A stretch of DNA of 64,000 nt, taken from assembly GCA_022340465.1 (NCBI GenBank), contig JAJDNW010000096.1:3280-67279 (forward strand), in the 5' to 3' direction. The notes under the pieces are model-generated. The model was given only the letters and a program-made list of their open reading frames with translations, made no database searches and was not told the origin of the DNA. A program made the translations under genes and the position numbers. Of the stretch, positions 1 through 64,000 are shown piece after piece. Source of the stretch: Deltaproteobacteria bacterium. Lineage in GTDB: Bacteria; Desulfobacterota; Desulfobacteria; Desulfobacterales; B30-G6. Positions within the stretch are counted from its first letter, which is position 1. Every line of letters begins with the position of its first letter.

Positions 1-2217
1 CGCTCGGTCAAAGACGGCAGGATCGTCAGGCCCGAGGAGGATCTGGCCTTTTTGAAAAAGATTTATGTCCGGGTTGTCGCCTGGTCCCTGAACCACCGAT
101 TCAGCGTCGTTTGCCTGACCCTGGTCAGCATGGCCTGGGCCGTCGGCCTCGTCGGGCTGAACGTCATCAAGATAGAAATGTTCCCGGACATCGATTTCGA
201 TTACATCTATATACCCATCGAAACCCCCACGGGTACGGATGTGGAAATCACCGACCGTGTCGCCAGGCGGGTGGAATCCATCGTTGCCGACATGGTGCCG
301 GAGGCCACTCAAGTGGTCGCGACAGTGGGGTACCGGGGTCAGAGCGCTTACGAACTGTCTTTCGGGCAGGGCGCCGTCAGCCATTTTGCAGAAATTACCG
401 TGGAGTTGCTGGACGGCAAGGAGTTCGCCCGCGCCTCCCACCGGGAAATTCAGCGGCGCATCCGAGGCCGGCTGGACAGGATACCCGGTGCCGCCATCCG
501 CTTTCGCCCGCTGTCCTGGGGCCCGCCCACCTTTGCACCGGTGGTGGTGAAAGTCATCGGTCCCGAGCTCGCGATCCTGCGGAAAATTTCCACCGAAATT
601 AAGACGCGTCTATCCCGCATCGAGGGAGCTGTGGACGTGACGGACGACTTTTCGAATGCGCCCCCGGAATTACGGATAAAGGTTGATCGCGAGAAATCGG
701 CATCCCTCGGCATCCCGCTGGATCTGTTGGCCATGACTCTCCGCGGTGCCACTGCCGGACTGGATATCCGGGAATTTCAAGATGAAATGGATATATCCAA
801 AAAGTACGACGTGCGGGTTCGGTTTTCGCCTGCATCACGGACCACCGCCAGGATGCTGGAAGATGTCAAGGTGCGCTCGGACACCGGCATGCTGGTGCCC
901 CTGTCCAATATTGCCGAATTTTCCCGGGGGCCGGGAATCAGCAAAATTGGGCACGTGGACCGGCGCAGGGTTGTACGCGTTTCGGCACGCAACGAGGGGC
1001 GGCCGGCGGTGGAAATCTCCAAGGAACTCATCAGAAAGCTTTCAGGGTTTGAACTGCCGCATGGCTACAGCCTCGATTTTTCGGGGGAACATCAGGAAAC
1101 CGAAGAGTCCTTCGCCAGCCTGAAGCTGGCCTACCTGATCGCTTTTCTCCTGATCTTTGCGCTTCTGGTTACCCAATTCGATTCCTATTTTCAGCCGTTG
1201 GCCATCATGACCGCACTGCCCCTGTCGATTGTCGGCGCCATGCTCGGGTTGCTGGTAACGGGCAACAATTTCTCGATCATGAGCTTTGTGGGACTGGTAG
1301 GTCTTACCGGCATCGTCGTCAATGACTCCATTGTGCTGGTGGACTGCATCAACAGCAAGCGCACAGAGGGCATGCACATATTCGAGGCCGTCGTGTCTGC
1401 CGGTCAACAACGGCTGCGGCCCATTCTTTCAACCACCCTCTCCACCATCGGCGGCATCATCACCCTGACCATCACCGACAAGTTGTGGGAGGGGCTGGGC
1501 GTGGTGATCATCTTCGGTATCGGATTGGCCACCGTGCTGACCCTGGTCGTGGTGCCGGTGATGTACTCGCTTTTCGAAAATCTGGGCTACTACACCATTT
1601 CCGCCTTCAAGGGCCCCCGGTTTCAGGACGTACCCCAGGGAACCAGCTTTTTTCTGTCGAGAAGGCGCCGCGCAAAAATTTGGCTTGTCGCGACCGTCCT
1701 CGTGCAGGCGGCGGCTTTTGTTGCCGCGGCTTATGCGCTGGCCCCTGAAGTACTCCGGTTGTGGTCCACGACCCAGTTCCAGGCGCCGAACCTGATAAAA
1801 CTGGTGATCGAAGTGGTGGTGTTTTTCCTGATTCTCGGGTTGAAGGCTGCCGGTGTGGTGGTGGTCGTCATGCTGCCGACCTGGATCGGGTTCTTTTTTC
1901 TGATGGGCCGCAGGACGACGGAAGAACACTATGTGGACGTCACCCCTGAGGGGCTGACCCTGACGTCGCCGGTGGAGTCGCTCTTCCTTTCAGCCGAATC
2001 GATTGAACGGGTAAGCTACTCCCGGGTCACCGGAAGATTGACCATTCGGGCGGGAAGACGACGCGTCAAACTGCACGGCGTTTTGCCCGCCAGACGAAAG
2101 CCTCAAAAAGTGCCGTTGAAAAAATGGCTCGCACATCGCCCGCCCTCGCGTGGAGAGCTTCGGAAGGGCATACGCGATCTGAAAACCGCCATAGAGGCGG
2201 TGGTAAGCGGTGTATAG
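1..2217 (+). CDS. RND (AcrB/HAE-type) efflux permease, 5-prime truncated by the window edge, with a ~200 aa non-RND C-terminal tail
   Basis: Frame 1 is open from base 1 to the stop at 2217, so the TTG at 52 in the ORF track is probably not the true start. The translation matches the second half of RND pumps: a porter-domain repeat followed by TM8-12, e.g. 'LAIMTALPLSIVGAMLGLLVTGNNFSIMSFVGLVGLTGIVVNDSIVLVD'. An extra tail begins after 'VPVMYSLFENLG'. Confidence 0.85.
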   Translation, partial: RSVKDGRIVRPEEDLAFLKKIYVRVVAWSLNHRFSVVCLTLVSMAWAVGLVGLNVIKIEMFPDIDFDYIYIPIETPTGTDVEITDRVARRVESIVADMVPEATQVVATVGYRGQSAYELSFGQGAVSHFAEITVELLDGKEFARASHREIQRRIRGRLDRIPGAAIRFRPLSWGPPTFAPVVVKVIGPELAILRKISTEIKTRLSRIEGAVDVTDDFSNAPPELRIKVDREKSASLGIPLDLLAMTLRGATAGLDIREFQDEMDISKKYDVRVRFSPASRTTARMLEDVKVRSDTGMLVPLSNIAEFSRGPGISKIGHVDRRRVVRVSARNEGRPAVEISKELIRKLSGFELPHGYSLDFSGEHQETEESFASLKLAYLIAFLLIFALLVTQFDSYFQPLAIMTALPLSIVGAMLGLLVTGNNFSIMSFVGLVGLTGIVVNDSIVLVDCINSKRTEGMHIFEAVVSAGQQRLRPILSTTLSTIGGIITLTITDKLWEGLGVVIIFGIGLATVLTLVVVPVMYSLFENLGYYTISAFKGPRFQDVPQGTSFFLSRRRRAKIWLVATVLVQAAAFVAAAYALAPEVLRLWSTTQFQAPNLIKLVIEVVVFFLILGLKAAGVVVVVMLPTWIGFFFLMGRRTTEEHYVDVTPEGLTLTSPVESLFLSAESIERVSYSRVTGRLTIRAGRRRVKLHGVLPARRKPQKVPLKKWLAHRPPSRGELRKGIRDLKTAIEAVVSGV

Positions 2218-2339
2218 AGTGGTTGCCAGAAAAACGTTCCGATTGTGTTGCATCCAAAAAATGGCGCTGTCGATTTTATATCCACTGTAATAACAAAGCA
2301 TTATATACACTTTGCCATGTTGTTTGTGCAACCATGAGG

Positions 2340-3371
2340 TTAAGCGCCGATCCGCAAGACCTTGGCGCCCCGGATCTTGCGCTGCTTGAGTTCCAGCAGG
2401 GCGGTGTTGGCCTCATCCAGGGCGTACGCCTGGTATTCCGGTTTGATGGGGATGTCCGCGGCAATTTTCAGAAACGCCGACACGTCCCCGCGGGCCACGT
2501 TGGCCACGCTTTTGATCTCCTTCTCCATCCAGAGCTGCGCCGGATAGTCCAGCCCCATGAGCAGGTCATTGTCCCGGCTTTCCTTGCGGATGGCATTGAT
2601 GACCAGCCGGCCGCCCGGCTTGAGGCACTTCAGGGCCTCCAGCACCGGTTTCCAGACCGGAGTGGTATCGATGACCGCATCCAGAAGCGCCGGGGGCTTA
2701 TCGCCGATCTCCCCGGCCCAAACAGCGCCCAGTTCCAGGGCAAAGGCCCTTTCCCGGGCGCTGCGCGCAAACACATAAATCCGGGAGCGGACATAGCGAT
2801 GCTGCATCATTTTCAGCACCAGGTGCGCGGACGCCCCGAATCCCGTCAATCCCAGGTGCTGCCCGTCCTCGATGCCGGTCAACCGGAGGGAACGGTAGCC
2901 GATAGCCCCCGCGCATAAAAGCGGCGCGGCCTCTGCATCGGCCATGCCGGACGGAATGGCAAAGGCGAATTTTTCGGGCACGCGCATGTATTCCGCATAG
3001 CCGCCGTGGGCGTCACGGCCGGTGGCTTTGAATTCCGGACAAAGGTTTTCTCTGCCGCTGCAGCAGAATTCACAGTTGCCGCAGGCGGAAAAAATCCAGG
3101 CCACGCCGACCCGGTCGCCGTTGTTGAACCGCGTCGCGTTCGCCCCCCTGCCCACGACCCTGCCCACGGCCTGGTGTCCCAGCACCATCGGAAAAAACGC
3201 CGGGGGGGTGCGCCCCTCGATCTCGTCCAGCTCCGTGTGGCACACGCCGCAGGTGCTCACCGCGATGACGATATCCCCCTCCCCCGGCTGCGGGTCCGGC
3301 AGCGTCACCGCCTTGAGCGGCCGGGTTTCCTTTTCCAGGTCGCAGAGTCGCTCCAATACCATTGCTTGCAT
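2340..3371 (-). CDS. Zinc-dependent alcohol dehydrogenase (MDR superfamily)
   Basis: 343 aa. Catalytic Zn motif 'CGVCHTELDE...GHQAVGRV'. Structural Zn cluster 'CGNCEFCCSGRENLC'. Rossmann region 'GLTGFGASAHL'. Confidence 0.9.
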   Translation of the reverse strand: MQAMVLERLCDLEKETRPLKAVTLPDPQPGEGDIVIAVSTCGVCHTELDEIEGRTPPAFFPMVLGHQAVGRVVGRGANATRFNNGDRVGVAWIFSACGNCEFCCSGRENLCPEFKATGRDAHGGYAEYMRVPEKFAFAIPSGMADAEAAPLLCAGAIGYRSLRLTGIEDGQHLGLTGFGASAHLVLKMMQHRYVRSRIYVFARSARERAFALELGAVWAGEIGDKPPALLDAVIDTTPVWKPVLEALKCLKPGGRLVINAIRKESRDNDLLMGLDYPAQLWMEKEIKSVANVARGDVSAFLKIAADIPIKPEYQAYALDEANTALLELKQRKIRGAKVLRIGA

Positions 3372-3734
3372 ACGATCAATCCTCGCTGATGGTCATCTTC
3401 CTACCCAAGTTGCAACCCCCATGGGGTTTATCCCCCGCCAGTTGCGCGCATCCGGGTGCTCGATATTCTTTTTATTGATTCAGGGTTGCATAGCATACCA
3501 CATGACCCGTCACTTATGCAAAAATTACAGTACTGTTGGCGCGGAAAGCGTTTTGAACCTTGACAGCGGGAACAGCCTCATTGTATTTTTTGTTTACAGA
3601 TTTGCACCAACAATGGAGAAATTCGAGGTTTGATGATAAACATGCGGGCAGATCCTGATTCAATTTAAATTTTCATGGGTGGGTATGAAGCATCGGTGGC
3701 CGTTAAGATCAGTTGAACATGAAAATTTACAACT

Positions 3735-6700
3735 ATGAAATCACTCGGTATATGTCTCGGCGCTTCCTCGGTATCGATTGCCCGGCTTGAAACCGACGGC
3801 AGTGCACCCTCAACTTCCGGCAAGGCGAGAAAACAGCCTCCACGCATGATCGGCAACGCCGTCTACCCCCACGACGGCAACCCGAAAAGGACCCTCGTCG
3901 AGGCACTTGCAGGACTGGATGTAAACCGCTTCGACCGCATCGCCGTCACCGGCAGAAAATTCCGCAGCGTTCTCCGTCTATCGTCAATATCCGAACCCCG
4001 CGCCGTGGAATACGCCTACCGCTACACCCGCCCCCCCGGCGTGTCCTGCCCGGCCATCGTTTCCGCCGGCGGTGAAACCTTCATGGCCTACGTCCTGGAC
4101 AGTTCCGGACGCATCGCCAACGTCCTCACCGGCAACAAGTGTGCATCGGGAACGGGAGAATTTTTCCTGCAGCAAATCCGCCGCATGAACGTATCCCTGG
4201 ACGAAGCCGCCCGCTGGTCCTCGACGGAAAAGCCATACCATGTTTCCGGACGTTGCTCCGTTTTCTGCAAATCGGACTGCACGCACGCCACCAACAAAGG
4301 GGTTCCCAAGTCCCAGGTAACCGCCGGCCTCTGCAAAATGATGGCCGATAAAATTATCGAGCTGCTGAAAAGGGTGGATCGGCGCAACATCATGCTCACC
4401 GGCGGTACGACCAGGAACGGCATGATGGTGACTTACCTCAAACAGGCGATTCCCGGGCTGATTATCCCTAGCGAGGCACCGTACTTCGAAGCGCTGGGAG
4501 CCGCCTTGTGGGCCCTCCAAAACAGCACCCAACGTCCGGCCGACCAGGTCGCCGAGTGGTTTATCGACGGCGCGGCCGCTCCCGCTTGTCTGCCCCCGCT
4601 GAACGAAGCCGCCGATCAGGTCACCTTCAAAACCATAAAAAGCGGCCGCATCGTTCCCGGAAAGGATTGCATTCTGGGGCTGGACGTGGGCTCCACCACC
4701 ACCAAAGCGGTGCTCATGCAAAAGGACAGCAACGCACTGCTGGCCTCGGTCTACCTGCGCACCGACGGCGATCCCGTGGGGGCCTCACGAAAATGTTACA
4801 CCGCTATCCTGAAACAGGTAAAAGGCGTTGTCGACCCGGCCGAGCTTCCCATCGTGGGACTGGGGGTCTGCGGCTCCGGCCGCCAGATTGCCGGCCTGCA
4901 TGCGCTGACCGACGGCGTCATCAATGAAATCGTCGCCCACGCCGCGGCCGCCGTTTTTTTCGATCCGGAAGTCGACACCCTGTTCGAAATCGGCGGCCAG
5001 GATGCCAAATACACCTACATCACCAACGCCGTGCCATCCGATTACGCCATGAATGAAGCCTGCTCGGCGGGGACGGGATCCTTTCTCGAAGAATCCGCCC
5101 TGGAATCGCTGGGCGTCGCCATGGAAGATATCGCCGGCATCGCCCTTCAGGGGAGCAGGCCGCCAAATTTCAACGACCAGTGCGCGGCCTTCATTGCCTC
5201 CGACATTAAAAATGCCATCCACGAGGGCATCCCGCATGCCGACATCGTTGCCGGCCTGGTCTATTCCATCTGCATGAATTACAGCAACCGGGTCAAGGGA
5301 AACAGGACCGTGGGACGCAAGGTGTTCATGCAGGGCGGGGTTTGCTACAACCACGCCGTGCCGCTCGCCATGGCCACGCTTGTCGGCAAGCCCATTGTCG
5401 TCCCCCCGGAGCCCGGACTCATGGGCGCCTTCGGGGTGGCCCTCGAGGTGAGCAAACGACTGGACCTGGGGCTTATGGAGCGTAAAGCCTTCGACCTTGC
5501 CCAACTGGCGGCAAGAGACGTCCGGTACTGCCGCGAGTTCACCTGCAGGGGCGGCAAAGAAAAATGCGATCGAAAATGCACCATCACGATGATAGAGCTG
5601 GAAGGCAAGCGCTATCCCTTTGGCGGTGCCTGCAACCGGTACGACAACCTGCGCCGCCGCATCGAGCACGACACGGCAAAACTGGATCTGGTCCGGGTAC
5701 GCCAGGAACTCGTTTTCAATCTTGAAGGCACCCTGCCCCGCCGGCGTCAAGGCCAGGGATCCAGGGGGCGCATCGGGTTCAACCGCAGTTTCCTGGTCAA
5801 TTCCTATTACCCGCTGTACGCCGCCTTCTTTTCACGCATCGGCTATGAACCGGTACTTCCGGACGAGCCCTCGCAAACCGGAATCGAACAGCGCAATGCG
5901 GCCTTCTGCTACCCCGGTGAGCTGGCCCACGGCTTTTTTCACAGCCTGATCGGAATGGAACCGGCGCCGGACTACCTTTTTCTGCCCCATGCCAAATCCA
6001 TCCCCCTGGAAAACGGCACCCGCTCCTCGCAGGTATGCCCGCTTGTCCAGGGAGAAACCTTTTATCTTCAATCCACTTTTAGAGACAGGCTCAAAGAGCT
6101 TGAAAAAAAGGGCACCCGCGTGCTGGCACCGCTTCTCGATTTGAATGGCGGGTTCGAAAAAGCGCGCGCGCCTCTGCTGGAAACCGCCGGCCGCATGCAT
6201 GTCGACAGAAAAATCGCCCGGCGCGCCTTCGACACGGCCGTGGCGCAACAACAGCTGTGCGTTGATAAAATGCGGGCCGCCGGCCTGCAGGCCCTGGCCG
6301 ACCTCGAGGCCGACCCCGACCGGACCGGCGTGGTCATCTTCTCCAGGCCCTACAACGGTCTGGTGGCCGAAGCCAACATGGGGATTCCCGCAAAACTGGC
6401 CACACGCGGCATCACGGTGATTCCTCTGGATTTCCTGCCTTTTGAAAAGGAGGACGCCAAACGGCATATGTACTGGGGCATGGGTCAGATTATCCTCAGA
6501 GCGGCTCGCCTGGTCAAACGCCACCCCCAGCTGTTCGGGGTATTCATCACCAATTTTTCCTGCGGCCCCGACTCTTTCATCGTCGGGTATTTCAGGTCAA
6601 TCATGGGCCGCAAGCCCTCCCTGACGCTCGAACTGGACAGCCATACGGCCGACGCAGGACTGGATACACGCATCGAAGCCTTTCTCGACATCGTTTCCGC

Positions 6701-8114
6701 TTATCGACAGCTCACCATGCAGAAGCGGATAACGGAAAAAGTCGATCCCTTCAAACCGGCCGAAATCAGCCTCGAGAGAGGCGTTTCCACGGTGGTGACC
6801 ACTTCCGGTAAAAAAATCCCCCTGACCGATCCCCGGGTCACCCTGCTCGTCCCCTCCATGGGCAAGCTGGGGTCCGAAGGTATCGCCGCCGTTTTTCGGG
6901 GGGTGGGCGTCAACGCCGTGGCTCACCCGCCCTCCGACGAAAACGTTCTCAAAATCGGCCGGGGAAACACCTCGTGCAAAGAGTGCCTGCCCCTTATACT
7001 TACCACGGGTACCCTGCTGAACTACGTTAGTCACCGCAAACCCGGCGAGGTAATCGTCTACCTCCTGGCCACCGGCTCAGGCCCCTGCCGCTTCGGGCAG
7101 TACTACATTTTTATGGAAGACCTTATCCGGCGCCTGCAAATCCCCGATGTTGCCGTGTTCACCCTCACTTCCGAAAACTCCTATCTGGGGCTCGACAAAA
7201 CCCTCGAGCGCAGAACCTGGTGGGCGGTGGTCGTTTCGGACATGATGGAGGACATTCGCTCCATGCTGCTGGCAAACGCCGTCGATGTCGTGTCCGCGCT
7301 TTCGCGGTTCGATACCGAATGGCAAGCCATCCTCGAGGCCTTGGAAAGCGGCCGCTTCAAGCACCTGGAAAATCAGCTGTCCCTGAGCACTGCCCGTTTC
7401 AGGGAGATCCCCCTGAAAAAGCCCGCCCGTGACGTTCCCACCATCAATCTGACCGGGGAGATATTCGTACGTCGGGACGGGCTCTCGCGCCGGTATCTTA
7501 CCGAAAAACTGGCTGAAAAGGGTTTCGCCGCCACCTGCACGCCCGTCGCCGAATGGGTTTTCTATTCCGAATACCTCGTCGAGGAGGGCCTGAACGAGCA
7601 CACCATGACCCTGTCTGAAAAATTGCGCTTCAAAATCAGGAAAAAAGTAATGCTGGCAACCGCCAACCGTCTGCGCGCCATTCTGGAAAAAACGGGTCTG
7701 TTCCATAGCGCGGCGGTGGACATTCCCACCATCGTCGGCAACGCCGTGCCTTACATATCAAGAGATCTCACGGGCGAAGCCGTTCTGACCATCGGCGGCT
7801 CCCTGACCGAAATCGGCACGCATGCGTGCGGGGTGATCGCCATCGGCCCCTTCGGCTGCATGCCCAACAGGCTTTCCGAAGCCGTGATGCACGAAACCAT
7901 GCGCCGGAGTGAAAAACTGAAAACCGAACCCGACAATGACGATCTAAAGGCCGTACTGAACCGGGTTGACGACCTGCCGTTTCTGGCCATCGAAAGCGAC
8001 GGCTCCCCCTTCCCTCAAATCATCGAAGCCAAGCTCGAGGCTTTCTGCCTGAGATCGCGTCGCCTGCACGAAAAAATGCTGCGGGCCGGTACCGCCCAGC
8101 CGAAAAGCACCTGA
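3735..8114 (+). CDS. Giant fusion of two BcrAD/BadFG/HgdC-type ATPase (activase) modules with a DUF2229-type CoA-enzyme-activase C-terminal region
   Basis: 1459 aa. There are two ASKHA ATPase repeats, each with the cluster-bridging Cys pair seen in HgdC-like activators: 'NKCASGTGEFF' / 'GRCSVFCKSDCTH', and 'NEACSAGTGSFLEE' / 'NDQCAAFIASDIKNA'. The long C-terminal half carries conserved Cys ('FSCGPDSF', 'GSGPCRFGQYY', 'GPFGCMPN'). Confidence 0.85.
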   Translation: MKSLGICLGASSVSIARLETDGSAPSTSGKARKQPPRMIGNAVYPHDGNPKRTLVEALAGLDVNRFDRIAVTGRKFRSVLRLSSISEPRAVEYAYRYTRPPGVSCPAIVSAGGETFMAYVLDSSGRIANVLTGNKCASGTGEFFLQQIRRMNVSLDEAARWSSTEKPYHVSGRCSVFCKSDCTHATNKGVPKSQVTAGLCKMMADKIIELLKRVDRRNIMLTGGTTRNGMMVTYLKQAIPGLIIPSEAPYFEALGAALWALQNSTQRPADQVAEWFIDGAAAPACLPPLNEAADQVTFKTIKSGRIVPGKDCILGLDVGSTTTKAVLMQKDSNALLASVYLRTDGDPVGASRKCYTAILKQVKGVVDPAELPIVGLGVCGSGRQIAGLHALTDGVINEIVAHAAAAVFFDPEVDTLFEIGGQDAKYTYITNAVPSDYAMNEACSAGTGSFLEESALESLGVAMEDIAGIALQGSRPPNFNDQCAAFIASDIKNAIHEGIPHADIVAGLVYSICMNYSNRVKGNRTVGRKVFMQGGVCYNHAVPLAMATLVGKPIVVPPEPGLMGAFGVALEVSKRLDLGLMERKAFDLAQLAARDVRYCREFTCRGGKEKCDRKCTITMIELEGKRYPFGGACNRYDNLRRRIEHDTAKLDLVRVRQELVFNLEGTLPRRRQGQGSRGRIGFNRSFLVNSYYPLYAAFFSRIGYEPVLPDEPSQTGIEQRNAAFCYPGELAHGFFHSLIGMEPAPDYLFLPHAKSIPLENGTRSSQVCPLVQGETFYLQSTFRDRLKELEKKGTRVLAPLLDLNGGFEKARAPLLETAGRMHVDRKIARRAFDTAVAQQQLCVDKMRAAGLQALADLEADPDRTGVVIFSRPYNGLVAEANMGIPAKLATRGITVIPLDFLPFEKEDAKRHMYWGMGQIILRAARLVKRHPQLFGVFITNFSCGPDSFIVGYFRSIMGRKPSLTLELDSHTADAGLDTRIEAFLDIVSAYRQLTMQKRITEKVDPFKPAEISLERGVSTVVTTSGKKIPLTDPRVTLLVPSMGKLGSEGIAAVFRGVGVNAVAHPPSDENVLKIGRGNTSCKECLPLILTTGTLLNYVSHRKPGEVIVYLLATGSGPCRFGQYYIFMEDLIRRLQIPDVAVFTLTSENSYLGLDKTLERRTWWAVVVSDMMEDIRSMLLANAVDVVSALSRFDTEWQAILEALESGRFKHLENQLSLSTARFREIPLKKPARDVPTINLTGEIFVRRDGLSRRYLTEKLAEKGFAATCTPVAEWVFYSEYLVEEGLNEHTMTLSEKLRFKIRKKVMLATANRLRAILEKTGLFHSAAVDIPTIVGNAVPYISRDLTGEAVLTIGGSLTEIGTHACGVIAIGPFGCMPNRLSEAVMHETMRRSEKLKTEPDNDDLKAVLNRVDDLPFLAIESDGSPFPQIIEAKLEAFCLRSRRLHEKMLRAGTAQPKST

Positions 8115-8125
8115 AAAAAGGAGAT

Positions 8126-9802
8126 ATGCTCTTGCGACAACACAGATCGTTAATAATGACCGCGCCGGCCAAAGCGTACAGGTTGCTTCTATCAGTGTTG
8201 CCCTTTTTCATACTCGCGATAGGTCCAACGGCGCAGGCCGTCAAACCGGAAAGGATTTTGATCCGCAACGTCGCGCTCATCGACCAGAGCGGCAGGCAGG
8301 AGGATGTGATCGTAAATATTCTGGTTCAGAACCACAAGCTTAAACTCGTCACCAAGGACGACATTCCAGACGATGACGTAGACCTGGCGTTCGATGCCAG
8401 GGGAGGCTATCTGATCGGCAAACTGGCCACGGGGCAGGCCCCCAGTTTCATGATCCTTGACCAAGACCCGCGAACCGACATTCAAGTCATGCTGGACACG
8501 GACACCCACGCGCGCTTTGCCATGCAGGAAGGCGTCATCGTCCGCAACCGGCTGAACCGCGCCCGGGCGGCCCATCCCCAGAAAAAGCAGGGTGAATGGT
8601 TTGCCTACTCCCCACCGCCCGTATCGCTTCCCGTGGGGTATCAGAGCGGATCGCGGTGGAACCAGTGGGAAAGTGGATGGACAAACGGGATTCTCATCGG
8701 CACCGTTGTCCTGGACCGTCAGTTCTGGCCCTACCAGAACGGCGGCAGCCGAGAGCGGGAGGGCGACCTCAGCGAATACGAAAGGGGTGAGATCAGGGCC
8801 CTGCGGCTGGGTGTGGTCGGGACCCTGAATTTTGAACTGCCTTGGGTGTACACCCTGTTTGCCGCCACCAACGCCTTCGACCAGGGCTTTGACGCCCGCA
8901 AGGACAAAAACATCAGCCTGCTGGACTGGCGCCTGGACATCCCCCTGTACGAGCAGACATCGCTGTCTCTGGGCAAGCAGAAAGAGCTGATTTCCATGGA
9001 ACGCATCAGCAGCCTGGCCTATCTTCCATGGCAGGAGCGCTCGGCGCCGGCGGACGCCTTTCTCCCATCGCGCAACATCGGCGTAACCATAAGCGGCAAC
9101 GGCTTCGACCAGCGCATGACTTGGGCCGGCGGTGTATACAACGACTGGTTCGACACCGGCAAGGTGTTTAACAAGAGCACCGACCATTACGTGGGGCGCT
9201 TGACCTGGCTGCCCTACCGCGAGGCAAATGAGGATGTGCTCCTGCACCTGGGCGTCGGCCTGCGGTATGACGACGCACACGAGGAGGTCCGCTACAAAAC
9301 CCGGCCGGAATTTTATCAGGCGCCCTTTTTCGTGGATACCGGGCCCATGGCGGCGAACGGTGCCCTGACTTGCGCAACGGAAGTTTCCTACCGCATGGGA
9401 CCCGTTTGGCTGGCCGGTGAGTATATTCGCAGCTGGGTGGACGCACCGGAACTGGGAGACCCCGTTTTAGACGGCTACCATGTCGGCATCAGCTGGGTGC
9501 TCACCGGTGAAATGCGCCGCTACAACAAGAAGAACGGCACCCTCGATCGCTATCCGGTGGCACGTTCGGTCTACCAGGGCGGTCCGGGTGCCTGGGAGGC
9601 GGCCACCCGCTGGTCCAGCATCGACCTAGCCGATGGAGCCGTATCCGGAAGCGCAATGGACATACTTTCCGCCGGTGTCAACTGGTGGCTGTCATCTTTT
9701 TTCCTGACGAGCATCAACTATCGGCGCATCTGGCTTGACAATGAAGAAGGCCATGGTATATCCGACGGTGTCAATTGGCGTGTTATGCTGATGCTCGAAT
9801 AA
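8126..9802 (+). CDS. Phosphate-selective porin O/P-like outer-membrane protein with an N-terminal amidohydrolase-like beta-sandwich domain
   Basis: Signal peptide '...LAIGPTAQA'. The C-terminal two-thirds resembles Porin_O_P, e.g. 'GYHVGISWVLTGEMRRYNKKNGTLD...GGPGAWEAATRWSSIDLADG...SAGVNWWLS'. The N-terminal ~100 aa resembles amidohydrolase flanking strands. An alternative start is the ATG at 8156. Confidence 0.7.
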   Translation: MLLRQHRSLIMTAPAKAYRLLLSVLPFFILAIGPTAQAVKPERILIRNVALIDQSGRQEDVIVNILVQNHKLKLVTKDDIPDDDVDLAFDARGGYLIGKLATGQAPSFMILDQDPRTDIQVMLDTDTHARFAMQEGVIVRNRLNRARAAHPQKKQGEWFAYSPPPVSLPVGYQSGSRWNQWESGWTNGILIGTVVLDRQFWPYQNGGSREREGDLSEYERGEIRALRLGVVGTLNFELPWVYTLFAATNAFDQGFDARKDKNISLLDWRLDIPLYEQTSLSLGKQKELISMERISSLAYLPWQERSAPADAFLPSRNIGVTISGNGFDQRMTWAGGVYNDWFDTGKVFNKSTDHYVGRLTWLPYREANEDVLLHLGVGLRYDDAHEEVRYKTRPEFYQAPFFVDTGPMAANGALTCATEVSYRMGPVWLAGEYIRSWVDAPELGDPVLDGYHVGISWVLTGEMRRYNKKNGTLDRYPVARSVYQGGPGAWEAATRWSSIDLADGAVSGSAMDILSAGVNWWLSSFFLTSINYRRIWLDNEEGHGISDGVNWRVMLMLE

Positions 9803-9853
9803 ACCACAGGGTAAAGCCGTGCGCCACGATTTTATGAAAGGAATGAACTGAAA

Positions 9854-11029
9854 ATGGATAAAAAAGCAGAGGCTTGCAACGACGTTGACAGGTGGAGAAG
9901 CATGCTGTGCATGGCGGCCGTACTGTGCTGTTTTTTGTTTATCATCCCGAACAGTGCGTTGGCGGAGGGCGGAAAGCCGGTGTGGACCCCGGCGGGAGCA
10001 GCCCCCGAGGGTTTCGACTGGATCCAGCTGGCCAACGGCGAATGGTTCAAGGGGGATCTCAAGGTGCTCTACAACGACTCCCTGGAATTCGACAGCGATG
10101 AAGTGGGCCTCTATCAATTCGACTGGGAGGACGTGCAGCAGGTTATCTGCCATCAACCCCAAAGCGTCCGCATCGAGAGCCAGAATACCAAGGAGAAGGA
10201 TCTGTTCAACGCGGGCGGCAATGGCCGGACGGTCGTCGGAATCCTGCGCATAAGAGGGGACAGGGTCTTCGTGGATACCGGAGAGGGGGTCGAGGAATTC
10301 GACCGCAGCAACCTGGTCTCCATTGCACCCGGCAAAGCCAGGGAACTGGACTACTGGGCGGCTAAAATCACCCTCAGCGTCGATATTGCCGCGGGCAACA
10401 GCGAAAAGGAGGATTACAGCGCCAACGCTAACTTCAAACGGCGCACCTCCCTGACTCGCTTCTACCTGGACTATCGCGGCATCTACTCGGAAACCGAAGG
10501 CGTGAAAACGTCGAACAGCCACAGGGCAAACAGCTATTTCGACATCTTCAGCACCCGGCGGTTTTTCTGGCGACCGGTTTTTGCCGAGTATTACCGGGAC
10601 TCTTTCGCCAACATCGCCCACAGGGGAACCATCGGCGCCGGGGCGGGTTACACCATCATCGACACGGCTAAAACCGAGTGGCTCGTTTCCCCCGGAATCG
10701 CCTACATGTTCACCGAGTTCGACTCCGTTCAAGCCGGTGAAGATAAATCCACCTCGACCCCGGCTTTTGTGTTCTCAACCGAATTCGACACCGAGCTGAC
10801 CAACAAAGTCGATTTCAATGCCCTTTACAACTTCAGCGTGGTCAACGAGGAATCGGGGCGCTACACCCACACGGCCAAATCGGGGATAGAAATAGAGCTC
10901 ACCGGCCGTTTGGACCTGGACCTTTCGATCGTCTGGAATCGGATCCAAAAGCCCGAGCCCGCATCCGACGGCAGGGCACCGGAAAAAGACGACTTCTATT
11001 TCTTTTGCGGACTGACGTTCGAACTGTAA
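9854..11029 (+). CDS. DUF481 (YdiY-like) outer-membrane beta-barrel protein
   Basis: 391 aa with a signal peptide '...IIPNSALA'. N-terminal 'WIQLANGEWFKGDLKVLYNDSLEFDSDEVG' repeat-type domain. The C-terminal region has alternating beta-strands and ends in 'GLTFEL', typical of an outer-membrane barrel terminus. Confidence 0.65.
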   Translation: MDKKAEACNDVDRWRSMLCMAAVLCCFLFIIPNSALAEGGKPVWTPAGAAPEGFDWIQLANGEWFKGDLKVLYNDSLEFDSDEVGLYQFDWEDVQQVICHQPQSVRIESQNTKEKDLFNAGGNGRTVVGILRIRGDRVFVDTGEGVEEFDRSNLVSIAPGKARELDYWAAKITLSVDIAAGNSEKEDYSANANFKRRTSLTRFYLDYRGIYSETEGVKTSNSHRANSYFDIFSTRRFFWRPVFAEYYRDSFANIAHRGTIGAGAGYTIIDTAKTEWLVSPGIAYMFTEFDSVQAGEDKSTSTPAFVFSTEFDTELTNKVDFNALYNFSVVNEESGRYTHTAKSGIEIELTGRLDLDLSIVWNRIQKPEPASDGRAPEKDDFYFFCGLTFEL

Positions 11030-11054
11030 GGGCCGCTATCAAAGGCAGACAAAC

Positions 11055-12791
11055 ATGCATTTGCACAAGGTGAACATCATTCTGCTTGCAGCGCTGCTGG
11101 CTTTAATCCCCCTGTGCGCGGGTACGCCGGCATGGTCGGCTGATGAATCCGGCTCATCCGGCGTTGCCAGGCAGAAAATTATCGAGGCCTCTTCCGAGAT
11201 CCCCGATGATGACACCGATCAAATGCTGAAGCGGATCAATGCGAGCTTCAAGCGGCTGAAACGTTATATGAGCCGCCTGAGTGACGCCGGCGCCGAAGAC
11301 CGGGAGGTCCTGCAGCTGCAGATTTACAACGAACGCGTGGCAATTCTGCAAGCGATGCACAGGTTGGCCGATGTCCTTTTGGAGCTGGAAAAAAAAGCGC
11401 CGCAGCCCGAACTGCGACGAGAAATGGAAAGCGCCTTTACACGCATCGTGCCCCAATTCTGGCACCACATCGGTAGACTGCGCAACGACATCGACAAGGC
11501 CCGCGCCCAGCGGAGCGAAGCCGACGTGGAATCGCTGCAGAGCATCGAATACGAAATTGCCAAACTCACGAAACGGCTCGATGTGTTTTTCCGGCTGAGT
11601 TTTGAACACCTTCTCAAAATGGAAACCGTGGGAATGGCGGTGGAGACACCGCGCCGGAAGCTGTCCGTTTTACTGACGGACCGCAGCGATGAACTTACGG
11701 GTAGAATAAAGCTGGCCTTGATGCGTATCGAGGACCTGGAAAAACAGCGCAAGGATCTGCCGGATAGCGCCGCCATTAGCGCTCGCTTGGTTGCAACCCG
11801 CATGGGCCTGAATACCAACGTCGCCAGTCTCCAGGCCACGTTGGATCTGATGGAAAATCTGGACTTGGACACCAGGGCGCCCCGCGCCCTCCTGGTCACA
11901 GCCACCCACGATATCGGGTCCGGCCTGCTGGACACAGGCGTAGCCTTCAACCTGGCCCATCGCACGACGAAGCGTTTCACGGCCTGGATCATCGAAAAAG
12001 GGCCCGGGTACCTGATCAAGGCACTCGCCCTGCTCGCAATTTTGTCGGCCTTCATTTTTGCCTCCCGCGTTATCCGTGCCGGATTGGACAAAGCCCTCAG
12101 GGCCTCCAACCTGAACCTCTCGACCCTGGCCCGCCGAATGCTGATCTCGACGGCATCCAAGCTGGTTGTCATCTTGGGCATCATGGTCATTCTGTCCCAG
12201 ATAGGTATCAGCCTGGGGCCGCTGTTGGCCGGACTCGGTGTGGTAGGCTTTATCGTCGGCTTTGCCCTGCAGGACAGCCTGAGCAATTTTGCGGCGGGCG
12301 TGATGATTCTTCTCTACCGCCCTTACGACGTGGGTGATTTCGTGGACGTGGGCGGCGTTTTCGGCGCGGTGGAGCGAATGAGTCTGGTATCCACCAGTTT
12401 GCTCACCATCGACAACCAAGTGTACATCGTTCCCAACAGCAAAATCTGGGGAGACGTGATAAAAAACGTCACGGCGCAAAAACTCCGCAGGGTGGACATG
12501 GTGTTCGGTATATCCTACCGTGACGACGTGGAAAAAGCCGAAGCGGTCCTGGCGGATATCTTAAAATCCCATGGCAAGGTGCTCGACTACCCGGAATCCA
12601 AGATACGGCTCCACAAGCTCGGCGAGTCGTCCGTCGATTTCGTCGTGCGCCCCTGGGTAAAGGTCGACGACTACTGGGATGTCTACTGGGATATCACCCG
12701 TGCGGTCAAATTGCGCTTTGACGAAGAAAACATTTCCATCCCATTCCCGCAGCGCGATGTGCATCTTTACAACGAAGACAAGGAGAAATAG
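11055..12791 (+). CDS. Mechanosensitive ion channel (MscS family) with a long N-terminal periplasmic coiled-coil domain
   Basis: 578 aa with a signal peptide and a charged helical N-domain. MscS pore and beta-domain signature: 'GFALQDSLSNFAAGVMILLYRPYDVGDFVDVGGVFGAVERMSLVSTSLLTIDNQVYIVPNSKIW'. Confidence 0.85.
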   Translation: MHLHKVNIILLAALLALIPLCAGTPAWSADESGSSGVARQKIIEASSEIPDDDTDQMLKRINASFKRLKRYMSRLSDAGAEDREVLQLQIYNERVAILQAMHRLADVLLELEKKAPQPELRREMESAFTRIVPQFWHHIGRLRNDIDKARAQRSEADVESLQSIEYEIAKLTKRLDVFFRLSFEHLLKMETVGMAVETPRRKLSVLLTDRSDELTGRIKLALMRIEDLEKQRKDLPDSAAISARLVATRMGLNTNVASLQATLDLMENLDLDTRAPRALLVTATHDIGSGLLDTGVAFNLAHRTTKRFTAWIIEKGPGYLIKALALLAILSAFIFASRVIRAGLDKALRASNLNLSTLARRMLISTASKLVVILGIMVILSQIGISLGPLLAGLGVVGFIVGFALQDSLSNFAAGVMILLYRPYDVGDFVDVGGVFGAVERMSLVSTSLLTIDNQVYIVPNSKIWGDVIKNVTAQKLRRVDMVFGISYRDDVEKAEAVLADILKSHGKVLDYPESKIRLHKLGESSVDFVVRPWVKVDDYWDVYWDITRAVKLRFDEENISIPFPQRDVHLYNEDKEK

Positions 12792-13357
12792 GCTCCGCCG
12801 GCACAGTTGCGGCACTGAATCTTTCCTGCTTTGAAAACTTCCCGCTTGTCCCTGACCGTCACGCCGCAAACCTCGCAGACAGCCTTGAACTGCGTCGGAC
12901 CGGGCATATCGCTGAAAGGAACGTCCACGACCACGGCCTGAACTTCGAAAAGCGCGTCCAAAGGCATTTTTTTATAAGCTTCCAGCTGCTGTTTTCTTTT
13001 ATCCTCGATACCGGGAGCGTATTTATCCACGGCATCGCGCGAAGTCTCCCTGGAACGCACCCTGAAGGCCCTGCCCGTATCGAGGTTGACAAAGGTGGCC
13101 GCCATGATGCCGTTGTCCACATATTTCAGGGAGCGCCGCCCCAATTTTACACCCGTGACAAAGGCAATCGCATCGGTGGCGCAGCGGTCGATCTCCACGT
13201 ACACCACCAGGGATTTTATCTGCGGCATCTTCGAGGGCTCGTCCAATCCGATCAGGTTGCAGCCCAGCATGGCCATGCGCACGCCGATGACCTGTCCCGC
13301 ACACAGATGACCGTGGGCTTGGGCCGAGCCTTTCAACAGGGTCTCAAAATCTTCCAT
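12767..13357 (-). CDS. FmdE/FwdE-family protein (formylmethanofuran dehydrogenase subunit E-like) with a C-terminal zinc ribbon
   Basis: 196 aa. Motifs 'HGHLCAGQVIGVRMA' and 'IDRCATDAI', plus a C-terminal 'CEVCG...CRNCAG' ribbon. Its 3-prime end overlaps the convergent MscS gene by 25 bp. Confidence 0.8.
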   Translation of the reverse strand: MEDFETLLKGSAQAHGHLCAGQVIGVRMAMLGCNLIGLDEPSKMPQIKSLVVYVEIDRCATDAIAFVTGVKLGRRSLKYVDNGIMAATFVNLDTGRAFRVRSRETSRDAVDKYAPGIEDKRKQQLEAYKKMPLDALFEVQAVVVDVPFSDMPGPTQFKAVCEVCGVTVRDKREVFKAGKIQCRNCAGGAYFSLSSL

Positions 13358-13417
13358 CGGTTGTTTCCTTCTTCCGCGCTGCGTGTTATTCTTATTGTTA
13401 CATCTTTCAACGTAGGA

Positions 13418-13437
13418 TTATGTTAATCTTAACATAA
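13418..13437. promoter_or_regulatory. Perfect 9-2-9 palindrome TTATGTTAA-TC-TTAACATAA in the FmdE / ModE-like divergent intergenic region (candidate operator)
   Basis: Read directly from the sequence. Each half is the exact reverse complement of the other. It lies 61-80 bp upstream of the FmdE-like start and 44 bp upstream of the regulator ATG. Confidence 0.5.
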
Positions 13438-13480
13438 CTTGGGTCTCAGCAAAAGGACCCTGAAAACGGGGACACACGTC

Positions 13481-13813
13481 ATGACGGCTTATAGAATAAA
13501 ATCAAGCCACTGGATAGTGGATGAAAAGAACCGCATCGTAATGGGTGAAGGCAGACTGGCCATACTGGACCGCATCGAAAGCACGGGCTCCATCAACCAG
13601 GCCGCCAAATCCCTGCGCATGTCCTACAAAACCGCCTGGAGCAAGATCAAGTCCACGGAAGGCCACCTCAAGATCAAAATTGTCGAGACGGACAGAAACA
13701 AGGGCACACGGCTGACCCGGGATGGAAAGGCGCTGCTCGAAAAATACCGCGGGCTCAAAAAGGAATGCGTGGCTGCCGACGACCGGATCTTCAAACGCAT
13801 TTTCGAGCCGTAG
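13481..13813 (+). CDS. ModE N-terminal-domain-like winged-helix transcriptional regulator (no Mop/TOBE domains)
   Basis: 'ILDRIESTGSINQAAKSLRMSYKTAWSKIKSTEGHL...RNKGTRLTRDGKALLEKY' matches the ModE/LysR-type HTH_1 N-domain. I prefer the ATG at 13481 because the TTG at 13439 in the ORF track directly abuts the palindrome. Confidence 0.75.
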   Translation: MTAYRIKSSHWIVDEKNRIVMGEGRLAILDRIESTGSINQAAKSLRMSYKTAWSKIKSTEGHLKIKIVETDRNKGTRLTRDGKALLEKYRGLKKECVAADDRIFKRIFEP

Positions 13814-14172
13814 TCCGGAAACACAAAATTTTTAACGACCCCAAGCTTGTGTAGATTCCCCCGGAAAAGCCCTCAGAAATACGTATACGCATCCGATCAC
13901 CTTGCACCGGAAAAAAGGTTTTCATCGGTCTTGACTTATTAACCAGGCAATTAAGTAGACCAAGGCTTCAGCCCTGAAAAAACAAATCGCCTTATGCCGA
14001 AATTCACTTAACACCTGACACTGGATCACTCGGCCACTTGAACCCTCGGATCCTTGGCCCCTGGTTCATTAAAGCGTATACCGTAACCCAGAGTCTGCGA
14101 CTGTCTGCGGTTAATAATCATTCTCTGCGTCCTCCACCACGCTCTACCGAAGTGGGCCAGAGACATATTCGC

Positions 14173-14214
14173 TAACCCAAATAACCCAGCAAACCCAATA
14201 ACACGCTAACCCGA
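14173..14214. repeat. Short tandem ~9-mer array (NNTAACCCA-like, 4-5 units) directly 3-prime of the HD gene stop
   Basis: 'taacccaaa taacccagc aaacccaat aacacgc taacccga', read directly from the sequence. Confidence 0.5.
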
Positions 14215-14826
14215 CTACCGCCCGCCGTTCAGCGGCGCAGGTCTCTGCCACGGGCCCAAATGTGCACGCAACACCTCCGGCGCAAAATCGATATGAGTAA
14301 ACAAGCGTTTTTCCAGCATCCGTGATTGTTCCCACAAGGACATGATACGCTGCCGGTGTTCCGCTGTCCGGCCATAGCGCTCGACAATGTAGTGCATGCG
14401 CCGTTCCAGCGAGACCACCTCGTCATGCAGAACACGCTTGTCGGCATAGTTGACGATCTGCGCTTCATCGGGGACCTGCAGAAGGTCCCCGGCGGGGATA
14501 TGCACGTGCCGTCCAACGACACGCCCCACTTCAGGGTATCCGCGCTCCTTCAAGAGCTGTTCGCCCGTCAGAGCGTGATTTTCGCCGGTTTCAAAACTTC
14601 TCGTCTTGGTGATGTCGTGCAACAGTGCCGATGCGATGACGAGATGGCGGTCCAACGCGGAGAAACGCCCGTCGAGGCGGTCGGTGAGGCAAAGAGCCAC
14701 CCGGCAAACCTGTTCGGAATGGGACACGATGTGATCGAGCATCCCCATCTCTTCAATCAATTGATAGCACGTCTGGGCTGATGGCACCATTTTCTGCTTC
14801 TCCCTGTCGTTACAAAGGTCTGTCAA
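14215..14826 (-). CDS. HD-domain phosphohydrolase (YqeK-like)
   Basis: 203 aa. Motifs 'HSEQVCRVALCL', 'ASALLHDITK' and 'GRHVHIP' fit the HD superfamily metal ligands. Confidence 0.75.
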   Translation of the reverse strand: MTDLCNDREKQKMVPSAQTCYQLIEEMGMLDHIVSHSEQVCRVALCLTDRLDGRFSALDRHLVIASALLHDITKTRSFETGENHALTGEQLLKERGYPEVGRVVGRHVHIPAGDLLQVPDEAQIVNYADKRVLHDEVVSLERRMHYIVERYGRTAEHRQRIMSLWEQSRMLEKRLFTHIDFAPEVLRAHLGPWQRPAPLNGGR

Positions 14827-15056
14827 TTCCCTAAAAGCGTGACTATATCACAAATATAGCCATCGAGCGAATACACCATTGCAATGCCGGGGCACATGCA
14901 GCCTTGTTTTGACACCATCACTGAATTCATGCTACAAAACCCCCACGCTGCAAACTATGAGGAAAATTGAAGATTCCCAGCAGCATGCTGCAGGGTAGGC
15001 GCTCGTGAACGCGGTTCAACCCGTTACCCAATTTTAACAGAATAAGGAACGCATCC

Positions 15057-16391
15057 ATGGACAAAAGCAAGAAAGCGATCTGGGGCTGGGCCATGTACGA
15101 CTGGGCCAATTCTGCATTTGCATGTACGGTAATGGCCGGCTTCTTTCCGGTTTTCTTCAAACAATACTGGAGCCATGGCGTCGACGTCAACATGAGCACC
15201 GCGCAGCTGGGTATCGGCAACTCCCTGGCAAGCCTGCTGGTAGCACTGATGGCGCCGGTTCTCGGGGCCATCGCCGACAAGGGGTCTTCGAGAAAAAAAT
15301 TCCTGGTTTTCTTCTGCTATTTAGGTGTGCTGATGACCGCCGCGCTCTTCACCGTCAATCAGGGTCAATGGGCGCTGGCGGTATTTTTCTATGCCATGGG
15401 CATCATCGGTTTCTCCGGCTCGAATATTTTTTACGATTCGCTGCTTCCAAGCATAAGCGACGAAAACAATATCGATTTCGTATCCGGCCTGGGGTTTGCC
15501 ATGGGATACCTCGGGGGAGGCCTGCTGTTTCTTATCAATGTGCTCATGACCCTGATGCCGCAAAAATTCGGTCTGCCCGACGCCGGTGCAGCCGTGCGCT
15601 ATTCCTTTATATCCGTGGCTGTTTGGTGGGGAGGTTTCGCGCTGATGACCATTTTCTGGGTCCCTGAGAAGCATACGTCCGCCGCCGCAAAAAAGGGCCT
15701 AAGCCCTATAGCGGAAGGATTTGGTCAACTCGCAGACACCTTTAAAAAAATCAGGCACCTGAAAACCATCATGCTGTTCCTCGTGGCCTACTGGTTCTAC
15801 ATCGACGGCGTGGACACCATCATCCGCATGGCGGTTGATTACGGCATGTCCCTCGGTTTCGACTCCAACGACCTTATCCTGGCCCTGCTCATCACCCAGT
15901 TCGTGGGGTTTCCGTCGGCCATCGTCTTCGGCAAACTCGGCCAGAAGTGGAGCGTTCGGAAATCCATTTACCTGGCCATTGCCATTTATATCGGCGTCAC
16001 CGTCTGGGGCACCATGATGACCCAGAAGCACGAATTCTACATCCTGGCCATTGTCATCGGCCTGGTGCAGGGAGGCATCCAGGCCCTCAGCCGTTCCTAT
16101 TATTCCCGTTTGATCCCTACAGAAAAGGCCGCAGAGTACTATGGCTTCTACAACATGCTGGGAAAATTTGCAGCGATTCTCGGCCCCCTTCTGATCGGGA
16201 TTGTCGGCCTGGCAACGCGACACGCACTGATGCCCCCCGCCCCCACCCCCGAACAGGTCGTTGCCGTGGGAAGAATTGCCTCGCGTTGGGGTATCGGTTC
16301 CATCCTCATCCTGTTTTTCATCGGGGCGTTTCTGCTCCACTTGGTGGACGAGGAAAAGGCCAAAATAGACCTGACGTTTCTATCCGAATAG
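15057..16391 (+). CDS. MFS transporter, UMF1 (Atg22/YxiO-like) family
   Basis: 444 aa with about 12 predicted TM helices. The N-terminus 'KKAIWGWAMYDWANSAFACTVMAGFFPVFFKQYW' is characteristic of UMF1. Confidence 0.85.
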   Translation: MDKSKKAIWGWAMYDWANSAFACTVMAGFFPVFFKQYWSHGVDVNMSTAQLGIGNSLASLLVALMAPVLGAIADKGSSRKKFLVFFCYLGVLMTAALFTVNQGQWALAVFFYAMGIIGFSGSNIFYDSLLPSISDENNIDFVSGLGFAMGYLGGGLLFLINVLMTLMPQKFGLPDAGAAVRYSFISVAVWWGGFALMTIFWVPEKHTSAAAKKGLSPIAEGFGQLADTFKKIRHLKTIMLFLVAYWFYIDGVDTIIRMAVDYGMSLGFDSNDLILALLITQFVGFPSAIVFGKLGQKWSVRKSIYLAIAIYIGVTVWGTMMTQKHEFYILAIVIGLVQGGIQALSRSYYSRLIPTEKAAEYYGFYNMLGKFAAILGPLLIGIVGLATRHALMPPAPTPEQVVAVGRIASRWGIGSILILFFIGAFLLHLVDEEKAKIDLTFLSE

Positions 16392-16466
16392 CCTTATTCG
16401 GGTGTGCGGCAAGGAGCGTCTCCTTCCCGCATCTTTATATCAACCCGGCAATTCGATGGAGTTATC

Positions 16467-19400
16467 ATGAACCCTCTGCGTACCAGGCGCTACCCGTTTT
16501 ATATCAGCATCGCCACCCTGGTGGTGGCCGTCATTGCCTCGCTGTCAGGCGTTTTCCTGTGGATCAGTGACAAGGAAAGCTCGGCAACGGCCATTAGCCT
16601 GGCCGACCGTTTATTTACCGAAGTCAACGACAAGGTGGCGGAGCGATATGAAAATGCGCTGCAATCCGTTTCCATCCTGGCGACTTCGGCCTCGCTAATG
16701 CCCGCCATGACCCGGCGACCGGAAAAAGACGGTCTCTCCCACCCGGGGTTGGCCTTCATGGTCAAGGCGCTGGAGAGCTTCGACTACCTCCTTTCCATGT
16801 ATGCGGGATACGAAGACGGCAGTTTCATACAGGTAACGGCTTCAAGGGGCCATGCCGGCGTCAATGTCAGCTATGGTGCCCCCGAAAACACCTTTTACAT
16901 CATCCGCACCATTTCACCGGACCCGAACGCCGATTTACGCCAATGTTGGACCTACATGGACCGCAACCGGAATCTGATCGCTTCACGCCTGGAACGCGGG
17001 GCCCATTACGACCCACGCCGCCGGCCGTGGTACATCGATGCGGTCAAAGCGGGTGAAACCGTCTACACAGACCCATACATATTCAGCGCCACCAAACTGC
17101 CCGGTATCACCTGCACCAGGCAACTTTTGGATGCCGGTGGCGTTTTCGGCGCCGACATCACCCTGGAACGCTTCTCTGAATCGCTGGCCCGGCAGCGGAT
17201 CTCCGACAACAGCGACATGTTTCTGTTCGACGATTCAGGAAGAGTACTGGCCCACCCGGCTGAAAAAACGATAAAGTCGACAGTCTCCCGCAAGGAGGGG
17301 CTTTCCATCGAAGGCGCCCGTTTTCTCAAAGAGGCGGAAAGCCGTGACGCCGTCCTCAAGGCGGTGATGGCCTCCTACGCCAGCGCTCGGGGTATTCCGG
17401 TCAATAAAACCGAAATGATGACAATCCAAGACCGTCCCTACCTGGTGCGGTTGTCGCCTATGGAGTCATCGCACGGGTTGGAGGAAATTATCGGTAGTGC
17501 GGCCCCGTTGTCGGACTTCAATGGACACATTCGCCGCATGCAGACCAGAATCACCCTGTTTTCGCTGGCAGTGCTGGTAATTGCCCTGCCGGCGGTGCTT
17601 TTTCTGTCGAGACGCCTGGCGGGCTCGATGATGCGCCTGGAAAAGGAAGCTCAGAAGATCCAACAATTCGACTTTTCGGAATCCCCTCCCTTCGACTCGG
17701 CCATCAAAGAGATGCATTCCCTCATCAAGGCCTTCCGGCTGATGAAGGCAACCATACGGCAACGAACGGAAGCGCTGATCGCCACCCAGGGAAAGCTCGA
17801 AAAACTGGTGCAGGGCGGCATCTCCCTTTCCGCCGAACGGAACCTGACCAAACTTCTCGAGCAGATTTTCATCTCCGCCCGCGACCTCGCAAGAGCGGAC
17901 GGCGGTTCGCTCTATCTGCGCGGTGAAGACGATGTGCTTAGGTTCGAGATTATGCAGACCGGTTCGAAAATGGCGCACTACGCGCAAGATCCGGACGGTG
18001 AAGGAATCATGTCGGACATCCCTCTTTACAAACCCGGGACAGGGGCCGAAAACCATATGAACGTCGCGAGTCACGCTGTTCTTTCCGGAGACACCGTTCG
18101 GATCAGCAACATCGGGAATGAGCGCCGTTTCAATCTTTCCAACGAGTACCGTTTCAACGAACTTTCCGGAACCGAGAGCATCAGCTTCATCGCCGTGCCG
18201 CTCAAGACGCGGCAGGGAAAAACCATCGGCGTGCTGCAGCTTTTCAATGCCCGCATGCCGGACACCGAAGCCGTCGTCCCCTTTGAAGGCGAAAGCGTCA
18301 GGTTCGTGGAATCCCTGGCAGCTCAGGCGGCGGTCGCCCTCAACAACCAGCAGCTGCTCGAAGCCCAGCGCAACCTCTTCAATGCGCTGATACAGATGCT
18401 TGCGGGCGCCATTGACGCCAAATCCCCTTACACGGGGGGACATTGCGCCCGCGTTCCCGAGGTGGCCGTCATGTTGGCCGAGGCGGCCAGCATGACCGAA
18501 GACGGCCCTTTTGCAGACTTCAAGATGGATTCCGAAGATGCACGGCGCGAGTTTCACGTGGCGGCCTGGCTGCACGACTGCGGCAAGGTAACCACCCCTG
18601 AATACGTAGTGGACAAGGCCACCAAACTGGAAACCATATACAACCGCATCCACGAAATCCGCACACGCTTTGAAATTCTATGGCGGGATGCGGAGATCGA
18701 CTACTACAAAAAATGCCTGGAAACCGGTGAGAACGAGGCCGATCTGAGGGCCGAAATGGAAAGCGAACAAGAGTGGATCAGGGAGGCGTTCGCCTTTGTA
18801 GCCACCTGCAATATCGGCGGTGAATTCATGGGCGACGAAAAGGTGCAGCGGCTGCAGCAGATCTCCCGCCGCACGTGGCTGCGTCACCTGGACGACCGCC
18901 TGGGCCTTTCCCAGGAGGAAACCGGCAGGATGTCCGCCGAGCCGCCGGAGGATCTCCCGGCAAAAGAATACCTGCTGACCGACAAACGGTTCCACATCAT
19001 ACCACGCGGTATGGCCGACCCCTTCGATGGCAACAGATACGGTTTCAAAATGGACATTCCCCAAAACCTCTACAACCACGGCGAACTGTACAACCTCAGC
19101 ATCCGCAAGGGCACCCTCACCGATGAGGAACGGTTTAAAATCAACGAACATATCATCCAGACCATCATCATGCTCAACAAGCTGCCCTTTCCCGATTACC
19201 TGAGCAGGGTACCCGAGTTTGCCGGAGCCCATCACGAAACCATGATCGGCACGGGATATCCCAAGCGGCTCAGGAAGGAGGAGATGTCCATACCTGCCAG
19301 GATCATGGCCATAGCCGACATCTTCGAAGCCCTGACAGCTGCGGACCGCCCCTACAAAAAGGCCAAAACCCTGAGCGAGGCTTTGCGCATCATGAGTTTC

Positions 19401-19541
19401 ATGCGCAACGACCGGCACATCGACGCCGATCTGTTCGATCTTTTTCTAACCAGCGGCGCCTGCATGCGGTATGCTGAAAAATTTCTGGAGCCGGGGCAGA
19501 TAGACATGGTAGACTTCCGGGATTATCTCCAATCGCCATGA
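16467..19541 (+). CDS. Membrane sensor HD-GYP phosphodiesterase (Cache-like periplasmic domain, HAMP, GAF, HD-GYP)
   Basis: TM, ~330 aa extracytoplasmic domain, TM, then HAMP ('RRLAGSMMRLEKEAQKI'). GAF region ('GGSLYLRGEDDVLRFE...IAVPLKTRQGKTIGVLQLFN'). HD-GYP motifs 'AAWLHDCGKVTTP' and 'HHETMIGTGYPKRL'. I prefer the ATG at 16467 over the GTG at 16404. Confidence 0.85.
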   Translation: MNPLRTRRYPFYISIATLVVAVIASLSGVFLWISDKESSATAISLADRLFTEVNDKVAERYENALQSVSILATSASLMPAMTRRPEKDGLSHPGLAFMVKALESFDYLLSMYAGYEDGSFIQVTASRGHAGVNVSYGAPENTFYIIRTISPDPNADLRQCWTYMDRNRNLIASRLERGAHYDPRRRPWYIDAVKAGETVYTDPYIFSATKLPGITCTRQLLDAGGVFGADITLERFSESLARQRISDNSDMFLFDDSGRVLAHPAEKTIKSTVSRKEGLSIEGARFLKEAESRDAVLKAVMASYASARGIPVNKTEMMTIQDRPYLVRLSPMESSHGLEEIIGSAAPLSDFNGHIRRMQTRITLFSLAVLVIALPAVLFLSRRLAGSMMRLEKEAQKIQQFDFSESPPFDSAIKEMHSLIKAFRLMKATIRQRTEALIATQGKLEKLVQGGISLSAERNLTKLLEQIFISARDLARADGGSLYLRGEDDVLRFEIMQTGSKMAHYAQDPDGEGIMSDIPLYKPGTGAENHMNVASHAVLSGDTVRISNIGNERRFNLSNEYRFNELSGTESISFIAVPLKTRQGKTIGVLQLFNARMPDTEAVVPFEGESVRFVESLAAQAAVALNNQQLLEAQRNLFNALIQMLAGAIDAKSPYTGGHCARVPEVAVMLAEAASMTEDGPFADFKMDSEDARREFHVAAWLHDCGKVTTPEYVVDKATKLETIYNRIHEIRTRFEILWRDAEIDYYKKCLETGENEADLRAEMESEQEWIREAFAFVATCNIGGEFMGDEKVQRLQQISRRTWLRHLDDRLGLSQEETGRMSAEPPEDLPAKEYLLTDKRFHIIPRGMADPFDGNRYGFKMDIPQNLYNHGELYNLSIRKGTLTDEERFKINEHIIQTIIMLNKLPFPDYLSRVPEFAGAHHETMIGTGYPKRLRKEEMSIPARIMAIADIFEALTAADRPYKKAKTLSEALRIMSFMRNDRHIDADLFDLFLTSGACMRYAEKFLEPGQIDMVDFRDYLQSP

Positions 19542-19646
19542 GAAGTCAGCCATCCGGAAAACCGAATTACAATTGGGACTTCTGGCGTAGCAGCGGCTGC
19601 CGGGCCGGTCCGAAGCAGCCTCGAGGATAATGTCACGCTTCATTTT

Positions 19647-20477
19647 TCATCTTCCCGCCGTCCCGCTTTCCAGCCTGTGTCTGCAATCGTCGACAACCCG
19701 CTGCATCGCCACGGCATGGTTGGAGAAAATCCATTCCACACCGCGGTTGGCCTCCCTGAAAAGACAGTTTGCCGATCGGGGATAGCCCGTTCCCACACAC
19801 TGCCCGGCCGCCGCATGCAGAGCGGCCGTCCTTCTGCCCACAAGCAGGTAATGGCCGGCGACGCCGGCATACCCCCGGGCCAGTGCCAAGCGGCTTAAGG
19901 TTCTTATATTGGTCTCCGCCACCGGAAGCAATGCTGCGGCGGGCACAAAACCGACATGCCTGAACATTTCCGGAACAAGGGAAAGGAAATGGTAGTCCTT
20001 TACGGGCTTCAACGGGGACAAAAGGGCGGACAGGTTTTCCGCCTGGCGTTCAGGGCGGGGATAGGTCTCCTCCTTGAGTTCCACCATCAGGTGTACCCGC
20101 CGTCCATACCTTGCAAGCACTTCTTCAAGGGACGGAATCATGGGGAATCGCGCGCGCAGATCCTGAAAATCAGCTTCACCGACAACCAGCGGCTCGCCGA
20201 ATAGTCTTGAAAGATCCCTGTCATGAAAAACGACGGGCTTGAGGTCGCGCGTCCAGCGGATGTCGAATTCGATCCCCCACACACCGGCCTGTATCGCTCT
20301 GTCAAAAGCGTTCAGCGTATTCTCGAAGACGGTTCTGTTGTCATGCTGGCCGCGGTGAGAAATGATTTTACACCTCTCTAGAACCGGCAGAGCCGGTTTC
20401 GGCTGAGGTCGCGCGGCAAAGAAGGCATCCACTACCGAAAGCAATAATGTTTCCAACAGCTTACGCATGGGCGTCAA
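19647..20477 (-). CDS. Glycerophosphodiester phosphodiesterase (GDPD family)
   Basis: 276 aa. Motifs 'IISHRGQHDNRTVFENTLNAFDRA' and 'GIEFDIRWTRDLKPVVFHD'. Its start overlaps the stop of the upstream gene by 4 bp (ATGA). Confidence 0.85.
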   Translation of the reverse strand: MTPMRKLLETLLLSVVDAFFAARPQPKPALPVLERCKIISHRGQHDNRTVFENTLNAFDRAIQAGVWGIEFDIRWTRDLKPVVFHDRDLSRLFGEPLVVGEADFQDLRARFPMIPSLEEVLARYGRRVHLMVELKEETYPRPERQAENLSALLSPLKPVKDYHFLSLVPEMFRHVGFVPAAALLPVAETNIRTLSRLALARGYAGVAGHYLLVGRRTAALHAAAGQCVGTGYPRSANCLFREANRGVEWIFSNHAVAMQRVVDDCRHRLESGTAGR

Positions 20478-21898
20478 TCCTCGTTATATAATCCGGCGGT
20501 CGAGATGTTTTCCATGTACCTTCGCGCCAGTGGTTCCAGCCTGTTGAGCAAAAATCCGGCAACCCGGTCAATGTCATAATCGGCATCGGACAGGTCCACG
20601 TCGTCAATGTCGAGGTAGATCCGGTTGACCGCCGGCAACGTGTCCTTTTTTTCATCCAGGGGGACGGATAGATACACGTTTTTCCCCAGTATAATGAAGC
20701 TGAAGTCGGCATCCGGGCAGAGGGTCCCAATCACCGCCTCGGCATTGCCCGGGTAGATGACCAGCGGACGTTTGTCCAGTTCGAGAAACCGCAGATGCGC
20801 ATGCACCGCATCTGCAACGGCCGCCCCGTGTTGTTCGGGCGGCAGGCGCCCTCCTGCATCGGGCATAGCGCCCAGAATACGCTGTTGCAGCGACGCCATG
20901 AGCTTGTGTTTTAATACCTGTATCGCACGGGTGTAATCGTCGGTTGCTCTGAAACCCATAGGATAACCCGGCGAGCCTTTTTCCGCAAAATCGTACGTAC
21001 CAATCATGGAAGGCAGAATGGCCACCCTGACAACGTCGCTCGAAGGCTTCCGCCCGGGGTAGCGCTCTGCCAGGTCTCCGTAATCTGCCGCAAGGATTTT
21101 CGATAACACGTAGGCGTCCATTTCAACCAAACCGACCCTGTAAAGTGCATCGACCAGGAAAGGGTCTTCCAGGTACGCCATGAAGAAAGGTTCCGCGTGG
21201 ACGACATCCCGCAACAGCTTCAGTTCTTCATAGCTGATTTTGAAAGAGTCCAGGTCCGCCTGCGACGGTTCGACCAAAACACTCCGGATAAGCGCCTTGC
21301 GCGCCATCAGATTCCCCAACCGGACCTTTTCGCCACGGGCAATTTTCTGTACCATGAGCAGGCGTATGGTCAGCAGTTCCTCGGAAGGCCAAACACTCTG
21401 CTGCAATGCCTGCCCTTTGAAAAGGTTCAAGCGCTCGTTGTAGTGGAAAAGCACCTTGGACAACCCCAGGATATTGGGGTCGTACACCATCAGTTCGGAT
21501 ACTTTTCTCTGGGGGTCGCTCATGATATTGACGACCTCCTTATAATCCGGCCTCGCGAAAAGCGATCTCGTCCTCCATGCCTCCCTGACGGTGGGATCCC
21601 CCGCGGCCCCCACCACAATCTGCATCAGATAGGAAAGAATTTCGGCAGCATACTTTTCAGCCGGTGTCAGATGCGGAGGGCTACCAGCCGCTTCCGGCTC
21701 GGAGGGAGCGCTCCTGCCTGGATCCCAAACACCGCCGCATTGCAACAAAAGCAGCATCATCATGGAAGCAACGGTCACTCCGGCCGCATGGGCCGCTTTT
21801 CTGTAATAACCGTTTTTTACCTGGCACAAATTGAAATAGCCCATCCCCAAAATTTGAAACGCTCGGCTTAGAATGATGAAAGAGGCGGATAAAGTCAC
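20474..21898 (-). CDS. Hypothetical protein, probable lipoprotein, translationally coupled to the GDPD gene
   Basis: 474 aa. The N-terminus has a charged, hydrophobic, 'LLLQC' lipobox-like pattern. I recognise no other domain. Coding-like composition and 4-bp overlap coupling support a real gene. The true start may be an internal Met. Confidence 0.6.
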   Translation of the reverse strand: MTLSASFIILSRAFQILGMGYFNLCQVKNGYYRKAAHAAGVTVASMMMLLLLQCGGVWDPGRSAPSEPEAAGSPPHLTPAEKYAAEILSYLMQIVVGAAGDPTVREAWRTRSLFARPDYKEVVNIMSDPQRKVSELMVYDPNILGLSKVLFHYNERLNLFKGQALQQSVWPSEELLTIRLLMVQKIARGEKVRLGNLMARKALIRSVLVEPSQADLDSFKISYEELKLLRDVVHAEPFFMAYLEDPFLVDALYRVGLVEMDAYVLSKILAADYGDLAERYPGRKPSSDVVRVAILPSMIGTYDFAEKGSPGYPMGFRATDDYTRAIQVLKHKLMASLQQRILGAMPDAGGRLPPEQHGAAVADAVHAHLRFLELDKRPLVIYPGNAEAVIGTLCPDADFSFIILGKNVYLSVPLDEKKDTLPAVNRIYLDIDDVDLSDADYDIDRVAGFLLNRLEPLARRYMENISTAGLYNED

Positions 21899-22056
21899 AT
21901 GTAATGGACCGATTTGTCAACAACCACCCTAAGCTTTGAAATGATTGTCCGCAACCGGAAAATTGTCCCTTGAAAATGCAGATGTTTTTTTTGTAAAATA
22001 AATGTCAAACTCCCTATACGCCTTGATATCCTTCCCGGTTTCGCCTATCAGGGCTC

Positions 22057-23016
22057 ATGAAGTTATTATCGCACACAATACGTGGTACGCTGGCTCTGGC
22101 GCTCTATGTCATCAACACGTTTTTTTTCTGCGTGCCGCTTTTCGCCGTGGCCCTCTTGAAGGTGGCCGTGCCGTTCGCCCCCTGGCGCAGGCTGTGCAGC
22201 CGGGCACTAAACGGCATTGCCGGCGGATGGATCGGGGTCAACATTTTCAATCAGAATTTTTTTTCCTCGACACCCATACACGTGAGCGGCCCGTTGTCTC
22301 TGGATCCCGATGGTTGGTACCTGGTTATGGCCAATCATCAATCCTGGGTGGACATACTCGTCTTGCAACGCATCTTCCACTCCCGCATTCCCATGCTGAA
22401 ATTTTTTCTAAAAAAGGAGTTGATCTGGGTTCCGCTGCTGGGGCTGGCCTGGTGGGCGCTGGATTTTCCATTCATGAAACGCTATTCGAAATCGTTTCTT
22501 GAAAAAAATCCGCATCTCAGGGGCAAAGACATCGAAATCACCAAACGGACCTGCCAGAGATTTAAAACCATCCCGGTGTCAATTATGAACTTCGTGGAAG
22601 GTACCCGCTTCACGGTGCAAAAGCACAGCCTGCAGGGCTCCCCCTACACTCACCTGCTGAAAACCAAAGCGGGGGGAATCGCTTTGGTGCTGACGGCCAT
22701 GGGGGAACAAATCCGCACCATTCTGGATGTCACCATTGCCTACCCCGGCAGGTCAGGCAGCTTCTGGCGGTACATTTCGGGCGGAATTCCGGAAATCAGG
22801 GTCGCTGTCAGGCCCCTGCCCGTTGATCCTTCGCTGATGGGCAACTATGCCATGGATGACGATTTTCGGACCCGTTTTCAAACCTGGTTAAACGAGCTGT
22901 GGGCTGCAAAGGATGCACGCATGGGCCGTATGTTGTCCCTGAACGCTGCAACTGTCCGAACCCGCGCGCAAAACGAGGAATGTCCGCGCAATGAAGTACC
23001 AGAGGCGCAAGGCTGA
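22057..23016 (+). CDS. Membrane-anchored acyltransferase (PlsC/YihG-like lysophospholipid acyltransferase)
   Basis: 319 aa with an N-terminal TM helix. HX4D motif 'ANHQSWVDIL' and 'NFVEGTRF'. Confidence 0.8.
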   Translation: MKLLSHTIRGTLALALYVINTFFFCVPLFAVALLKVAVPFAPWRRLCSRALNGIAGGWIGVNIFNQNFFSSTPIHVSGPLSLDPDGWYLVMANHQSWVDILVLQRIFHSRIPMLKFFLKKELIWVPLLGLAWWALDFPFMKRYSKSFLEKNPHLRGKDIEITKRTCQRFKTIPVSIMNFVEGTRFTVQKHSLQGSPYTHLLKTKAGGIALVLTAMGEQIRTILDVTIAYPGRSGSFWRYISGGIPEIRVAVRPLPVDPSLMGNYAMDDDFRTRFQTWLNELWAAKDARMGRMLSLNAATVRTRAQNEECPRNEVPEAQG

Positions 23017-23023
23017 TTTGCAA

Positions 23024-23056
23024 TCACTTGAATCCTCGAGCCCTCGAACCCTTTTT
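23024..23056. repeat. Single arm of the CTCGAR-CCCT intergenic repeat family (related copies at 14026-14064 and 56797-56883)
   Basis: 'tcacttgaatcctcgagccctcgaacccttttt' shares 'ccctcgaacccttt' and 'tcact' with the right arm at 56852-56883. Confidence 0.55.
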
Positions 23057-23207
23057 CCACCCATTCCCGTTTGGAACATTAATATATATTGAATTCCACT
23101 CCTTTTTTGTATACGGTTGCCCCTCGGCAACGTTCTTCGACCGGCGCACATTTTACAAGTGCCCAAGTTGAATTCTGGAAGTGGTTAAATTGAGGAAGGA
23201 GTTTCAT

Positions 23208-23954
23208 ATGCCAGTGGTGGGTATCATCGGCGGGTCCGGACTGGACGACCATGACATTCTCGAAAATGCCGACGTATTGGATGTGGAAACACCCTTCGGT
23301 AAACCTTCCTCAAAACTGGCAACGGGCCGCATAGCAGGCCAAGACGTCGTGCTGCTTTCCCGTCATGGAACCCGCCATCAGTTGAGCCCGACCCAGGTCA
23401 ACAACCGGGCCAACATCCATGCCCTCAAGGAGGCGGGGGTAACCCATATCCTGGCCACAACCGCCTGCGGCAGTCTTCGCCGCAAAATAGATCGGGGGCA
23501 TTTTGTCATCATCGACCAGTTTATCGACTTTACGCGTTTCAGAAAAACCACTTTTTTCGATTCCTTCGAAGGGGGCGCCAGACACACGGCCATGGCCGAA
23601 CCCTTCGATGCGGCCCTGAGGCGTGTACTTTACAGGACCTCGGTCGATCTCGGTTATCCCACCCATGACGGCGGAACCGTTGTCACCATCGAAGGCCCCC
23701 GCTTTTCCACCAGGGCCGAATCCTGCATGTTCAGGGCCTGGGGGGCGGACATCATCAACATGTCGATCGCTCCCGAAGCAGTGCTGGCCAACGAGGCGGA
23801 AATACCTTACGCCGCCGTTGCCATGTCCACCGACTACGACTGCTGGAAGGAAGATGAAGATCCGGTATCATGGGAAGAAATCCTGACCGTGTTCAATAAA
23901 AATGCCGAAAGGGTGAAACAGTTGCTGGTCAAGGTCATTGAAAAAATAGAATGA
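23208..23954 (+). CDS. mtnP: S-methyl-5-prime-thioadenosine phosphorylase
   Basis: Motifs 'VGIIGGSGL', 'LSRHGTRHQLSPTQVNNRANIHALKEAGV' and 'TIEGPRFSTRAES...WGADIINMS..PEAVLANEAEIPYAAVAMSTDYDCW'. The ATG at 23208 has a GAGGAAGGA ribosome-binding site upstream. Confidence 0.9.
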   Translation: MPVVGIIGGSGLDDHDILENADVLDVETPFGKPSSKLATGRIAGQDVVLLSRHGTRHQLSPTQVNNRANIHALKEAGVTHILATTACGSLRRKIDRGHFVIIDQFIDFTRFRKTTFFDSFEGGARHTAMAEPFDAALRRVLYRTSVDLGYPTHDGGTVVTIEGPRFSTRAESCMFRAWGADIINMSIAPEAVLANEAEIPYAAVAMSTDYDCWKEDEDPVSWEEILTVFNKNAERVKQLLVKVIEKIE

Positions 23955-23971
23955 CGGACAAGGAGCTTCAC

Positions 23972-24491
<520 letters not shown>

Positions 24492-24493
<2 letters not shown>

Positions 24494-24517
24494 AATCGTG
24501 TTCCACGATTTTATGAA
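24492..24517. repeat. Stop-codon-overlapping hairpin AAAATCGTG-TTC-CACGATTTT followed by ATGAA (family member)
   Basis: Perfect 9-bp stem with a 3-nt loop, starting inside the apt stop codon. Related copies lie at 9813-9838, 33310-33335 and 55322-55347. Confidence 0.6.
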
Positions 24518-24571
24518 ACGCGACGACGTCGCTCCTGTACAAAAGACCAAAATTACGCAAACAAATGGACC

Positions 24572-24771
24572 CTTCTCCTGAAACATATATAGATCGTTGT
24601 TGCTCGCACTCCCGGCGGTGCCCAGGCCGACCGTGACGCCGGCCTTCAGGTATTTTGTCACCGGTGCAACGCCGGCGGCCAGCTTCATGTTGCTCTGCGG
24701 GTTGTGGAAGCCCCTTTGCGGATAAACGCGGCGGCCTTCTCCACATTATGCCGGTATTGATCCATCGTCAT
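24572..24771 (-). pseudogene. Remnant of an MtaD-like amidohydrolase (MTA/SAH deaminase family), frameshifted and truncated
   Basis: The minus-strand translation gives '[45 protein letters not shown]', resembling the 'HCPxSNMKLASG...GTDGAASNN.LDMFEE' block of chlorohydrolase-type deaminases. Only about 65 aa remain, the upstream part is in a different frame, and the metal-ligand Asp is replaced (GTAG). Confidence 0.45.
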
Positions 24772-24879
24772 TTTGAAAGAATTACAAAAATATCTTGTAG
24801 TTGTCAATGCGGTTCATTTATCCCTCACCACAAATCCTGCCGTTGACTTTCCTTTCATTTTATGAAATATTGGCGCCCT

Positions 24880-25233
24880 ATGAAAGTGTCGGAAGTATGT
24901 GAAATATTGAAAGCGGACCTCCTGACGGGTGAAACCCATATGGAGGACCGCGTCGCAGGCGGCGGCAGCGCAGACCTGATGGAGGATGTGTTGTCGGCGG
25001 CAACCGAAGGCTGTGTGCTGCTGACAGGCGTTACCACCGAACAGGTCATCCGTACGGCAAAGGTGGCGCGCGTCGGTGCCGTTGCTTTCGTACGCGGGAA
25101 GAAACCGGCGCCGAACGTGATAAAGCTGGCCGAATCGTATGACATGCCGATCCTGCTGACCCGTTACTCCCTATTTGTCGCCAGCGGCAGGCTGTATATG
25201 GGCGGCTTAAGGGGACTCGACGGATCCTGGTAA
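24880..25233 (+). CDS. DRTGG-domain protein
   Basis: 117-123 aa. 'LTGETHMEDRVAGGGSADLMEDVL...GCVLLTGVTTEQVIRTAKVARVGAVAFVRGKKP...LAESYDMPILL' fits the DRTGG fold pattern. The start is either 24862 or 24880. Confidence 0.6.
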   Translation: MKVSEVCEILKADLLTGETHMEDRVAGGGSADLMEDVLSAATEGCVLLTGVTTEQVIRTAKVARVGAVAFVRGKKPAPNVIKLAESYDMPILLTRYSLFVASGRLYMGGLRGLDGSW

Positions 25234-25416
25234 GGATGTCTTCACGGCCCCCTGAACCAGGGCTCCGGAACCGGAACATCCCTGCAGGACGGCGGCACCA
25301 AACATCGTACGACCACGGTGAGCGACGAAGCCACTTGGCTCGTACCTGACCCGAGTGAGCGAACTTTTTTACTGAAACGAATTTATGATGGTACATCCTG
25401 GATCGGGAGTTGGAAA

Positions 25417-27561
25417 ATGATTGAAGCTTTGTTTATGTTGGGCGGATTGGGCCTCGTTGTCGGTGTCGGCCTGGCCGCGGCGTCGAAGATATTCTATGTA
25501 TACGTTGACCCGATGATCGTCGCGATAGACGATGTCCTGCCGGGCGCCAACTGTGGCGGGTGCGGGCAACCCGGCTGCTCGGCTAACGCGGAAGCGATCG
25601 CTGCCGGCAAGGCCGCGCCAAATTCCTGCGTGGCCGCCGGGCCGGAAGTTGCCGAAGCCATCGCCGCCATCATGGGTGTCGCCATCGAAGCCAAAGAACC
25701 GGACATCGCCAGGCCCGGCTGCACCTACGGTGTTGAAGACGCGGAAACCAAGTTTATTTACGACGGCCTGGGAGACTGCCGGGCGGCGGCATTGATGAAC
25801 GGCGGCATGAAGGTCTGCAACATCGGCTGTCTGGGTCTGGGGACCTGCGCCAAAGCTTGTCCCTTCGGTGCCATTACTATGGGGCCCAAAGGGCTCCCCG
25901 TTGTCGACGAAATCAAATGTACCGGATGCGGTACCTGCGAAAAAGTTTGTCCCAAGCACATCATCACACTTTCGTCAGTCACCCGGCGGATTCTCCGGGA
26001 ATACACCACCGACGACTGCACGACTCCCTGCCAGCGGGCCTGCCCGGCAGGCATCGACATCTGCGACTACATACGCCAGATTTCACTGGGAGACTATCCG
26101 GGCGCCCTCCAGGTAATCAAAGAACGCAACCCGTTCCCTTCGGTCATCGGCAGAATCTGTCCGCGGCCATGTGAGCAGGACTGTCGACGGCAGCTGATCG
26201 ACGAACCCGTTGCAATCAACTTCCTGAAGCGCTATGCGGCCGACCATGAAAGAGAGTCCGGCCAGCGGGTGCAGCCTTACAAAGCACCCGATACGGGGAA
26301 AAAGATAGCCGTTGTCGGCGGAGGCGTCGAAGGCCTTTCAACCTCCTTTTTTTCAGCACGCTTGGGTCATTCCGTCGATGTCTACGAAGCCGCCCCTCGG
26401 CTAGGTGGTCTTCTTAGAAGCGCCATTGCCGCTTACAGGCTCCCGTCGGAAATTCTGGACTGGGATATCGACGGCATCCTGGAAATGGGCGTAACCGCAC
26501 ACACGGAAAAAAAGCTGGGCATCGACTTCACCATAAACTCACTGCTCTCCGAGGGATGCCAGGCCGTTTTTACCGCCCTGGGCGGTTGGGACAGCCGGCT
26601 TGCCAGAAATGCCGGACGTACGGTTGAAAGCCCCATCCCCGGCGTTTTTTTGCTGATGGACGTCATGAAGTCGCACAAAGCCGCCTCCGGCAAGGAGGAC
26701 CTCCCGCAAATCCAGCCTGCATCCCGGGTGGTCATCTTCGAAGGAGGCAAGTTGGCTCTCGAAGCGGCTGACCTGTGTCTCCAAAAAGGGTCCAGCCAAG
26801 TGACCGTTCTCTTCAGGGGGGCGGAAAGCGATCTCGACCTCGAAAAGGAGGAAGTCGAAGGCCTCCGCAGCAAAGGCGTTGAAATTATTTTCGCCGCCGC
26901 CGTCAACACGCTGGCCGGTGAGCGGGACAGCCTTCAGCAAATCGAATGGGTGGACCTGGAAGAAAAAGTCTTGAAAGAAATACCGGCCGACATGCTCGTC
27001 GTGGCCTCGGGCCGCTTTCCGGAACTGGTATTCACCAGACCCCGGGACACCCACGACGAAAATGGTGAAAATGAGCTCCCCCGAGATCAGGAGGACACGG
27101 AAGAAAGCGCAACCGGCGCCGGCGACCTGGAGGCCGCAGACAACCGCTGGATCGGTGCCTATACCTACAAACGCCCCGAGCACCGTCATGAGATAGGTTG
27201 GCTGTCCGAGGGCGATTCCATCAGCGACTACAGCGGGGCCATCAAGGCCATTGGCGGCGGCAGGCGTGCAGCGGCGACCATTCATAAAATCATCTACGGC
27301 ATCGACCTAGCTCTGCCGGAGAATGTTGTCGACTCACATGCGTTGATTCAGAATGTCGACCATGTCCAAAACGTAGCGGCGTCGCCGCGAACCCGCATGC
27401 CTCAGGCAGGCCCCAAAGAACTTGCAGCCGCCATGGAAATAGAAAAGGGCCTTTCCAAAGAAGACGCCGACAGGGAGTCCAAAAGGTGCCTGCAGTGCGG
27501 CCTGATATGTTACGAACACACGGAACTCAAACCGGATCTGGCCCAGGCAACGATTCAGTAA
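25417..27561 (+). CDS. Membrane-anchored RnfB-like Fe-S domain fused to a 2x[4Fe-4S] ferredoxin and a GltD/NfnB-like FAD/NAD(P)H oxidoreductase
   Basis: N-terminal TM helix, then 'LPGANCGGCGQPGCSANAEAIAAG...NSCVAAG' (RnfB N-domain). 'CTGCGTCEKVCP' ferredoxin motif. 'CPAGIDI...CPRPCEQDC' (GltD N-terminal Fe-S). 'KIAVVGGGVEGLSTSFFSARLGH' (dinucleotide fold). C-terminal 'CLQCGLICYEH'. Confidence 0.85.
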   Translation: MIEALFMLGGLGLVVGVGLAAASKIFYVYVDPMIVAIDDVLPGANCGGCGQPGCSANAEAIAAGKAAPNSCVAAGPEVAEAIAAIMGVAIEAKEPDIARPGCTYGVEDAETKFIYDGLGDCRAAALMNGGMKVCNIGCLGLGTCAKACPFGAITMGPKGLPVVDEIKCTGCGTCEKVCPKHIITLSSVTRRILREYTTDDCTTPCQRACPAGIDICDYIRQISLGDYPGALQVIKERNPFPSVIGRICPRPCEQDCRRQLIDEPVAINFLKRYAADHERESGQRVQPYKAPDTGKKIAVVGGGVEGLSTSFFSARLGHSVDVYEAAPRLGGLLRSAIAAYRLPSEILDWDIDGILEMGVTAHTEKKLGIDFTINSLLSEGCQAVFTALGGWDSRLARNAGRTVESPIPGVFLLMDVMKSHKAASGKEDLPQIQPASRVVIFEGGKLALEAADLCLQKGSSQVTVLFRGAESDLDLEKEEVEGLRSKGVEIIFAAAVNTLAGERDSLQQIEWVDLEEKVLKEIPADMLVVASGRFPELVFTRPRDTHDENGENELPRDQEDTEESATGAGDLEAADNRWIGAYTYKRPEHRHEIGWLSEGDSISDYSGAIKAIGGGRRAAATIHKIIYGIDLALPENVVDSHALIQNVDHVQNVAASPRTRMPQAGPKELAAAMEIEKGLSKEDADRESKRCLQCGLICYEHTELKPDLAQATIQ

Positions 27562-27621
27562 AGAATCCTGGCCTGAGGGTCAGGTTTTACATACTGGAAT
27601 AAATAGGTATGTAAGCCCCTG

Positions 27622-28107
27622 GTGGCAAGCATGGCAACAGAAGAAGGTATCGTCATAAAACTGGGTAGCGGCAGCGCCTGGGTAAAGACTACCCGGTCGA
27701 GTGCTTGCAAATCCTGTTCTTCCAGGGAATCCTGCCAGGCAAGCGAGCAGGGCAAAGCCATGGAAGTCGAGGCCGCCAACCCGGTGGATGCTAAAATCGG
27801 GGATCGGATCCTCCTCTACTTTGAGACGTCGTCCCTTCTTAAGGCCGCCTTTCTTTTGTACATCTTTCCAGTGCTGTGCATGCTTGGGGGGGCCGCCCTG
27901 GGGCACTGGCTCTCCCTTAATTATTCCCTGAACACATCGTTGGGATCGGCGGCCGCGGGATTCGGCTGTCTGGCCCTGTCGTTCATGCTAGTCAAAAAAC
28001 GGGGCGATAAAATGGCTTTGAAGGACAGTTACAAACCCCGAATCATCAGGATACTGAGAAATCTCCCAGCCATGGAGAAAGAGGCTCACAAAACCGTTAC
28101 CGGGTGA
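27622..28107 (+). CDS. RseC/MucC-family protein (SoxR-reducing / Rnf-associated)
   Basis: 161 aa. 'EGIVIKLGSGSAWVKTTRSSACKSCSSRESC' followed by two TM helices, the canonical RseC_MucC layout. Confidence 0.75.
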   Translation: MASMATEEGIVIKLGSGSAWVKTTRSSACKSCSSRESCQASEQGKAMEVEAANPVDAKIGDRILLYFETSSLLKAAFLLYIFPVLCMLGGAALGHWLSLNYSLNTSLGSAAAGFGCLALSFMLVKKRGDKMALKDSYKPRIIRILRNLPAMEKEAHKTVTG

Positions 28108-28256
28108 TAAATGAAAGCATGAAACTTACACACCTAATCTGAGCGATTGTCGAGGCGTGTCACCTATGGCGGCGTTGCTGCCTTTACAAAGAAGATGCTT
28201 TTCCGCAAATTTGAAACGCTCACTTTGGGTACAGCCTGAACGTATGGTGTCACAAA

Positions 28257-28730
28257 ATGAAGACCGTATACCTATCGCCGACAAACCAAATCACGATTAC
28301 CTGCCCTCGATGTGAAGCCACCAAAACCGTTGACGCTTCCAAATACGCAACAATAAAACATACGGTAAAAGTGAAGTCCAAATGCTCCTGCGGCCACACC
28401 TGGACATCCGTCTTGGAGAAACGCAAGCAGTATCGCAAAGGGGTCAGCCTGCCGGGAACCTTCACCCAAATTGTCGGCAGTAAACCCACGCGCAAAGGCA
28501 CCATGTCGGTAACCGACATTTCGGCCGGCGGACTGAAAATAAAACTGGACCACCCCCTCGATCTCCGGCAGGACGACAAGCTGAAAGTTGAATTTCGTCT
28601 GGACGATGCCCGCAACACACTGATCAGCAAGCACGTACTGGTAAAAAATATAGACGGCCTATACATCGGGACCGCCTTCAGCCATCGCGAGCGGAATGAC
28701 CCTGCACTCGGGTTTTACCTGATGGGCTAA
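28257..28730 (+). CDS. PilZ-domain protein with an N-terminal Cys-rich ribbon
   Basis: 157 aa. 'CPRCEA...CSCGH', then 'EKRKQYRKGVSLPG' (RxxxR-like) and 'VTDISAGGLKIKL' (DxSxxG-like) PilZ motifs. Confidence 0.7.
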   Translation: MKTVYLSPTNQITITCPRCEATKTVDASKYATIKHTVKVKSKCSCGHTWTSVLEKRKQYRKGVSLPGTFTQIVGSKPTRKGTMSVTDISAGGLKIKLDHPLDLRQDDKLKVEFRLDDARNTLISKHVLVKNIDGLYIGTAFSHRERNDPALGFYLMG

Positions 28731-28862
28731 CCAACCCCTGCATCGGGGCTATTTCAGCACCTATTTGTACAAATCCCATCATGTTTGCGAAAGATTTTAG
28801 TTTAGGTATTTAACCGCCGGGTTAATATGTACCTCAGCTATGAAATTTAGTGGGAGACAGCC

Positions 28863-30149
28863 ATGAACAAGTGCCCTTACTGCAACTCGGTTCACAACGT
28901 AGGCTTCGTATCCATGCGACTGGCGGGCACGGATGGCGTATCTTTAGAAACTGCCAAATGGGCCCGGATTTTTGAACTGGAAGGGTTCCGTTGCCACTAC
29001 TTTGCCGGGGAACTCGACCGCCCCAGGGAACGCTCTTACCTCCTTCCTGAAGCTCATTTCTCTCATCCTGCAGTCAAAGAGATCTACCGCAACTGCTTCG
29101 GTGCGCATAAAAGACCCAGGCGCATCACCCGCGAGATTTACCACCTGAAAGAAAAGATCAAGGATCACCTTTACGATTTTATCCGCAGGAACCATATCGA
29201 CATCCTGGTCCCGGAAAATTCCCTTACCATCCCCCTCAACCTTCCCCTGGGCATTGCTATCACGGAAATGATATCGGAAACGCAAATCCCCACCATCGCG
29301 CATCACCACGACTTCTTCTGGGAGCGTCAGCATTTCATGACCAATGCGGTATGGGAATACCTCAACATGGCATTTCCACCTCACCTCCCCAGCATCAAAC
29401 ATGTCGTCATCAACTCCTCAGGCGACAATCAGTTGAGCCTGCGCACGGGTATATCCGCACATATCATCCCCAATGTCATGGATTTTGAAAACCCTCCGCC
29501 GCCGGTGGATGCCTATGCAGCCGACGTACGCCAGGCGCTTGGCATCGCCAACGATGAACTGTTGATTCTCCAGCCCACACGCGTGGTCAAACGCAAAGGC
29601 ATCGAACATGCCATCGAACTCGTTCGTCGCCTGGAGAAAAAGGCCAAGCTGGTCATATCCCATGCTTCCGGGGACGAAGGCTTCGACTATGAAATGCGGA
29701 TCCGTGAATACTCTGATATGATGGGTGTGGACACCCGCTTCGTCTCGAACATCATCAATGAAAGAAGAGGCGTGACAGATGACGGGAGAAAGATCTATAC
29801 GCTCGAAGACGTCTACCCGCACGCAGACCTCGTGACCTACCCATCGAATTTCGAGGGGTTCGGCAATGCCTTTTTGGAAGCCATTTACTTTTCCAAACCC
29901 ATCGTCGTCAACAACTACTCGATCTATTCGACCGACATAAAACCCAAGGGTTTCGATGTCATCGAAATAGACGGCTACGTGACGCAGGAAGCGGTGGAAA
30001 AAGCCGGGCAGGTGCTTAGTGATCCCCAAAGAAGCCGGGCGATGGTGGAACACAACTACCGCGTGGCTAAAAAACACTATTCTTACCGGAACCTCCACCA
30101 GCATTTGAAAACCATAATCTTCGAATCGCTGCTCTGCATTCAGGCATGA
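28863..30149 (+). CDS. Glycosyltransferase, GT-B fold (GT4/group 1-like)
   Basis: 428 aa. C-terminal 'YPSNFEGFGNAFLEAIYFSKPIVVNNY' matches the EX7E-type group-1 motif. The substrate cannot be determined from sequence alone. Confidence 0.8.
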   Translation: MNKCPYCNSVHNVGFVSMRLAGTDGVSLETAKWARIFELEGFRCHYFAGELDRPRERSYLLPEAHFSHPAVKEIYRNCFGAHKRPRRITREIYHLKEKIKDHLYDFIRRNHIDILVPENSLTIPLNLPLGIAITEMISETQIPTIAHHHDFFWERQHFMTNAVWEYLNMAFPPHLPSIKHVVINSSGDNQLSLRTGISAHIIPNVMDFENPPPPVDAYAADVRQALGIANDELLILQPTRVVKRKGIEHAIELVRRLEKKAKLVISHASGDEGFDYEMRIREYSDMMGVDTRFVSNIINERRGVTDDGRKIYTLEDVYPHADLVTYPSNFEGFGNAFLEAIYFSKPIVVNNYSIYSTDIKPKGFDVIEIDGYVTQEAVEKAGQVLSDPQRSRAMVEHNYRVAKKHYSYRNLHQHLKTIIFESLLCIQA

Positions 30150-30275
30150 TTTTCTTGCTTGACCCGGTATACCAGAATGTGAAACATGTGTACTTTCTGC
30201 AATTCGCGAAAGGATGTGCAAACAACAATTTAAATGATCGCACGGCGCGACAATCAAACAGCTGAAGGAAAACCG

Positions 30276-31253
30276 ATGAAATACATGACGAAAAAAAACC
30301 TTGTGACGCTCCTGCTATTCATCTTTATAACCATCCCGGTAACGGACCTTCGTGCAACGGAATCGAGCGATGTACTTGCCCGGGTCAACGGAAACGCCAT
30401 CACCAGCAAGGATCTGGACATGGAACTCGCGCGGGTGGAAAAGCAGGCGCAAATGAAGCAGAGTCCCATCCCTGAATCACAGTATCCGCAAATCCGGGCG
30501 GAACTTTTAGAAACCCTCATCAACCGCGAGCTGTTGTACGAGGAGAGCGTTAAAAACGGATACGCGGTTTCGCCGGCGGAACTTGACAGTGCCGTCGATG
30601 GGATCCAGGCACGTTTTGCCGATCGTAAGGGGCTCAAGGAGGCGCTTGCTGCGATGGGCATTACCGAAGCCGATTTCAGAATACAGGTTAAAAAAGGGCT
30701 TTGCATTCAGAAACTGCTTCAAAAGGAGGTTTTCGAAAAAATCGAAGTGACAGAGAAAGAAAGCCGCTCTTTTTACGACAACAACCCCAATTTATTCCAA
30801 AAGCCCGAGCAGGTTCGCGCGAGCCACATTTTGATCAAGGCAGCCCAGAATGACGACGATGAAAAAAAGGCCGCAGCCAGAAAAAAAATCGAAGAGATCC
30901 AACTGAAGATTGACGCCGGAGAAGACTTCGCCCAGTTGGCTCGCACCTATTCCGAGGGCCCCAGCCGGTCCCAGGGCGGAGATCTGGGGTATTTTGACCG
31001 CAAAAAAATGGTCAAACCCTTTTCCGATGCAGCCTTCCAGCTTCAACCAGGGCAGGTGAGTCCCATTGTCAAAACGCGCTTCGGATATCACCTCATCAAA
31101 GTGGTCGACCGCAAGCCTGAGGCCAAACTGACGTATGAATCGATAAAAAACAGGCTTGAGGAATCTCTTAAAAACAAAAAAATGCAGGCTGCAGCCGCCG
31201 AATTCGTCAATCGGCTCAAACAGGGCGCAACCATAGAAAGGATTTCGGGATAG
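30276..31253 (+). CDS. Periplasmic parvulin-type peptidyl-prolyl isomerase (SurA/PrsA-like)
   Basis: Signal peptide, then a chaperone-like N-domain. PpiC domain 'VRASHILIK...[43 protein letters not shown]'. I prefer the ATG at 30276. Confidence 0.85.
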
Positions 31254-31265
31254 TTAGCTTTTTTC

Positions 31266-31293
31266 TTGACCTTGAACCTACAAATGTCATAAT
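31266..31293 (+). promoter_or_regulatory. Candidate sigma-70 promoter for cspA (TTGACC-N16-CATAAT with a TGn extended -10)
   Basis: TTGACC at 31266-31271, 'TGT' at 31285-31287, CATAAT at 31288-31293. This implies a ~140 nt leader, as is typical of cspA-type genes. Confidence 0.45.
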
Positions 31294-31438
31294 ACTAAAT
31301 CCAATTCAGATTATAAACAGGCAACGGAATCCCCGAAGATACGACCGGCCGATTCTCAAACGCATGCGTGTCCACGGAACCGGCATGGCCGCCCAACGCT
31401 CGGGTCAACAACAACGTTCATCAGAGGAGGTCAGCGCT

Positions 31439-31639
31439 TTGGCACAAGGAATTGTTAAATGGTTCAATGACAGAAAGGGTTACGGTTTCATCAGCCAGGA
31501 GGAAGGCAACGACGTCTTTGTACATTTCTCTTCCATAGAGTCAACCGGGTACAAGACTCTTTCAGAAGGGGATCGGGTCGAGTTTGACATCGAGGAAAGT
31601 GATCGGGGGCCTGAAGCCAAGAATGTAAGAAAGCAGTAA
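31439..31639 (+). CDS. cspA: Cold-shock protein (CspA family)
   Basis: '[30 protein letters not shown]' carries the RNP1/RNP2 motifs. The TTG at 31439 sits 8 nt after AGGAGG and gives a canonical 66 aa protein. The 91 aa ORF-track version (31364) adds an unlikely N-extension. Confidence 0.9.
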
Positions 31640-31944
31640 TTGACAGCGCGTGGAAGTGCCTAACGAGCGCCATGCAAATTCATTTTCAAATGCATGCCCC
31701 GTCAGCCTGCCCGGCAGGGATGACGATCAAAAAACAAGACAAAACCGCGTAAGCGTTTGCTGCCCGCCAGCCTGCCGCGGGGGCAGCGGGTGCTGCCGCG
31801 GTTCAACCTTCGCGGCTGCTTACCGTATCTTGAGGCGTTGAAGGGCAATATAGCACCGGAGTTGCGCCAAAAGATAGGTGGGCGAGACCGTTCAATCACG
31901 AAGGCGAGCATACGTGTTTATCTATTCCCAACCGTGAAATCCAA

Positions 31945-32994
31945 ATGAAGAAGCTTCTGAATGCAGCCATTGTTCTTTTTTTATTCTTCGCGGCACAGGG
32001 TGTAAGCGGGCAGGAGTTCAACGCCGTCGTTTTGATGTACCACAAATTCGGCGAAGATCGCTACCCCAGCACCAGTGTCAGCCTGGAACAGTTCCATGCC
32101 CATCTGGAATACCTCGCAACCAACGGCTTTCATGTGCTGCCGCTGGAAGAAATCGTAACGGCGTATCGCAACAAAAGCCCGCTGCCGGACAAGTGCATCT
32201 CCTTCACCGTGGACGATGCCTACCTGTCCGTATACACACAAGCCTTCCCGCGCATGAAAAAGCGCAATTGGCCGTTCACCGTTTTTGTATCCAGCGATGC
32301 GGTGGACAAGGGGTATCGATCCTACATGACCTGGGATCAGATGCGCGAAATGAGAAAAAACGGCGTCTCCTTTGCCAACCACACCGCCAGTCACGACTAC
32401 CTGGTACGCAGAAAGCAGGGAGAGTCGGCGCAAGCCCATATCGATCGCGTGCGCAACGATATCGAACACTGCCAGAGGCGCCTCCTCGAAGAATTGGGCG
32501 ACGCCCCCATGTTGTTTGCCTATCCCTACGGCGAATACAACACCGAAATTGCCCGGTTGGTGGAATCCATGGGTTTCACAGCCTTTGGTCAGCACTCGGG
32601 CGCCGTGGGTCCCTTCTGCAACCCCGCAACCCTGCCCCGGTTCCCCGTAAACCAGCATTACGGCGATTTGAAAAGCCTGAAAACCAAATTCTACTCCCTT
32701 GCCCTGCCGGTGTCGTCCATAGTCCCCTTCGAGCCGGTGACGGCGGAAAGACGTCCTGTGCTGAAAGTTTATCTTGAGGAGACGGATGCGCGCTTGAACG
32801 AGCTGGCCTGCTTCGTAAGCGGTCAAGGAAGAACCATGCCCAAATGGATAGAGTCAAACAGACGTTTCTCCATTCAAGCGGCAAAAGACCTTGGCAACGG
32901 TAGAAATCGCTATACCTGCACGGCCCCCAATCGGGAACGCAGCCGGTATTACTGGTTCAGCCACCAGTTCGTTATTACCCCCCCGGTAGATTAG
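31945..32994 (+). CDS. Secreted polysaccharide deacetylase (NodB-homology, PgaB N-domain-like)
   Basis: Signal peptide. Motifs 'VVLMYHKFG', 'ISFTVDDAY', 'MTWDQMREM' and 'FANHTASHDYL'. Confidence 0.8.
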   Translation: MKKLLNAAIVLFLFFAAQGVSGQEFNAVVLMYHKFGEDRYPSTSVSLEQFHAHLEYLATNGFHVLPLEEIVTAYRNKSPLPDKCISFTVDDAYLSVYTQAFPRMKKRNWPFTVFVSSDAVDKGYRSYMTWDQMREMRKNGVSFANHTASHDYLVRRKQGESAQAHIDRVRNDIEHCQRRLLEELGDAPMLFAYPYGEYNTEIARLVESMGFTAFGQHSGAVGPFCNPATLPRFPVNQHYGDLKSLKTKFYSLALPVSSIVPFEPVTAERRPVLKVYLEETDARLNELACFVSGQGRTMPKWIESNRRFSIQAAKDLGNGRNRYTCTAPNRERSRYYWFSHQFVITPPVD

Positions 32995-33046
32995 CGGGCC
33001 CTCGAGAGATGCAATTGAAGGATATTCTCTGGCACCACCGTGGCGG

Positions 33047-33070
33047 AATGGAATAAGTAATGGAATAAGT
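33047..33070. repeat. Perfect 12-bp tandem duplication (AATGGAATAAGT x2)
   Basis: Read directly from the sequence, in the lower-GC spacer between the deacetylase gene and the 530-aa gene. Confidence 0.8.
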
Positions 33071-33309
33071 GTTGATCGCAGCAGCTTGATTGGATTTATC
33101 GGGCAGCTGTATAGTAACGTCAGTGTTCGAAAAAAAATCTTTATCCGGACAGATCCGGGAAAGGCGTCTGAAATTGACCACCACGACATGGAATTACCGC
33201 TGCCAGCAAGACAATGACGATGAATACGATGAGGAAAAGCAGCACCTGACATACACCCAGGAACCACCCGAAGATGAGGATGACGACGAGGAAATGGATG
33301 AAATGGGAT

Positions 33310-33335
33310 AAAAGCGTGTACCACGCTTTTATGAA
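33310..33335. repeat. Hairpin AAAAGCGTG-TAC-CACGCTTTT followed by ATGAA (family member), overlapping the stop of the 530-aa minus-strand gene
   Basis: Perfect 9-bp stem with the same architecture as 24492-24517. It sits where plus- and minus-strand ORFs converge. Confidence 0.6.
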
Positions 33336-34921
33336 TCGCCGTATCTAGCGTGCCAGAACTTCCCGGCAACGCACATGGCAGCCATGCTGCCGGCGGCTTC
33401 GATGAGTTCGGGAACCGATATCGCGGCATTGAATGCTCCCAGGTGCGGTCCGCTGTTAATGACGATGTCGGCCCGGTCCTTTTCGTAAGTTCCGACCCTC
33501 TCCTCAGCTACCCCCCTGTCGATCAAGAACGATCTGAATTCAGCGGTGGTCATCGTCTGCTGGTCGGCCACCCTGACCAGTTCTTCCATGTGGCGGTCAA
33601 CGCCCATCTCCTCGATCATGCGGTTGGACAACCGTTTCGGATCGAGGGGTACGGCACCCTGGAAACGCCTCCCGACAAACCCTTTATAGTAGTTGCGAAA
33701 GAGGCCGGTAATAATTTTCTCCAGCACTGTTTTCTCGAACAACCCCCTCGCATCCACAGGCCTCCCGTCGGCATCCAGCCCCACGAGATTCGTATCCTTG
33801 TTCCTGAAATAGCTCCCGGCCACCAGCAGGAGGCTCAAAAAATGCTGGCCTATGGTCAGGTAAAAATGTCCGTTTTTCCCGTCCGACGCCAGCAGGTGTT
33901 CGAAATCCCTGACGCCGCTGACGCCGATGTTGGGATAAGCGCAGGAGTGCAACCACCGATCCAGGCGACCGGCACGCACCCATTGGTATGCCCCCCGATC
34001 GTCTCGGCGCCCACGTTGTGTCCTGTTGTGAAAAAGGGGAATCAGGGCATCGTGCAGTATTCCCATGGCGGCCATCCTGCCCAGGATCCGGGCATTTCTG
34101 AACATCACCTCCCGGAACCTCCGGCTGCCCAGACGTCTGCCGGGGCAGGTTTCGTTGGGATAACCGAAATAAGTGTTGTCCGCCCAGAAACAGATGGCAT
34201 ATCCTTTGGGATGCAGCTCCTGCTCTGTGGGCAAGCGGGATGCAGGCACGCCGTGCAGCCGGAACACGAACGCATTGCCGATTTTGACGGGTTTGGGGAT
34301 GGCGAACCTGCGTCCAAAGGCACTTTTTCGGAAGTGCAACAGTTCCAGCCAGATGGATTCCCTTTGCAGTGTCGGGGGCGTGTCCCCGGATCGGGCCATT
34401 TTGAACACCAGGACGAGGCCGTCCGCCCGCGGGCCAAAAATCAAACTTCTGCCGACGGTATCGAATCCCCGCTCCCTGTTTTGCATGCCTGCCTGACGCA
34501 GCGCATCGTCTATGTGTACCGCCGGGAGCCTGTCGGTGGGGGGCACTTCGATGTCGGGCCCTTTTATTTTAAGGGGCAGCGCACCCAGAGCACCGGCTAC
34601 CGCCCTGTGAACCTCGCCGGACGTGGTCCCCAGCACCTCGATCAGCGTCCCCAAAGCCTCGCGGACGATTTTTCGCTCTCCTGCCCTTACAACGCAGGTG
34701 GTCAAGGTTTCCGCGGCTTCACGGTATAAAAAAAATCCCTGGCGCTGATGGTCGTAGGCCCGCTTCAGGAGCAGCTTTTTAATATCGACCGCCACCCGGC
34801 TGTCCATCGGTTCGGAATGGGCTTTGAGGCGCTCGTGCAACCGCACCAGCGCCATATACCTGGCGGAAAAATCCGTTGACCTGCCCGCAAAAAGATCGTC
34901 CGACGTCATACCCGATTCCAT
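33329..34921 (-). CDS. Hypothetical protein: N-terminal HEAT-like repeats plus a C-terminal domain with protein-kinase-like motif spacing
   Basis: 530 aa of normal composition, whereas the antisense 459-aa ORF is G/H/P/R-rich junk. 'REALGTLIEVLG...VHRAVAGALGALP' is HEAT/PBS-lyase-like. Downstream lie 'GILHDALIPLFHN' and 'VRDFEHL'. I can assign no confident family. Confidence 0.6.
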   Translation of the reverse strand: MESGMTSDDLFAGRSTDFSARYMALVRLHERLKAHSEPMDSRVAVDIKKLLLKRAYDHQRQGFFLYREAAETLTTCVVRAGERKIVREALGTLIEVLGTTSGEVHRAVAGALGALPLKIKGPDIEVPPTDRLPAVHIDDALRQAGMQNRERGFDTVGRSLIFGPRADGLVLVFKMARSGDTPPTLQRESIWLELLHFRKSAFGRRFAIPKPVKIGNAFVFRLHGVPASRLPTEQELHPKGYAICFWADNTYFGYPNETCPGRRLGSRRFREVMFRNARILGRMAAMGILHDALIPLFHNRTQRGRRDDRGAYQWVRAGRLDRWLHSCAYPNIGVSGVRDFEHLLASDGKNGHFYLTIGQHFLSLLLVAGSYFRNKDTNLVGLDADGRPVDARGLFEKTVLEKIITGLFRNYYKGFVGRRFQGAVPLDPKRLSNRMIEEMGVDRHMEELVRVADQQTMTTAEFRSFLIDRGVAEERVGTYEKDRADIVINSGPHLGAFNAAISVPELIEAAGSMAAMCVAGKFWHARYGDS

Positions 34922-35118
34922 ATTTCAGCATAGCATCAACGCCCTGCGATTTGAAAGCTTGAAAAACCGGCGGGGAAGCATTAACGTAGTGCTATCGTTC
35001 GTTGCCAATAATATCCCGACGGCAAATCGGCGACCTCCGGTAGAGCCTTAAGGTATTGGGGAGGCATCTTGAAGTGGCCGCTCTGCCCTCGATTCCGATG
35101 CTTTTCTATGGGGTGCAC

Positions 35119-37017
35119 ATGAAAACCGAAGGTTACTGGGCCGACAATTACGTCGAAAAAAAATGCAATGCGGAACATGCCATTAAAAAGATAAAAGCGG
35201 GGCAGCGCGTGTTCATCGGCTCCTCGTGCGGCGAACCCCAACATCTGGTTCAGGCCCTGGGGGAAGCCTCCAACCGCTATACCGACATCGAAATCGTCCG
35301 CCTCCTGGCCCTTGAAAGCACCCCCCTGACACTGATTGCCAACAAGTCCAAAAGTCAGAACCTGACCATACGGTCCTTTTACCTGGGGTCGGCCAAGGCG
35401 GAGCGGTTGTCGAGAAACCAGCGCTTCATCACCCCCATCAACCTGTCGGCCATACCGCGTCTGTTCCGCAGCCGTTTCCTACCCATCAATGTGGCCCTGA
35501 TCCAGGTGACGCCGCCGGATGATTTCGGCTGGATGAGCCTGGGGGTATCGGTGGACATCACCCTGGCCGCAGCATTGTCGGCAGACATCGTCATCGCCCA
35601 GGTGAATACCAACATGCCGCGCGTGCTGGGCCAGAGCTTCGTCCACGTGAACGACGTGGACTACATCGTCGAGCACGACGAACCCCTGATCAGCATCGAC
35701 AAGCGTCCGGAAAATGAATCGGCCGAGGAGGTCGGCAGGCTGATCGCGCGGCTGATAGAGGACGGTTCCACGCTCCAGTTCAGCCCGGGAACGACTCCCC
35801 AGGCCACCCTTCTGGCGCTGGCCGACAAGAACGACCTGGGGGTGCACACGCACTACCTGACGGATGAAATCATGCACCTGGTTTCACGGGGCGTCATCAA
35901 CAACCGGAAAAAGGGATTCAACGACGGAAAACTAGTGGCCAGCACCGCCTTGGGGACAAAAAACCTGTTCGAGTTCATCGACAACAACCCCAGTATCGAA
36001 TTTCATCCGTCGGACTACGTCAATGACCCCTCCGTCATCAGCCGCCACAACAAAATGGTGTCATTCAGCGTGGGCATGGCCATGGACCTTACCGGCCAGG
36101 TGGCCGCCGATGCCTTGCCCCACAACAATTTTTCGGGTGTCACCGGCATGCTGGACTTCATCAGGGGCGCCTCGCAGTCCCCGGGCGGCAAATCCTTTAT
36201 TCTAATGACCGCCACGGCCATGCAGGGGAAAAAAAGCCGCATCGTGCCCATGCTTGACCACACCGCCGTGGTGGTTCCCCGTGGGGACGTGCATTACGTA
36301 GCCACCGAATTCGGCGTTGTGAACCTCTTCGGCAAAAGCCTTCAGGAAAGGGCCACGGCCATGATCAGCATCGCCCATCCGGATTTTCGCGATGAATTGT
36401 TCCACGAAGCCAAGCAGCAGGGCCTCTTCGGGGCCGAACGGACCCTGGCGGAATCCATATCCGGTATATACCCGCGCCACCTGGAGGAGAATATCCTCAT
36501 CGACAACCAGACCGTAACCGTCCGACCGTCCAAGCCTGTGGACGAACGCCGCATTCAGGAACACTTTTATACCCTCGAGAAAAACGATATCGTGGCCCGG
36601 TTTTTTCACGAAAAAACCGCATTTGTTCACGACGAGGTAGGCAAGGTTTCCCAGGTGGATTACGTCAAGGATCTGACCATCGTGGCCGTCGTCGGGGAAT
36701 TCGGCTTCGGCAAGGTCATCGGTGTGGGGGAATACCTGCTGGACCCTTCCAATAATATGGCCGAGGTGGCCTTTTCCGTGTCCAAGGAATTCAAACGCAA
36801 GGGCCTGGGGAAAATCCTGATGAAAAAACTCTGCCAGGCGGCCCGGGAAAAAGGCATTTCCGGCCTGTTTGCCTACACCTCCCACGAAAACAAGGGAATG
36901 ATCAATCTTTTCAAGACGCTGCCCTACAAAGTCAAAAAAATATTCGAAGAGGACATGATTCTTTTGAAATGCAGCTTCGATGAACCGTTAACCAGCGACA
37001 ATGATCAAGCGAGGTAA
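35119..37017 (+). CDS. Acetyl-CoA hydrolase/CoA-transferase-family domain fused to a C-terminal Pat-type GNAT acetyltransferase domain
   Basis: N-terminal ~480 aa: 'KAGQRVFIGSSCGEPQHLVQAL', 'LQFSPGTTPQATL' and 'GVTGMLDFIRGA' fit the 4-hydroxybutyrate/acetate CoA-transferase fold. C-terminal ~150 aa: 'AEVAFSVSKEFKRKGLGKILMKKLCQAAREKGISGLFAYTSHENKGMINLFKTL' resembles the GNAT of protein acetyltransferase Pat. Confidence 0.8.
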   Translation: MKTEGYWADNYVEKKCNAEHAIKKIKAGQRVFIGSSCGEPQHLVQALGEASNRYTDIEIVRLLALESTPLTLIANKSKSQNLTIRSFYLGSAKAERLSRNQRFITPINLSAIPRLFRSRFLPINVALIQVTPPDDFGWMSLGVSVDITLAAALSADIVIAQVNTNMPRVLGQSFVHVNDVDYIVEHDEPLISIDKRPENESAEEVGRLIARLIEDGSTLQFSPGTTPQATLLALADKNDLGVHTHYLTDEIMHLVSRGVINNRKKGFNDGKLVASTALGTKNLFEFIDNNPSIEFHPSDYVNDPSVISRHNKMVSFSVGMAMDLTGQVAADALPHNNFSGVTGMLDFIRGASQSPGGKSFILMTATAMQGKKSRIVPMLDHTAVVVPRGDVHYVATEFGVVNLFGKSLQERATAMISIAHPDFRDELFHEAKQQGLFGAERTLAESISGIYPRHLEENILIDNQTVTVRPSKPVDERRIQEHFYTLEKNDIVARFFHEKTAFVHDEVGKVSQVDYVKDLTIVAVVGEFGFGKVIGVGEYLLDPSNNMAEVAFSVSKEFKRKGLGKILMKKLCQAAREKGISGLFAYTSHENKGMINLFKTLPYKVKKIFEEDMILLKCSFDEPLTSDNDQAR

Positions 37018-37024
37018 TTTAGAA

Positions 37025-39004
37025 ATGACAAGCTACACCGTCCGTTTCCTTCCCCACGATAAAACCGTCCAGATCCCCGAGGGGGAAATCCTTATTCGTG
37101 CAGCCATAGAAGCCGGCGTGCATGTCAATGCCTCCTGCGGTGGCGAAGGGGTATGCGGAAAATGCCGCGTGATTGTAGAAAAGGGGGAAGTGGAAGGCGG
37201 TCTCAGTGAACGGCTCAGCGATGACGACCGCCGTAAGGGGTACCGGCTCGCCTGCCAGAGCCGTGTCATGCAGGATATCACCGTACGTATTCCGGTCGAG
37301 TCCACGGTGGATGCCAGCGTATTGAACACCCGCAGCACCCCCAGGCAGACCGCCCGCATCCGGCAAATGGATCTCGACGACCTCAAGGAAAAGGGCCTTT
37401 TCCTGGCACCGGTGGAAAAGAAATATCTCGAACTTCCCGAGCCTACGGCGGACGACCACCTGCCGGACGTCACCCGGCTGGTCAGTTTTCTGAAGCTGAA
37501 GCACGATGAACGCCGCATCAAGGTCAGCCTGCCCGTCATTCGCAAGATGCCTGATTTGTTGCGAAAGGATAATTTCAAAATTACAGCCACCCTGGAACGG
37601 CCTGTTCGTGAAATCGGCAAGACCGACATCATCAATGTGCAGCCGGGCGACACCAGCGACCGCAACTACGCCATTGCCGTGGACATCGGTACTACCACCG
37701 TCTACGGCCAGCTCATCGACCTCGTAACCGGCGATGTTCTGGCTGAAAACGGGGACTTCAACGCCCAGATCAGCTATGGGGAAGACGTGATCAGCAGGAT
37801 TGTCTACGCTGAAAAAGAGGGCGGGCTCGAAAAACTGCACCAAATCGTGGTGGGCACGATCAACACAATTATCGGCAAACTTTTTAAAAAGTCGGGTGTG
37901 GACAGGGACGACATCTCAGCCATCACCCTGGCCGGCAACACCACCATGACACAGCTTCTGCTGAAAGTGAACCCGCGCTACATCAGGCGTTCCCCCTATG
38001 TTCCGGCGGCCACCCTCTACCCTCCGGTAAAGGCCGTCGACCTGGGCATCGAATTGAACGACCATGTGTCCGCCCTGGTTTATCCAGCGGTTTCCAGCTA
38101 CGTGGGCGGTGACATCGTTGCCGGCGTCATGGGATCGGGCATGTATCTCACGGATAAGCTGACCCTGTTTATGGACATCGGCACCAATGCGGAGATCGTC
38201 GTGGGAAACCGGGAATGGTTTGCCTGCGCAGCCTGTTCCGCGGGGCCGGCATTCGAGGGCGGCGGCATCGAATTCGGCATGCGGGCCTCCAAGGGGGCCA
38301 TAGAAGATTTTTCCATAGATCCGGATACGCTGGAGCCCATGAACATCTGTATTGGCAATGTCCGACCCAAAGGCATATGCGGCTCGGGCCTCATCATCAT
38401 GGTGGCCACCTTCTTCGAAATGGGAATTATTAACAATCTCGGAAAGTTCGATCGCGATCTGGAAACGCCGCGCATCCGTGAAAAAGACGGTGTATACGAA
38501 TATGTCCTGGCATGGAAGAATGAAACCCAGATCGACAGGGACATCGTGCTGACGGAAATCGACATCGAGAACCTGATTCGCGCCAAGGGAGCGATTTACA
38601 GCGGCTGCCTGACCCTCCTGGAGGAGGTCGGTCTTTCGGTTAAGGATCTGGAGCACATCATTCTGGCGGGAGGATTCGGCAGCTACATCGATCTGGAACG
38701 CGCCATGGTGATCGGCCTGCTCCCGGAGATCGACCCCGCAAAAATCACCTATATCGGCAATGGGTCACTGATGGGGGCGAAAATGAGCTCCCTCAGCAAC
38801 CACATTCGCCGCAATGTCGTCGAAGTGACCAAAAACATGACGAATTTCGAGTTGTCTGAAACCGTGTCCTACATGGACAATTACATCGCCGCCCTCTTCC
38901 TGCCCCATACGGACATGGAACAGTTCCCCAAATTGAAGGCACGGATGAAAAAAAATATAAAATTAACAGCCGGTTATAAATCAAAACCGACATCCCTCCC
39001 TTAA
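37025..39004 (+). CDS. acsV: Reductive activator of the corrinoid Fe-S protein (RACo/AcsV; 2Fe-2S ferredoxin + ASKHA ATPase/DUF4445)
   Basis: N-terminal plant-type 2Fe-2S motif 'CGGEGVCGKCRV...ACQ'. ASKHA phosphate loops 'AVDIGTTTV' and 'MDIGTNAE'. 'CSAGPAFEGGGI'. Begins 8 bp after the upstream stop. Confidence 0.85.
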   Translation: MTSYTVRFLPHDKTVQIPEGEILIRAAIEAGVHVNASCGGEGVCGKCRVIVEKGEVEGGLSERLSDDDRRKGYRLACQSRVMQDITVRIPVESTVDASVLNTRSTPRQTARIRQMDLDDLKEKGLFLAPVEKKYLELPEPTADDHLPDVTRLVSFLKLKHDERRIKVSLPVIRKMPDLLRKDNFKITATLERPVREIGKTDIINVQPGDTSDRNYAIAVDIGTTTVYGQLIDLVTGDVLAENGDFNAQISYGEDVISRIVYAEKEGGLEKLHQIVVGTINTIIGKLFKKSGVDRDDISAITLAGNTTMTQLLLKVNPRYIRRSPYVPAATLYPPVKAVDLGIELNDHVSALVYPAVSSYVGGDIVAGVMGSGMYLTDKLTLFMDIGTNAEIVVGNREWFACAACSAGPAFEGGGIEFGMRASKGAIEDFSIDPDTLEPMNICIGNVRPKGICGSGLIIMVATFFEMGIINNLGKFDRDLETPRIREKDGVYEYVLAWKNETQIDRDIVLTEIDIENLIRAKGAIYSGCLTLLEEVGLSVKDLEHIILAGGFGSYIDLERAMVIGLLPEIDPAKITYIGNGSLMGAKMSSLSNHIRRNVVEVTKNMTNFELSETVSYMDNYIAALFLPHTDMEQFPKLKARMKKNIKLTAGYKSKPTSLP

Positions 39005-39390
39005 CGTTGATCCGTTTTTTGAGGCGTCAACCTGCAGGCGTTGGAAGGCAGCCGTTATCTATTGACAAAGCCGCATCCCTAATATAGATAATCATATTTG
39101 TAGTAATTTGCTGTAAATTGCGTTTGTTGGAATCAATTTAGTCGGAATTGGCAGTATGAAAGCGGTGGTGAAACACGATGCCGCCGGAGAGCAATTGAAC
39201 AAGGTTTCCAGGCCGATCAGGCCGGAACTTTGCGAACGTTTAATTTCCGAATGCCAAAAAAATTGAAAAAAAATAATCACTAGGAAAGGGGGGTGTAGAC
39301 TTAGAGTAATTGCTAAAAAATGTCAGTAAAATCAGTTCAACATCGCAAGACCTCAATCATTAACCGGTATTTTGATAAGGAGGTATAAAA

Positions 39391-40974
39391 TTGGGTTTCG
39401 AATTCACTAAAGAATCTTATACCGGCGCCGTAAAAGAAATCACACTAGGTGAGGGCGCCAAGGCTGTTACCGTTGGGGGAGAGACCTGCTACCCGTTCTA
39501 CCAGTTTGAAGGTGACATGCCCCACAAACCGAAAATTGCCATGGAAGTGTGGGATATGGAGCCTGAGGAATGGGCGCCGGCAGCACTTGAACCATTCAAG
39601 GATGTCGTGTCGGATCCGGCCGCCTGGGCAAAAAAATGTGTGGACGACTTCGGTGCCGAACTCATCGTTCTGCAGCTCAAGAGCATCGATCCCAACGGGG
39701 ATGACGCCAGCCCCGCGGATGCGGCCGCCAGGGTCAAGGCCGTGGCCGAAGCCATCGATGTCCCCCTGATCGTCTGGGGTTGTGCCAACCCCCAGAAAGA
39801 TGAAGACGTGCTCAAAGCGGTTGCCGAAGCCTGCCAGGACTTCAATCTGGCCATCGGCCCGGTGGAAGACACCAATCACAAGGGGATCGGAGCGGCTGCC
39901 ATGGGCTACGGCCACATCGTGATCTCTTCCTCACCCATCGACGTCAACATCGCCAAACAGGTCAATATTCTGCTCGAGAACCTGGGCATGCCCATGGACC
40001 GGGTGATCATCGATCCCACCACCGGCGGATTGGGTTACGGACTCGAATATTCCTATTCGGTCATGGAACGGTTGCGCATGGCCGCCATGGCCCAGGGGGA
40101 CGACAAGCTGCAATTCCCCATCATCAACAACCTGGCCAATGAGGTCTGGAAGTGCAAGGAGGCCAAACAGGGTGTCGACGAAGCGCCTGAACTGGGAGAC
40201 CCCGAAAGACGCGGGATTCTCATGGAAGCCGTGGGCGCCGTCTCCTATCTGATGGCGGGCACCGACATCATGATCATGCGCCATCCGGAAGCCATCCGCA
40301 TGGTCAAGGCCTTTATCGACCTGGTAGTCGATGGCGGCAGTGCCGCCGACGTCACCCCCGTCGCCAAGGCCCTGGACGATGTAGAGATCGACTTTGCCGC
40401 CATCTCCCCGAAACCGGATCTTACCATCGAAGAGGAAAAAGAGGCCAAGACCGCTCCGGCCAAGAAGGCCGAGGCCAAACCCAAGGCCGAGAAGAAAGCG
40501 CCGGCCCCAAAAGCCGCTCCCAAGCAGGAGGCTCCCGAAAAGGCTGAAGCTAAAAAAGCCGAGCCGAAAATAGAGGAAGCCCCCGCGGTAGACGAAAAAG
40601 CCGATGCAGAAGCCAAGGCCAAAGCCGAGGCCGACGCCAAGGCCAAGGCCGAAGCCGATGCCAAAGCCAAGGCCGAGGCCGAGGCCAAGGCCAAGGCCGA
40701 TGCCGAAGCCAAGGCCAAGGCTGATGCCGAAGCCAAGGCCAAGGCCGAGGCCGATGCCAAGGCCAAAGCCGACGCCGACGCCAAAGCGGCCCGCGAGGCC
40801 GAGGAAGATTCCCTCCGTCAAAAACGCGCCGCCGAACGCGAGGCGCTGGAATCCAAACGGGAAAAAGGGGAAGCCAAGGTGGTTTCCCTCACCGCTGCAG
40901 CCGCCCAGAAGGATCAAAATGAAAAGATTCTGGAAAAACTCAACTGGGTACACCGTCGGGTGAAGCTGTATTAA
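39391..40974 (+). CDS. acsD: Corrinoid Fe-S protein small subunit (AcsD/CdhD) with a ~190 aa low-complexity C-terminal extension
   Basis: TTG start 5 nt after AAGGAGG. The first ~330 aa is a TIM-barrel AcsD-like domain ('[14 protein letters not shown]', '[24 protein letters not shown]'). It is followed by an Ala/Lys/Glu/Pro-rich tail. Confidence 0.85.
40600..40788 (+). repeat. In-frame tandem repeat, 24-nt period (about 8 copies), encoding (A-E/D-A-D/E-A-K-A-K)n within acsD
   Basis: 'gccgaggccgacgccaaggccaag'-type units read directly from the sequence. The protein reads '[63 protein letters not shown]'. Confidence 0.9.
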
Positions 40975-41037
40975 CGCGCGGCCGTCAAACATTAACGCCA
41001 ACGTTTTAAAATTAATCAATATGAGGAGGAACCTCTA

Positions 41038-43056
41038 ATGGCAGTAGAAAAAAAGGAAAAAGCCCCGAAATTAGCAGATCCGGTAGCGGCGTCCATCGAT
41101 GTCGCCAGCCAGGAAATGATTGCTCGCGCCCAGGAACTGGGTGTGGAAACCGTTTTCGACCGGGCCGTCAAAATGAAGCCCTGCAACATCGGCATCCAGG
41201 GAATCTGCTGCAAAAATTGCGCCATGGGCCCCTGCCGCCTGCCGCTCCCCAAGGGTGGCATCCAGGGCGAGGATGACCGCAAGGGCCTCTGCGGCGCCAC
41301 CGCCAACACGATCGCGGCGCGAAACTTCATCCGTATGATCGCCGGCGGTGCTTCGGCCCATTCCGACCACGGCCGCAGCGTCGCGCACGTATTCATGTCG
41401 GCCGCCAGGAAAGAGACCGACGCCTACAAGATCAAGGACACCAACAAGCTGCTGCAGATCGCTCCCTATCTGAACGTAGCCACCACCGTGGAGGTGGACG
41501 GCGAGACCAGGGACCGCGACATCGACGAAATCGCTCTCGAGGTAGCCGAAGTGGCTCTCAAAGAGTGGGGCAAGCCCGAAGGCGAACTGCTGTACGCCAA
41601 AAGAGCACCCGCGGCCCTGTACGAAAAATGGAAAAAAACCGGTGTCGTCCCCCGCAATATCGACCGTGAAATCGTCGAAATCATGCACCGGACCCACATG
41701 GGCGTGGACCAGGACTACAAGAACCTGATGAAGCAGGGCACCCGCGCGGCCATCGCCGACGGCTGGGGCGGCTCCATGCTGGCGACCGATCTCCAGGACG
41801 TCTTGTTCGGAACCCCCTACCCCCTGCAGTCCGAATCCAACCTGGGTGTCATGAAAGAAGACCATGTCAACCTCGTGGTCCACGGCCATGAACCGGTTCT
41901 GTCGGAAATGATCGTGGCGGTATCCCAGAAACCCGAAATCGTCGAATACGCCAAGTCCAAAGGCGCCAAAGGCATCCAGCTCAGCGGTATCTGTTGCACG
42001 GCCAACGAGATCCTGCAGCGCCACGGCGTTCCCCCCGCAGGCACCTACCTGCAGCAGGAACTGGCCATCGTCACCGGCGCCTGCGATGCCATGGTGGTGG
42101 ACATCCAGTGCATCTTTCAGAACCTGGCCAACGTGGCCAAGTGCTTCCACACCAAGCTGATCACCACCCACCCCATCGCCAAGATGGAGCAGGACAATGT
42201 GATTCATATCGAGTTCGACGAGCACTACGCCCTGGAAGATGCGGAGAAGATTATACGCATGGCCATCGACAACTTCGAGAACAGGGGCGCGGAGGTCATG
42301 ATTCCAAGGCACAAAACCACGCAGGTAGCCGGTTTTGGCGTGGAATCGATTCAGTATCACCTGGGCGGCACGTTCCGAGGCGACTACTACACGCTCAACG
42401 ACAACATCATCAACGGCCGTATCCGCGGCATTGCCGGCGTGGTCGGCTGCAACAATGCCCGGGCCCGGCACAATGAAGCCCACATAACCGTGGTCAAGGA
42501 GCTCATCAAAAACGATGTGATCGTGCTCACCACCGGATGCAACGGCATCGCCTGCGGCATGGCAGGGCTGCTGACACCGGAATCCGCGGCGGTCTACTGC
42601 GGACCGGGCCTGGCGGAAGTGTGTGAAACCGTCGGTATTCCACCGGTTCTCAGCCTGGGATCCTGCGTCGACAACAGCCGTATCCTGCTGGCGGCCACCG
42701 AAGTGGTCAAGGCCGGCGGATTGGGCAACGACATTTGTGACCTGCCGGCGGCGGGCAGCGCCCCGGAATGGATGAGCGAGAAGGCCATCAGCATCGGTCA
42801 CTATTTTGTCGCCTCCGGCGTCTACACCGTTTTCGGGCTGCATCTACCCACGTCCGGGGCACCGGTTTTTCATGATTACATCTCCAAAGAAATGGAAAAG
42901 CTCTATGGAGGCAAATGGGATCTGGAAGCCGATCCGATCAAGCATGCACAACTGATGATCGCCCATATCGACAAAAAACGGAAAGAACTGGGCATTGACA
43001 AGGCCAGAGAGAGGGTCCTCATGGACATGGCGGACCGCCAGGCCCTCGAGGCTTAA
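41038..43056 (+). CDS. acsA: Anaerobic Ni-Fe carbon-monoxide dehydrogenase catalytic subunit
   Basis: 672 aa. D/B-cluster motif 'CNIGIQGICCKNCAMGPCRL', plus 'HGHEP' and 'GCNNAR' C-cluster regions. Confidence 0.95.
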   Translation: MAVEKKEKAPKLADPVAASIDVASQEMIARAQELGVETVFDRAVKMKPCNIGIQGICCKNCAMGPCRLPLPKGGIQGEDDRKGLCGATANTIAARNFIRMIAGGASAHSDHGRSVAHVFMSAARKETDAYKIKDTNKLLQIAPYLNVATTVEVDGETRDRDIDEIALEVAEVALKEWGKPEGELLYAKRAPAALYEKWKKTGVVPRNIDREIVEIMHRTHMGVDQDYKNLMKQGTRAAIADGWGGSMLATDLQDVLFGTPYPLQSESNLGVMKEDHVNLVVHGHEPVLSEMIVAVSQKPEIVEYAKSKGAKGIQLSGICCTANEILQRHGVPPAGTYLQQELAIVTGACDAMVVDIQCIFQNLANVAKCFHTKLITTHPIAKMEQDNVIHIEFDEHYALEDAEKIIRMAIDNFENRGAEVMIPRHKTTQVAGFGVESIQYHLGGTFRGDYYTLNDNIINGRIRGIAGVVGCNNARARHNEAHITVVKELIKNDVIVLTTGCNGIACGMAGLLTPESAAVYCGPGLAEVCETVGIPPVLSLGSCVDNSRILLAATEVVKAGGLGNDICDLPAAGSAPEWMSEKAISIGHYFVASGVYTVFGLHLPTSGAPVFHDYISKEMEKLYGGKWDLEADPIKHAQLMIAHIDKKRKELGIDKARERVLMDMADRQALEA

Positions 43057-43126
43057 GGTCTGAACAGACTTGCCATGACGGAATTCTTAAACCTTAACAC
43101 TAAATCCTCAGCGAAGGAGGACACAT

Positions 43127-45340
43127 ATGTCTAAGTTAGTCGCATTTGCCGCCATACAGGGTGGCTACAAAGTCGTATCAGCCGCCGAAGGCGCTTTCCA
43201 CAATGCCCTGGAGTCTTACAATGCAGACACCAAGATCGAGTTCCCCAATACCGGTTACTATCTCCCGGTGATCTACTCCCTCACGGGCATGAAGGTGGAA
43301 AAACTGGAAGACCTGAAAAAACCACTGGATTTTGCACGCGGCCTGTTGCCGCCGCACGTCAAGGGCAAAAACCATCTGCCCTATCTGGGGCCCCTGCTGG
43401 ACGCCGGTATGGCCGCCATCTTTGCCTATGAAATCATCGAAGCCATCCGCATCATGAAAGACCCCGACTTCTACCTGCCGGGGGAGGATCCCGACATCGA
43501 AGCCGGCAAAATCTGGCTGGGGCCGGCGGACGACGTCATCCTCAGAAAGAGGGGCGTCGAGTTCGTGGACGGCAGCGCCCCCGGTTTTGCCGCCGTCGTC
43601 GGCGCCTGCCCGGATCCGGAAACCGCCAAGATGATCGTGGAGGACTACCAGAAGAAAAACCTCTACATCTTCTGTGCCGCCAACCACAACGGAACGTCGG
43701 TCATTCAGCAGCTGCTGGAAGCCGGTGTCCAGGTGGGCTGGAGCACCCGCATCGTGCCCTTCGGCCCGGATATCTCCTCGGCGGTGTTCGCCCTCGGGTT
43801 CGCCAACCGCGCCGCCATGGCCTTCGGCGGCATTCAGCCGGGCGACTACAAGAAAATTCTGCATTACAACAAGGACCGCGTATTCGCCTTTGTCAATGCC
43901 TTCGGCGACATCGGCACCGAATGGGGCGTCGCCGCGGCCGGTTGCGTCAACTGGGGCTTCCCAACGCTGGCCGACACCGACATCCCGGAAATCCTGCCCA
44001 CGGGTATCTGTACCTACGAGCACGTGGTGGCCAACGTTCCCCACGATGAAATCTGCCAGAGATCCGTTGAAGTTAGGGGCCTCAAGGTCACGGTCTCCGA
44101 AATCGACATCCCGATGTCATTCGGCCCGGCCTTCGAAGGTGAGCGTGTCCGCGGCGCCGACCTGCACTGTCAGATGGGCGGCGGCAAGACCCAGGCCACG
44201 GAGCTGGTCAAGATGGCCGACATGAAAGAGATCGAAGACGGCAAGGTCGTGATCGAGGGACCCGACGTCAGCGATCTGAAAGAAGGCGAGACCCTGCCTC
44301 TCGGGATCTTCATTCAGGTGGCCGGCCGTGAAATGCAGGTCGATTTCGAGCCTATCCTGGAGCGTCAGATCCACCATCTGATCAACTACATCCAGGGCAT
44401 CATGCACATCGGCCAGCGCGACATCGCCTGGATTCGCGTGAGCAAGGCCGCCATGGAAAAGGAGTTCTCCCTCAAGCACATCGGCGTGGTCCTGCATGCC
44501 AAATTCCACCAGGAGTTCGGCAAAATCCTGGACAAGGTCCAGGTGACCCTCTACACCGACAAGAAAAAGGTGGATGAGCTGACCAAGACCGCCCGCGCCG
44601 AATACAAGACCCGTGACGAACGCGTCGAGAACATGACCGACGAGGATGTGGAAACCTATTACTCCTGCACCCTCTGCCAGTCCTTTGCGCCCACCCACGT
44701 GTGTACGGTCAGCCCGGAAAGAACCGGCCTGTGCGGCGCCTACAACTGGATGGACTGCAAGGCCTCCTTTGAAATCAACCCCACCGGCCCCAACCAACCC
44801 ATCGAAAAAGGTGAGGTCCTCGACCCGGTGCTGGGGCAGTTTAAGGGCGTCAACGAGTTCGTTAAAAGTGCCTCCCGCGGGGCCATCGATCACTACAATT
44901 TCTACTCGATGGTAATTGACCCCATGACCACCTGCGGCTGCTGCGAGTGCATTGCAGCCATGCTGCCGTCCTGCAACGGCGTCATGACTGTCAACCGGGA
45001 CTACACCGGGGAAACCCCCTGCGGCATGAAGTTCACCACACTGGCCGGGGTGATGGGCGGCGGGGCTTCTTCGCCGGGCTTCGTGGGCCACTCCAAATTC
45101 AACATCACCCAGCGTAAGTTCATCAAGGGTGACGGCGGCCTGCTGCGCATGGTTTGGATGCCCAAAATGCTCAAGGAAGAAATCAAAGAGCGCATCGACA
45201 AGATGGCCGCAGAGCTGGGTGAACCGGACCTGTACGACAAGATCGCCGATGAAACCGTGGGTATCACCGAAGAAGAGATATTGCCGTGGCTCGAAGAAAA
45301 GGGCCACCCGGCACTCTCCATGGATCCTCTGATCGGCTAA
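43127..45340 (+). CDS. acsB: Acetyl-CoA synthase (A-cluster subunit of CODH/ACS)
   Basis: 737 aa. 'CTLCQSFAPTHVCTVSPERTGLCG' ([4Fe-4S] of the A-cluster) and 'TTCGCCECI' (Cys-Gly-Cys Ni site). Confidence 0.95.
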   Translation: MSKLVAFAAIQGGYKVVSAAEGAFHNALESYNADTKIEFPNTGYYLPVIYSLTGMKVEKLEDLKKPLDFARGLLPPHVKGKNHLPYLGPLLDAGMAAIFAYEIIEAIRIMKDPDFYLPGEDPDIEAGKIWLGPADDVILRKRGVEFVDGSAPGFAAVVGACPDPETAKMIVEDYQKKNLYIFCAANHNGTSVIQQLLEAGVQVGWSTRIVPFGPDISSAVFALGFANRAAMAFGGIQPGDYKKILHYNKDRVFAFVNAFGDIGTEWGVAAAGCVNWGFPTLADTDIPEILPTGICTYEHVVANVPHDEICQRSVEVRGLKVTVSEIDIPMSFGPAFEGERVRGADLHCQMGGGKTQATELVKMADMKEIEDGKVVIEGPDVSDLKEGETLPLGIFIQVAGREMQVDFEPILERQIHHLINYIQGIMHIGQRDIAWIRVSKAAMEKEFSLKHIGVVLHAKFHQEFGKILDKVQVTLYTDKKKVDELTKTARAEYKTRDERVENMTDEDVETYYSCTLCQSFAPTHVCTVSPERTGLCGAYNWMDCKASFEINPTGPNQPIEKGEVLDPVLGQFKGVNEFVKSASRGAIDHYNFYSMVIDPMTTCGCCECIAAMLPSCNGVMTVNRDYTGETPCGMKFTTLAGVMGGGASSPGFVGHSKFNITQRKFIKGDGGLLRMVWMPKMLKEEIKERIDKMAAELGEPDLYDKIADETVGITEEEILPWLEEKGHPALSMDPLIG

Positions 45341-45395
45341 GAGTGGTCTGGAAAGAAAGGACCCACCTATACATAGACTTGGAGAAATATTACCT

Positions 45396-45442
45396 GGAGG
45401 GGCCGCCGGTCGAACGGCTGCCCCTCCGGCGGGCTCTTTTTT
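45396..45442 (+). terminator. Intra-operon GC-rich hairpin plus T-run between acsB and acsC (partial terminator / attenuator candidate)
   Basis: 'ggaggggccgcc'-loop-'ggctgcccctcc' (one mismatch), followed by 'ggcgggctctttttt'. Confidence 0.45.
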
Positions 45443-45472
45443 GAATAGCTGAAAACACATAAGGAGACAAAA

Positions 45473-46813
45473 ATGGCATTAACCGGTATTCAAATTTTCA
45501 AACTCCTGCCAAAAACCAACTGCAAGGAATGCGGTGTGCCCACGTGCCTTGCTTTTGCCATGAACCTGGCTTCGGGCAAGGCGGAGCTGGACAGTTGTCC
45601 GTACGTTTCGGACGAGGCCAAGGAGCAACTGGCCGAAGCCTCGGCACCGCCGATTCGTCCGGTAAAAATCGGTAAAGGCGTCAGAGCCTTTACCACCGGC
45701 GGTGAGACCGTTCAGTACCGTCATGAAAAAACCTTTTTCAACCCAACCGCCCTGGCGGCCATGGTCGCATCTGACATTGCGGACGCCGACCTGGAAGCCA
45801 AACTCAATGTCTGGAACGCCTTCCAGTTTGAACGGGTCGGCCTCAACTTGAGGCCCGAACTCGTCGCCCTGAAAGACGCCAACGGCGATGCCGGCGCCTT
45901 CGCGGCCAAAGCCAAAACCATCGCGGAAACATCCGAATTCAACCTGGTGCTGATGTCCGACAGCCTCGATGCCATGAAGGCCGCCGTCGAAGCCGCCGGG
46001 TTCAAGCGCCCCCTGATCTATGCCGCCACCGAGGCCAATGTCGATGATTTCGGCGCCCTGGCCAAGGATAACGATCTGCCGCTGGCGGTCAAAGCCGATT
46101 CGGTCGAAGCTCTGGTGCCATTGACGGAAAAACTGACGGAAATGGGCCTCAAGGATCTGGTGCTCGACCCCGGTTCCCGCGATGTCAAGCAGGCCCTGGA
46201 AGACCAGATCGCCATCCGGCGGGCCTCCCTCAAAAACGGCAACCGCGCCGTGGGATTCCCGACCATCACCTTCCCGTGCGAAATGGCGTCCAATCTGGAG
46301 ATGGAAACCCTTCTGGCTGGCATGTTCATCGCCAAATACGGCGGCATAGTGGCCCTGTCCGATTTCACGGGGGAAAGTCTGTTCCCGCTACTGCTTGAAC
46401 GCCTGAACATCTTCACCGACCCGCAGCGGCCCATGACCGTCACCGAAGGCATTTACGAAATCAACAACCCGGACGAAAACTCGCCCGTCCTGGTCACCAC
46501 CAACTTCGCCCTGACGTACTTCATCGTCAGCGGCGAAATCGAAGGCAGCCGCGTTCCGGCTTACCTGTTGATCAAGGACGCCGAGGGTCTTTCCGTCATG
46601 ACCGCCTGGGCGGCCGGTAAATTCGCCGGTGACGACGTGGGCATGTTCGTCAAGAAAAGCGGCATCATGGACAAGGTCAAGCATACCGAGCTTGTCATCC
46701 CCGGTTATGCAGCGGCCATCGCCGGCGATGTCGAGGAAGAGCTTCCCGGCTGGACTATTACCGTCGGTCCCAGGGAGGCGGCGCATATTTCGGGATTTCT
46801 GAAATCCAAATAA
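45473..46813 (+). CDS. acsC: Corrinoid Fe-S protein large subunit
   Basis: 446 aa. N-terminal [4Fe-4S] motif 'CKECGVPTCLAFAMNLASGKAELDSCPYV', followed by TIM-barrel and Rossmann-like B12 domains. Confidence 0.92.
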   Translation: MALTGIQIFKLLPKTNCKECGVPTCLAFAMNLASGKAELDSCPYVSDEAKEQLAEASAPPIRPVKIGKGVRAFTTGGETVQYRHEKTFFNPTALAAMVASDIADADLEAKLNVWNAFQFERVGLNLRPELVALKDANGDAGAFAAKAKTIAETSEFNLVLMSDSLDAMKAAVEAAGFKRPLIYAATEANVDDFGALAKDNDLPLAVKADSVEALVPLTEKLTEMGLKDLVLDPGSRDVKQALEDQIAIRRASLKNGNRAVGFPTITFPCEMASNLEMETLLAGMFIAKYGGIVALSDFTGESLFPLLLERLNIFTDPQRPMTVTEGIYEINNPDENSPVLVTTNFALTYFIVSGEIEGSRVPAYLLIKDAEGLSVMTAWAAGKFAGDDVGMFVKKSGIMDKVKHTELVIPGYAAAIAGDVEEELPGWTITVGPREAAHISGFLKSK

Positions 46814-46906
46814 GGATTTTCGCAATCCAACCCGGGCTGAACGATATATAGGTTTAACTGTGTCGACCATTCAGCCAAGGATCAAATTGTTTTGACGTCT
46901 AAAGAA

Positions 46907-46931
46907 CGGGGGGTATCTGGATTGCCCCCCG
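46907..46931 (+). other. 7-bp G/C stem hairpin (CGGGGGG-11 nt-CCCCCCG) in the acsC-acsE spacer
   Basis: Read directly from the sequence. There is no T-run, so this could be an RNA processing or stability element. Confidence 0.35.
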
Positions 46932-46972
46932 ATCCCTGGATTTAACCCGTCAATTAAGCGTAGGGAGGTTAT

Positions 46973-47854
46973 ATGTTACTCATCGGCGAAAGTTTAAACG
47001 TAATTTCCAAGAAGATCGGCCGCGCATTCAAGGAACGCGACCCCAAGCCGATCCAGGAGGAAGCCCTTTTTCAAAAGGAAAAAGGCATGGACTACATCGA
47101 CATCAATCTCGGGCCGGCCAAGAAAGACGGCCCCGAACTGATGCCCTGGGTGGTGGAAACCGTTCAGGAAGTCGTGGATGATGTCCCGCTGGTCCTGGAC
47201 ACCTCCAACATCGATGCCATCGCAGCGGCACTCAAGGTTTGCAAGCTGCCGCCCATCATCAACTCCATCATGGTCCGGCCCGAGCGCTATGAAAAAATGG
47301 TGCCTCTGACGGCGGAACACGGTGCAGATTTCATCGCCCTGATGTGGGGGCCCGACGGCCTGCCGCGTGATGAAAACGAACGCGCCGCCCTGTGTGTGGA
47401 ACTGCTCTATTTTGCCAACGAGGCCGGTATTCCCAATGAAAAGATCTGGGTTGACGGTATTGTCACCCCGGTCAACATCCAGCAGCCCCAGGCCATCAGC
47501 CTGATGGAGTTCCAGGGAATGATCCAGGACATCGCCCCGGGCGCCAGGAGTACCTGCGGCCTCTCCAACATCTCCAACGGTCCTCCGGACCATCTGCGGC
47601 CCATCCTCAATCAGACCTACATGGTTATGCTGCAGAAATACGGTATGGAGTCGGTCATCGCCGATCCCAGGGACGACCAGCTCATCGACATCGCCAAGGG
47701 CAATCGTCAGGACATCGTCGACCTGATTTACGGTATTATGGACGGTGAAGCCCCCGACATTGACAGCCTTTCCAAGGAACTGCAGGACTATGCCAAGACC
47801 ACCAACGTCATCCTCGGCAAAACCCTCTACTCCGATTCATGGCTGGAGATCTAA
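46973..47854 (+). CDS. acsE: Methyltetrahydrofolate:corrinoid Fe-S protein methyltransferase (pterin-binding domain)
   Basis: 293 aa. 'MLLIGESLNVISKKIG', 'YIDINLGP', 'LVLDTSN' and 'GLSNISNG' match MeTr/DHPS-like pterin-binding barrels. Confidence 0.9.
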   Translation: MLLIGESLNVISKKIGRAFKERDPKPIQEEALFQKEKGMDYIDINLGPAKKDGPELMPWVVETVQEVVDDVPLVLDTSNIDAIAAALKVCKLPPIINSIMVRPERYEKMVPLTAEHGADFIALMWGPDGLPRDENERAALCVELLYFANEAGIPNEKIWVDGIVTPVNIQQPQAISLMEFQGMIQDIAPGARSTCGLSNISNGPPDHLRPILNQTYMVMLQKYGMESVIADPRDDQLIDIAKGNRQDIVDLIYGIMDGEAPDIDSLSKELQDYAKTTNVILGKTLYSDSWLEI

Positions 47855-47879
47855 TCCGGTTTCGACTTGAAGCTACGAA

Positions 47880-47918
47880 CTGAAAAAGCCCTTCCGAAAA
47901 CCGGAAGGGCTTTTTCAG
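47880..47918. terminator. Strong bidirectional rho-independent terminator between the convergent acsE and MFS genes
   Basis: Perfect 17-bp stem 'ctgaaaaagcccttccg' / 'cggaagggctttttcag' with a 5-nt loop. A/T runs on both sides. Confidence 0.8.
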
Positions 47919-48014
47919 TTCGGTACTACCTACCAAAAAAGGGGTTCACTTGCCGGTCAACGCCCACTCCTTACTATTGTAGATAGGTCCATTTTATTTT
48001 TTCTTTCCACAAAA

Positions 48015-49268
48015 TCAGTCCTCCACCTCTCCTGCCCCGCCACCGCTTTCCGGCTCCCCCCGCGGATCCAAGTGGCTGGCCACAGGCGACGTCCTGTGAA
48101 GGGGCACAAAGGCCACCTGATTTTCCACATTACTGGGCAGCTTATAGCGGACGAGCCAGGCGCTCACACCCAGCACCCCGCCGCAGCAAGCCGTAAAATA
48201 GTAAAGTCCCCAGGGGCCGAAGGCGGCAATCGCCCAGGAAGCCAGCAGGGGACCGAAGCAGGCCCCCACACCGAAAAAGAGAATCAGGGCGGCACTGGCC
48301 GGAACGATCTCCTCCTTTTCGAGATTGTCCTGAGCCCTTGCAACCGACACCGGATAAACCGTGAATGCGACGCCGAAACCAACCGTCAGCGGCATCAGAA
48401 CGCCCATACCGCCGCCGCCCAATTGGGCAAGGGCCAGACTCACCAAGGCGATCGCAAATCCGAGTCCGGACAAAATCATGAGACGATCGATACGGTCCGA
48501 CAAGAACCCAACCGGAAATTGAAACATCAGGCCGGCCCAAACCGTCACGCCCATGAACAGGGACACCTGAGAAATCTGCAGCCCGATGTCCAAGCCGAAG
48601 ACCGGGCCCATGGAATAAAAGGCGCTGTTGATCAGCCCGGCGAGAAAACTTCCCGCCATGCCGACAGGGGCCAGGCGAAACAGCTTGATCAGGTTGTACG
48701 TGGGGACTTTGAGGGGTTCGGGGTTTACGGCGCGTGTCATGCAGATCGGCACGAGGCACACAGCCGACAGGATGGCCGCAATCATGAAAAGGGTCGGGCC
48801 CTGCACATCACCGGCGTTCAGCATAAGCTGGCCGCTGCCGGTGCCCAGGTAGACCAGCGTCATGTAGACAGACAACAGCCTCCCGCGAAAAACAGGCTCC
48901 ACCTTTTCATTCAGCCAGCTTTCGAGGACCATGTAAACACCCGTGACGCACAGCCCGTTGCAGATTCGTAAAAAAGCCCAGAGCCAGGCCGACACATACA
49001 AGCCGTGCAACAGCGATATGGCGGTAATACTGGCGGCAAAAGCGGCAAAGGATCTTATGTGTCCCACCCGATGAACGACCCGCTGGGAAAAGAAGATCCC
49101 CAGGACAATCCCCAGGTAATTGCAGGAGAGAACCAGGCCGATGACCTGGTCACTGGTGCCGGCGAGCCGCAGGTTGATGCTCAACAGACTGTTCATCAAT
49201 CCACCGGCCATACAGAGGAAAATTGTGGCTGCCAGCAGTGCCAGGAATGACCTGATGATGACGATCAT
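48015..49268 (-). CDS. MFS transporter (12 TM)
   Basis: 417 aa, hydrophobic throughout, with the MFS loop motif 'SDRIDRLMIL' between TM8 and TM9-like segments. Confidence 0.8.
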   Translation of the reverse strand: MIVIIRSFLALLAATIFLCMAGGLMNSLLSINLRLAGTSDQVIGLVLSCNYLGIVLGIFFSQRVVHRVGHIRSFAAFAASITAISLLHGLYVSAWLWAFLRICNGLCVTGVYMVLESWLNEKVEPVFRGRLLSVYMTLVYLGTGSGQLMLNAGDVQGPTLFMIAAILSAVCLVPICMTRAVNPEPLKVPTYNLIKLFRLAPVGMAGSFLAGLINSAFYSMGPVFGLDIGLQISQVSLFMGVTVWAGLMFQFPVGFLSDRIDRLMILSGLGFAIALVSLALAQLGGGGMGVLMPLTVGFGVAFTVYPVSVARAQDNLEKEEIVPASAALILFFGVGACFGPLLASWAIAAFGPWGLYYFTACCGGVLGVSAWLVRYKLPSNVENQVAFVPLHRTSPVASHLDPRGEPESGGGAGEVED

Positions 49269-49512
49269 CAGAATTGCCCCCCGCCAAAAAATGTGTCCCC
49301 AGTCTATATTTCCATACGTGTGGGTAGAGATTTCCCGTTACCAGATTGCGCTTTTGAAATAAATAGATTTATGAAGCATCGACCCATTATTTTTGCATTT
49401 TCTGGCCACCCTGTTTTTTATCTTGACATCCATGCAATTATAAGTGTATCTTTCTCCATCAGTTGATGGAAACATTTAATGGGACAATATTGCTGGAACA
49501 GGGGATGTAACC

Positions 49513-50139
49513 GTGCCCTCACCGCTTGAAAAAGCCCGTCAGGATCCCGGCTCCATGAAAGCCCGCATCCTGGCCTCCGCCAGGAAATTGTTCGGGGAAT
49601 ACGGATACAACCGTACGACCACGCGCATGATTGCCGCGGACGTGGGCATCGATATTTCCACCCTTTACTATCACTGGGGGGAAAAGCTGGATCTTTACGA
49701 AGCCCTCATCACCGATCTCAACGACGAAATCCTGGGTAAATTCGAAGAGGTCGAGAAGCAGGCCCGGGGCAAATCCCTTTCAGAACGCCTGGAAATATCT
49801 ATCGATCTTCTCACGGCCTACCTGTTCAAACACCCGGAAGTGTCCAACCTGATTCTTTTCGGCTATTTCAACAAAACCGAGCCGGGAAGCGTTCCCGACA
49901 TAAAAATAAAAATCGACGACTACACATCGGGCATCGCCGTTGCCATGGACCTTGCGAAAGACAAAGCCCATGTGGCTGTTCAGGACAAGGCCCGCATCCT
50001 GGCCGTCTGGAACTGCGTGCTCAACTTCATTTCAGGCGAAAATTTTTTCAGGCCCATCTTGAAAGTGGACCGCGAAGGCTACCGGTCGGTGGTCCGGGAA
50101 ACAGTCAAATTCATGATGGTGCCGGCGTTCACAAAATAA
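49513..50139 (+). CDS. TetR/AcrR-family transcriptional regulator
   Basis: 'ILASARKLFGEYGYNRTTTRMIAADVGIDISTLYYHWGEK' is a TetR HTH. GTG start at 49513, with an alternative ATG at 49555. Confidence 0.85.
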   Translation: MPSPLEKARQDPGSMKARILASARKLFGEYGYNRTTTRMIAADVGIDISTLYYHWGEKLDLYEALITDLNDEILGKFEEVEKQARGKSLSERLEISIDLLTAYLFKHPEVSNLILFGYFNKTEPGSVPDIKIKIDDYTSGIAVAMDLAKDKAHVAVQDKARILAVWNCVLNFISGENFFRPILKVDREGYRSVVRETVKFMMVPAFTK

Positions 50140-50251
50140 ATTTTCATGGATGGCTGAAAAAGCCATTCATGCAGTTAACAGTAGTTTCCGTACAAACTGA
50201 TCATCATCGTTCCTTTTAATCAAGAAAATTTATTTCCAAAGGAGGAATCCC

Positions 50252-52360
50252 ATGGCGTTGAATCTTGATGCTGTCGGAAAAAAAATCGGCCCTGTTTCCA
50301 AAGACTACACCTGGAAGGACGCCGTGTTGTACGCCTTAGGCGTCGGTGCCGGTTTTTCCGATCTGGAGTACTGCTACGAAAAGGACCTGAAGGTTGTCCC
50401 CAGCTTTGCCATCACCACAATTTATGATGTCATGCCCGAGGCCGTCTCGCTGACCAATGTCAACCTGGCCGGCATCCTGCACGGTGAACAGGAGATCGTC
50501 TTTCACAACCCCATACCGCCTGATGGCACCATGATCTCGGAAGGAAAGATCCTCAACTACTACGACAAAGGCAAAGACAAAGGTGCCCTGGTGGTTGCCG
50601 AGGCCGAGACAAAACACTCCAACGGCCAGAAGCTGTTCACCTCCAGCATGACCATCTTCTCACGCCTCGACGGCGGCTTTGGCGGCGAGAACCGGCCCCG
50701 GGAAAAATTCGAATTTCCGGACAGAGAGCCGGATTTCAGTGTCAATGCGTCCCCGTCCGAAAATCAGCCCCTCCTCTACCGGCTCTCCGGGGATGTCTTC
50801 CAGCTTCACGTGGATCCGGAATTTGCCAAAATGGCCGGCTTCGAAAAACCCATCATGCACGGGTTGTGCACCCATGGATATGCCTGCCGGGCATTGATCC
50901 AGAGCCTCATTCCCGGGGAACCCGAAAAAGCCCGGCGTATGTGCTGCCGCTTCTCGAGACCCCTCTATCCGGGCATGCCGCTTGCCATACAAATCTGGAA
51001 AACCGAAGAGGGCAAAGCCGTCTGGCGCGTCCAGAATATAGAGACCCAGGAGATCGTTATCGACAACGGTATTTTCGAATACGGTGACATCCCCCGGGAC
51101 GAGATCCGCTTTGACGGCCGTGTTGCCGTGGTGACCGGTGCCGGTGCGGGGTTGGGACGCGTGTATGCCCTGGAATTGGCCAAACGGGGTGCCAAGGTTG
51201 TGGTCAACGACCTGGGTGGCGCAAGGGATGGCGCGGGGGAAGGCTCCTCCAGCCCGGCCGACAAGGTTGTGGAGGAGATCAAGACCGCCGGTGGAGAGGC
51301 CGTAGCCAACTATGACAACGTGGCCACGGCGGAAGGCGGTGAAAACATCGTCAAAACCGCCCTGGATGCCTTCGGCACCGTCGACATCCTGATCAACAAC
51401 GCCGGCATCCTGAGGGACAAGAGTTTCCTCAAGATGGATCCCGAAAATTGGCAAGCCGTATTGAACGTACACCTCAACGGCGCCTACAACGTCACCCGTC
51501 CGGCGTTTGCCGTCATGAAGGAAAAGGGCTACGGACGCATCCTCATGACCACCTCGGCCGCCGGCCTCTACGGCAATTTCGGTCAGACCAACTACACGGC
51601 CGCCAAAATGGGCCTCATCGGCCTGATGAACACCCTAAAAATCGAAGGCCAGAAATACGGCATCCATGTCAACACCATCGCCCCGGTAGCCGCCTCCCGG
51701 CTGACCGAAGACGTGCTGCCGCCTGATTTTTTCGAAAAATTGAAACCGGAATTCGTGGCGCCCATTGCCCTGTATCTCTGTTCCGAGGCGTGTGATGAAA
51801 CCGGCGGTATCTACAATGCCGGCATGGGCTGTTACAACCGGGCGGCCATCGTTACCGGCCCCGGTGTGGTCGTCGGCGACGGCCAGGCCGTCCCCACCCC
51901 GGAAGAGCTTGTGGCCCAGTGGGATAAGGCCAAGAGCCTCGAGGGAGCCAAAACCTATTTTCAGCTGAACGAACAGATCGGCGACCTCATCGGCGCCCTG
52001 GCGAAACCCGCCGACGACGCCGGCGTCGCAGTGCCGGCCGAGGTCTCCGTCGCCGACATTTTCAAAGGCCTGCCCGATGCCTTCGTGCCCGAAGCGGCCG
52101 GCGGCGTGGAAGTCGTCTTCCAGTTCACCATCACGGGAGACGACGGCGGCGAATGGTACTGTGACATCAAGGACGGTGCCTGCACCATCAAATCCGGCAA
52201 GCATGCCAAACCGGTCTGCACCCTGGAAATGGGAGACAAGGATTTCGTTGCCCTGATGACCGCCAAGCTGCCGGCCATGCAGGCCTACACCTCCGGCAAG
52301 CTGAAAATCGGGGGTGACATCATGAAATCCCAGCTCATCGAAAAACTCTTCAAAATGTAA
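50252..52360 (+). CDS. Trifunctional fusion: double hot-dog MaoC (R)-hydratase, MFE-2-type SDR (3R-hydroxyacyl-CoA dehydrogenase), SCP2 sterol-carrier domain
   Basis: 702 aa. MaoC: 'LLYRLSGDVFQLHVDPEFAKMAGFEKPIMHGLCT'. SDR: 'VAVVTGAGAGLGRVYALELAKRGAKVVVNDLGG', 'INNAGILRD', 'YTAAKMG'. SCP2: 'FQFTITGDDGGEWYCDIKDG...AYTSGKLKIGGDIMKSQ'. Confidence 0.85.
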   Translation: MALNLDAVGKKIGPVSKDYTWKDAVLYALGVGAGFSDLEYCYEKDLKVVPSFAITTIYDVMPEAVSLTNVNLAGILHGEQEIVFHNPIPPDGTMISEGKILNYYDKGKDKGALVVAEAETKHSNGQKLFTSSMTIFSRLDGGFGGENRPREKFEFPDREPDFSVNASPSENQPLLYRLSGDVFQLHVDPEFAKMAGFEKPIMHGLCTHGYACRALIQSLIPGEPEKARRMCCRFSRPLYPGMPLAIQIWKTEEGKAVWRVQNIETQEIVIDNGIFEYGDIPRDEIRFDGRVAVVTGAGAGLGRVYALELAKRGAKVVVNDLGGARDGAGEGSSSPADKVVEEIKTAGGEAVANYDNVATAEGGENIVKTALDAFGTVDILINNAGILRDKSFLKMDPENWQAVLNVHLNGAYNVTRPAFAVMKEKGYGRILMTTSAAGLYGNFGQTNYTAAKMGLIGLMNTLKIEGQKYGIHVNTIAPVAASRLTEDVLPPDFFEKLKPEFVAPIALYLCSEACDETGGIYNAGMGCYNRAAIVTGPGVVVGDGQAVPTPEELVAQWDKAKSLEGAKTYFQLNEQIGDLIGALAKPADDAGVAVPAEVSVADIFKGLPDAFVPEAAGGVEVVFQFTITGDDGGEWYCDIKDGACTIKSGKHAKPVCTLEMGDKDFVALMTAKLPAMQAYTSGKLKIGGDIMKSQLIEKLFKM

Positions 52361-52387
52361 TTTTTGCCAAGAAGAAATTACTTGACG

Positions 52388-52452
52388 CGGCTTCCGTCTT
52401 CGCTCTGCAAGCTACGCCGGACAAGACACCGAACCAAGCCGCCGCTATAAAA
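52388..52452. repeat. Conserved ~50-65 nt non-coding element (copy 1), 3-prime of the first SCP2 fusion gene
   Basis: 'cggcttccgtcttcgctctgcaagctacgccggacaag...gccgctataaa' is near-identical to 55351-55403 apart from a 15-nt indel. Confidence 0.75.
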
Positions 52453-52520
52453 CAATACATTTTCCAAACACTTTTTTCTAATACTGATGGCAACAATTTT
52501 TCGACCACAGCGACATGCGG

Positions 52521-52562
52521 CAAACACACGAAACAATCTTTGTGACCTTTGTGCCTTTGTGG
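52521..52562 (+). repeat. 5-prime-UTR element: three tandem CCTTTGTG octamers preceded by a partly complementary ACACACGAAACAA tract
   Basis: 'caaacacacgaaacaa tc tttgtgacctttgtgcctttgtgg', 20 nt upstream of the AAGGAGG ribosome-binding site of the next gene. Confidence 0.55.
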
Positions 52563-52596
52563 TTCGAACGTATACAGAATAAGGAGGAATCACACG

Positions 52597-55323
52597 ATGA
52601 TTGGAATTACTTCATACGGCGCATACATCCCCCGCCTGAGACTGGACAGGATGTCCATTTTTCAATCCATGGGCTGGTTCGCACCGGCCATCATGATGGT
52701 TGCACAAGGGGAGCGCTCCATGTGCAACTGGGACGAAGACACGATCACCATGGCCGTGGCCGCATCGAGAGACTGCCTGAAGGGCGTCGACAAATCCGCC
52801 ATAGACGGCCTCTACCTGGCGTCGACCACCCTGCCCTTTGCCGACCGGCAGAACGCCGGCATCGTCTCCGCGGCCCTGAATCTGGGGAGCCGGCTCATCA
52901 CCTCGGACTTCTCCGCCTCGCAAAAGGCCGGCAGCACGGCGCTGATCACGGCCCTGGAATCGGTCAAGAGCGGCGAGCGCAAGAACGTGCTGGTAACGGC
53001 TTCCGACAGGCGCGAAACCAAGACCGCCTATTTCTACGAGATGTGGTTCGGCGATGGCGCCGGAGCCTTCACGGTGGGCGCCGAAAACGTCATTGCCGAA
53101 TACAAGGGGTCCTTTTCCGTGTCCCACGACTTCGTGGACCACTACCGCGGCGCGCGGAAGGCCGTCGACTACATGTGGGAGGAACGCTGGACCAGGGATG
53201 CCGGTTATGCCCTCATCATCCCCGAAGCGGTCAACGGACTGCTGGAAAAACTCGCTATGTCCATGGACGACGTGGACAAACTGGTCTACCCGTGCTTTTT
53301 CAAGGGCGACCACAAGAAGATTGCCGCCAAACTGGGAGCGGCCGATAAGCTAGTGGACAACCTGCACGACGTGTGCGGCGAGTGCGGTGTGGCCCACCCC
53401 TTCCTGATGATGATGTCGGCCCTGGAAACCGCCAAGCCCGGCGACAATATCCTCATGGCCGGTTTCGGCCAGGGCTGCAACGCCATGCTTTTCACCGCGA
53501 CCGACAACATTGCCGCGCTGCCTCCCCGCAACGGGTTCCAGGGAACGCTGGCCAACAAGAAAACCGTTTCCAACTACGAAAAATGGCTGAAATTCAGGGA
53601 TCTGATCCAGACCGAGATGGGCATTCGCGCCGAAGCCCCCACCCAGACCGCTACCACCGTTTTGTGGCGCAAGAACAAGATGATCCTGGGACTGGTGGGC
53701 GGAAAATGCCGTGAATGCGGCACGCTGCAATTCCCCAAACATGACATCTGTGTCAACCCCACGTGCGGGGCCGTCCACAGCCAGGATGATCATGAATTCG
53801 CCGATGAACCGGCCGTGGTTAAAACCTTCACCGGCGACATGCTGTCCGTTTCCGTGGACCCGCCGGCCATCTACGGCATGGTGCAGTTCGAGAACGGCGG
53901 CCGGCTGATGGCCGACTTCACCGATTGTGAACTCGACGACATGAAGGTGGGCCTGCCCGTCAAGATGGAGTTCAAACGCAAGGGGGTGGACGTCGAACGA
54001 GGGTTCACCAACTATTTCTGGAAAGCGGTCCCCGTACCCGGGGCTGCCGCCGCTGCCGACCGGATAACTTTCGACGGCCGCGTCGCCGTCATTACCGGCG
54101 CCGGTGCCGGCCTGGGCCGGGTGTACGCCCTGGAGCTGGCCAAGCGCGGTGCCAAAATCGTCGTTAACGACCTGGGCGGCGCCCGGGACGGCTCGGGAGA
54201 AGGCTCTGCCAGTCCGGCCGACAATGTCGTGGCCGAAATCAGGGAACTGGGCGGAGAAGCCGTTGCCAACTACGACAATGTCGCCACCCCCGAAGGCGGC
54301 GAGGCCATCATCCGGTCCGCCGTGGACGCCTTCGGCGGCGTGGACATCGTGATCAACAACGCCGGCATCCTGAGGGACAAGAGCTTCCTAAAGATGGACC
54401 CCGAAAACTGGGCCACCGTCCTCGCGGTTCACCTGAACGGTGCCTATCACGTCACCCGGCCGGCCATGCAGATCATGAAGGAAAAGGGCTATGGCCGCAT
54501 CGTCATGACCACCTCGGCCGCCGGACTCTACGGCAACTTCGGCCAGACCAACTACTCGGCGGCCAAGATGGGCCTGGTCGGCCTGATGAACACCATCAAG
54601 CTGGAGGGCGCCAAATACAACATCAAGGTCAACACCATTGCACCCATCGCGGCTTCCAGGCTCACGGAGGACGTCATGCCGCCGGACCTTTTCGAAAAAT
54701 CCAAACCCGAATTCGTGGCCCCCATGGTTATCCGCCTGGCCAGCGAGGCCTGTGAGGAGACGGGTGCCATTTTCAACGTCGGTATGGGCTACTTCAACCG
54801 GGCCGCCGTACACACCGGTCCGGGCGTGCAGCTGGGAGACCAGGACAACATCCCCACCCCGGAAGACATACGGGACAACTGGGAGGCGATCAACTCGCTC
54901 AAAGGCGCCAGGGAGATGGCGGATGCCAATGACGCCATCTTCGCTCTTATCGCTCCGCCCAAGGAAGAAGCGGCCGCAGAAGATGCCGCTGCTGCCGGCG
55001 ACCTGGACGTCAAGACCTTCTTCGAAGAGAAGATGCCGGCAACCTTCAAAGCCGATGCCGCCGATGGCGTGGACGTGGTCTTTCAGTTCATCATTTCCGG
55101 AAGCGGGGGGGGCGATTGGCACTGTGTGGTCAAGGACAACACCTGCACCATTCAGGCCGGGAAGCACGGAGCTCCCACGTGTACGCTCAAAATGGGCGAC
55201 GGCGATTTCCTGAGCATGATGACCGGTAAACTGCCTGCCATGCAGGCCTTCACGTCCGGGAAGCTGCAGATCGAAGGTGATATTATGAAGTCACAGCTGA
55301 TTGAAAAGCTGTTCACCATATAA
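52597..55323 (+). CDS. Tetra-domain fusion: HMG-CoA-synthase-like thiolase-fold domain (catalytic residues apparently absent), DUF35 Zn-ribbon/OB fold, MFE-2-type SDR, SCP2
   Basis: ATG at 52597, 10 nt after AAGGAGG. N-terminus 'MIGITSYGAYIPRLRLDR' and 'NWDEDTITMAV' are archaeal-HMGCS-like. 'GGKCRECGTLQFPKHDICVNPTCG' is the DUF35 ribbon. The SDR and SCP2 domains are about 75-80% identical to those of the upstream gene. Confidence 0.8.
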   Translation: MIGITSYGAYIPRLRLDRMSIFQSMGWFAPAIMMVAQGERSMCNWDEDTITMAVAASRDCLKGVDKSAIDGLYLASTTLPFADRQNAGIVSAALNLGSRLITSDFSASQKAGSTALITALESVKSGERKNVLVTASDRRETKTAYFYEMWFGDGAGAFTVGAENVIAEYKGSFSVSHDFVDHYRGARKAVDYMWEERWTRDAGYALIIPEAVNGLLEKLAMSMDDVDKLVYPCFFKGDHKKIAAKLGAADKLVDNLHDVCGECGVAHPFLMMMSALETAKPGDNILMAGFGQGCNAMLFTATDNIAALPPRNGFQGTLANKKTVSNYEKWLKFRDLIQTEMGIRAEAPTQTATTVLWRKNKMILGLVGGKCRECGTLQFPKHDICVNPTCGAVHSQDDHEFADEPAVVKTFTGDMLSVSVDPPAIYGMVQFENGGRLMADFTDCELDDMKVGLPVKMEFKRKGVDVERGFTNYFWKAVPVPGAAAAADRITFDGRVAVITGAGAGLGRVYALELAKRGAKIVVNDLGGARDGSGEGSASPADNVVAEIRELGGEAVANYDNVATPEGGEAIIRSAVDAFGGVDIVINNAGILRDKSFLKMDPENWATVLAVHLNGAYHVTRPAMQIMKEKGYGRIVMTTSAAGLYGNFGQTNYSAAKMGLVGLMNTIKLEGAKYNIKVNTIAPIAASRLTEDVMPPDLFEKSKPEFVAPMVIRLASEACEETGAIFNVGMGYFNRAAVHTGPGVQLGDQDNIPTPEDIRDNWEAINSLKGAREMADANDAIFALIAPPKEEAAAEDAAAAGDLDVKTFFEEKMPATFKADAADGVDVVFQFIISGSGGGDWHCVVKDNTCTIQAGKHGAPTCTLKMGDGDFLSMMTGKLPAMQAFTSGKLQIEGDIMKSQLIEKLFTI

Positions 55324-55347
55324 AATTTGCGGAGCAAATTTTATGGA
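55322..55347. repeat. Stop-overlapping hairpin AAAATTTGC-GGA-GCAAATTTT followed by ATGGA (family member)
   Basis: Perfect 9-bp stem beginning inside the TAA stop at 55321-55323. Same layout as 24492-24517. Confidence 0.6.
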
Positions 55348-55350
55348 ACA

Positions 55351-55403
55351 CGGCTTCCGTCTTCGCTCTTCGAGCTACGCCGAGACAAGTCGCCGCTATA
55401 AAG
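55351..55403. repeat. Conserved non-coding element (copy 2), 3-prime of the second SCP2 fusion gene
   Basis: 'cggcttccgtcttcgctcttcgagctacgccgagacaagtcgccgctataaa'. See 52388-52452. Confidence 0.75.
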
Positions 55404-55449
55404 ATTCTATCGGGAATTTATATGAAATCGCATTTTAAAACGACGACAT

Positions 55450-55497
55450 CACGAAGGCAAAGAGGCTGCTTAACATTGTGCTCTTTGTGTCTTTGTG
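55450..55497 (+). repeat. 5-prime-UTR imperfect hairpin with a CTTTGTG-repeat arm, upstream of the thiolase gene
   Basis: 'cacgaaggcaaagag' ... 'ctctttgtgtctttgtg'. Several pairs are G-T, which would be G-U wobble only in a plus-strand transcript. Confidence 0.55.
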
Positions 55498-55532
55498 GTT
55501 CCGTTTAATCCTGATTTAGAAGGAGGCATATA

Positions 55533-56741
55533 ATGGCCACTGGAATTAAAGATAAAGTAGCAATTATCGGTATGGGATGCACCCGCTTTGGGGAACGCTG
55601 GGATGTCGGATCCGAGGAACTCATGGTGGAGGCCTTTCAGGAGTGCCTGGAGGATGCCGGTATAGAAAAAAACGACATCGAGGCGGCCTGGTTCGGCTGC
55701 TGCCTGGACGAAGTCAACGTGGGCAAAAGCGCCCTGCCCCTTTCACTGACCCTGCGGTTGCCCTTGATTCCCGTCACCCGGGTGGAAAACTTCTGTGCCA
55801 CCGGCACCGAGGCTTTCAGGGGGGCTGTTTACGCGGTCGCATCCGGCGCCTACGATATCTGCCTCGCCCTGGGCGCCGAGAAACTCAAGGACACGGGCTA
55901 CGGGGGGCTGCCCAGCTTTACCGGGTCCAACGCGGGCACATTGACCTGGCAGTGGTTCCCCAACCTGACCGCGCCGGGCTCCTTCGCCCAGCTGGCCAGC
56001 GCCTACGCCGCCAAGTACAGGGTTCCGGATCAGGACCTCAAACGGGCCATGGCCCACGTGTCGGCCAAGAGCCACGCCAACGGCGCCCTCAATCCCAAGG
56101 CCCATTTGAGAAAAAAGGTGACCGAAGATCAGGTAATGGCGGCCCCCATCATCGCCCATCCCCTGGGGCTCTTCGACTGCTGCGGGGTGAGCGACGGTGC
56201 GGCCTGTGCCATCGTGACCACGCCTGAAATAGCCCAAAAGATGGGCAAAAAGGATTTCGTTAGCGTAAAGGCCCTGCAGCTGGCATTGAGCAGCGGCGAA
56301 GAAATGGGGTACAACGAGTGGGACGGCGACCACTTCATGACCACCAGCAAGTGCAGCCGGATGGCTTACAAGGAAGCCGGCATCGACAACCCGCGCGAGG
56401 AGATCAGCATGATGGAGGTTCACGACTGCTTCTCCATCACCGAACTGGTGACCTATGAAGACCTGCACATTTCCGAAAGGGGCCGGGCGGTCAAGGACAT
56501 CATGGACGGGTTTTACGACCGGGACGGCCAGGTTCCCTGCCAGGTGGACGGCGGCCTCAAGTGTTTCGGCCACCCCATCGGGGCATCCGGCCTGCGCATG
56601 CTTTACGAAATGTACCTGCAGCTGCACGGCCGGGCCGGCGACCGACAGATCGACAATCCGACCTACGGCCTGACGCACAACCTGGGCGGATTCCCGGCCA
56701 TGAACGTGTGCAGCATATCCATCATCGGCAAATACAATTGA
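55533..56741 (+). CDS. SCP2-type (SCPx/archaeal-like) thiolase
   Basis: 402 aa. Nucleophile region 'VENFCATGTEAF'. The diagnostic 'EVHDCF' loop of SCP2-thiolases. 'CFGHPIGASGLRM' and 'THNLGG'. Confidence 0.9.
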   Translation: MATGIKDKVAIIGMGCTRFGERWDVGSEELMVEAFQECLEDAGIEKNDIEAAWFGCCLDEVNVGKSALPLSLTLRLPLIPVTRVENFCATGTEAFRGAVYAVASGAYDICLALGAEKLKDTGYGGLPSFTGSNAGTLTWQWFPNLTAPGSFAQLASAYAAKYRVPDQDLKRAMAHVSAKSHANGALNPKAHLRKKVTEDQVMAAPIIAHPLGLFDCCGVSDGAACAIVTTPEIAQKMGKKDFVSVKALQLALSSGEEMGYNEWDGDHFMTTSKCSRMAYKEAGIDNPREEISMMEVHDCFSITELVTYEDLHISERGRAVKDIMDGFYDRDGQVPCQVDGGLKCFGHPIGASGLRMLYEMYLQLHGRAGDRQIDNPTYGLTHNLGGFPAMNVCSISIIGKYN

Positions 56742-56796
56742 TACAAAGACCGGTATCAATTGCATTTGTGAACGCGACTGCGCCGCTAATAAACTA

Positions 56797-56883
56797 GGAT
56801 TCGAGGGTTAAAGGGCTCGAGTGAATTAAATGATTTGCTAATTAAATAGGTTTCACTCGGCCCCTGGATCCCTCGAACCCTTT
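56797..56883. repeat. Imperfect ~29-bp inverted repeat (CTCGAR-CCCT word family) flanking a 26-nt AT-rich loop, between the thiolase and ACAD genes
   Basis: Left arm 'ggattcgagggttaaagggctcgagtgaa'. Right arm 'ttcactcggcccctggatccctcgaaccc', about 24/29 complementary. The loop contains a direct 'aattaaat' x2. Confidence 0.65.
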
Positions 56884-56910
56884 CGAAAAACCAAACACCA
56901 AATAAAAACC

Positions 56911-58053
56911 ATGCAAATACTGAACTTCACGCCTGAACACGACGCCTTCCGGAAACGGCTGCGGGAATTTATCGCCCAAGAAATCACGCCCAACGTCGAG
57001 CAGTGGGAAAAGGACGGAATCGAGCCCAAGGAGATCTGGCGCAAGATGGGCCGGGGGGGATTTCTCTGCACGGACGTAAAAGAGGCCTACGGGGGCATTG
57101 GCGGGGACTTTCTCTACTCCGTCATCGTCACCGAAGAGATCTCCTACACCTTCCACACGGGTCTGGCCGCGGCGCTTCACTCGGATGTCGTGGTGCCCTA
57201 CATCAGCTCTTTCGGTACGGAAGCGCAGAAACAACAATACCTGCCGGGATGCGTGAGTGGAGATATTGTCACTGCGATCGCCATGACCGAACCCGGGGCC
57301 GGCAGCGATCTGGCCGGCCTGGCCACCACCGCCGAAGAGGAGGGCGGCGAGGTCGTCATCAACGGTTCCAAAACCTTTATTTCCAACGGTATCAATGCCG
57401 ACCTCGTGATTGTGGCCGCCAGGGATCCGGCCGTGGAAAACCCCTACCAGGCGCTGTCGCTTTACATCGTCGAAAACGGTACGCCCGGCTTCGAACGCGG
57501 CCGGCATCTGGACAAAATGGGCTGGCGCAGCCAGGACACGGCGGAGCTGTTTTTTTCCAAGTGCAGAATCCCCGTGACAAACCGCCTCGGTGAAAAAGGG
57601 CAGGGTTTCCTCATGCTCATGCAGAAACTCCAGCAGGAAAGGCTGGTGACCGCCGTGGGGGCTGTCACGGCGGCCGAACGCATCGTGGAGTGGATCACCC
57701 GCTTCTGCAAGGAGACCCAGGTGTCCGGTAAACCGATCTCCAAGTCGCAGGCCGCCCAGTTCGCGCTGGTCGAAATGGCTGCCGATGTCAAACTGGGCAG
57801 AACTTTTATGGAGAAGCTGGTGGCCGACCACATGGAAGGAAGCGACATCATCATCGAGACCTCCATGGCTAAATTCTGGACGACGGAGATGGTCAGAAGG
57901 GTCGCCGACCGCGCCATGGACCTGCTGGGCAACGAGGCCACCGTGGAAAAGTACCCCGTGACCCGCGCCTGGCGCGATGTCCGCGTAATGTCTATCTTTG
58001 CCGGAACCAACGAGGTGATGCGGGGGATCGCCGCCAAGTTCATGGGACTCTGA
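56911..58053 (+). CDS. Acyl-CoA dehydrogenase, IVD/LCAD-type placement of the catalytic base
   Basis: 380 aa with a typical ACAD fold ('AMTEPGAGSDLAG', 'INGSKTFISNG'). The C-terminus reads 'IFAGTNEV' (Ala where MCAD-type enzymes have Glu), while 'KLQQERLV' supplies a Glu at the isovaleryl-CoA-dehydrogenase position. Confidence 0.9.
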   Translation: MQILNFTPEHDAFRKRLREFIAQEITPNVEQWEKDGIEPKEIWRKMGRGGFLCTDVKEAYGGIGGDFLYSVIVTEEISYTFHTGLAAALHSDVVVPYISSFGTEAQKQQYLPGCVSGDIVTAIAMTEPGAGSDLAGLATTAEEEGGEVVINGSKTFISNGINADLVIVAARDPAVENPYQALSLYIVENGTPGFERGRHLDKMGWRSQDTAELFFSKCRIPVTNRLGEKGQGFLMLMQKLQQERLVTAVGAVTAAERIVEWITRFCKETQVSGKPISKSQAAQFALVEMAADVKLGRTFMEKLVADHMEGSDIIIETSMAKFWTTEMVRRVADRAMDLLGNEATVEKYPVTRAWRDVRVMSIFAGTNEVMRGIAAKFMGL

Positions 58054-58061
58054 ATGCCCGG

Positions 58062-58172
58062 CGTTTTACGTTTTACGTGTTAGGTTTTAGATGGCAGCGT
58101 GGCTTATGTCACTCGACAAAAAAATCATTCCACCAACAATTCCCCGAAACGTAAAACATAAAACCTAAAACG
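58062..58172. repeat. Long imperfect inverted repeat whose arms are tandem heptamers (CGTTTTA x4 / TAAAACN x4) around a ~54-nt loop
   Basis: 'cgttttacgttttacgtgttaggttttag' ... 'cgaaacgtaaaacataaaacctaaaacg', starting 9 nt after the ACAD stop. Confidence 0.65.
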
Positions 58173-58251
58173 GCTTGTCATTGATATGGTAAATCAATCA
58201 TTAAAACATAACTGAACCCTGCCATATTTTTAAACAAAGAGGAAGGAATCA

Positions 58252-59748
58252 ATGGACTACGACGTCATTGTCATCGGAGCGGGAAACGGGGGCCTGACCG
58301 CGTCAGCAACCCTGGCTCGCAAGGGGCGGAAGGTGCTGCTGCTGGAACGGCACAACATCCCCGGAGGATGCGCCACCAGCTTCTGCCGGGGGCGTTTCGA
58401 ATTCGAGATCGCCCTGCACCAGCTCAGCGGATTGGGGACTCCTGAAAAGCCCGGCCCGCTGCGCATGACCCTGGACGGTCTCGGCATTATGGATGACCTC
58501 ACGTTCGTCGAAATCTCGGATCTGTACAGTGTCTGCATGCCGGACGGTTTTCATGCCGCTCTCAAGCCCGACAAAGGCCAGGTCGTAAGCGAACTCAAGG
58601 CGAAATTCCCCCACGAAAAAGAAGGCATCGACGGTTTTTTCGATCTCGTGTACAAGTACGCCGGCGATATGATCGGGGCCTTCATTTTTCGCGACCCGGA
58701 GCCTTCCCGGGAAAAATACCCCCACCTGTACCGCTATGCCTTAAAAAATGCCAAGGCGGTCATCGACGACTTTTTCAAGGATCCGCTCCTGAAGGCCGTC
58801 ATATCGGTATACTGGGGATATCTGGGTCTTTCCACCGACCAGCTTTCTTTTGCCTACCTGGCCATGGTCCTTTTCCAGTACATCGAGTTCAAGCCCTTTC
58901 ACGTCAAGGGCGGCTCCCAGGCGTTGTCCAATGCCATTCTGAATGTGTTCCTGAAAGCCGGCGGGGATGTCCGCTTCAACTGCGGGGCGAAGCGCATTCT
59001 CACCGAAAACAACCGGATAATAGGCGTCGCCACCGACGACGGCGATACCGTGGAAGCGCCGTATGTGGTCTCGAACATCTCCCCGGTGGTCACCTACTCC
59101 GAGCTGATCGGCAAAGACCTGATCCCAGCCAAGACCCTGCAAAAGATGCACAGCAGAAGCTTGAGCAACTCGGCCTTTACCATGTTCATCGGATTCGACT
59201 GCGAGCCCGACGTGCTGAACATCGAGGAGTCCACCAATTTCCTGATGGCCTCCACGGATATCTCACGATCGCTCCATGACCGCATGCAGAGCGTCGACAT
59301 CACGGACGAATTGCTGGTACTGAGCTGCTACGATATTTCCGACCCCACTTTTTCCCCGCCGGGAACCTGCCAGGCCAACCTCGTGACGCTAAAATACGGC
59401 GAACCCTGGCTGAACATTCCCCCGGGCCGATACCATGACGTAAAGTTCCGCTGCGCAGAATCGATGCTGAAACGGGCCGAGGCAATCTTTCCCGGCCTGC
59501 GGCCCCACATCGAAGAGATCGATGTGGGCACGCCGCTCACCCACATGCGCTACCTCGGTCACCCGGCGGGCGCGGTATACGGTTTCGAGCACCGCACCAA
59601 AGACTCCATGTTTTTTCAGCCCGGCCGCAACTCACCGGTTGAGGGTCTCTCCTTTGCCGGCAGCTGGGTCGGCGACGGGGGCTTCGAGCCTACTTTGCGC
59701 TCCGGAGTGGCCGCCGCCAAATCTATTTTACGCAAAAGCGGCGGTTGA
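58252..59748 (+). CDS. CrtI/RetSat-family FAD-dependent oxidoreductase (phytoene-desaturase-like; possible C=C saturase or desaturase)
   Basis: 498 aa. 'YDVIVIGAGNGGLTASATLARKGRKVLLLERHNIPGGCATSF' is a dinucleotide fold of the COG1233 type. C-terminal 'FAGSWVGDGGF'. Confidence 0.8.
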   Translation: MDYDVIVIGAGNGGLTASATLARKGRKVLLLERHNIPGGCATSFCRGRFEFEIALHQLSGLGTPEKPGPLRMTLDGLGIMDDLTFVEISDLYSVCMPDGFHAALKPDKGQVVSELKAKFPHEKEGIDGFFDLVYKYAGDMIGAFIFRDPEPSREKYPHLYRYALKNAKAVIDDFFKDPLLKAVISVYWGYLGLSTDQLSFAYLAMVLFQYIEFKPFHVKGGSQALSNAILNVFLKAGGDVRFNCGAKRILTENNRIIGVATDDGDTVEAPYVVSNISPVVTYSELIGKDLIPAKTLQKMHSRSLSNSAFTMFIGFDCEPDVLNIEESTNFLMASTDISRSLHDRMQSVDITDELLVLSCYDISDPTFSPPGTCQANLVTLKYGEPWLNIPPGRYHDVKFRCAESMLKRAEAIFPGLRPHIEEIDVGTPLTHMRYLGHPAGAVYGFEHRTKDSMFFQPGRNSPVEGLSFAGSWVGDGGFEPTLRSGVAAAKSILRKSGG

Positions 59749-59813
59749 CAATTCTTGGCGCAACACGTTTGACAACCGGCATTTTAAAGAAGCAAACAAA
59801 ATGAACCATGAAA

Positions 59814-59865
59814 ACACGAAAACCGAAAATCACGAAACCGGCGACATTTTTCGTGCTTTCGTGAT
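59814..59865. repeat. Imperfect inverted repeat with tandem CACGAAA / TTTCGTG units, between the RetSat-like and reductase genes
   Basis: 'acacgaaaaccgaaaatcacgaaa' ccggcgaca 'tttttcgtgctttcgtgat'. Confidence 0.6.
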
Positions 59866-59940
59866 GGCATGATCTTCTTCTCCAGGTTGTTCAGGATGGA
59901 TGGAAGGTCTGTCGGCCGTTTTTTTTAATATCGGGAGGGC

Positions 59941-61101
59941 ATGATGAGAAAAGGCATCTGGCAGGAATTCGACGGGTACGAGGAAATTGCCGGGGAGATC
60001 GAAAACAGCCTCTGGGCCGCCGGGGAGCGCTCTTTTGACAAGGTGCTGGCCGCCCGTTATATCCAGCGGCTCCACCCGCGGCAATTGAAACTCAGGGTAG
60101 TGGATGTCATCCAAGAAACGCCCTCGACCAGGACCCTGCGTCTTACCCCGGTCGATGCGGCCCTGCCGCCGTTTCTTGCCGGCCAGTACATCCCGCTGTA
60201 CCTCACCATCGGCGGCATCCGCACCAGCCGGCCCTACAGCATCTCGTCCCAGCCAAGGCAGACCGGGTTTTACGACATCACGGTGCGTCGCGTCCCCGAT
60301 GGACTGGCATCGAACTATCTCATGGATGACGTCAAGATCGGCAATCTGCTCGAAAGCGCCGGCCCCCAGGGCAATTTTTACTTCAACCCCCTCTTCCATG
60401 ACGACCACATGGTGTGTATCGCCGGCGGCAGCGGTATTACGCCCTTCATGAGCATGATCCGTGAAATCGTGGAGTGCGGGCTGGACAGGACCGTTACCCT
60501 CCTCTACGGCAACCGGCAATTGGACGACGTCATCTTTCACGACGAGCTAGAACGCATCGCCGCGCGGTTCGACAACATCACCTACATACCGGTGATCGAA
60601 AAACCGGCCGAGGGCTACCGGGGTGCCTGCGGATATATCAACGCCGCGCTGCTCAAAGAAATGCTTGGCGACCTGCAGGGTAAAACATTCTTTCTCTGCG
60701 GGCCGCAGGGCCTGTACGACTTCTGCCTGCCTGAGCTCGAAAGCCTGGGGATTGAAAGGCGCAAGATCAGAAAGGAGATGTACGGACCGCCCGGCGACAT
60801 ATGTTCATATCCGGGGTGGCCGGAAGAGATCGCTGCCGAAGACCGCTTTACGGTGACGCTCAAGGACGGTCGGACCGTCAGCGCCAGGGCGGGCGTCCCC
60901 CTGCTCGTCTCCCTGGAGAAGAAAGGCATCGTGCCGTCTTCCATCTGCCGGTCCGGTGAATGCAGCATGTGCCGGGTCAAGGTTCTTTCCGGCAAGGTGT
61001 TCCAGCCCGCCGGTACCCCGGTGCGCAGGTCGGACACCCGGTACGGGTACGTGCATTCGTGCGTTTCGTATCCGCTCGAAGATTTGGAGATAATGATCTG
61101 A
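59941..61101 (+). CDS. Ferredoxin-NAD(P)+ reductase-like flavoprotein with a C-terminal plant-type 2Fe-2S ferredoxin domain
   Basis: 386 aa. FAD motif 'RPYSISS'. NAD motif 'IAGGSGITPF'. 2Fe-2S motif 'CRSGECSMCRVKV...HSC'. GGGAGGG ribosome-binding site upstream. Confidence 0.85.
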   Translation: MMRKGIWQEFDGYEEIAGEIENSLWAAGERSFDKVLAARYIQRLHPRQLKLRVVDVIQETPSTRTLRLTPVDAALPPFLAGQYIPLYLTIGGIRTSRPYSISSQPRQTGFYDITVRRVPDGLASNYLMDDVKIGNLLESAGPQGNFYFNPLFHDDHMVCIAGGSGITPFMSMIREIVECGLDRTVTLLYGNRQLDDVIFHDELERIAARFDNITYIPVIEKPAEGYRGACGYINAALLKEMLGDLQGKTFFLCGPQGLYDFCLPELESLGIERRKIRKEMYGPPGDICSYPGWPEEIAAEDRFTVTLKDGRTVSARAGVPLLVSLEKKGIVPSSICRSGECSMCRVKVLSGKVFQPAGTPVRRSDTRYGYVHSCVSYPLEDLEIMI

Positions 61102-61102
61102 A

Positions 61103-61462
61103 TCAAGAAGTATTATTGGAATGCTCCCTGATGATCTTTGGCAATTCAATCGTTTTGGTCTTATCTATTACTGTCGGTTCCGGATTATACAAGCGCAACG
61201 TAATTTTCAAAGGCCCTTTTCCCCTGTCAAGGGGAAGCCAATTTCCATTCTGCTTTTCATTGGATATCCGTATGACCCAACTGCCGTCTTTTTCATAGGC
61301 AATATTTGTTTCTGAAAACGAATAACGCTTCAGAGGGTTTGCTATCCAATAATTACCCGGGTATATGGTTATGTTCCACCACCTTGTGTTAAGATCCCCT
61401 TTCCCGGTAATTTTATAGGTGCAGTTGTCTTCGAGGATCTTTCCTTCTGAATCTTCAGGCAA
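61103..61462 (-). CDS. DUF1214-domain fragment protein (short; possibly a remnant)
   Basis: 119 aa. 'WWNITIYPGNYWIANPLKRYSFSETNIAYEKDGSWVIRIS...NWLPLDRGKGPLKITLRLYNPE' matches the DUF1214 C-terminal pattern. Low GC. Overlaps the upstream gene by 8 bp. Confidence 0.55.
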   Translation of the reverse strand: MPEDSEGKILEDNCTYKITGKGDLNTRWWNITIYPGNYWIANPLKRYSFSETNIAYEKDGSWVIRISNEKQNGNWLPLDRGKGPLKITLRLYNPEPTVIDKTKTIELPKIIREHSNNTS

Positions 61463-62543
61463 CGATCAATTTTCTATCCGGCAATAATTCCCGCAATACA
61501 AATTGCCGGTGGATGGACGCGGCCTGATAGAAACGGTAGAGATGCGATCTTAAGGCCGCCTTTGAATTTTCGGTACTGTTCATATCCGCGGACTGTTTCA
61601 TCCATAATTCGGGCTTGTACAACGGTATATCGAAGGCATTTTTTCCGATTTTACCCTGCTTTGCTTCTTTCCGCCACCTGGCGATCCGGTCTTCCTTTTT
61701 TGCCTGGTACGTGAGAATGGCGGTGATCTGCTTTTCAATGCTGGAAAACGAAACGCCGCTTCCATCGGAAAGCTTGGTATTGTTCTCTGCAAATTGGGCA
61801 AACATGGCGTGCAGCGCACGGCACCCGTTGAGAAAGTGCGCTGGATTGTCCCGCTCGATACGCAATTTTTTGGGATATTCGTATTTGAAGCTCCATTTTA
61901 AATAGGGCCGGTCAGGGTACGTGGCCACCGCCCCGTGTCCCAGGGCGCCCGAAACGGTTTCCGCAAGCCAGGATTTGATGTTGGCAATAAAACCGCCCCC
62001 TTTCCCGTACCGACGGAAAAAATCCTTTTCCTTTCCTTTAATGTAGTCGGCAATGTCCGGATCCAGCCCTTTATCGAATTTGAAACTGTCATTATCCACC
62101 TTGTTGCGGCGGGAACCGACACCGGAAAACCCGAAATGCGAAAATGTATCTGCGTATACATGCGCTGCGATACCGATCAAGTAGATGCCCACACCCTGTT
62201 TTGCATAGCCGAGATGATGCTGCACCATCTCTTTTGCAACCCTGCTGTCTGCCCGGCACAACAGCCGTTCTGAAAAGGCGCTGCCTTCATTTCCGGGAAG
62301 AAAGTGAAACGGCACCCAGACCTGACGCTGGTCTTCAGGATCCCGATTTGCGATGAGATCGGATACGTGGTGAGCGGTCGCCTGGGAATCGACTCTGCCG
62401 CCATCCTGAAACTCGATGTGAGTTCCAGCGGCATTGTCGTCCACATATTGTGAAGCGAGGGCGATGGTTTTACATACTGCCGGTTTCAGCCCTGCCGTTC
62501 TGGCCAACGCATACGTTCCATAATAATGCATATCGATTTGCAT
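61455..62543 (-). CDS. Hypothetical His-rich protein (possible metal-dependent hydrolase fold)
   Basis: The ATG at 62543 is preceded by AAGGAGGG. The N-terminus 'MQIDMHYYGTYALARTAG', together with 'HHVSD', 'VPFHFLP' and 'AAHVYADTFSHFGFSG', suggests His/Asp metal ligands. No family is assigned. Confidence 0.6.
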   Translation of the reverse strand: MQIDMHYYGTYALARTAGLKPAVCKTIALASQYVDDNAAGTHIEFQDGGRVDSQATAHHVSDLIANRDPEDQRQVWVPFHFLPGNEGSAFSERLLCRADSRVAKEMVQHHLGYAKQGVGIYLIGIAAHVYADTFSHFGFSGVGSRRNKVDNDSFKFDKGLDPDIADYIKGKEKDFFRRYGKGGGFIANIKSWLAETVSGALGHGAVATYPDRPYLKWSFKYEYPKKLRIERDNPAHFLNGCRALHAMFAQFAENNTKLSDGSGVSFSSIEKQITAILTYQAKKEDRIARWRKEAKQGKIGKNAFDIPLYKPELWMKQSADMNSTENSKAALRSHLYRFYQAASIHRQFVLRELLPDRKLIVA

Positions 62544-62612
62544 GGTACCCTCCTTTGGAGGTTTCCTCTTTATTATGGGTATAATTGGAATATGAACGAG
62601 CAAGAGTTGGGT

Positions 62613-63806
62613 TTATATTTTCATGATTACCCTTGCATAAAATGTACAAGCGTCAAGAATTTGACGTACATCACAACTTTCATTTCGCATGTGAGCAAGT
62701 TTGTATTCTCCAGGTCCGAAACCGATTGTAGGAATACCCATGCTTACAGGCGTCACGGCATTCGTGCTGAAATCCCAAAAATCATACTCGGCGGGTTCTT
62801 GCCCGAAATTTTCCCGATATGCGGCAGTGCATGCCTGTGAAAGTTCGTGGTTCACGTCTATCTTCCACGACGGATGAAACGGTTCGTACGTGATGTCCAG
62901 TCCGGTCCAGCTTCTTCGATGGAGCGTTCCCACCTCCCATGTCGCATTTTTACCTTGAATAATCCGTTCCATTTCCTGCCTGATCTCTTCTTTCGTTTCT
63001 CCGGGAATCATTCTTCTGTCCAAATAAACTTCGCACGCCGAAGGGACGGCATTTAAGGAGGCGCTGACACTGGAAATGTTCGACATCACCAGGGTGCCCC
63101 GTAATTCCCCTTTTTTCATGAGCTCGAGATTGGTTCTATCGACCCGGTGGATGATGTCGGCCATTTCGTAAATGGCATTGACACCTTTTTCGGGAGCTGA
63201 ACCATGCGCAGAGACGCCGTGCGTCTTGATAGATATCTGGGCCTTGCCCTTATGCCCTAGTGCAATGACATTGTTGGAAGGTTCGCAAATCACGACATAA
63301 TCGGGTTTGAGGCCGAGTTCGTTGAATAGGTGTTTTAAGTTTTCCCCATCGCAGTCTTCTTCAAAAACACTGCAGGAAACATAAATTGTTTTGCCAGCCG
63401 TAAAACCAAGTTGCCTGGCCAAGGCGCCGGCATAGATGGAAGCGGCTGCTCCCGATTTCATATCGACCGAGCCTCTGCCGTGCAAGCGTCCATCCACAAT
63501 ATCCCCGCTAAATGGCGGGATGTCCCACTTTTCTTCGTCCTTAACGTCGACCGTGTCGACATGCGAATCAAACAGAATGGCTTTTTCGCCGTTGCCGATT
63601 CTGCCGACGATATTCCCCATCGAATCAATCGTGACTTCATCATAGCCGAGATCCAACATTTTCTGTTCGATACATGTGATCACTTCACCTTCCTGCCCTG
63701 AAAGGCTTTTGATCCTGACAAGGTTTTGAGTGAATTCAATAAGTTCGTTTTGTAATTCCGGAGCAAGCAAATCGGATGAATTCATTATTTCCTCTTTTAA
63801 GAACAA
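62613..63806 (-). CDS. M20-family metallohydrolase (ArgE/DapE/YgeY-like)
   Basis: 397 aa. 'FDSHVDTV' (HxD), 'GRGSVDMKSG' (bridging Asp), 'FEEDCDG' (catalytic/metal Glu) and 'HGSAPEKGVNAI'. An alternative start is the ATG at 63785. Confidence 0.85.
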   Translation of the reverse strand: MFLKEEIMNSSDLLAPELQNELIEFTQNLVRIKSLSGQEGEVITCIEQKMLDLGYDEVTIDSMGNIVGRIGNGEKAILFDSHVDTVDVKDEEKWDIPPFSGDIVDGRLHGRGSVDMKSGAAASIYAGALARQLGFTAGKTIYVSCSVFEEDCDGENLKHLFNELGLKPDYVVICEPSNNVIALGHKGKAQISIKTHGVSAHGSAPEKGVNAIYEMADIIHRVDRTNLELMKKGELRGTLVMSNISSVSASLNAVPSACEVYLDRRMIPGETKEEIRQEMERIIQGKNATWEVGTLHRRSWTGLDITYEPFHPSWKIDVNHELSQACTAAYRENFGQEPAEYDFWDFSTNAVTPVSMGIPTIGFGPGEYKLAHMRNESCDVRQILDACTFYARVIMKI

Positions 63807-63838
63807 TCAACAGACAAAGGACGGGATGTCGATTTCAG

Positions 63839-64000
63839 CTATTTTACAGCGAGGGCCAGTTCTTTGCCTAAGCGATATGCGCTGCTGATGGCATGTTTAT
63901 CGTCTTTGACCTTTCCTTTATCGAAGATCCTGAAGACAGGCAGTTCTCCTATGATTTCATAACCGAGCGCTTCAATAGGCCGTTTCATGGCCTCTAAAGT
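63839..64000 (-). CDS. 3-prime end of an unidentified gene that continues beyond the window
   Basis: The minus-strand frame is open from base 64000 to a TAG at 63841-63839 and translates '...TLEAMKRPIEALGYEIIGELPVFRIFDKGKVKDDKHAISSAYRLGKELALAVK'. At 53 aa it is too short for the ORF track. Confidence 0.35.
   Translation of the reverse strand, partial: TLEAMKRPIEALGYEIIGELPVFRIFDKGKVKDDKHAISSAYRLGKELALAVK

Follow-up and report, generated by a model that had tools for sequence, protein, structure and literature searches.

A predicted amidohydrolase-derived beta-sandwich at the periplasmic N-terminus of a subfamily of OprO/OprP-type porins

The window analyzed here, a stretch of 64,000 nucleotides, contains on its forward strand a 558-aa porin ORF (8126-9802, +) with an additional N-terminal domain, which raises the question of what this domain is, how it came to precede a porin and what it could do there. 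The preliminary description of the locus placed it at 8237-8560, i.e. residues 38-145 of the ORF, where the quoted peptide strings are indeed found, and took it for the N- and C-terminal strands of an amidohydrolase beta-sandwich that has lost its catalytic TIM barrel and is attached to an OprO/P-type porin in a non-standard architecture. In line with the last point, Pfam and NCBIfam scans gave no model over the N-terminal domain (N-domain), and literature searches for the sandwich-porin architecture returned nothing relevant.

Sequence analysis and structural models together identify the ORF product as a predicted Sec-exported outer-membrane porin of the OprO/OprP family with a beta-sandwich at its periplasmic N-terminus. 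A signal peptide comes first, then a domain of 105 aa (residues 41-146), which a flexible linker connects to the conserved W-AY-PPP...WN-W motif and, after it, the 16-strand Porin_O_P barrel. The start region and signal peptide occupy 8126..8239 (+; residues 1-38, ending in LLLSVLPFFILAIGPTAQA and followed by VKPE), and an AxA cleavage motif can be read directly in the sequence. The real start is probably TTG 8132, since the GGAG at 8120-8123 lies 8 nt from it (2 nt from ATG 8126), and the database copy of the porin (P0002) has 556 aa.

The barrel and stop codon were assigned to 8681..9802 (+; residues 186-558) using PF07396, DSSP and Foldseek. PF07396 (Porin_O_P) matches residues 222-532 with an E-value of 2.1e-26 (93.5 bits versus a gathering cut-off of 20.9). 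The full-length AlphaFold (AF2) model that the preliminary description had proposed has a pLDDT of 82 and 16 barrel strands by DSSP, and its best Foldseek matches are OprP (2o4v, 1.4e-18, TM (target) 0.70) and OprO (5.9e-18); the assignment to OprO/P-type porins thus stands. In OprP, the phosphate-specific central site and the arginine ladder are formed by D94, Y62, S124, S125, K121, K126, R34 and R133. In the alignment with OprP, which leaves the N-terminal half of OprP outside, the K121 position is taken by R293 (conserved in at least 90 % of sequences) and the R133 position by the invariant R305, and the K126 and S124/S125 positions are not conserved. The C-terminal residue of the porin is acidic. 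The N-terminus of 16-strand porins is on the periplasmic side. The preliminary description suggested a periplasmic plug, but a plug within the barrel is unlikely: TonB-dependent receptors carry an N-terminal globular domain inside a 22-strand barrel, the window's porin has 16 strands, OprP-like topology and no Pfam match to Plug or TonB_dep_Rec, and an in-barrel plug would be sterically unlikely in a barrel of this size.

The N-domain itself is best explained as a composite of two enzyme segments. The N-piece (8246..8416, +; residues 41-97), delimited by profile, HMM and Foldseek alignments, shows homology to the initial ~55 residues of mature 3mkv-type amidohydrolases and ends where the enzyme goes on with PG-x-x-D/E-x-H-x-H. 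The C-piece (8414..8563, +; residues 97-146), delimited by profile, HMM and HHalign matches, is homologous to the last ~47-60 enzyme residues and stops at the enzyme C-terminus (MKDGxIYKNTL* versus MQEGVIVRNRL). Against the PDB, the N-domain profile retrieved 3mkv (E 6.9e-5) as a collinear pair of segments, profile 3-57 on chain 5-58 and 57-104 on chain 369-416; eight of its nine matches were amidohydrolases, and its C-piece part also matched 3feq and 4whb. Full amidohydrolases encoded near other members of the porin family were likewise matched by the N-domain HMM in two collinear segments, with hmm 2-57/71 for the N-piece. HHalign of the N-domain with the same enzymes after splicing out their barrels gave a probability of 98.5 % (E 3.1e-15) end-to-end over 102 columns, with some circularity in the placement of the splice points, which were set from the HMM alignment. 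In the reciprocal search, an amidohydrolase HMM matched the porins at 3e-8 to 8e-6. The AlphaFold model of the isolated N-domain (pLDDT 93.4, pTM 0.85) retrieved only amidohydrolase-superfamily enzymes among its top 50 Foldseek matches; these alignments span the N-terminal half (~56-60 columns, N-terminal sandwich strands) because the other half lies ~300 residues away in the enzymes, and the C-terminal half is assigned from sequence profiles.

These searches identify residues 41-146, at the level of sequence profiles and models, as a composite accessory beta-sandwich of the Xaa-Pro-dipeptidase / Arg-carboxypeptidase / ochratoxinase subgroup (3mkv, 3feq, 2qs8), with ~55 N-terminal and ~50 C-terminal enzyme residues and homologous sequence in both halves, as the preliminary description had proposed. 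We take the amidohydrolase composite domain to be SCOP b.92.1 / CATH 2.30.40.10, and Gene3D or SUPERFAMILY (InterPro) may already tag the region as such. The best PDB matches of the neighbor amidohydrolases are 3mkv (1e-58), 3feq and 2qs8, and the same entries lead the match list of the N-domain, which is ~25 % identical to the sandwiches of these enzymes.

Relative to 11 of the neighbor enzymes, 314-322 residues, corresponding to the (beta/alpha)8 barrel (~318), are absent at a putative excision scar Y-L-I-G (8408..8419, +; residues 95-98), which was located from the enzyme barrel lengths and DSSP, so the proposed loss of the TIM barrel was borne out. At the scar, the last strand of the N-piece passes directly into the first strand of the C-piece, and DSSP assigns one continuous strand to residues 87-99. 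Amidohydrolase enzymes have a (beta/alpha)8 barrel with HxH, Lys/Glu, His, His and Asp metal ligands (PF01979 / PF07969); the porin has no such barrel, no HxH motif, including after the 'DA..G..L' strand, and no Pfam match to Amidohydro_1 or Amidohydro_3. Judging from its sequence, the N-domain is non-catalytic, since all catalytic and metal-binding residues were lost together with the barrel.

Between the sandwich and the porin lies a variable E/P/D/K-rich linker (8564..8596, +), defined by pLDDT, family length range and composition. Within the family, the aligned linker segment (residues 144-157) varies in length from 12 to 22 aa, and residues 147-174 have pLDDT below 50 in the full-length model. 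It is followed by a conserved barrel extension, gW-l-AY-t-PPP-x-a-l-P-x-x-Y...kWN-r-w (8597..8680, +; residues 158-185), in which W158, Y161, P164, P165, W178 and N179 are invariant in the family alignment. In the domain-less sister porins L064, L067 and L068 the W-AY-PPP motif directly follows the signal peptide, and therefore it is part of the porin module and not of the added domain.

The survey of relatives suggested in the preliminary description showed that the architecture is not rare. Among 8000 scored candidates, 464 homologs were detected at E <= 1e-3. Domain-bearing porins were found in 59 of 80 reference-genome loci, some of them in completely sequenced cultured strains. They span at least four phyla with good sampling (Pseudomonadota, Desulfobacterota, Acidobacteriota and Bacteroidota) and stand out among Woeseiaceae, Halieaceae, Desulfobacterota, Acidobacteriota and Cyclobacteriaceae from marine and sediment habitats. 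Such recurrence in independent loci rules out an assembly artefact. It also bears on the possibility that the N-terminal region is beta-rich but unrelated to amidohydrolases, resembling them by chance, or is a chimeric join, as might be argued from the single-sequence phmmer search of the PDB, which gave only a marginal match (E 0.068) and made a family profile necessary. As profile, profile-profile, reciprocal and fold searches agree in addition, we regard this explanation as having a negligible probability and consider chance resemblance ruled out.

Across 1.84 billion representatives, the sandwich without its barrel was located only at the N-terminus of this one porin family. A search for stand-alone versions matched 65 short proteins, of which those on short contigs were truncations; three on long contigs (P0159, P0178 and P0168) proved on inspection to be frameshift-split porin genes in fragmented assemblies, each directly followed by a Porin_O_P fragment, and no genuine stand-alone homolog was found in this set. 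In the porin tree, the domain-bearing members form one clade (SH-aLRT 99) with the domain-less sisters outside. Of two apparent losses within the clade, one is a truncation at a contig end and the other a decayed gene. The tree thus points to a single acquisition of the sandwich, by the ancestor of this clade. Column identity averages 63 % in the N-domain and 52 % over the whole protein.

The conservation of the domain is pertinent to the view that it is a functionless relic of the fusion, harmless or helping periplasmic transit. Such a view could draw on the existence of domain-less sister porins and on the lack of an evident ligand-site-like novel motif in the domain. However, a neutral 105-aa appendage would be expected to degrade or vanish, whereas this one is more conserved than the protein as a whole and is kept in essentially every member of the clade across four or more phyla, with a single decayed copy; a relic or folding aid is thus very unlikely.

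Gene neighborhoods provide an indication of the donor. In 13 proteobacterial loci we found 15 full amidohydrolases beside or shortly upstream of the porin, within 6 kb, frequently in the order AraC< amidohydrolase> (OprB>) porin>, with the amidohydrolase directly adjacent in L026 and L059. These enzymes have signal peptides and HxH motifs. The linkage is scattered across the porin tree (the 12 linked loci require 11 changes, the same number as after shuffling), a pattern compatible with an ancestral linkage or its absence, which neither proves nor excludes it. Since the enzyme-porin gene order persists in these 13 loci and the homology extends from the first mature to the last residue of the enzyme, the domain probably arose, as far as sequences can tell, when an exported amidohydrolase gene directly upstream was fused to the porin gene and the barrel was excised afterwards. 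An in-frame loss of the ~318-residue TIM barrel would have made the two sandwich halves contiguous. Alternatively, a duplicated and already truncated amidohydrolase gene could have been fused to the porin. We hold the joint claim of sandwich identity, non-catalytic nature, single origin and fusion plus excision to be likely.

The same neighborhoods suggest a possible functional link, in which the sandwich retains a putative oligomerization surface of its D4-octameric donors and draws an exported dipeptidase-type amidohydrolase to the mouth of the porin on the periplasmic side, so that hydrolysis would be coupled to uptake. This proposal agrees with the position of donor-subfamily enzymes within 6 kb at the 13 loci, in many cases apparently in one operon and in some accompanied by a Peptidase_M19 dipeptidase, with the presence of such an enzyme in 22 of 29 carrier genomes, and with the formation of homo-octamers by the donor subfamily (PMC11342369). 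However, the enzyme is absent from the other 7 of the 29 genomes, and the genome from which the window comes lacks a close ortholog. The conservation ratio of the N-domain is not relaxed there, being 0.73 where the enzyme is absent from the genome, 0.74 where it is present and 0.76 where it is adjacent (p = 0.75 and 0.64). In addition, 63 % mean column identity across phyla, as opposed to ~25 % identity with the neighbor sandwiches, is not expected of an interface co-evolving with a local partner. An obligate dependence of the porin on the amidohydrolase is rejected on these grounds, and enzyme docking as the role of the domain appears unlikely. Since conservation of the N-domain is independent of the presence of the enzyme, the role of the domain probably lies within the porin itself.

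On the other side of the porin gene, an MscS-like gene (about 280-580 aa), often behind a DUF4136 or DUF481 gene, follows in the window (11055-12791) and in L023, L028, L031, L074, L091 and L092, which belong to several phyla. The domain might contact the large periplasmic part of this MscS-like protein, or another envelope partner, and contribute to a trans-envelope solute route. Yet the arrangement occurs at about 7 of roughly 85 loci and is missing in most carriers, making this coupling highly improbable. The MscS query identified a single locus among the 80 compared, MscS recurred loosely beside porin loci in the HMM search, and the window's 1459-aa activase and DUF481 neighbors had no counterpart beside the porin in the 80 loci. 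A broader variant, in which the sandwich is a periplasmic docking adaptor joining an anion-binding porin to an exported dipeptidase-type amidohydrolase in Proteobacteria and to an MscS-like channel or other envelope proteins elsewhere, is speculative and in our opinion rather unlikely; if true, it would represent a new kind of porin-centered trans-envelope 'metabolon', having started as an enzyme gene that became joined to a porin and was later hollowed out.

A partner common to all carriers would accord with the high, context-independent conservation. The tethered domain could bind peptidoglycan or another ubiquitous periplasmic component, or trimerize under the barrel, and so serve as an envelope anchor or stabilize the porin trimer. 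Other Porin_O_P members (L077-L079) have N-terminal coiled coils at the same position, and the layout of a barrel, a flexible Pro- and Glu-rich hinge and a globular domain resembles that of OmpA-type tethered domains. Nevertheless, the sandwich is not a known peptidoglycan-binding fold, it is strongly acidic and the sister porins work without the appendage; we consider an anchor or stabilizer conceivable, though on balance doubtful.

Our preferred, albeit tentative, reading is that the N-domain is a tethered periplasmic cap, vestibule or interaction module of the porin itself. The sandwich, with a mean net charge of about -7, would hang on its 12-22-residue flexible acidic/proline-rich tether below each pore of the trimer and might modulate the periplasmic exit or the assembly of an anion-binding channel, acting neither as an enzyme nor as an in-barrel plug nor as an obligate amidohydrolase dock. 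Judging from the models, the flexible linker would suit a binding module that reaches out no less well than it would a docked cap.

If the reconstruction is correct, this porin family offers an unusually clean natural case of domain excision, in which a discontinuous composite domain became a contiguous, apparently autonomous fold (pLDDT 93) and was co-opted on a membrane protein, with the probable donor gene still adjacent in many genomes. Its members would make up a large subfamily of OprO/P-type porins that has so far gone unannotated and bears a periplasmic appendage of a new class. At present such proteins are labeled no more precisely than 'phosphate-selective porin OprO/OprP' or 'hypothetical'; a model of the domain built on residues 41-146 would annotate all of them. 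Cultured carriers, including Colwellia demingiae, Congregibacter brevis, Algoriphagus spp., Seongchinamella unica and Pseudohalioglobus sediminis, make the function testable.

Among known systems, the phosphate- and pyrophosphate-specific porins OprP and OprO of Pseudomonas aeruginosa (2o4v, 4rjw) share with the window's porin the PF07396 domain and the 16-strand barrel and are its best fold matches (E 1e-18); the central phosphate-site positions K121 and R133 of OprP are taken by basic residues (R293 and R305) in the window's porin. However, identity is ~18 %, the other site residues (K126, S124/S125) are not conserved, the 105-aa sandwich and linker are present only in the window's porin, its C-terminal residue is acidic where theirs is aromatic, and it lies outside a pho-type context. 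The amidohydrolase sandwiches (3mkv, 3feq/3n2c, 2qs8, 3mtw, 4c5y) have the same fold, and their homology to the N-domain covers the two halves in unchanged order, starting at the first mature residue and reaching the last, but in the enzymes the halves are split by the ~318-residue catalytic barrel, whereas in the porin they are contiguous, free of metal ligands and fused to a membrane barrel. A trimeric-porin-type barrel behind a tethered periplasmic module is also found in SLH porins (OmpM of Veillonella, 8byt; cyanobacterial SLH-OprB), in which the SLH domain anchors the porin to peptidoglycan, and the coiled-coil-bearing L077-L079 combine an N-terminal periplasmic add-on with the same Pfam family; the add-on is an SLH domain or a coiled coil there and a beta-sandwich here. 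Finally, CRMP/DPYSL proteins, which are among the Foldseek matches of the N-domain, are likewise members of the amidohydrolase superfamily that gave up catalysis and were recruited to protein-protein interaction, but they retain the whole barrel and lost the metal site alone, whereas in the porin N-domain the barrel was deleted.

The porin is encoded on the forward strand by the ORF at 8126-9802 of the window (558 aa), the translation of which contains the peptides quoted in the preliminary description. A GGAG sequence at 8120-8123 lies 2 nt from ATG 8126 and 8 nt from TTG 8132, and the database copy of this porin (P0002) has 556 aa; because of this spacing and length, TTG 8132 is the likelier true start. 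Either start leaves a Sec signal peptide (...LLLSVLPFFILAIGPTAQA/VKPE) ahead of the N-domain (residues 38-145, window 8237-8560), which has no match in Pfam or NCBIfam. Porin_O_P is the sole Pfam match in the protein (residues 222-532, E 2.1e-26). In an alignment of 53 whole proteins, the N-domain is followed by a variable, E/P/D/K-rich linker of 12-22 residues and by an almost invariant motif, W158-x-A-Y161-x-P-P164-P165...W178-N179. The near-invariant segment W-x-AY-x-PPP...Y...WN-x-W (residues 158-185, window 8597-8680) lies between the linker and the first barrel strand; the monomer model gives it low confidence, and it may serve in strand exchange or at the trimer interface. The full-length AlphaFold model (pLDDT 82) predicts the N-domain confidently (~90), shows residues 147-174 as disordered and has a barrel of 16 strands.

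The N-domain had been read as the composite β-sandwich of an amidohydrolase without its catalytic TIM barrel, and sequence and structure comparisons bear this out. Its consensus in the whole-protein alignment is LIRNVxLID...VNILI...VDAxxGxLxGxLxxGxxPSFxILDxDPR...LLDTxT...FA...G..V.N, and its mean column identity, when aligned alone, is 63% versus 52% for the whole protein. As a single sequence, it matched only amidohydrolase C-termini in the PDB, and weakly (3feq, E 0.068). The profile of the N-domain alone matched 3mkv (E 6.9e-5) in two collinear pieces (profile 3-57 to chain 5-58, and profile 57-104 to chain 369-416), the 3mkv barrel (chain 59-368) being jumped at one single profile position; eight of nine PDB matches of this profile are amidohydrolases (besides 3mkv, these are 3feq, 4whb, 2qs8, 4wgx, 1gkr, 4ub9 and 3icj). 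The AlphaFold2 model of the N-domain alone (pLDDT 93.4, pTM 0.85) was compared with the PDB using Foldseek, and the best 50 matches are all amidohydrolase-superfamily proteins, including dihydroorotase, dihydropyrimidinase/CRMP, triazine hydrolase, AtzA, 3mkv, 3n2c, 2qs8 and isoaspartyl dipeptidase. These alignments span ~56-60 columns, the N-half of the domain, because the C-half sits 300 residues further on in the enzymes. A barrel-spliced profile was built from 11 full-length amidohydrolases adjoining homologous porins by cutting 314-322 residues from each. HHalign aligned it with the N-domain profile end-to-end (probability 98.5%, E 3.1e-15, 102 columns), from the first residue after the enzyme signal peptide to the last residues of the enzyme, where MKDGxIYKNTL before the stop is aligned with porin MQEGVIVRNRL. 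In the reverse search, the full-enzyme HMM detected the porins at 3e-8 to 8e-6. Residues 87-99 form a single unbroken strand over the former barrel junction in the predicted models. The enzymes have an HxH motif after 'PG', which the porin sequence lacks; the N-domain is therefore non-catalytic. A metagenome homolog (P0091) carries an E/P/A-rich low-complexity insert of ~46 residues (columns 113-158 of the whole-protein alignment) in the first sandwich hairpin, between 'LIDQ' and 'DVIVN'; the loop of this hairpin thus tolerates large insertions.

Among 8000 candidates scored in a search of 5.8 billion proteins, 464 homologs were identified at E <= 1e-3. Nearly all of the best 120 are 530-610 aa long (two are shorter) and match 88-100% of the query length, and therefore the whole architecture is conserved. 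The contiguous N-domain was found in 281 clusters (E <= 1e-3) among 1.84 billion representative proteins, starting ~25-60 residues from the N-terminus in almost all matches listed. Full-length cluster members have 541-583 aa, and the remainder look like fragments; short matches considered as stand-alone N-domain proteins resulted from truncation or from porin genes split by frameshifts. Scanning one genome per species, we obtained 80 loci, and the survey of the fusion among relatives revealed it in 59 of them and in several phyla: Gammaproteobacteria (Woeseiaceae, Halieaceae, Colwellia, Oleispira, Lysobacterales), Betaproteobacteria, Desulfobacterota, Acidobacteriota and Bacteroidota (Algoriphagus, Cyclobacteriaceae). 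The carriers include several cultured strains.

Sister porins without the N-domain, found in Campylobacterota and one Acidobacteriota genome, start straight at the Y-PP...WN...W motif, so this motif belongs to the barrel module. On a maximum-likelihood tree built from the barrel region alone, all domain-bearing porins form one clade (SH-aLRT 99), with the domain-less sisters and coiled-coil-bearing outgroups outside. One candidate domain loss within the clade (L054) was rejected, as the contig end cuts the gene and leaves the last 25 residues of the domain in view. The sole clade member lacking the N-domain is a gene of a Marinacidobacterales MAG (L057, 5846-7204), in which no domain remnant is detectable and the 5' end resembles a frameshifted W-AY-PPP region; decay or mis-assembly probably accounts for this copy. 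With one clade and both of these cases explained, the N-domain was gained a single time. Porins of different phyla are interspersed on the tree, suggesting that the domain-bearing porin has spread horizontally. A porin of this family on a contig labeled Nitrosopumilus sp. MAG (L036) groups with those of Gamma- and Betaproteobacteria; its archaeal label almost certainly reflects bin contamination.

Clustering of all ORFs flanking the porin loci revealed recurrent partners. An OprB-family barrel is encoded in 18 loci, a full Amidohydro_1 enzyme in 13 (15 proteins, exclusively in Gamma- or Betaproteobacteria), AraC regulators in nine and a protein of ~270-414 aa with no Pfam match in eight; further partners are sulfatases, Peptidase_M19 dipeptidase, PhoD-like phosphatase, DUF1254/DUF1214, DUF4136 and MscS. 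The commonest order is AraC< amidohydrolase> OprB> porin>, and in two loci (L026, L059) the amidohydrolase gene abuts the porin gene. A recurrent proteobacterial cluster (L007, L039, L040, L005, L006, L026, L030, L033, L069 and others) contains AraC, an exported 3mkv-type amidohydrolase, the OprB-family barrel, the ~270-414-aa protein and the porin last, sometimes with the dipeptidase or the PhoD-like phosphatase, and looks like a nutrient-scavenging envelope locus. The neighbor amidohydrolases possess signal peptides and intact HxH motifs, and their best PDB relatives (3mkv at 1e-58, 3feq, 2qs8, Cc2672 and ochratoxinase) also head the match list of the N-domain. Members of this donor subgroup are carboxypeptidase-like and assemble as D4 homo-octamers (PMC11342369). 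Since the enzyme is encoded upstream, belongs to the same donor subfamily and is homologous from the first mature residue to the stop codon, an upstream exported amidohydrolase gene quite likely fused with the porin gene and subsequently lost its barrel in frame. The 12 loci linked to an amidohydrolase lie scattered across the whole porin tree, requiring 11 changes, as many as after shuffling; this is compatible with, and no proof of, an ancestral linkage that was patchily retained.

The 3mkv-type enzyme is encoded in 22 of 29 carrier genomes, as would suit an N-domain that docks the amidohydrolase. However, it is missing from the other seven, including both Desulfobacterota tested, and the window's own genome (95% complete) has no close ortholog. 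Expressed relative to barrel conservation, N-domain conservation is unaffected by absence or presence of the enzyme in the genome (0.73 vs 0.74, p = 0.75) or by its adjacency (0.76 adjacent vs 0.75 not adjacent, p = 0.64). The constraint on the N-domain is therefore independent of the enzyme, and docking is improbable. Together with the very high cross-phylum conservation, this independence argues that the partner of the N-domain is universal, most simply the porin itself.

In the window, the porin gene lies 12 nt downstream of a gene for a BcrAD/BadFG-DUF2229 'CoA enzyme activase' (3735-8114, forward strand, 1459 aa, two BcrAD_BadFG ATPase modules and DUF2229) and is followed on the same strand by genes for a DUF481 outer-membrane protein and then for an MscS-like channel (9854-12791). 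Counterparts of the activase and the DUF481 protein were found beside the porin in none of 80 other loci; the juxtaposition with the activase is thus lineage-specific. The stretch 3735-12791 may be co-transcribed; scans for promoters and terminators near the porin performed no better than chance, yielding a promoter-like site upstream of the activase (3560-3589) and no convincing terminator ahead of the MscS gene. The MscS-like protein (578 aa) has a signal peptide and a long N-terminal region that is probably periplasmic, and as a query it matched one locus among the 80 others. Coupling of the N-domain to such a channel is a very doubtful reading, which draws on an MscS-like gene 3' of the porin in ~7 loci of several phyla (the window, L023, L028, L031, L074, L091, L092), often after a DUF4136 lipoprotein.

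In the established topology of such 16-strand porins the N-terminus is periplasmic, and therefore the sandwich is periplasmic too. The preliminary description proposed a plug or a ligand-binding module; a plug inside the barrel is unlikely, as 16 strands enclose too little space for a 12-kDa domain. The N-domain, with a mean net charge of -6.9, is acidic and has a flexible tether. We tentatively favor a tethered module that serves in the periplasm as a cap, a vestibule or an interaction module: the acidic sandwich, hung on its tether at the periplasmic side, would act on the exit or assembly of its own porin. An envelope anchor or trimer stabilizer, for which the coiled coils and SLH domains of other porins offer a parallel, is rather unlikely, and a functionless relic highly so.

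Searches of Pfam, NCBIfam and the literature returned no model or paper for this architecture, in line with its initial description as non-standard. The Porin_O_P barrel is known; the enzyme-derived periplasmic domain on an OprO/P-type porin appears to be new. Given the Pfam match and OprP (1.4e-18) and OprO as the best Foldseek folds, the barrel is a genuine member of the Porin_O_P family, as had been proposed. The porin C-terminus, ...RVMLMLE (window 9779-9799), ends in an acidic residue. Such a residue (E or D) occurs in 54 of 67 porins longer than 400 aa across the 80 loci, in the domain-bearing clade and the Campylobacterota sisters, whereas in more distant Porin_O_P outgroups the last residue is F or W; the canonical outer-membrane β-signal has an aromatic C-terminal residue. 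In a profile alignment to OprP, family R293 is paired with K121, and the invariant E304-R305 with E132-R133; K121 and R133 are part of the central phosphate sites of OprP (PMC5877670). OprP K126 and S124/125 are not conserved. The channel is plausibly anion-binding, which does not imply phosphate specificity. Compared with the amidohydrolase enzymes, the porin N-domain is missing the barrel and the metal site and retains a homologous composite domain.

Follow-up and report, generated by a model that had tools for sequence, protein, structure and literature searches.

Locus and gene content

The 64,000-nucleotide stretch of Deltaproteobacteria bacterium contig JAJDNW010000096.1 that we analysed (the window) holds the only AcsD gene of its genome, with AcsV, AcsA, AcsB, AcsC and AcsE all encoded nearby. 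The acsD coding sequence is a single open reading frame without an internal stop; it starts at a TTG codon, and the N-terminus of the protein (MGFEF...) fits the consensus of its homologues and aligns with position 1 in the NCBIfam profile. The main features of the locus are as follows.

37001-39004, AcsV (RACo-type activase; profile searches)
39377..39383, + strand, Shine-Dalgarno sequence AAGGAGG, 7 nt 5' of the acsD TTG start (read from the sequence)
39391..40974, + strand, acsD/cdhD coding sequence for the small subunit of the corrinoid Fe-S protein, 527 aa, TAA stop codon (ORF list, PF03599, NF003377)
41038..43056, + strand, acsA/cooS, CODH catalytic subunit, 63 nt 3' of acsD, with its own Shine-Dalgarno sequence (TIGR01702, 608 bits)
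43127-45340, AcsB (profile searches)
45473-46813, AcsC (profile searches)
46973-47854, AcsE (profile searches)

The Pfam CdhD model (PF03599) matched AcsD residues 16-302 with 163 bits against a cut-off of 24.8 (E=1e-47), and the NCBIfam model NF003377 (PRK04452.1-3 subfamily) scored 659 bits against a cut-off of 527. The NCBIfam AcsD/CdhD models span residues 1-310 of the protein, and the 432 positions of NF003377 matched residues 1-432, reaching about 100 positions into the C-terminal tail described below. An N-terminal extension of the archaeal type was considered and rejected, as the query aligns with bacterial AcsD from residue 1; alignments to the archaeal models NF003375 and TIGR00381 begin only at profile positions 64-109.

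Architecture of the C-terminal extension

Solved AcsD chains are 323 aa long in Moorella thermoacetica (4DJD_D), 309-310 aa in Carboxydothermus hydrogenoformans (2H9A_B/4C1N_B) and 314 aa in 9FZY_E, and in phmmer searches against the PDB all of them stopped opposite query residue 309-312. Since the known chains end there, about 215 residues of the protein (residues 313-527, nt 40327-40971) are additional. A preliminary description of this DNA had stated that bacterial AcsD ends just after the TIM barrel at about 320 aa, which the solved chains bear out. It had also recognised the extension, but at about 190 aa had made it too short. The protein divides into the following parts.

39391..40326, + strand, TIM-barrel core, residues 1-312, collinear with solved bacterial AcsD chains (phmmer against the PDB)
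40327..40434, + strand, neck, residues 313-348, the first part of the extension, conserved in close relatives
40435..40599, + strand, Pro/Ala/Lys/Glu flexible linker, residues 349-403 (composition, AF2)
40600..40857, + strand, single long helix resembling a single alpha-helix (SAH), residues 404-489, about 12.9 nm (AF2, charge pattern)
40600..40784, + strand, 24-nt tandem repeat, 7.7 copies, 88% matches, consensus GCCGAGGCCGAAGCCAAGGCCAAG (Tandem Repeats Finder)
40858..40887, + strand, short flexible break separating the terminal module from the long helix, residues 490-499 (AF2, low conservation)
40888..40971, + strand, terminal module, residues 500-527 (consensus of 88 unique tails, AF2)

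All three segments quoted in the preliminary description are present (residues ~356-393, the AEADAKAK octads and residues 468-493), and its "about eight" octad units at 40600-40788 correspond to the 7.7 copies that we delimited. Taken as a whole, the tail is of low complexity, with a net charge of -2 and 45% charged residues, and when only the tail was scanned against Pfam (E<=10) no domain matched, the sole return being a chance hit to DUF7916 (E=0.13). Three other ORFs run across the repeat, two on the minus strand (39931..41019 and 40245..40784) and one on the plus strand (40604..40963); they are by-products of the GC-rich periodic sequence, with poly Ala/Ser/Leu and Pro/Arg/Lys translations.

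The neck contains nine residues that are invariant in 46 homologues (G315, G316, K326, L328, D334, P340, P342, D343 and L344), and has dN/dS values of 0.12-0.25 and low AF2 confidence. The linker that follows is composed largely of Ala (16), Lys (14), Glu (12) and Pro (8), and is predicted to be disordered, with pLDDT of 32-41 and no secondary structure over residues 354-403. Beyond it AF2 predicts one continuous 86-residue helix (404-489, pLDDT 60-81) with disorder on both sides, the first two thirds consisting of the AEADAKAK octads and the remainder of an E/R/K-rich stretch. Opposite charges are densely paired along this helix at i/i+4 (and i+3), with an i/i+4 score of 0.38 per residue across residues 409-464 compared to about 0 in the barrel. 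Only two of the 86 residues are hydrophobic (L475 and L486), the hydrophobic moment is 0.02, and the hydrophobic seam of a coiled coil is absent. Charged residues account for about 51% of the helix and Ala for 49%, which puts its charge content below that of classical E/R/K single alpha-helices. These features suggest that residues 404-489 form an SAH-like rod of about 13 nm, presumably monomeric, in agreement with the single-helix propensity raised in the preliminary description.

After the break, where AF2 shows no helix and pLDDT below 50 over residues 490-507, the protein ends in the motif T-[PA]-A-x-x-Q...K-h-L-x-x-L-[ND]-[RW]-[IV]-H-[KR]-R. Its conserved positions in 88 unique tails are T (76%), A (90%), Q (97%), K (86%), L (74%), H (82%) and R (95%), and it lies at the extreme C-terminus, followed by only 0-4 residues. 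This nearly invariant peptide, which we regard as the most informative part of the tail, had been omitted from the preliminary description. It consists of an extended T-A-A-x-x-Q piece and a predicted amphipathic helix (residues 509-523, AF2 confidence only ~44-62) that ends in H-R-R. A heptad-like 4-3-4-3 hydrophobic seam (I513, L517, V520, V524, Y527) runs along this helix, which has a muH of 0.41-0.59 and a mean hydrophobicity of -0.29, and the end segment carries a net charge of +4. A sub-lineage comprising Desulfonema magnum and others keeps MTAAK-Q-KS and has KFKKIRR in place of the helix, and the terminal peptide of class-2 tails reads ...YILRQLERWRLRGEGVLRK. A profile search of 1.84 billion representatives found no second protein family with the terminal module; of its 92 matches, the 16 examined were all AcsD-tail fragments, full AcsDs or assembly chimeras. 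A word-indexed search located the module on AcsD tails only.

Distribution, length constraint and selection

The tail was found in about 50 of 270 AcsD-bearing genomes sampled across the phylum, and 72 of the 76 complete tails among named Desulfobacterales genomes fell in the range of 210-249 aa. In a tree of 100 AcsD barrels, 40 of 41 class-1 tails and all nine class-2 tails grouped in one clade (SH-aLRT 96), which contained one short form. The tail is the norm in this large AcsD clade of Thermodesulfobacteriota, which includes Desulfosarcina, Desulfonema, Desulfoluna and others; carriers available in culture are Desulfosarcina ovata, D. alkanivorans, Desulfonema magnum 4be13 and Desulfoluna limicola ASN36. 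Together with the reach of NF003377 into the tail, this distribution shows that the extension is not an oddity of this one protein. The preliminary description had allowed that such tails might prove ubiquitous and already described; they are clade-wide, and a literature search found no paper that describes either a tail at the C-terminus of AcsD or the fusion of AcsD to CODH.

Counted from the RHPE motif, tail length was 224 +/- 10.6 aa in 48 genomes from at least 15 families with only about 55% barrel identity, and 226 +/- 5.3 aa in 118 close homologues. The repeat unit, by comparison, is AEAKAKAD here and EEARRKAE in homologues L012 and L032. Because length is held while the unit drifts, selection appears to act on the physical properties of the tail rather than on its sequence; shared ancestry could account for part of the length conservation. 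These lengths speak against the repeat as a likely site of length polymorphism, as had been proposed. Synonymous divergence of the repeat from its orthologues was about 0.8-1.5, indicating that the repeat is not a recent expansion, and dN/dS was 0.07-0.25 in every segment of the tail (dS ~1).

We also considered that mis-assembly, a frameshift or read-through in the repeat might have created the tail, the real stop lying near residue 320, an objection that the preliminary description had itself raised. The repeat is hard for short-read assembly, several database chimeras join unrelated N-termini to AcsD-tail fragments, and the reading frame of the tail is broken in a few orthologues (L119, L158, L170). 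However, the frame here has no in-frame stop and the tail is under purifying selection. An identical repeat tract occurs on other contigs (database entries P0002 and P0003), and the terminal peptide 3' of the repeat is kept in frame in more than 100 orthologues, among them those of Desulfonema magnum and Desulfoluna limicola, whose genomes are complete. An artefact is thus already effectively refuted: the tail is translated and under purifying selection, and is not peculiar to this genome.

AcsD fusions in other lineages

In-frame AcsD-CODH fusions through Pro/Ala-rich linkers of 140-215 aa were found in Desulfomonile tiedjei (P0163, 1099 aa) and in L004, L005, L006 and L065, and many database proteins combine PF03599 with PF03063. 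In the 100-barrel tree these fusions have at least three independent origins and are nested among short AcsDs, outside the tailed clade. MetF-linker-AcsD fusions occur in cable bacteria (Ca. Electronema, Electrothrix), Thermodesulfatator indicus and Thermosulfurimonas dismutans. All of these proteins connect the AcsD barrel to a pathway partner through a Pro/Ala/Lys-rich linker of 140-240 aa, and the AcsD-CODH linker, at about 200 aa, approaches the length of the tail described here. The fusions differ in that the link is covalent, whereas here acsD ends in a stop codon and acsA is a distinct gene behind a Shine-Dalgarno sequence of its own; the fusion linkers have neither the octad helix nor the terminal motif, and the fusions belong to other AcsD clades.

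In hhalign comparisons the terminal module showed no significant similarity to the helices inside the fusion linkers (probabilities <5%), and the fusions therefore support tethering in principle, not the binding of CODH by the terminal peptide. An AF2 model of a D. tiedjei-type AcsD-CODH fusion (1099 aa, 43-row alignment) showed no sign of docking; its linker (residues 314-440, including a helix at 398-414) had pLDDT below 50 and is therefore uninformative on this point.

Possible functions of the tail

Corrinoid Fe-S protein (CoFeSP) visits the methyltransferase, the acetyl-CoA synthase and the reactivase in turn, and acetogens combine a loose CODH/ACS with free CoFeSP. To our knowledge, the efficiency of the bacterial CoFeSP shuttle has been explained only for the enzymes of acetogens, in which AcsD is tail-less. 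A role as spacer or tether is the best-supported reading of the tail, because its length is conserved, its long helix is SAH-like, its terminal peptide is conserved, and fusions with equally long linkers exist. We lean towards a tether or spacer with a docking end, carried on the small subunit of CoFeSP, as an explanation somewhat more probable than not. The terminal peptide would bind a folded partner within the acetyl-CoA machinery, which we infer to be most plausibly the CODH/ACS encoded directly downstream. With the peptide bound, the linker and stiff helix would form a leash whose reach is fixed at roughly 15-30 nm and which could keep the methyl-carrying CoFeSP locally concentrated while it shuttles among AcsE, AcsB and the reactivase AcsV. 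So understood, the tail may be the non-covalent counterpart of the AcsD-linker-CODH and MetF-linker-AcsD fusions in related lineages. Of the roles suggested in the preliminary description, tether and spacer are thus retained, while attachment to the membrane is not supported, and a transmembrane anchor is absent.

It is conceivable, though unlikely, that the terminal helices instead associate with one another, forming a small bundle from which CoFeSPs radiate on stiff helical spokes. The hydrophobic seam of the terminal helix (muH 0.41) would suit such a hub, a 14-residue helix in the disordered terminus of archaeal CdhD behaves in this way (10.64898/2026.07.07.736967), and two fusion types retain an internal helix despite covalent attachment of CODH, hinting at a role other than CODH binding. 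However, conservation is strongest in polar residues (Q506, H521, R522/R523, K512) and in the extended T-P-A-x-x-Q piece, a pattern more like that of a docking peptide. The exchange of the helix for KFKKIRR in the Desulfonema magnum sub-lineage is also unfavourable to self-association, as is the lack of detectable homology between the fusion-linker helices and the terminal module. The near-invariance of these polar residues would also be unexpected in a generic lipid-binding helix, and we consider it very improbable that the tail is a TolA-like stalk holding CoFeSP near membrane redox complexes through a basic amphipathic helix on the cytoplasmic membrane. MinD and FtsA are targeted to membranes by C-terminal amphipathic helices, and the AcsD helix, at the extreme C-terminus, is likewise amphipathic and basic (net +4, muH 0.41-0.59); there is also a weak match to TolA domain II (TIGR02794, 37.9 bits). 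But this score falls below the cut-off of 59.45, mean hydrophobicity is low (-0.29), many orthologues have few bulky hydrophobic residues, and the protein has no transmembrane segment. The proteogenomic papers on Desulfobacteraceae that we consulted report neither the tail nor a membrane location of CODH/ACS.

The tail might also have no specific partner, serving as a polyampholyte entropic bristle, as a solubility or spacing element, or persisting as tolerated low complexity with an end kept for stability or turnover. Its nearly neutral, low-complexity composition, the lack of a Pfam domain and the low AF2 confidence outside the long helix are all compatible with this. We nevertheless judge it improbable, given the tight constraint on length over at least 15 families, the low dN/dS, the specificity of the terminal motif, and the repeated fusion of AcsD to pathway partners in independent lineages.

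Extending the tether interpretation, we tentatively suggest, as a possibility short of an even chance, that CODH/ACS of the dominant marine acetate-oxidising sulfate reducers, the relatives of Desulfosarcina, Desulfococcus and Desulfonema together with further Thermodesulfobacteriota, is a tethered supercomplex. A docking peptide borne on a ruler of about 13 nm would bind either the complex or a hub, in convergence with the archaeal ACDS, and the fusions would be hard-wired versions of the same arrangement. Much of the acetate oxidation in marine sediments is due to the tailed clade. If correct, this proposal would mean that a very old enzyme system for carbon fixation and carbon cleavage has a different supramolecular organisation in major acetate oxidisers, with a bacterial parallel to the scaffold recently proposed for the archaeal complex. 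The terminal peptide of about 28 residues offers a handle for fishing out the partner, and the long helix may be a natural bacterial single-helix ruler of possible use as a linker in protein engineering. The tail is also a pitfall for assembly and gene calling, where it gives rise to frameshifts and chimeric ORFs, and its K-rich sequence should be nearly invisible to tryptic proteomics.

Comparison with known systems

AcsD of acetogens and carboxydotrophs (4DJD_D, 2H9A_B/4C1N_B, 9FZY_E) is a member of this TIM-barrel family, matching with E 5e-86 to 4e-72, and shares the operon partners AcsA, AcsB, AcsC, AcsE and AcsV. It ends after the barrel, whereas the protein described here continues for some 215 residues that have no counterpart in the solved structures.

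Designed (EAAAK)n linkers are engineered helical spacers. The predicted long helix resembles them and the natural SAH (ER/K) spacers of myosin VI/X, INCENP and the CAF-1 KER region (PMC4183817, PMC5347031, PMC4571873, PMC10335832). The common traits are an uninterrupted long helix, acid-base pairing at i/i+4, the lack of a hydrophobic seam, and a position linking a folded domain to a binding element, putative in AcsD; the length of the helix appears to be the selected property. The AcsD helix differs in having a period of 8 residues (AEADAKAK) instead of 7, in its Ala-rich and only half-charged composition, and in being bacterial and known from sequence and prediction. The preliminary description had likened the composition to TolA domain II or to SAH and linker regions, and the predicted features agree with the SAH part of that comparison. 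The TolA likeness is compositional, being that of an Ala/Lys/Glu-rich long helical stalk: TolA membership was rejected at 37.9 bits against 59.45, with only the low-complexity stalk aligning (AcsD residues 347-509). In addition, AcsD begins with the barrel instead of an N-terminal membrane anchor, has no domain III, and functions in a cytoplasmic, enzymatic context.

In archaea, the disordered N-terminus of CdhD, with a 14-residue coiled-coil (Leu-zipper) helix that forms a hexa- to octameric CoFeSP scaffold, organises the ACDS supercomplex, and bacterial AcsD is without that N-terminal region (bioRxiv preprint 10.64898/2026.07.07.736967). The archaeal element is N-terminal, about 100 aa long and without a long stiff helix, whereas the AcsD tail is C-terminal, about 215 aa long, contains the predicted 13-nm helix and has no sequence similarity to it. 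Both nevertheless place a terminal disordered region and a short amphipathic helix on the same subunit, and in both cases tethering is the proposed means of organising CODH, ACS and CoFeSP, suggesting that the AcsD tail may be a convergent bacterial counterpart of the archaeal scaffold.

Gene context and identity

The reading frame at 39391..40974 encodes the corrinoid iron-sulfur protein (CoFeSP) small subunit, AcsD/CdhD. Pfam places PF03599 on residues 16-302, and the product scores 659 bits against the CdhD subfamily profile NF003377 of NCBIfam, whose 432 positions already extend into the C-terminal tail. This is the only AcsD copy in the 4.39-Mb genome, and the surrounding acs operon is complete and of the bacterial type, with 63 nt separating acsD from acsA.

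Features of the acs operon (window coordinates)
35056-37017, Pat-like CoA-transferase/GNAT
37001-39004, AcsV/RACo
7 nt 5' of the acsD start, AAGGAGG ribosome-binding site, read from the window sequence
39391..40974 (+), acsD, 527 aa, TTG start
41038-43056, AcsA/CODH
43127-45340, AcsB
45473-46813, AcsC
46973-47854, AcsE

In the alignment of AcsE (293 aa) to methyltransferase profiles about 30 residues are additional, residues 1-291 matching positions 1-255 of 268. Three long open reading frames in alternative frames or on the opposite strand overlap the tail (39931-41019, -; 40245-40784, -; 40604-40963, +). They encode poly Gly/Leu/Phe, Ala/Ser/Leu and Pro/Arg/Lys, and were rejected as genes, since they arise from the 24-nt periodicity of this GC-rich sequence.

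Anatomy of the tail

Solved bacterial AcsD chains are 309-323 aa long (Moorella 4DJD_D, 323; Carboxydothermus 2H9A_B, 310, and 4C1N_B, 309; 9FZY_E, 314) and all end at query residue 309-312, so that the extension comprises about 215 further residues (313-527) rather than the roughly 190 of the preliminary description, whose quoted strings and segments are all present in the protein. Its 24-nt repeat also stands, although Tandem Repeats Finder gives 7.7 copies (88% matches) at 40600-40784 instead of about eight units at 40600-40788. Five parts can be distinguished in the tail from its composition, its conservation and an AlphaFold2 model that drew on 46 homologues.

Parts of the AcsD tail (residues)
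313-348, neck, several positions invariant in close relatives
349-403, Pro/Ala/Lys/Glu-rich linker, predicted disordered (pLDDT 32-41)
404-489, single continuous predicted helix of 86 residues, ~12.9 nm (pLDDT 60-81)
490-508, break, AlphaFold2 confidence low
509-523, predicted terminal helix, leaving four residues to the C-terminus

The long helix starts exactly where the DNA repeat starts. Each AEADAKAK octad places Lys four positions from each acidic residue. With a hydrophobic moment of 0.02 and hydrophobic residues at just two of its 86 positions (L475 and L486), the helix has no coiled-coil seam. As modeled, the helix bears the signature of a single alpha-helix, a likeness raised in the preliminary description, and not of a coiled coil. 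Classical E/R/K single alpha-helices (PMC5347031, PMC4183817) are more highly charged, whereas this one is ~49% Ala. Taken as a whole, the tail is a polyampholyte close to neutrality (net -2, with 45% of residues charged), and a Pfam scan of the tail alone matched no family.

Distribution, origin and constraint

The best 120 database homologues, all 472-533 aa, share the tail. AcsD was present in 270 of the 401 genomes of the phylum that we searched; about 50 of these, from at least 15 families, have a tail of the query kind, and the AcsDs without one are mostly 315-340-aa forms. A scan of GTDB species genomes gave 80 named AcsD loci, with carriers including Desulfosarcina spp., Desulfonema magnum 4be13, Desulfoluna limicola ASN36, Desulfotignum, Desulfobacter, Desulfamplus, a Desulfococcaceae bacterium and the Olavius symbionts Delta 1 and Delta 3. 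In a maximum-likelihood tree of 100 AcsD barrel domains, one clade (SH-aLRT 96) holds 40 of 41 class 1 tails and all nine tails of class 2, a sister group, together with one short form and another that is truncated. The simplest history is that the tail arose once and was then retained.

Tail length after the RHPE motif is strikingly constant while sequence drifts: 224 +/- 10.6 aa in 48 genomes that share only ~55% barrel identity, 226 +/- 5.3 aa in 118 close homologues, and 210-249 aa in 72 of 76 named genomes. Helix units in two genomes read EEARRKAE instead of AEAKAKAD. The length polymorphism anticipated for the repeat is thus not seen at the level of total length. Against eight orthologues, dN/dS was 0.07-0.25 in all tail segments (dS near 1), indicating purifying selection on the translated sequence. 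The repeat is old, and an identical tract occurs in two more database entries on different contigs. An artefact or an earlier stop, which the preliminary description had considered, is contradicted by the tailed homologues and the purifying selection; we regard it as wholly improbable, and the tail is not private to this genome.

One Desulfobacteraceae MAG (5.7-Mb contig; L010/L165) lies inside the tailed clade, yet its AcsD extension is only 132 aa, with a neck and a partial linker before an unrelated end, ...AVEAAAKALGIDLAALLKKRGCTKDDIIHTSKQHNVELDVVLKKLNS; its genome (G206) has a second AcsD match. Two genomes of the window genome's order (G078, G342) have short AcsDs of 320-344 aa outside the clade (L091, L092), only 57-59% identical, which suggests that different CODH/ACS lineages coexist in the order. 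Another AcsD clade (L061, L062, L064; P0190) has a different, globular-looking extension ending ...DLRYWYSEGYGSERRKKPA, and P0190 (688 aa) carries two copies of that module.

The repeat region is a hazard for assembly and gene calling. Three orthologues (L119, L158, L170) are frame-broken in the tail, and many database 'proteins' (within P0248-P0327) are chimeras whose unrelated N-termini, among them small heat-shock protein, exonuclease III, NadA-like and DivIVA-like, pass into fragments of the AcsD tail within its A/E/K repeat. In P0192 the tail continues into a Gp5/VgrG-like repeat.

The terminal peptide

Alignment of 88 unique tails from their C-terminal ends gave the consensus M-T-[PA]-A-x-x-Q-[KL]-[ST]-x-h-[ED]-K-h-L-x-x-L-[ND]-[RW]-[IV]-H-[KR]-R, after which 0-4 residues remain (L500...Y527 here), with Q conserved at 97%, R at 95%, A at 90%, K at 86% and H at 82%. 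Class 2 tails end ...GPDGVYILRQLERWRLRGEGVLRK, and the tails of Desulfonema magnum and others, which form a small sub-lineage, retain MTAAK-Q-KS and end KFKKIRR. A word-indexed search with this module returned 32 proteins, all CdhD; an exhaustive profile search gave 92 matches in 1.84 billion representatives, and each of the 16 examined was a full AcsD, a fragment of an AcsD tail, or an evident assembly chimera whose unrelated N-terminus meets the tail within the repeat. The module was not found outside AcsD among these 32 and 16 matches.

Its near-invariant polar residues, and the extended piece that precedes the helix, suggest docking more than they suggest a self-zipping helix or a generic one that binds lipid. 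These features fit less well with a hub for self-association, which we consider unlikely, and with a membrane leash, which we consider very improbable. That the tail has no specific partner is also doubtful, if slightly less so than the membrane leash. The best supported reading, which we hold to be somewhat probable, is a tether with docking: the terminal peptide would dock onto a folded partner, most plausibly the CODH/ACS complex, while the flexible linker and ~13-nm helix fix the reach of the leash. From standard polymer dimensions (helix, 86 x 0.15 nm; 55-residue linker, contour up to ~19 nm), that reach would be ~15-30 nm, and CoFeSP would be held near AcsB, AcsE and AcsV.

Comparison with known and fused systems

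A database search limited to long AcsD-containing proteins revealed dozens of PF03599+PF03063 fusions. Single proteins of 1099-1144 aa, from genomes of the phylum (L004, ORF 972-4391, +; L005, L006, L065, L066) and from this search (P0163, Desulfomonile tiedjei, 1099 aa), contain the barrel and a full CODH; their sole annotation is 'anaerobic carbon-monoxide dehydrogenase catalytic subunit'. Their Pro/Ala-rich linkers (140-215 aa) are about as long as the tail, and they occupy at least three separate places on the barrel tree, indicating that the AcsD C-terminus has been tied repeatedly to the CODH N-terminus. Comparison by hhalign did not reveal any significant resemblance of the terminal module to helices within fusion linkers, and an AlphaFold2 model of the D. 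tiedjei-type fusion gave no docking signal, the entire linker having pLDDT <50. The same search returned many MetF-linker-AcsD fusions (PF02219+PF03599; ~810-915 aa; P0196-P0245) in Ca. Electronema (P0207, Ca. Electronema aureum), Electrothrix, Thermodesulfatator indicus (P0227), Thermosulfurimonas dismutans (P0244) and a Thermodesulfobacterium; some (P0208 and P0210, 1070 aa) have extra N-terminal TPR repeats.

Database entries give tailed AcsDs no name beyond 'acetyl-CoA decarbonylase/synthase complex subunit delta'. A full-text literature search, including a 2026 study of how the Wood-Ljungdahl pathway evolved in Desulfobacterota and two Desulfobacteraceae proteogenomic papers, found no published description of the tail, terminal motif or AcsD-CODH fusion. 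The protein is a well-known subunit whose accessory element, a probable tether, is shared across a clade and appears to be undescribed. In archaeal CdhD, an N-terminal disordered region and short helix, which bacterial AcsD lacks, scaffold the ACDS supercomplex (2026 preprint, 10.64898/2026.07.07.736967). The archaeal scaffold is N-terminal, whereas the tail described here is C-terminal and, by analogy, would be a convergent bacterial solution.

Follow-up and report, generated by a model that had tools for sequence, protein, structure and literature searches.

A conserved Desulfobacterota operon encoding a predicted (3R)-specific beta-oxidation cycle with a thiolase/pseudo-HMGS/DUF35 core

A probable fused bacterial counterpart of archaeal thiolase/DUF35 complexes

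PhlA and PhlB are structural parts of the Phl(A2C2)2B4 complex (PMC6392133), and a Pseudomonas thiolase whose partner is a dead HMGS fused to DUF35 carries out thiolysis only and no condensation (PMC12960953). All three solved assemblies of this kind need their HMGS-fold and DUF35 parts for a soluble, active thiolase-type subunit (PMC12960953 and PMC6392133 among the sources), and in Sulfolobus the KT/DUF35 unit stands in stable complex with an (R)-specific SDR and a MaoC dehydratase (bioRxiv 10.1101/2024.07.05.601840). The operon described here would be a fused bacterial counterpart of this archaeal KT/DUF35/SDR/MaoC complex.

The operon lies in a 64,000-nt stretch (the window, whose positions serve as coordinates throughout) of Deltaproteobacteria bacterium GCA_022340465.1, contig JAJDNW010000096.1, 3,280-67,279 of the forward strand. 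The ORF list of the block at 49513-61101 comprises a TetR gene and six further genes on the + strand; a sequence-only reading had counted seven genes behind the regulator, which holds for their common orientation but for the number only if the TetR gene is included. Every domain in all seven proteins scored above the Pfam gathering score, confirming the initial assignments including SCP2, DUF35 and the HMGCS-like domain. The thiolase, DUF35 and HMGS-like parts match chains A, E and I of the archaeal complex (PDB 6ESQ) as well as the three chains of PhlACB, so that the likeness to the archaeal assembly that had been suggested from the letters alone is borne out, also by fold search.

We found no published description of the block in a literature search, in line with the earlier statement that its author knew of no characterised bacterial pathway so built, though closely comparable systems are already known in the Sulfolobus complex and the Pseudomonas thiolase with its dead HMGS-DUF35 partner. 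The reading that we favour, with reasonable if far from full confidence, is a TetR-controlled, (3R)-specific and NAD-linked catabolic beta-oxidation of long, poorly soluble acyl-CoAs, assembled on a thiolase/pseudo-HMGS/DUF35 core whose substrates probably carry methyl branches, are isoprenoid-like or are bulky in some other way. The operon would thereby supply a pathway context for the "orphan" thiolase complexes of bacteria, which form a large class.

The enzymes of the cycle and its direction

As judged from Pfam domains and the invariant catalytic residues of hydratase, SDRs and thiolase, the operon is predicted to encode all four chemical steps of a full fatty-acid-type beta-oxidation cycle, in agreement with the D-specific (MFE-2-type) cycle first proposed. 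Step 1, formation of the 2-enoyl-CoA, would fall to an acyl-CoA dehydrogenase (ACAD) of 380 aa with three ACAD domains in Pfam (56911-58053, +). This protein had been called IVD-type, which we reject in favour of an LCAD type: its closest PDB entries are Geobacillus 2PG0 (7.5e-126) and human LCAD 8W0T (2.6e-90), far better than IVD at about 1e-57 to 1e-63 (1e-55 to 1e-63 for IVD, SCAD and MCAD together). No ETF genes are adjacent to the block.

Step 2 would be catalysed by the hydratase 2 of a permuted MFE-2 fusion (702 aa; 50252-52360, +; Pfam and PDB matches), yielding the (3R)-hydroxyacyl-CoA. This protein combines, all on the + strand, the hydratase (aa 1-277, nt 50252-51082; MFE-2_hydrat-2_N and MaoC_dehydratas), an MFE-2-type SDR (aa 284-545, nt 51101-51886; adh_short) and SCP2 (aa 611-702, nt 52082-52357). 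In the PDB it comes closest to Drosophila MFE-2 3OML (6.4e-133), human 17beta-HSD4 1ZBQ (4.4e-101) and human hydratase 2 1S9C, and the comparison with these structures confirmed the earlier observation that its domains stand in a different order from those of eukaryotic MFE-2. Hydratase residues Asp181/His186 and the Ser-Tyr-Lys triad of the SDR are invariant among 60 orthologues. In step 3, an SDR of this type would oxidise the (3R)-hydroxyacyl-CoA with NAD+. Both SDRs of the operon carry the MFE-2 motif VVVNDLGG and share 58% identity with fish peroxisomal MFE-2; an Asp after beta-2, the NAD-type MFE-2 motif, is present and the NADPH-type motif absent, a single motif that suggests NAD specificity.

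For step 4, cleavage of the 3-oxoacyl-CoA, the block provides an archaeal/SCP2-type thiolase (402 aa; 55533-56741, +; Thiolase_N / Thiolase_C_1) that reaches 709 bits against a cutoff of 403 for NCBIfam PRK06157 and matches PDB 7YVY, 6ESQ_A (the archaeal-complex thiolase) and BbsB 7PXP best. Cys88, HDCF 297-300 and GH 346-347 do not vary among 68 orthologues, which predicts an intact enzyme, and of all proteins in the block the thiolase is the best conserved (83% mean identity).

The combination of thiolase/DUF35, R-specific SDR and MaoC is the enzyme set of the archaeal fatty-acid synthase complex, and the chemistry alone therefore leaves the direction unfixed. An anabolic role, which we hold to be quite unlikely, would make the operon an ACP-independent, CoA-dependent bacterial fatty-acid synthase or elongase like the Sulfolobus complex, with scaffolding pulling the endergonic Claisen condensation and with the ACAD (with ETF) or the CrtI-like/FNR pair described below as enoyl reductase. 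In anaerobes, ACAD/ETF systems can operate in the reductive direction, the NCBIfam model closest to the ACAD is the reductively working acryloyl-CoA reductase AcrC (below cutoff), and the window does encode an NAD(P)H-fed flavoenzyme pair beside the archaeal component set. However, an ACAD is present and an MDR-type enoyl-CoA reductase is not, the SDRs are of MFE-2 and not of NADPH type, and the neighbours that recur include long-chain acyl-CoA ligases (in 12 related loci), an AMACR-like racemase and a FadH-type reductase. Ordinary FAS II is, moreover, expected in these bacteria, and the characterised Pseudomonas dead-HMGS/thiolase pair gave thiolysis without condensation (PMC12960953). Together with the conserved promoter-proximal palindrome of the TetR gene, the ACAD, the MFE-2-type SDRs and the ligases argue for the catabolic direction.

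The pseudo-HMGS fusion as a putative scaffold

The second fusion begins at ATG 52597, with AAGGAGGAA standing just before it, which corrects the first reading (the ORF itself spans 52549-55323); the resulting protein of 908 aa (52597..55323, +; Pfam, PDB, AF2) is in line with orthologues of 907-911 aa. It consists, all on the + strand, of a pseudo-HMGS domain (aa 1-340, nt 52597-53616; ACP_syn_III / ACP_syn_III_C, the HMGS/KAS III fold), a DUF35 zinc ribbon with OB fold (aa 355-480, nt 53659-54036; zf-ChsH2 and OB_ChsH2_C), an MFE-2-type SDR (aa 490-745, nt 54064-54831; adh_short) and SCP2 (aa 816-908, nt 55042-55320). By sequence it matches PhlA 9SKH_A (2.8e-36), archaeal HMGS 6ESQ_I (1e-21) and DUF35 6ESQ_E (3e-10). 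An AF2 model of aa 1-485 (pLDDT 73.5, pTM 0.72) retrieved PhlA, archaeal HMGS 6ET9_I and MucA as top hits in a fold search (TM 0.79-0.85, target-normalised); the model of the full-length protein was poor (pLDDT 57.6).

The HMGCS-like domain of the first reading cannot be a condensing enzyme of HMGS type, because the catalytic tetrad E-C-H-N is wholly absent from all 83 orthologues and replaced by T / L or Q / P / E. The domain resembles PhlA and probably serves as a scaffold, although it may have taken on a new catalytic role, since many invariant polar residues are kept (T77, D104, H182, R184 and C233 among them). The four Zn cysteines of DUF35 and the SDR triad of this fusion are invariant.

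We propose that the thiolase is held by the DUF35 domain and the HMGS-fold partner as in the archaeal thiolase/HMGS/DUF35, PhlACB and MucABC assemblies, an analogy on which complex formation between thiolase and four-domain fusion would rest, with the dead pseudo-HMGS serving as a scaffold and helping to form the CoA-binding chamber. Through its fusion to a second dehydrogenase copy and SCP2, the scaffold would bring the endergonic dehydrogenase step beside exergonic thiolysis, and the SCP2 domains could hold the hydrophobic tail. It is unlikely, in our assessment, that there is no supercomplex and that the fusions merely co-express independent domains at a fixed ratio, with the HMGS-like domain as a relic. 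Beta-oxidation enzymes with several domains but no channelling are common, the position of the catalytic Cys varies freely (L/Q/I/P/E/M), and all parts also occur unfused. Yet a relic would decay, whereas the dead domain is as conserved as the catalytic domains (71%, with 51 invariant columns), and DUF35 (73%) and the linker following the pseudo-HMGS (aa 341-360, 88%) are conserved too; the solved assemblies need just these parts, and the thiolase gene directly follows the fusion gene in 62 of the 64 related loci whose flanks are long enough.

Both SDR-SCP2 modules show concerted evolution: within a genome they are up to 88-100% identical where the best orthologue reaches 75-80%, no column was found that tells the two paralogues apart, and their DNA similarity extends ca. 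60 nt beyond both stop codons. MFE-2 dehydrogenases are dimers, and under the assembly that we favour the interchangeable modules could dock the hydratase-bearing protein via dimerisation; the result would be analogous, though not homologous, to the trifunctional enzyme FadBA.

Conservation, accessory genes and control elements

The operon is real, widely conserved and uncharacterised, and its hosts are sulfate-reducing and syntrophic Desulfobacterota: all of the best 80 of 261 species genomes with relatives belong to the Thermodesulfobacteriota, and the block ranges over Desulfobacterales, Syntrophales, Desulfomonilaceae and Desulfatiglandales. Essentially all related loci keep its core of TetR, MaoC-SDR-SCP2, pseudoHMGS-DUF35-SDR-SCP2, thiolase and ACAD in synteny. 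Counting loci with enough flank, the MaoC-SDR-SCP2 gene directly precedes the four-domain fusion in 69/70, a TetR gene lies upstream of the block in 53/62 and an LCAD-type ACAD orthologue downstream in 44/50, an arrangement far beyond chance. An unfused set (ACAD-ACAD-SDR-pseudoHMGS/DUF35-thiolase-MaoC-MaoC) occurs in Desulfatibacillum alkenivorans AK-01 and a similar one in one Pseudomonadota MAG.

Conservation of the seven-gene block extends to this core but not to the last two genes, which are clade-specific accessories found in one clade only, in 8 of 51 loci reached through the fusion gene. They encode a divergent CrtI/CrtISO-family FAD enzyme (498 aa; 58252-59748, +; Amino_oxidase 8.9e-19 / NAD_binding_8; CrtI 4DGK 1.1e-18; NCBIfam carotenoid isomerase 160 bits against a cutoff of 587, crtI_fam 125 against 238) and an FNR-type NAD(P)H:flavin reductase with C-terminal 2Fe-2S ferredoxin domain (386 aa; 59941-61101, +; FAD_binding_6, NAD_binding_1 and Fer2), which falls under every NCBIfam cutoff and is nearest to Hcr-type NADH oxidoreductase, GbcB and PaaE. 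The FNR gene follows the CrtI-like gene in 11/11 loci carrying the latter, and CrtI-like homologues of 67-72% identity lay inside the same block in 3/3 look-ups started from CrtI. This auxiliary pair might reduce or isomerise double bonds of the chain. In other lineages its slot is taken by a FadH/BaiCD-type reductase (9 related loci), a crotonase (7) or an AMACR-like racemase (7), and in some loci by an acyl-CoA ligase. Racemase, reductase and ligase neighbours each occur in 7-12 of about 80 loci, and the window has none of them.

What these accessory genes indicate is, broadly, long acyl chains with methyl branches or double bonds; with the two SCP2 domains and the LCAD-type ACAD, they argue for a bulky or branched substrate. 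The sterol or hopanoid substrate suggested earlier is without specific support, and side-chain breakdown of sterols, hopanoids or bile-acid-like compounds, as by peroxisomal MFE-2/SCPx or actinobacterial Hsd4A/Hsd4B/Ltp-DUF35, seems very doubtful to us. In animals, cholestanoyl-CoA is handled by MFE-2-type hydratase and dehydrogenase, SCP2-type thiolase, SCP2 domains and LCAD-type ACAD, all of which the operon has, and some loci carry a BaiCD-like Fe-S flavoenzyme. The BaiCD match is unspecific, however, as BaiCD and FadH are one family; steroid-ring or C25/C26-activating genes are absent from the window and the inspected loci; the thiolase retains the full thiolase triad and not aldolase-type substitutions; and the block spans four groups from which, to our knowledge, steroid degradation is not known.

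The TetR-family regulator (208 aa; 49513-50139, +; TetR_N PF00440, E 2.7e-14) has PDB and NCBIfam matches confined to its HTH region. Upstream of its gene, a consensus scan found a promoter-like site, TTGACA-18-TATCTT (49423..49452, +; 10/12 matches), which is a match to the consensus alone, such sites being no more numerous in this region than in shuffles. Right after the -10 hexamer lies the palindrome TCCATCA-GT-TGATGGA (49455..49470), a candidate TetR operator and the sole match of a motif scan in the window even with 2 mismatches allowed. Exact TCCATCA-N2-TGATGGA occurs in 40 of 89 fetched loci, and a separate scan of the 250 nt ahead of TetR met it in 37 loci, far more often than any other inverted repeat; in Desulfosarcina alkanivorans another copy lies in the spacer between TetR and fusion genes.

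The intergenic spacers of the block are long for an operon (112-236 nt). A repeat search found a 31-nt repeat on the + strand just 3' of the stop codons of the first (52389..52419) and second fusion (55352..55382), two copies in the window against none expected by chance, and in one related locus (L006) its motif is present in three copies, one behind each of the first three enzyme genes. RNA folding placed a hairpin upstream of the thiolase gene (55442..55505, +; -29 kcal/mol, z -2.4, 5/200 shuffles as good) and a long one between thiolase and ACAD genes (56796..56881, +; spacer fold -45.3 kcal/mol, z -3.8, 0/200 shuffles as good).

A conserved gene block in Desulfobacterota

Between positions 49513 and 61101 of the window, the ORF listing contains seven genes on the + strand, one for a TetR regulator and six for enzymes. 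The co-oriented block described in the sequence-only reading is therefore real, though the regulator is followed by six and not seven genes (seven if TetR is counted). Every domain assignment of that reading passed the Pfam profile search above gathering score: TetR_N for the regulator; both halves (N and C) of hydratase 2 with SDR and SCP2 for the first fusion protein (702 aa, 50252-52360); a KAS III/HMGS fold with DUF35 (zinc ribbon and OB parts), SDR and SCP2 for the second, four-domain fusion; thiolase domains for the thiolase; all three domains of the acyl-CoA dehydrogenase (ACAD); an Amino_oxidase-type FAD enzyme (8.9e-19) for the CrtI-like gene; and FAD_binding_6, NAD_binding_1 and 2Fe-2S for the FNR gene. 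The listed ORF of the four-domain fusion opens at a TTG (52549); the ATG at 52597 has AAGGAGGAA just before it and gives a product that starts with MIGITSYGAYIPR, like orthologues of 907 to 911 aa, and we therefore take the gene as 52597-55323 (908 aa). Overall, the observation made from the sequence is confirmed and its interpretation was right in outline, with four points corrected.

Searching one genome per species and accepting only full-length relatives of the four-domain fusion, we found 261 loci that encode one. The best 80 of these 261 all belong to Thermodesulfobacteriota and span Desulfobacterales, Syntrophales including Smithellaceae, Desulfomonilaceae and Desulfatiglandales, with Desulfosarcina alkanivorans PL12 and D. 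widdelii PP31 as cultured carriers among them. The block is thus widespread in Desulfobacterota, and the gene neighborhood survey, limited to loci with enough flank, bears out the conservation of its core: the hydratase-SDR-SCP2 gene lies directly upstream of the four-domain fusion in 69 of 70 loci and the thiolase gene directly downstream in 62 of 64, while a TetR gene is found upstream in 53/62 and an ACAD of the same type downstream in 44/50. The CrtI-like and FNR genes occur in just 8 of the 51 loci reached through the fusion gene, and all three look-ups that started from CrtI-like homologues (67-72% identity) hit the same seven-gene block, which together mark the seven-gene form as a conserved, clade-specific version of a five-gene core. 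This pair, previously counted among the pathway members, is hence better described as a clade-specific accessory. A separate relative of the four-domain fusion in a Desulfobacterales MAG chromosome (CP070694.1; locus L016, 10001-12640; 76% identity over residues 1-880) has none of the usual neighbors detectable around it and may sit in a masked or misassembled stretch or be a truly solitary copy.

Thiolase, DUF35 and the HMGS-fold domain

No protein of the block is more conserved than the thiolase (83% mean identity), which is closest to archaeal acetoacetyl-CoA thiolases, including chain A of the archaeal thiolase/HMGS/DUF35 complex (6ESQ_A), as well as to 7YVY and BbsB (1.5e-41); its Cys88, HDCF and GH motifs are invariant in 68 orthologues. 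The DUF35 part consists of zf-ChsH2 and OB_ChsH2_C domains, matches 6ESQ_E (3.1e-10) and retains its four zinc cysteines in all 83 sequences. By sequence, the HMGS-like domain matches PhlA first (2.8e-36) and then archaeal HMGS, 6ESQ_I (1e-21). An AF2 model of residues 1-485, built on a more diverse alignment, reached a pTM of 0.72, and the ten best matches of a fold search with it were all PhlA, archaeal HMGS or MucA (TM 0.79-0.85; 0.85 for 6ET9_I); the full-length model of the four-domain fusion (41 close orthologues; pLDDT 57.6, pTM 0.39) was too poor for fold search or domain packing and was dropped.

With the tetrad E82/C114/H238/N270 of archaeal HMGS as reference (PMC12960953), the alignment places T77, Q109, P232 and E262 at the catalytic positions, and 83 of 83 orthologues read T, L/Q/I/P/E/M, P and E there. 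We therefore reject HMG-CoA synthase activity, since a domain that lacks the tetrad cannot make HMG-CoA: what was labeled HMGCS-like holds as a fold in profile searches, but the domain is dead. Even so, its conservation matches that of the catalytic domains of the block, with 71% mean identity and 51 invariant columns.

The suggested likeness of the thiolase/DUF35/HMGCS-like trio to the archaeal complex is upheld by the matches to chains A, E and I of 6ESQ, and homology together with gene adjacency lets us infer that the three parts probably form a physical complex. The archaeal complex (2018), as far as it is presented in a later paper, belongs to mevalonate synthesis (PMC12960953). Both systems comprise the same three folds, the window thiolase keeps the Cys, HDxF and GH residues, and in both an unfavorable step would be coupled to a favorable one through proximity. 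Unlike its archaeal counterpart, however, the HMGS part of the window lacks E-C-H-N and is fused to DUF35, an MFE-2-type dehydrogenase and SCP2, and its context is a TetR-linked beta-oxidation block in which the thiolase would run in the cleavage direction.

By both sequence and structure, the dead domain is best matched in the PhlACB (PpATase) and MucABC Friedel-Crafts acetyltransferases, whose HMGS-fold subunits likewise lack HMGS catalytic residues and have a structural role. In PpATase, PhlA is devoid of the catalytic Cys and Glu, PhlC is the catalyst, and PhlA and PhlB are needed solely to build the Phl(A2C2)2B4 assembly (PMC6392133). The thiolase-like subunits of these enzymes have lost HDxF, whereas the HDCF of the window thiolase is invariant in 68 sequences, and they acetylate phenolic or tetramic acceptors with PKS/NRPS genes nearby, whereas the genes around the present block are for ACAD, ligase and crotonase. 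A PhlACB-like acyltransferase was rejected because HDCF is kept and a PKS context is missing. In modules of anaerobic and steroid catabolism, namely BbsAB (acting with BbsCD on benzylsuccinate oxidation), Ltp2-ChsH2(DUF35) and Shy/Sal, DUF35 likewise works as an adaptor, there for an SCP2-type thiolase or aldolase that takes part in a modified beta-oxidation of bulky CoA esters. None of these has an HMGS-fold partner, an MFE-2-type SDR or an SCP2 fusion, and the catalytic residues altered in the aldolases are unaltered in the window thiolase.

The closest published parallel is a pair from Pseudomonas fluorescens, a tetrad-less fused HMGS-DUF35 with an HDxF-keeping thiolase (ACAT), which showed acetoacetyl-CoA cleavage alone in vitro and was termed an evolutionary intermediate by its authors, with no pathway context (PMC12960953). 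As described there, it shares with the window the fused tetrad-less HMGS-DUF35 and a thiolase with intact Cys/HDxF/GH, while the window unit adds SDR and SCP2 and stands within a complete, predicted beta-oxidation operon. The same study counted about 1,000 uncharacterized bacterial HMGS-ACAT-DUF35 loci without secondary-metabolism partners (Nat Commun 2026, PMC12960953).

Such loci gain a metabolic context here, as both the window and unfused relatives place thiolase, dead HMGS and DUF35 in beta-oxidation gene sets. At 50% clustering, all four-domain fusions fall into a single cluster, and the variants P0122 and P0124 are a pseudoHMGS-DUF35-SCP2-SCP2 protein of 722 aa and a pseudoHMGS-DUF35-SDR protein of 800 aa without SCP2, the latter from a GC-rich organism. 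PseudoHMGS-DUF35 proteins of ca. 485 aa are numerous and abundant in Thermodesulfobacteriota. Desulfatibacillum alkenivorans AK-01 carries the order ACAD-ACAD-SDR-(pseudoHMGS-DUF35)-thiolase-MaoC-MaoC, and in a Pseudomonadota MAG the ca. 485-aa protein adjoins a thiolase, two ACADs and a crotonase. These unfused sets identify the dead-HMGS/DUF35/thiolase unit as a thiolase module that recurs in gene sets of the beta-oxidation type; the window holds its most fused form. The literature searched contains no description of the Desulfobacterota block, an absence that is not proof given that most subscription journals lay outside its scope.

A different role of the HMGS-fold domain, as a new activity for isoprenoid chains such as the retro-aldol or lyase cleavage of 3-hydroxy-3-methylacyl-CoA, i.e., HMGS-type chemistry in reverse, is left open by its catalytic-grade conservation, by the invariance of T77, D104, H182, R184 and C233 at or near the old active site and by the CrtI family acting on isoprenoids. 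We consider it very improbable, as the old catalytic Cys position varies freely and the Pseudomonas relative showed thiolase activity alone. If true, this activity would let strict anaerobes get past 3-methyl blocks in acids derived from phytol, archaeal lipids or squalene without O2, with help from MFE-2/SCPx-type enzymes, an AMACR-like racemase and the CrtI-like protein as a reducer or isomerizer of double bonds. In animals, O2-dependent alpha-oxidation deals with such blocks.

A permuted MFE-2 and the predicted beta-oxidation cycle

The first fusion aligns to Drosophila MFE-2 (3OML) with an E-value of 6.4e-133 as two swapped segments, which agrees with the earlier proposal of a permuted domain order: the canonical succession SDR-hydratase 2-SCP2 of eukaryotic MFE-2 is absent and replaced by hydratase 2-SDR-SCP2. 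Its SDR matches human 17beta-HSD4 (1ZBQ) at 4.4e-101, is 54-58% identical to animal MFE-2 (58% to the fish peroxisomal enzyme) and contains TGxxxGxG, NNAG, Ser-Tyr-Lys and VVVNDLGG, with the Ser-Tyr-Lys triad invariant in 60 orthologues. The hydratase part (MFE-2_hydrat-2_N and MaoC domains) matches human hydratase 2 (1S9C) at 9.9e-47, and its catalytic D181 and H186 are invariant in the same number of orthologues, though "FQ" stands between them in place of the usual "NP". The protein is accordingly a permuted relative of MFE-2 and not a canonical member, and it probably works like MFE-2; family membership and the Asp of VVVNDLGG point to (3R)-stereospecificity and NAD+ dependence.

The two SDR-SCP2 modules of the window are 68% identical, and no alignment column is diagnostic for one or the other paralogue across 58 genomes. 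Within some genomes they are 100%, 98%, 90% or 88% alike, compared with 75-80% for the best orthologue; cases of gene conversion are seen in the window (51110-52419 vs 54070-55382), where DNA similarity reaches ca. 60 nt past both stop codons, and at loci L065, L059, L051 and L039. Repeated gene conversion argues that either module can functionally stand in for the other. Since MFE-2 dehydrogenases form dimers, interchangeable modules are compatible with mixed dimers, through which the protein bearing the hydratase would be bound to the thiolase scaffold.

The ACAD, previously labeled IVD-type, is of the LCAD type by its PDB matches, being closest to 2PG0 and human LCAD with IVD, SCAD and MCAD clearly behind. 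For the flavoenzyme called RetSat/CrtI-like, superfamily membership holds (1.1e-18 to CrtI, 4DGK), but it scores below the curated cutoffs of characterized subfamilies (carot_isom, 160 bits vs cutoff 587; crtI_fam, 125 vs 238). The FNR/2Fe-2S reductase gene always follows it, and the two would plausibly act together, fed by NAD(P)H, to saturate or isomerize double bonds of the chain. What follows the ACAD gene varies among related loci: 12 have long-chain acyl-CoA ligases, 9 a FadH/BaiCD-family Fe-S flavoenzyme and 7 crotonases, and long ACADs also occur there. In 7 loci (L019, 17131-18300; also L020, L023, L026, L033 from D. widdelii, L062 and L080), the gene next after the ACAD encodes an AMACR-like racemase of the family-III CoA-transferase fold, which matches AMACR/MCR in the PDB at 5.7e-63 and true transferases at 8e-52. 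The ligase, FadH, crotonase and racemase neighbors are auxiliary enzymes of unsaturated and 2-methyl-branched fatty acid oxidation, and the set, when taken with the MFE-2/SCP2-thiolase-type enzymes, the LCAD-type ACAD and the pair of SCP2 domains, parallels the animal enzymes for pristanic acid and bile acid intermediates. Nothing specific to sterols or hopanoids was found in the window or the loci inspected, and we no longer favor the sterol or hopanoid substrate once proposed. Fifteen loci (L042, 15298-15688, and 14 others) encode a conserved protein of 110 to 130 aa between thiolase and ACAD that has no NCBIfam match and is absent from the window.

In the eukaryotic peroxisomal system (MFE-2/HSD17B4, SCPx and AMACR, with mitochondrial LCAD), we find the same hydratase 2, C-terminal SCP2 and similar SDR, an SCP2-thiolase class with HDCF loop, an LCAD-like ACAD and, at some loci, AMACR-like counterparts. 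The window differs from it not only in domain order but also in that SCP2 is fused to both dehydrogenases instead of the thiolase, a pseudo-HMGS/DUF35 scaffold is added, and the host is a strict anaerobe with a dehydrogenase in place of an oxidase. The SDR identity of ca. 58% to animal MFE-2, measured pairwise, is unusually high and may bear on the origin of peroxisomal beta-oxidation.

We propose that the ACAD step would be followed by hydratase 2, the NAD-dependent (3R)-dehydrogenase and the thiolase, with the last embedded in the DUF35/pseudo-HMGS core and the dehydrogenase tethered to this core, so that thermodynamically uphill oxidation would be drained by thiolysis while the SCP2 domains would handle the hydrophobic tail. 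The resulting acetyl-CoA could enter the CODH/ACS pathway, the genes of which are next door in the window and in four related loci. In Sulfolobus acidocaldarius, KT/DUF35 forms a stable complex with an (R)-specific SDR and a MaoC dehydratase; the complex serves fatty acid synthesis, which there draws on NADPH and on an MDR enoyl reductase as a separate enzyme (bioRxiv 10.1101/2024.07.05.601840). The four component types are the same, non-covalently assembled there and covalently joined into two fusions plus a thiolase here, and the block could conceivably be anabolic as well, which we regard as unlikely. The archaeal complex has no HMGS-fold subunit or SCP2, while the window has a dead HMGS-fold domain and two SCP2 domains; its SDR is NADPH-specific, its partner an MDR enzyme and its direction synthetic, while the window has, by sequence, an NAD-type motif and an ACAD partner, with no MDR-type enoyl-CoA reductase in the window or the loci inspected; and the loci of the present block are neighbored by ligase, racemase and reductase genes. 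The catabolic direction is thus favored by the TetR gene with its candidate operator, the ACAD, the NAD-type motif of the SDR, these neighbors and the Pseudomonas relative that did thiolysis alone.

A catabolic assembly of this kind suggests a second, non-homologous route to a "trifunctional" machine of beta-oxidation, one that sets MFE-2/SCPx-like parts of the peroxisomal type on a scaffold of the archaeal type and in which channeling of 3-oxoacyl-CoA would pay for hosts near the thermodynamic limit. It is carried by Desulfobacterota that abound in sediments and digesters (Desulfosarcinaceae, Syntrophales, Desulfomonilaceae and Desulfatiglandales), so the system may matter for how lipids with long, branched or isoprenoid chains are turned over anaerobically, and the cultured hosts PL12 and PP31 make it directly testable.

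Regulation, spacers and surroundings

The palindrome TCCATCA-N2-TGATGGA occurs once in the window (49455-49470), where it immediately follows a promoter-like TTGACA-18-TATCTT. It is found in exact form in 40 of the 89 loci fetched, and of all inverted repeats scanned for in the 250 nt that precede TetR it was the commonest (37 loci). The palindrome looks like the operator of an autoregulated TetR and is our candidate operator; the regulator itself matches PDB and NCBIfam entries in its HTH region alone, with no pointer to an effector. Median spacers among the first four genes of related loci are 53-71 nt, down to 12-16 nt, and those of the window are longer (112-236 nt). The conserved palindrome and compact gene order support the prediction of a single regulated unit. 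Counts of intrinsic terminators and promoters inside the block are not above those of shuffles and thus make no argument for or against internal transcription units.

A uniform hairpin in every spacer was considered and dropped, as only two of seven segments fold better than shuffles (55442-55505, z -2.4; 56796-56881, z -3.8). The window spacers also contain low-complexity heptamer runs (CTTTGTG, three times) near 52541-52570 and 55478-55500, while heptamers in 58062-58175 and 59805-59872 are A/T-rich and occur in direct and inverted orientation. Each fusion gene has, after its stop codon, a short intergenic repeat, GGCTTCCGTCTTCGCTCT-N3-AGCTACGCCG (52389-52419 and 55352-55382). A related MAG (L006) has a shorter repeat core, CTTCGCT-N6-GCTACGCCG, after each of its first three enzyme genes (9854-9875, 12765-12786 and 14179-14200), and the other 88 loci fetched have none; the repeat may represent either a site of RNA processing or a small REP-like element specific to the lineage.

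The whole window gave no matches when scanned for Rfam families and tRNAs. Downstream of the block, a DUF6765 gene and an M20 peptidase gene lie on the opposite strand, and upstream are a divergent MFS gene and a bacterial CODH/ACS cluster with RACo and AcsE. Two putative ORFs on the - strand (20474-21898, 474 aa; 33329-34921, 530 aa) are without a Pfam match at E <= 1e-5. A 1459-aa protein of the CoA-enzyme-activase type (3735-8114) fuses two BcrAD/BadFG-type ATPase (activase) units to DUF2229, with no obvious partner enzyme nearby. Directly upstream of the RACo/CODH/ACS genes, a 653-aa protein (35056-37017) joins an acetyl-CoA hydrolase/transferase to a C-terminal GNAT acetyltransferase domain.
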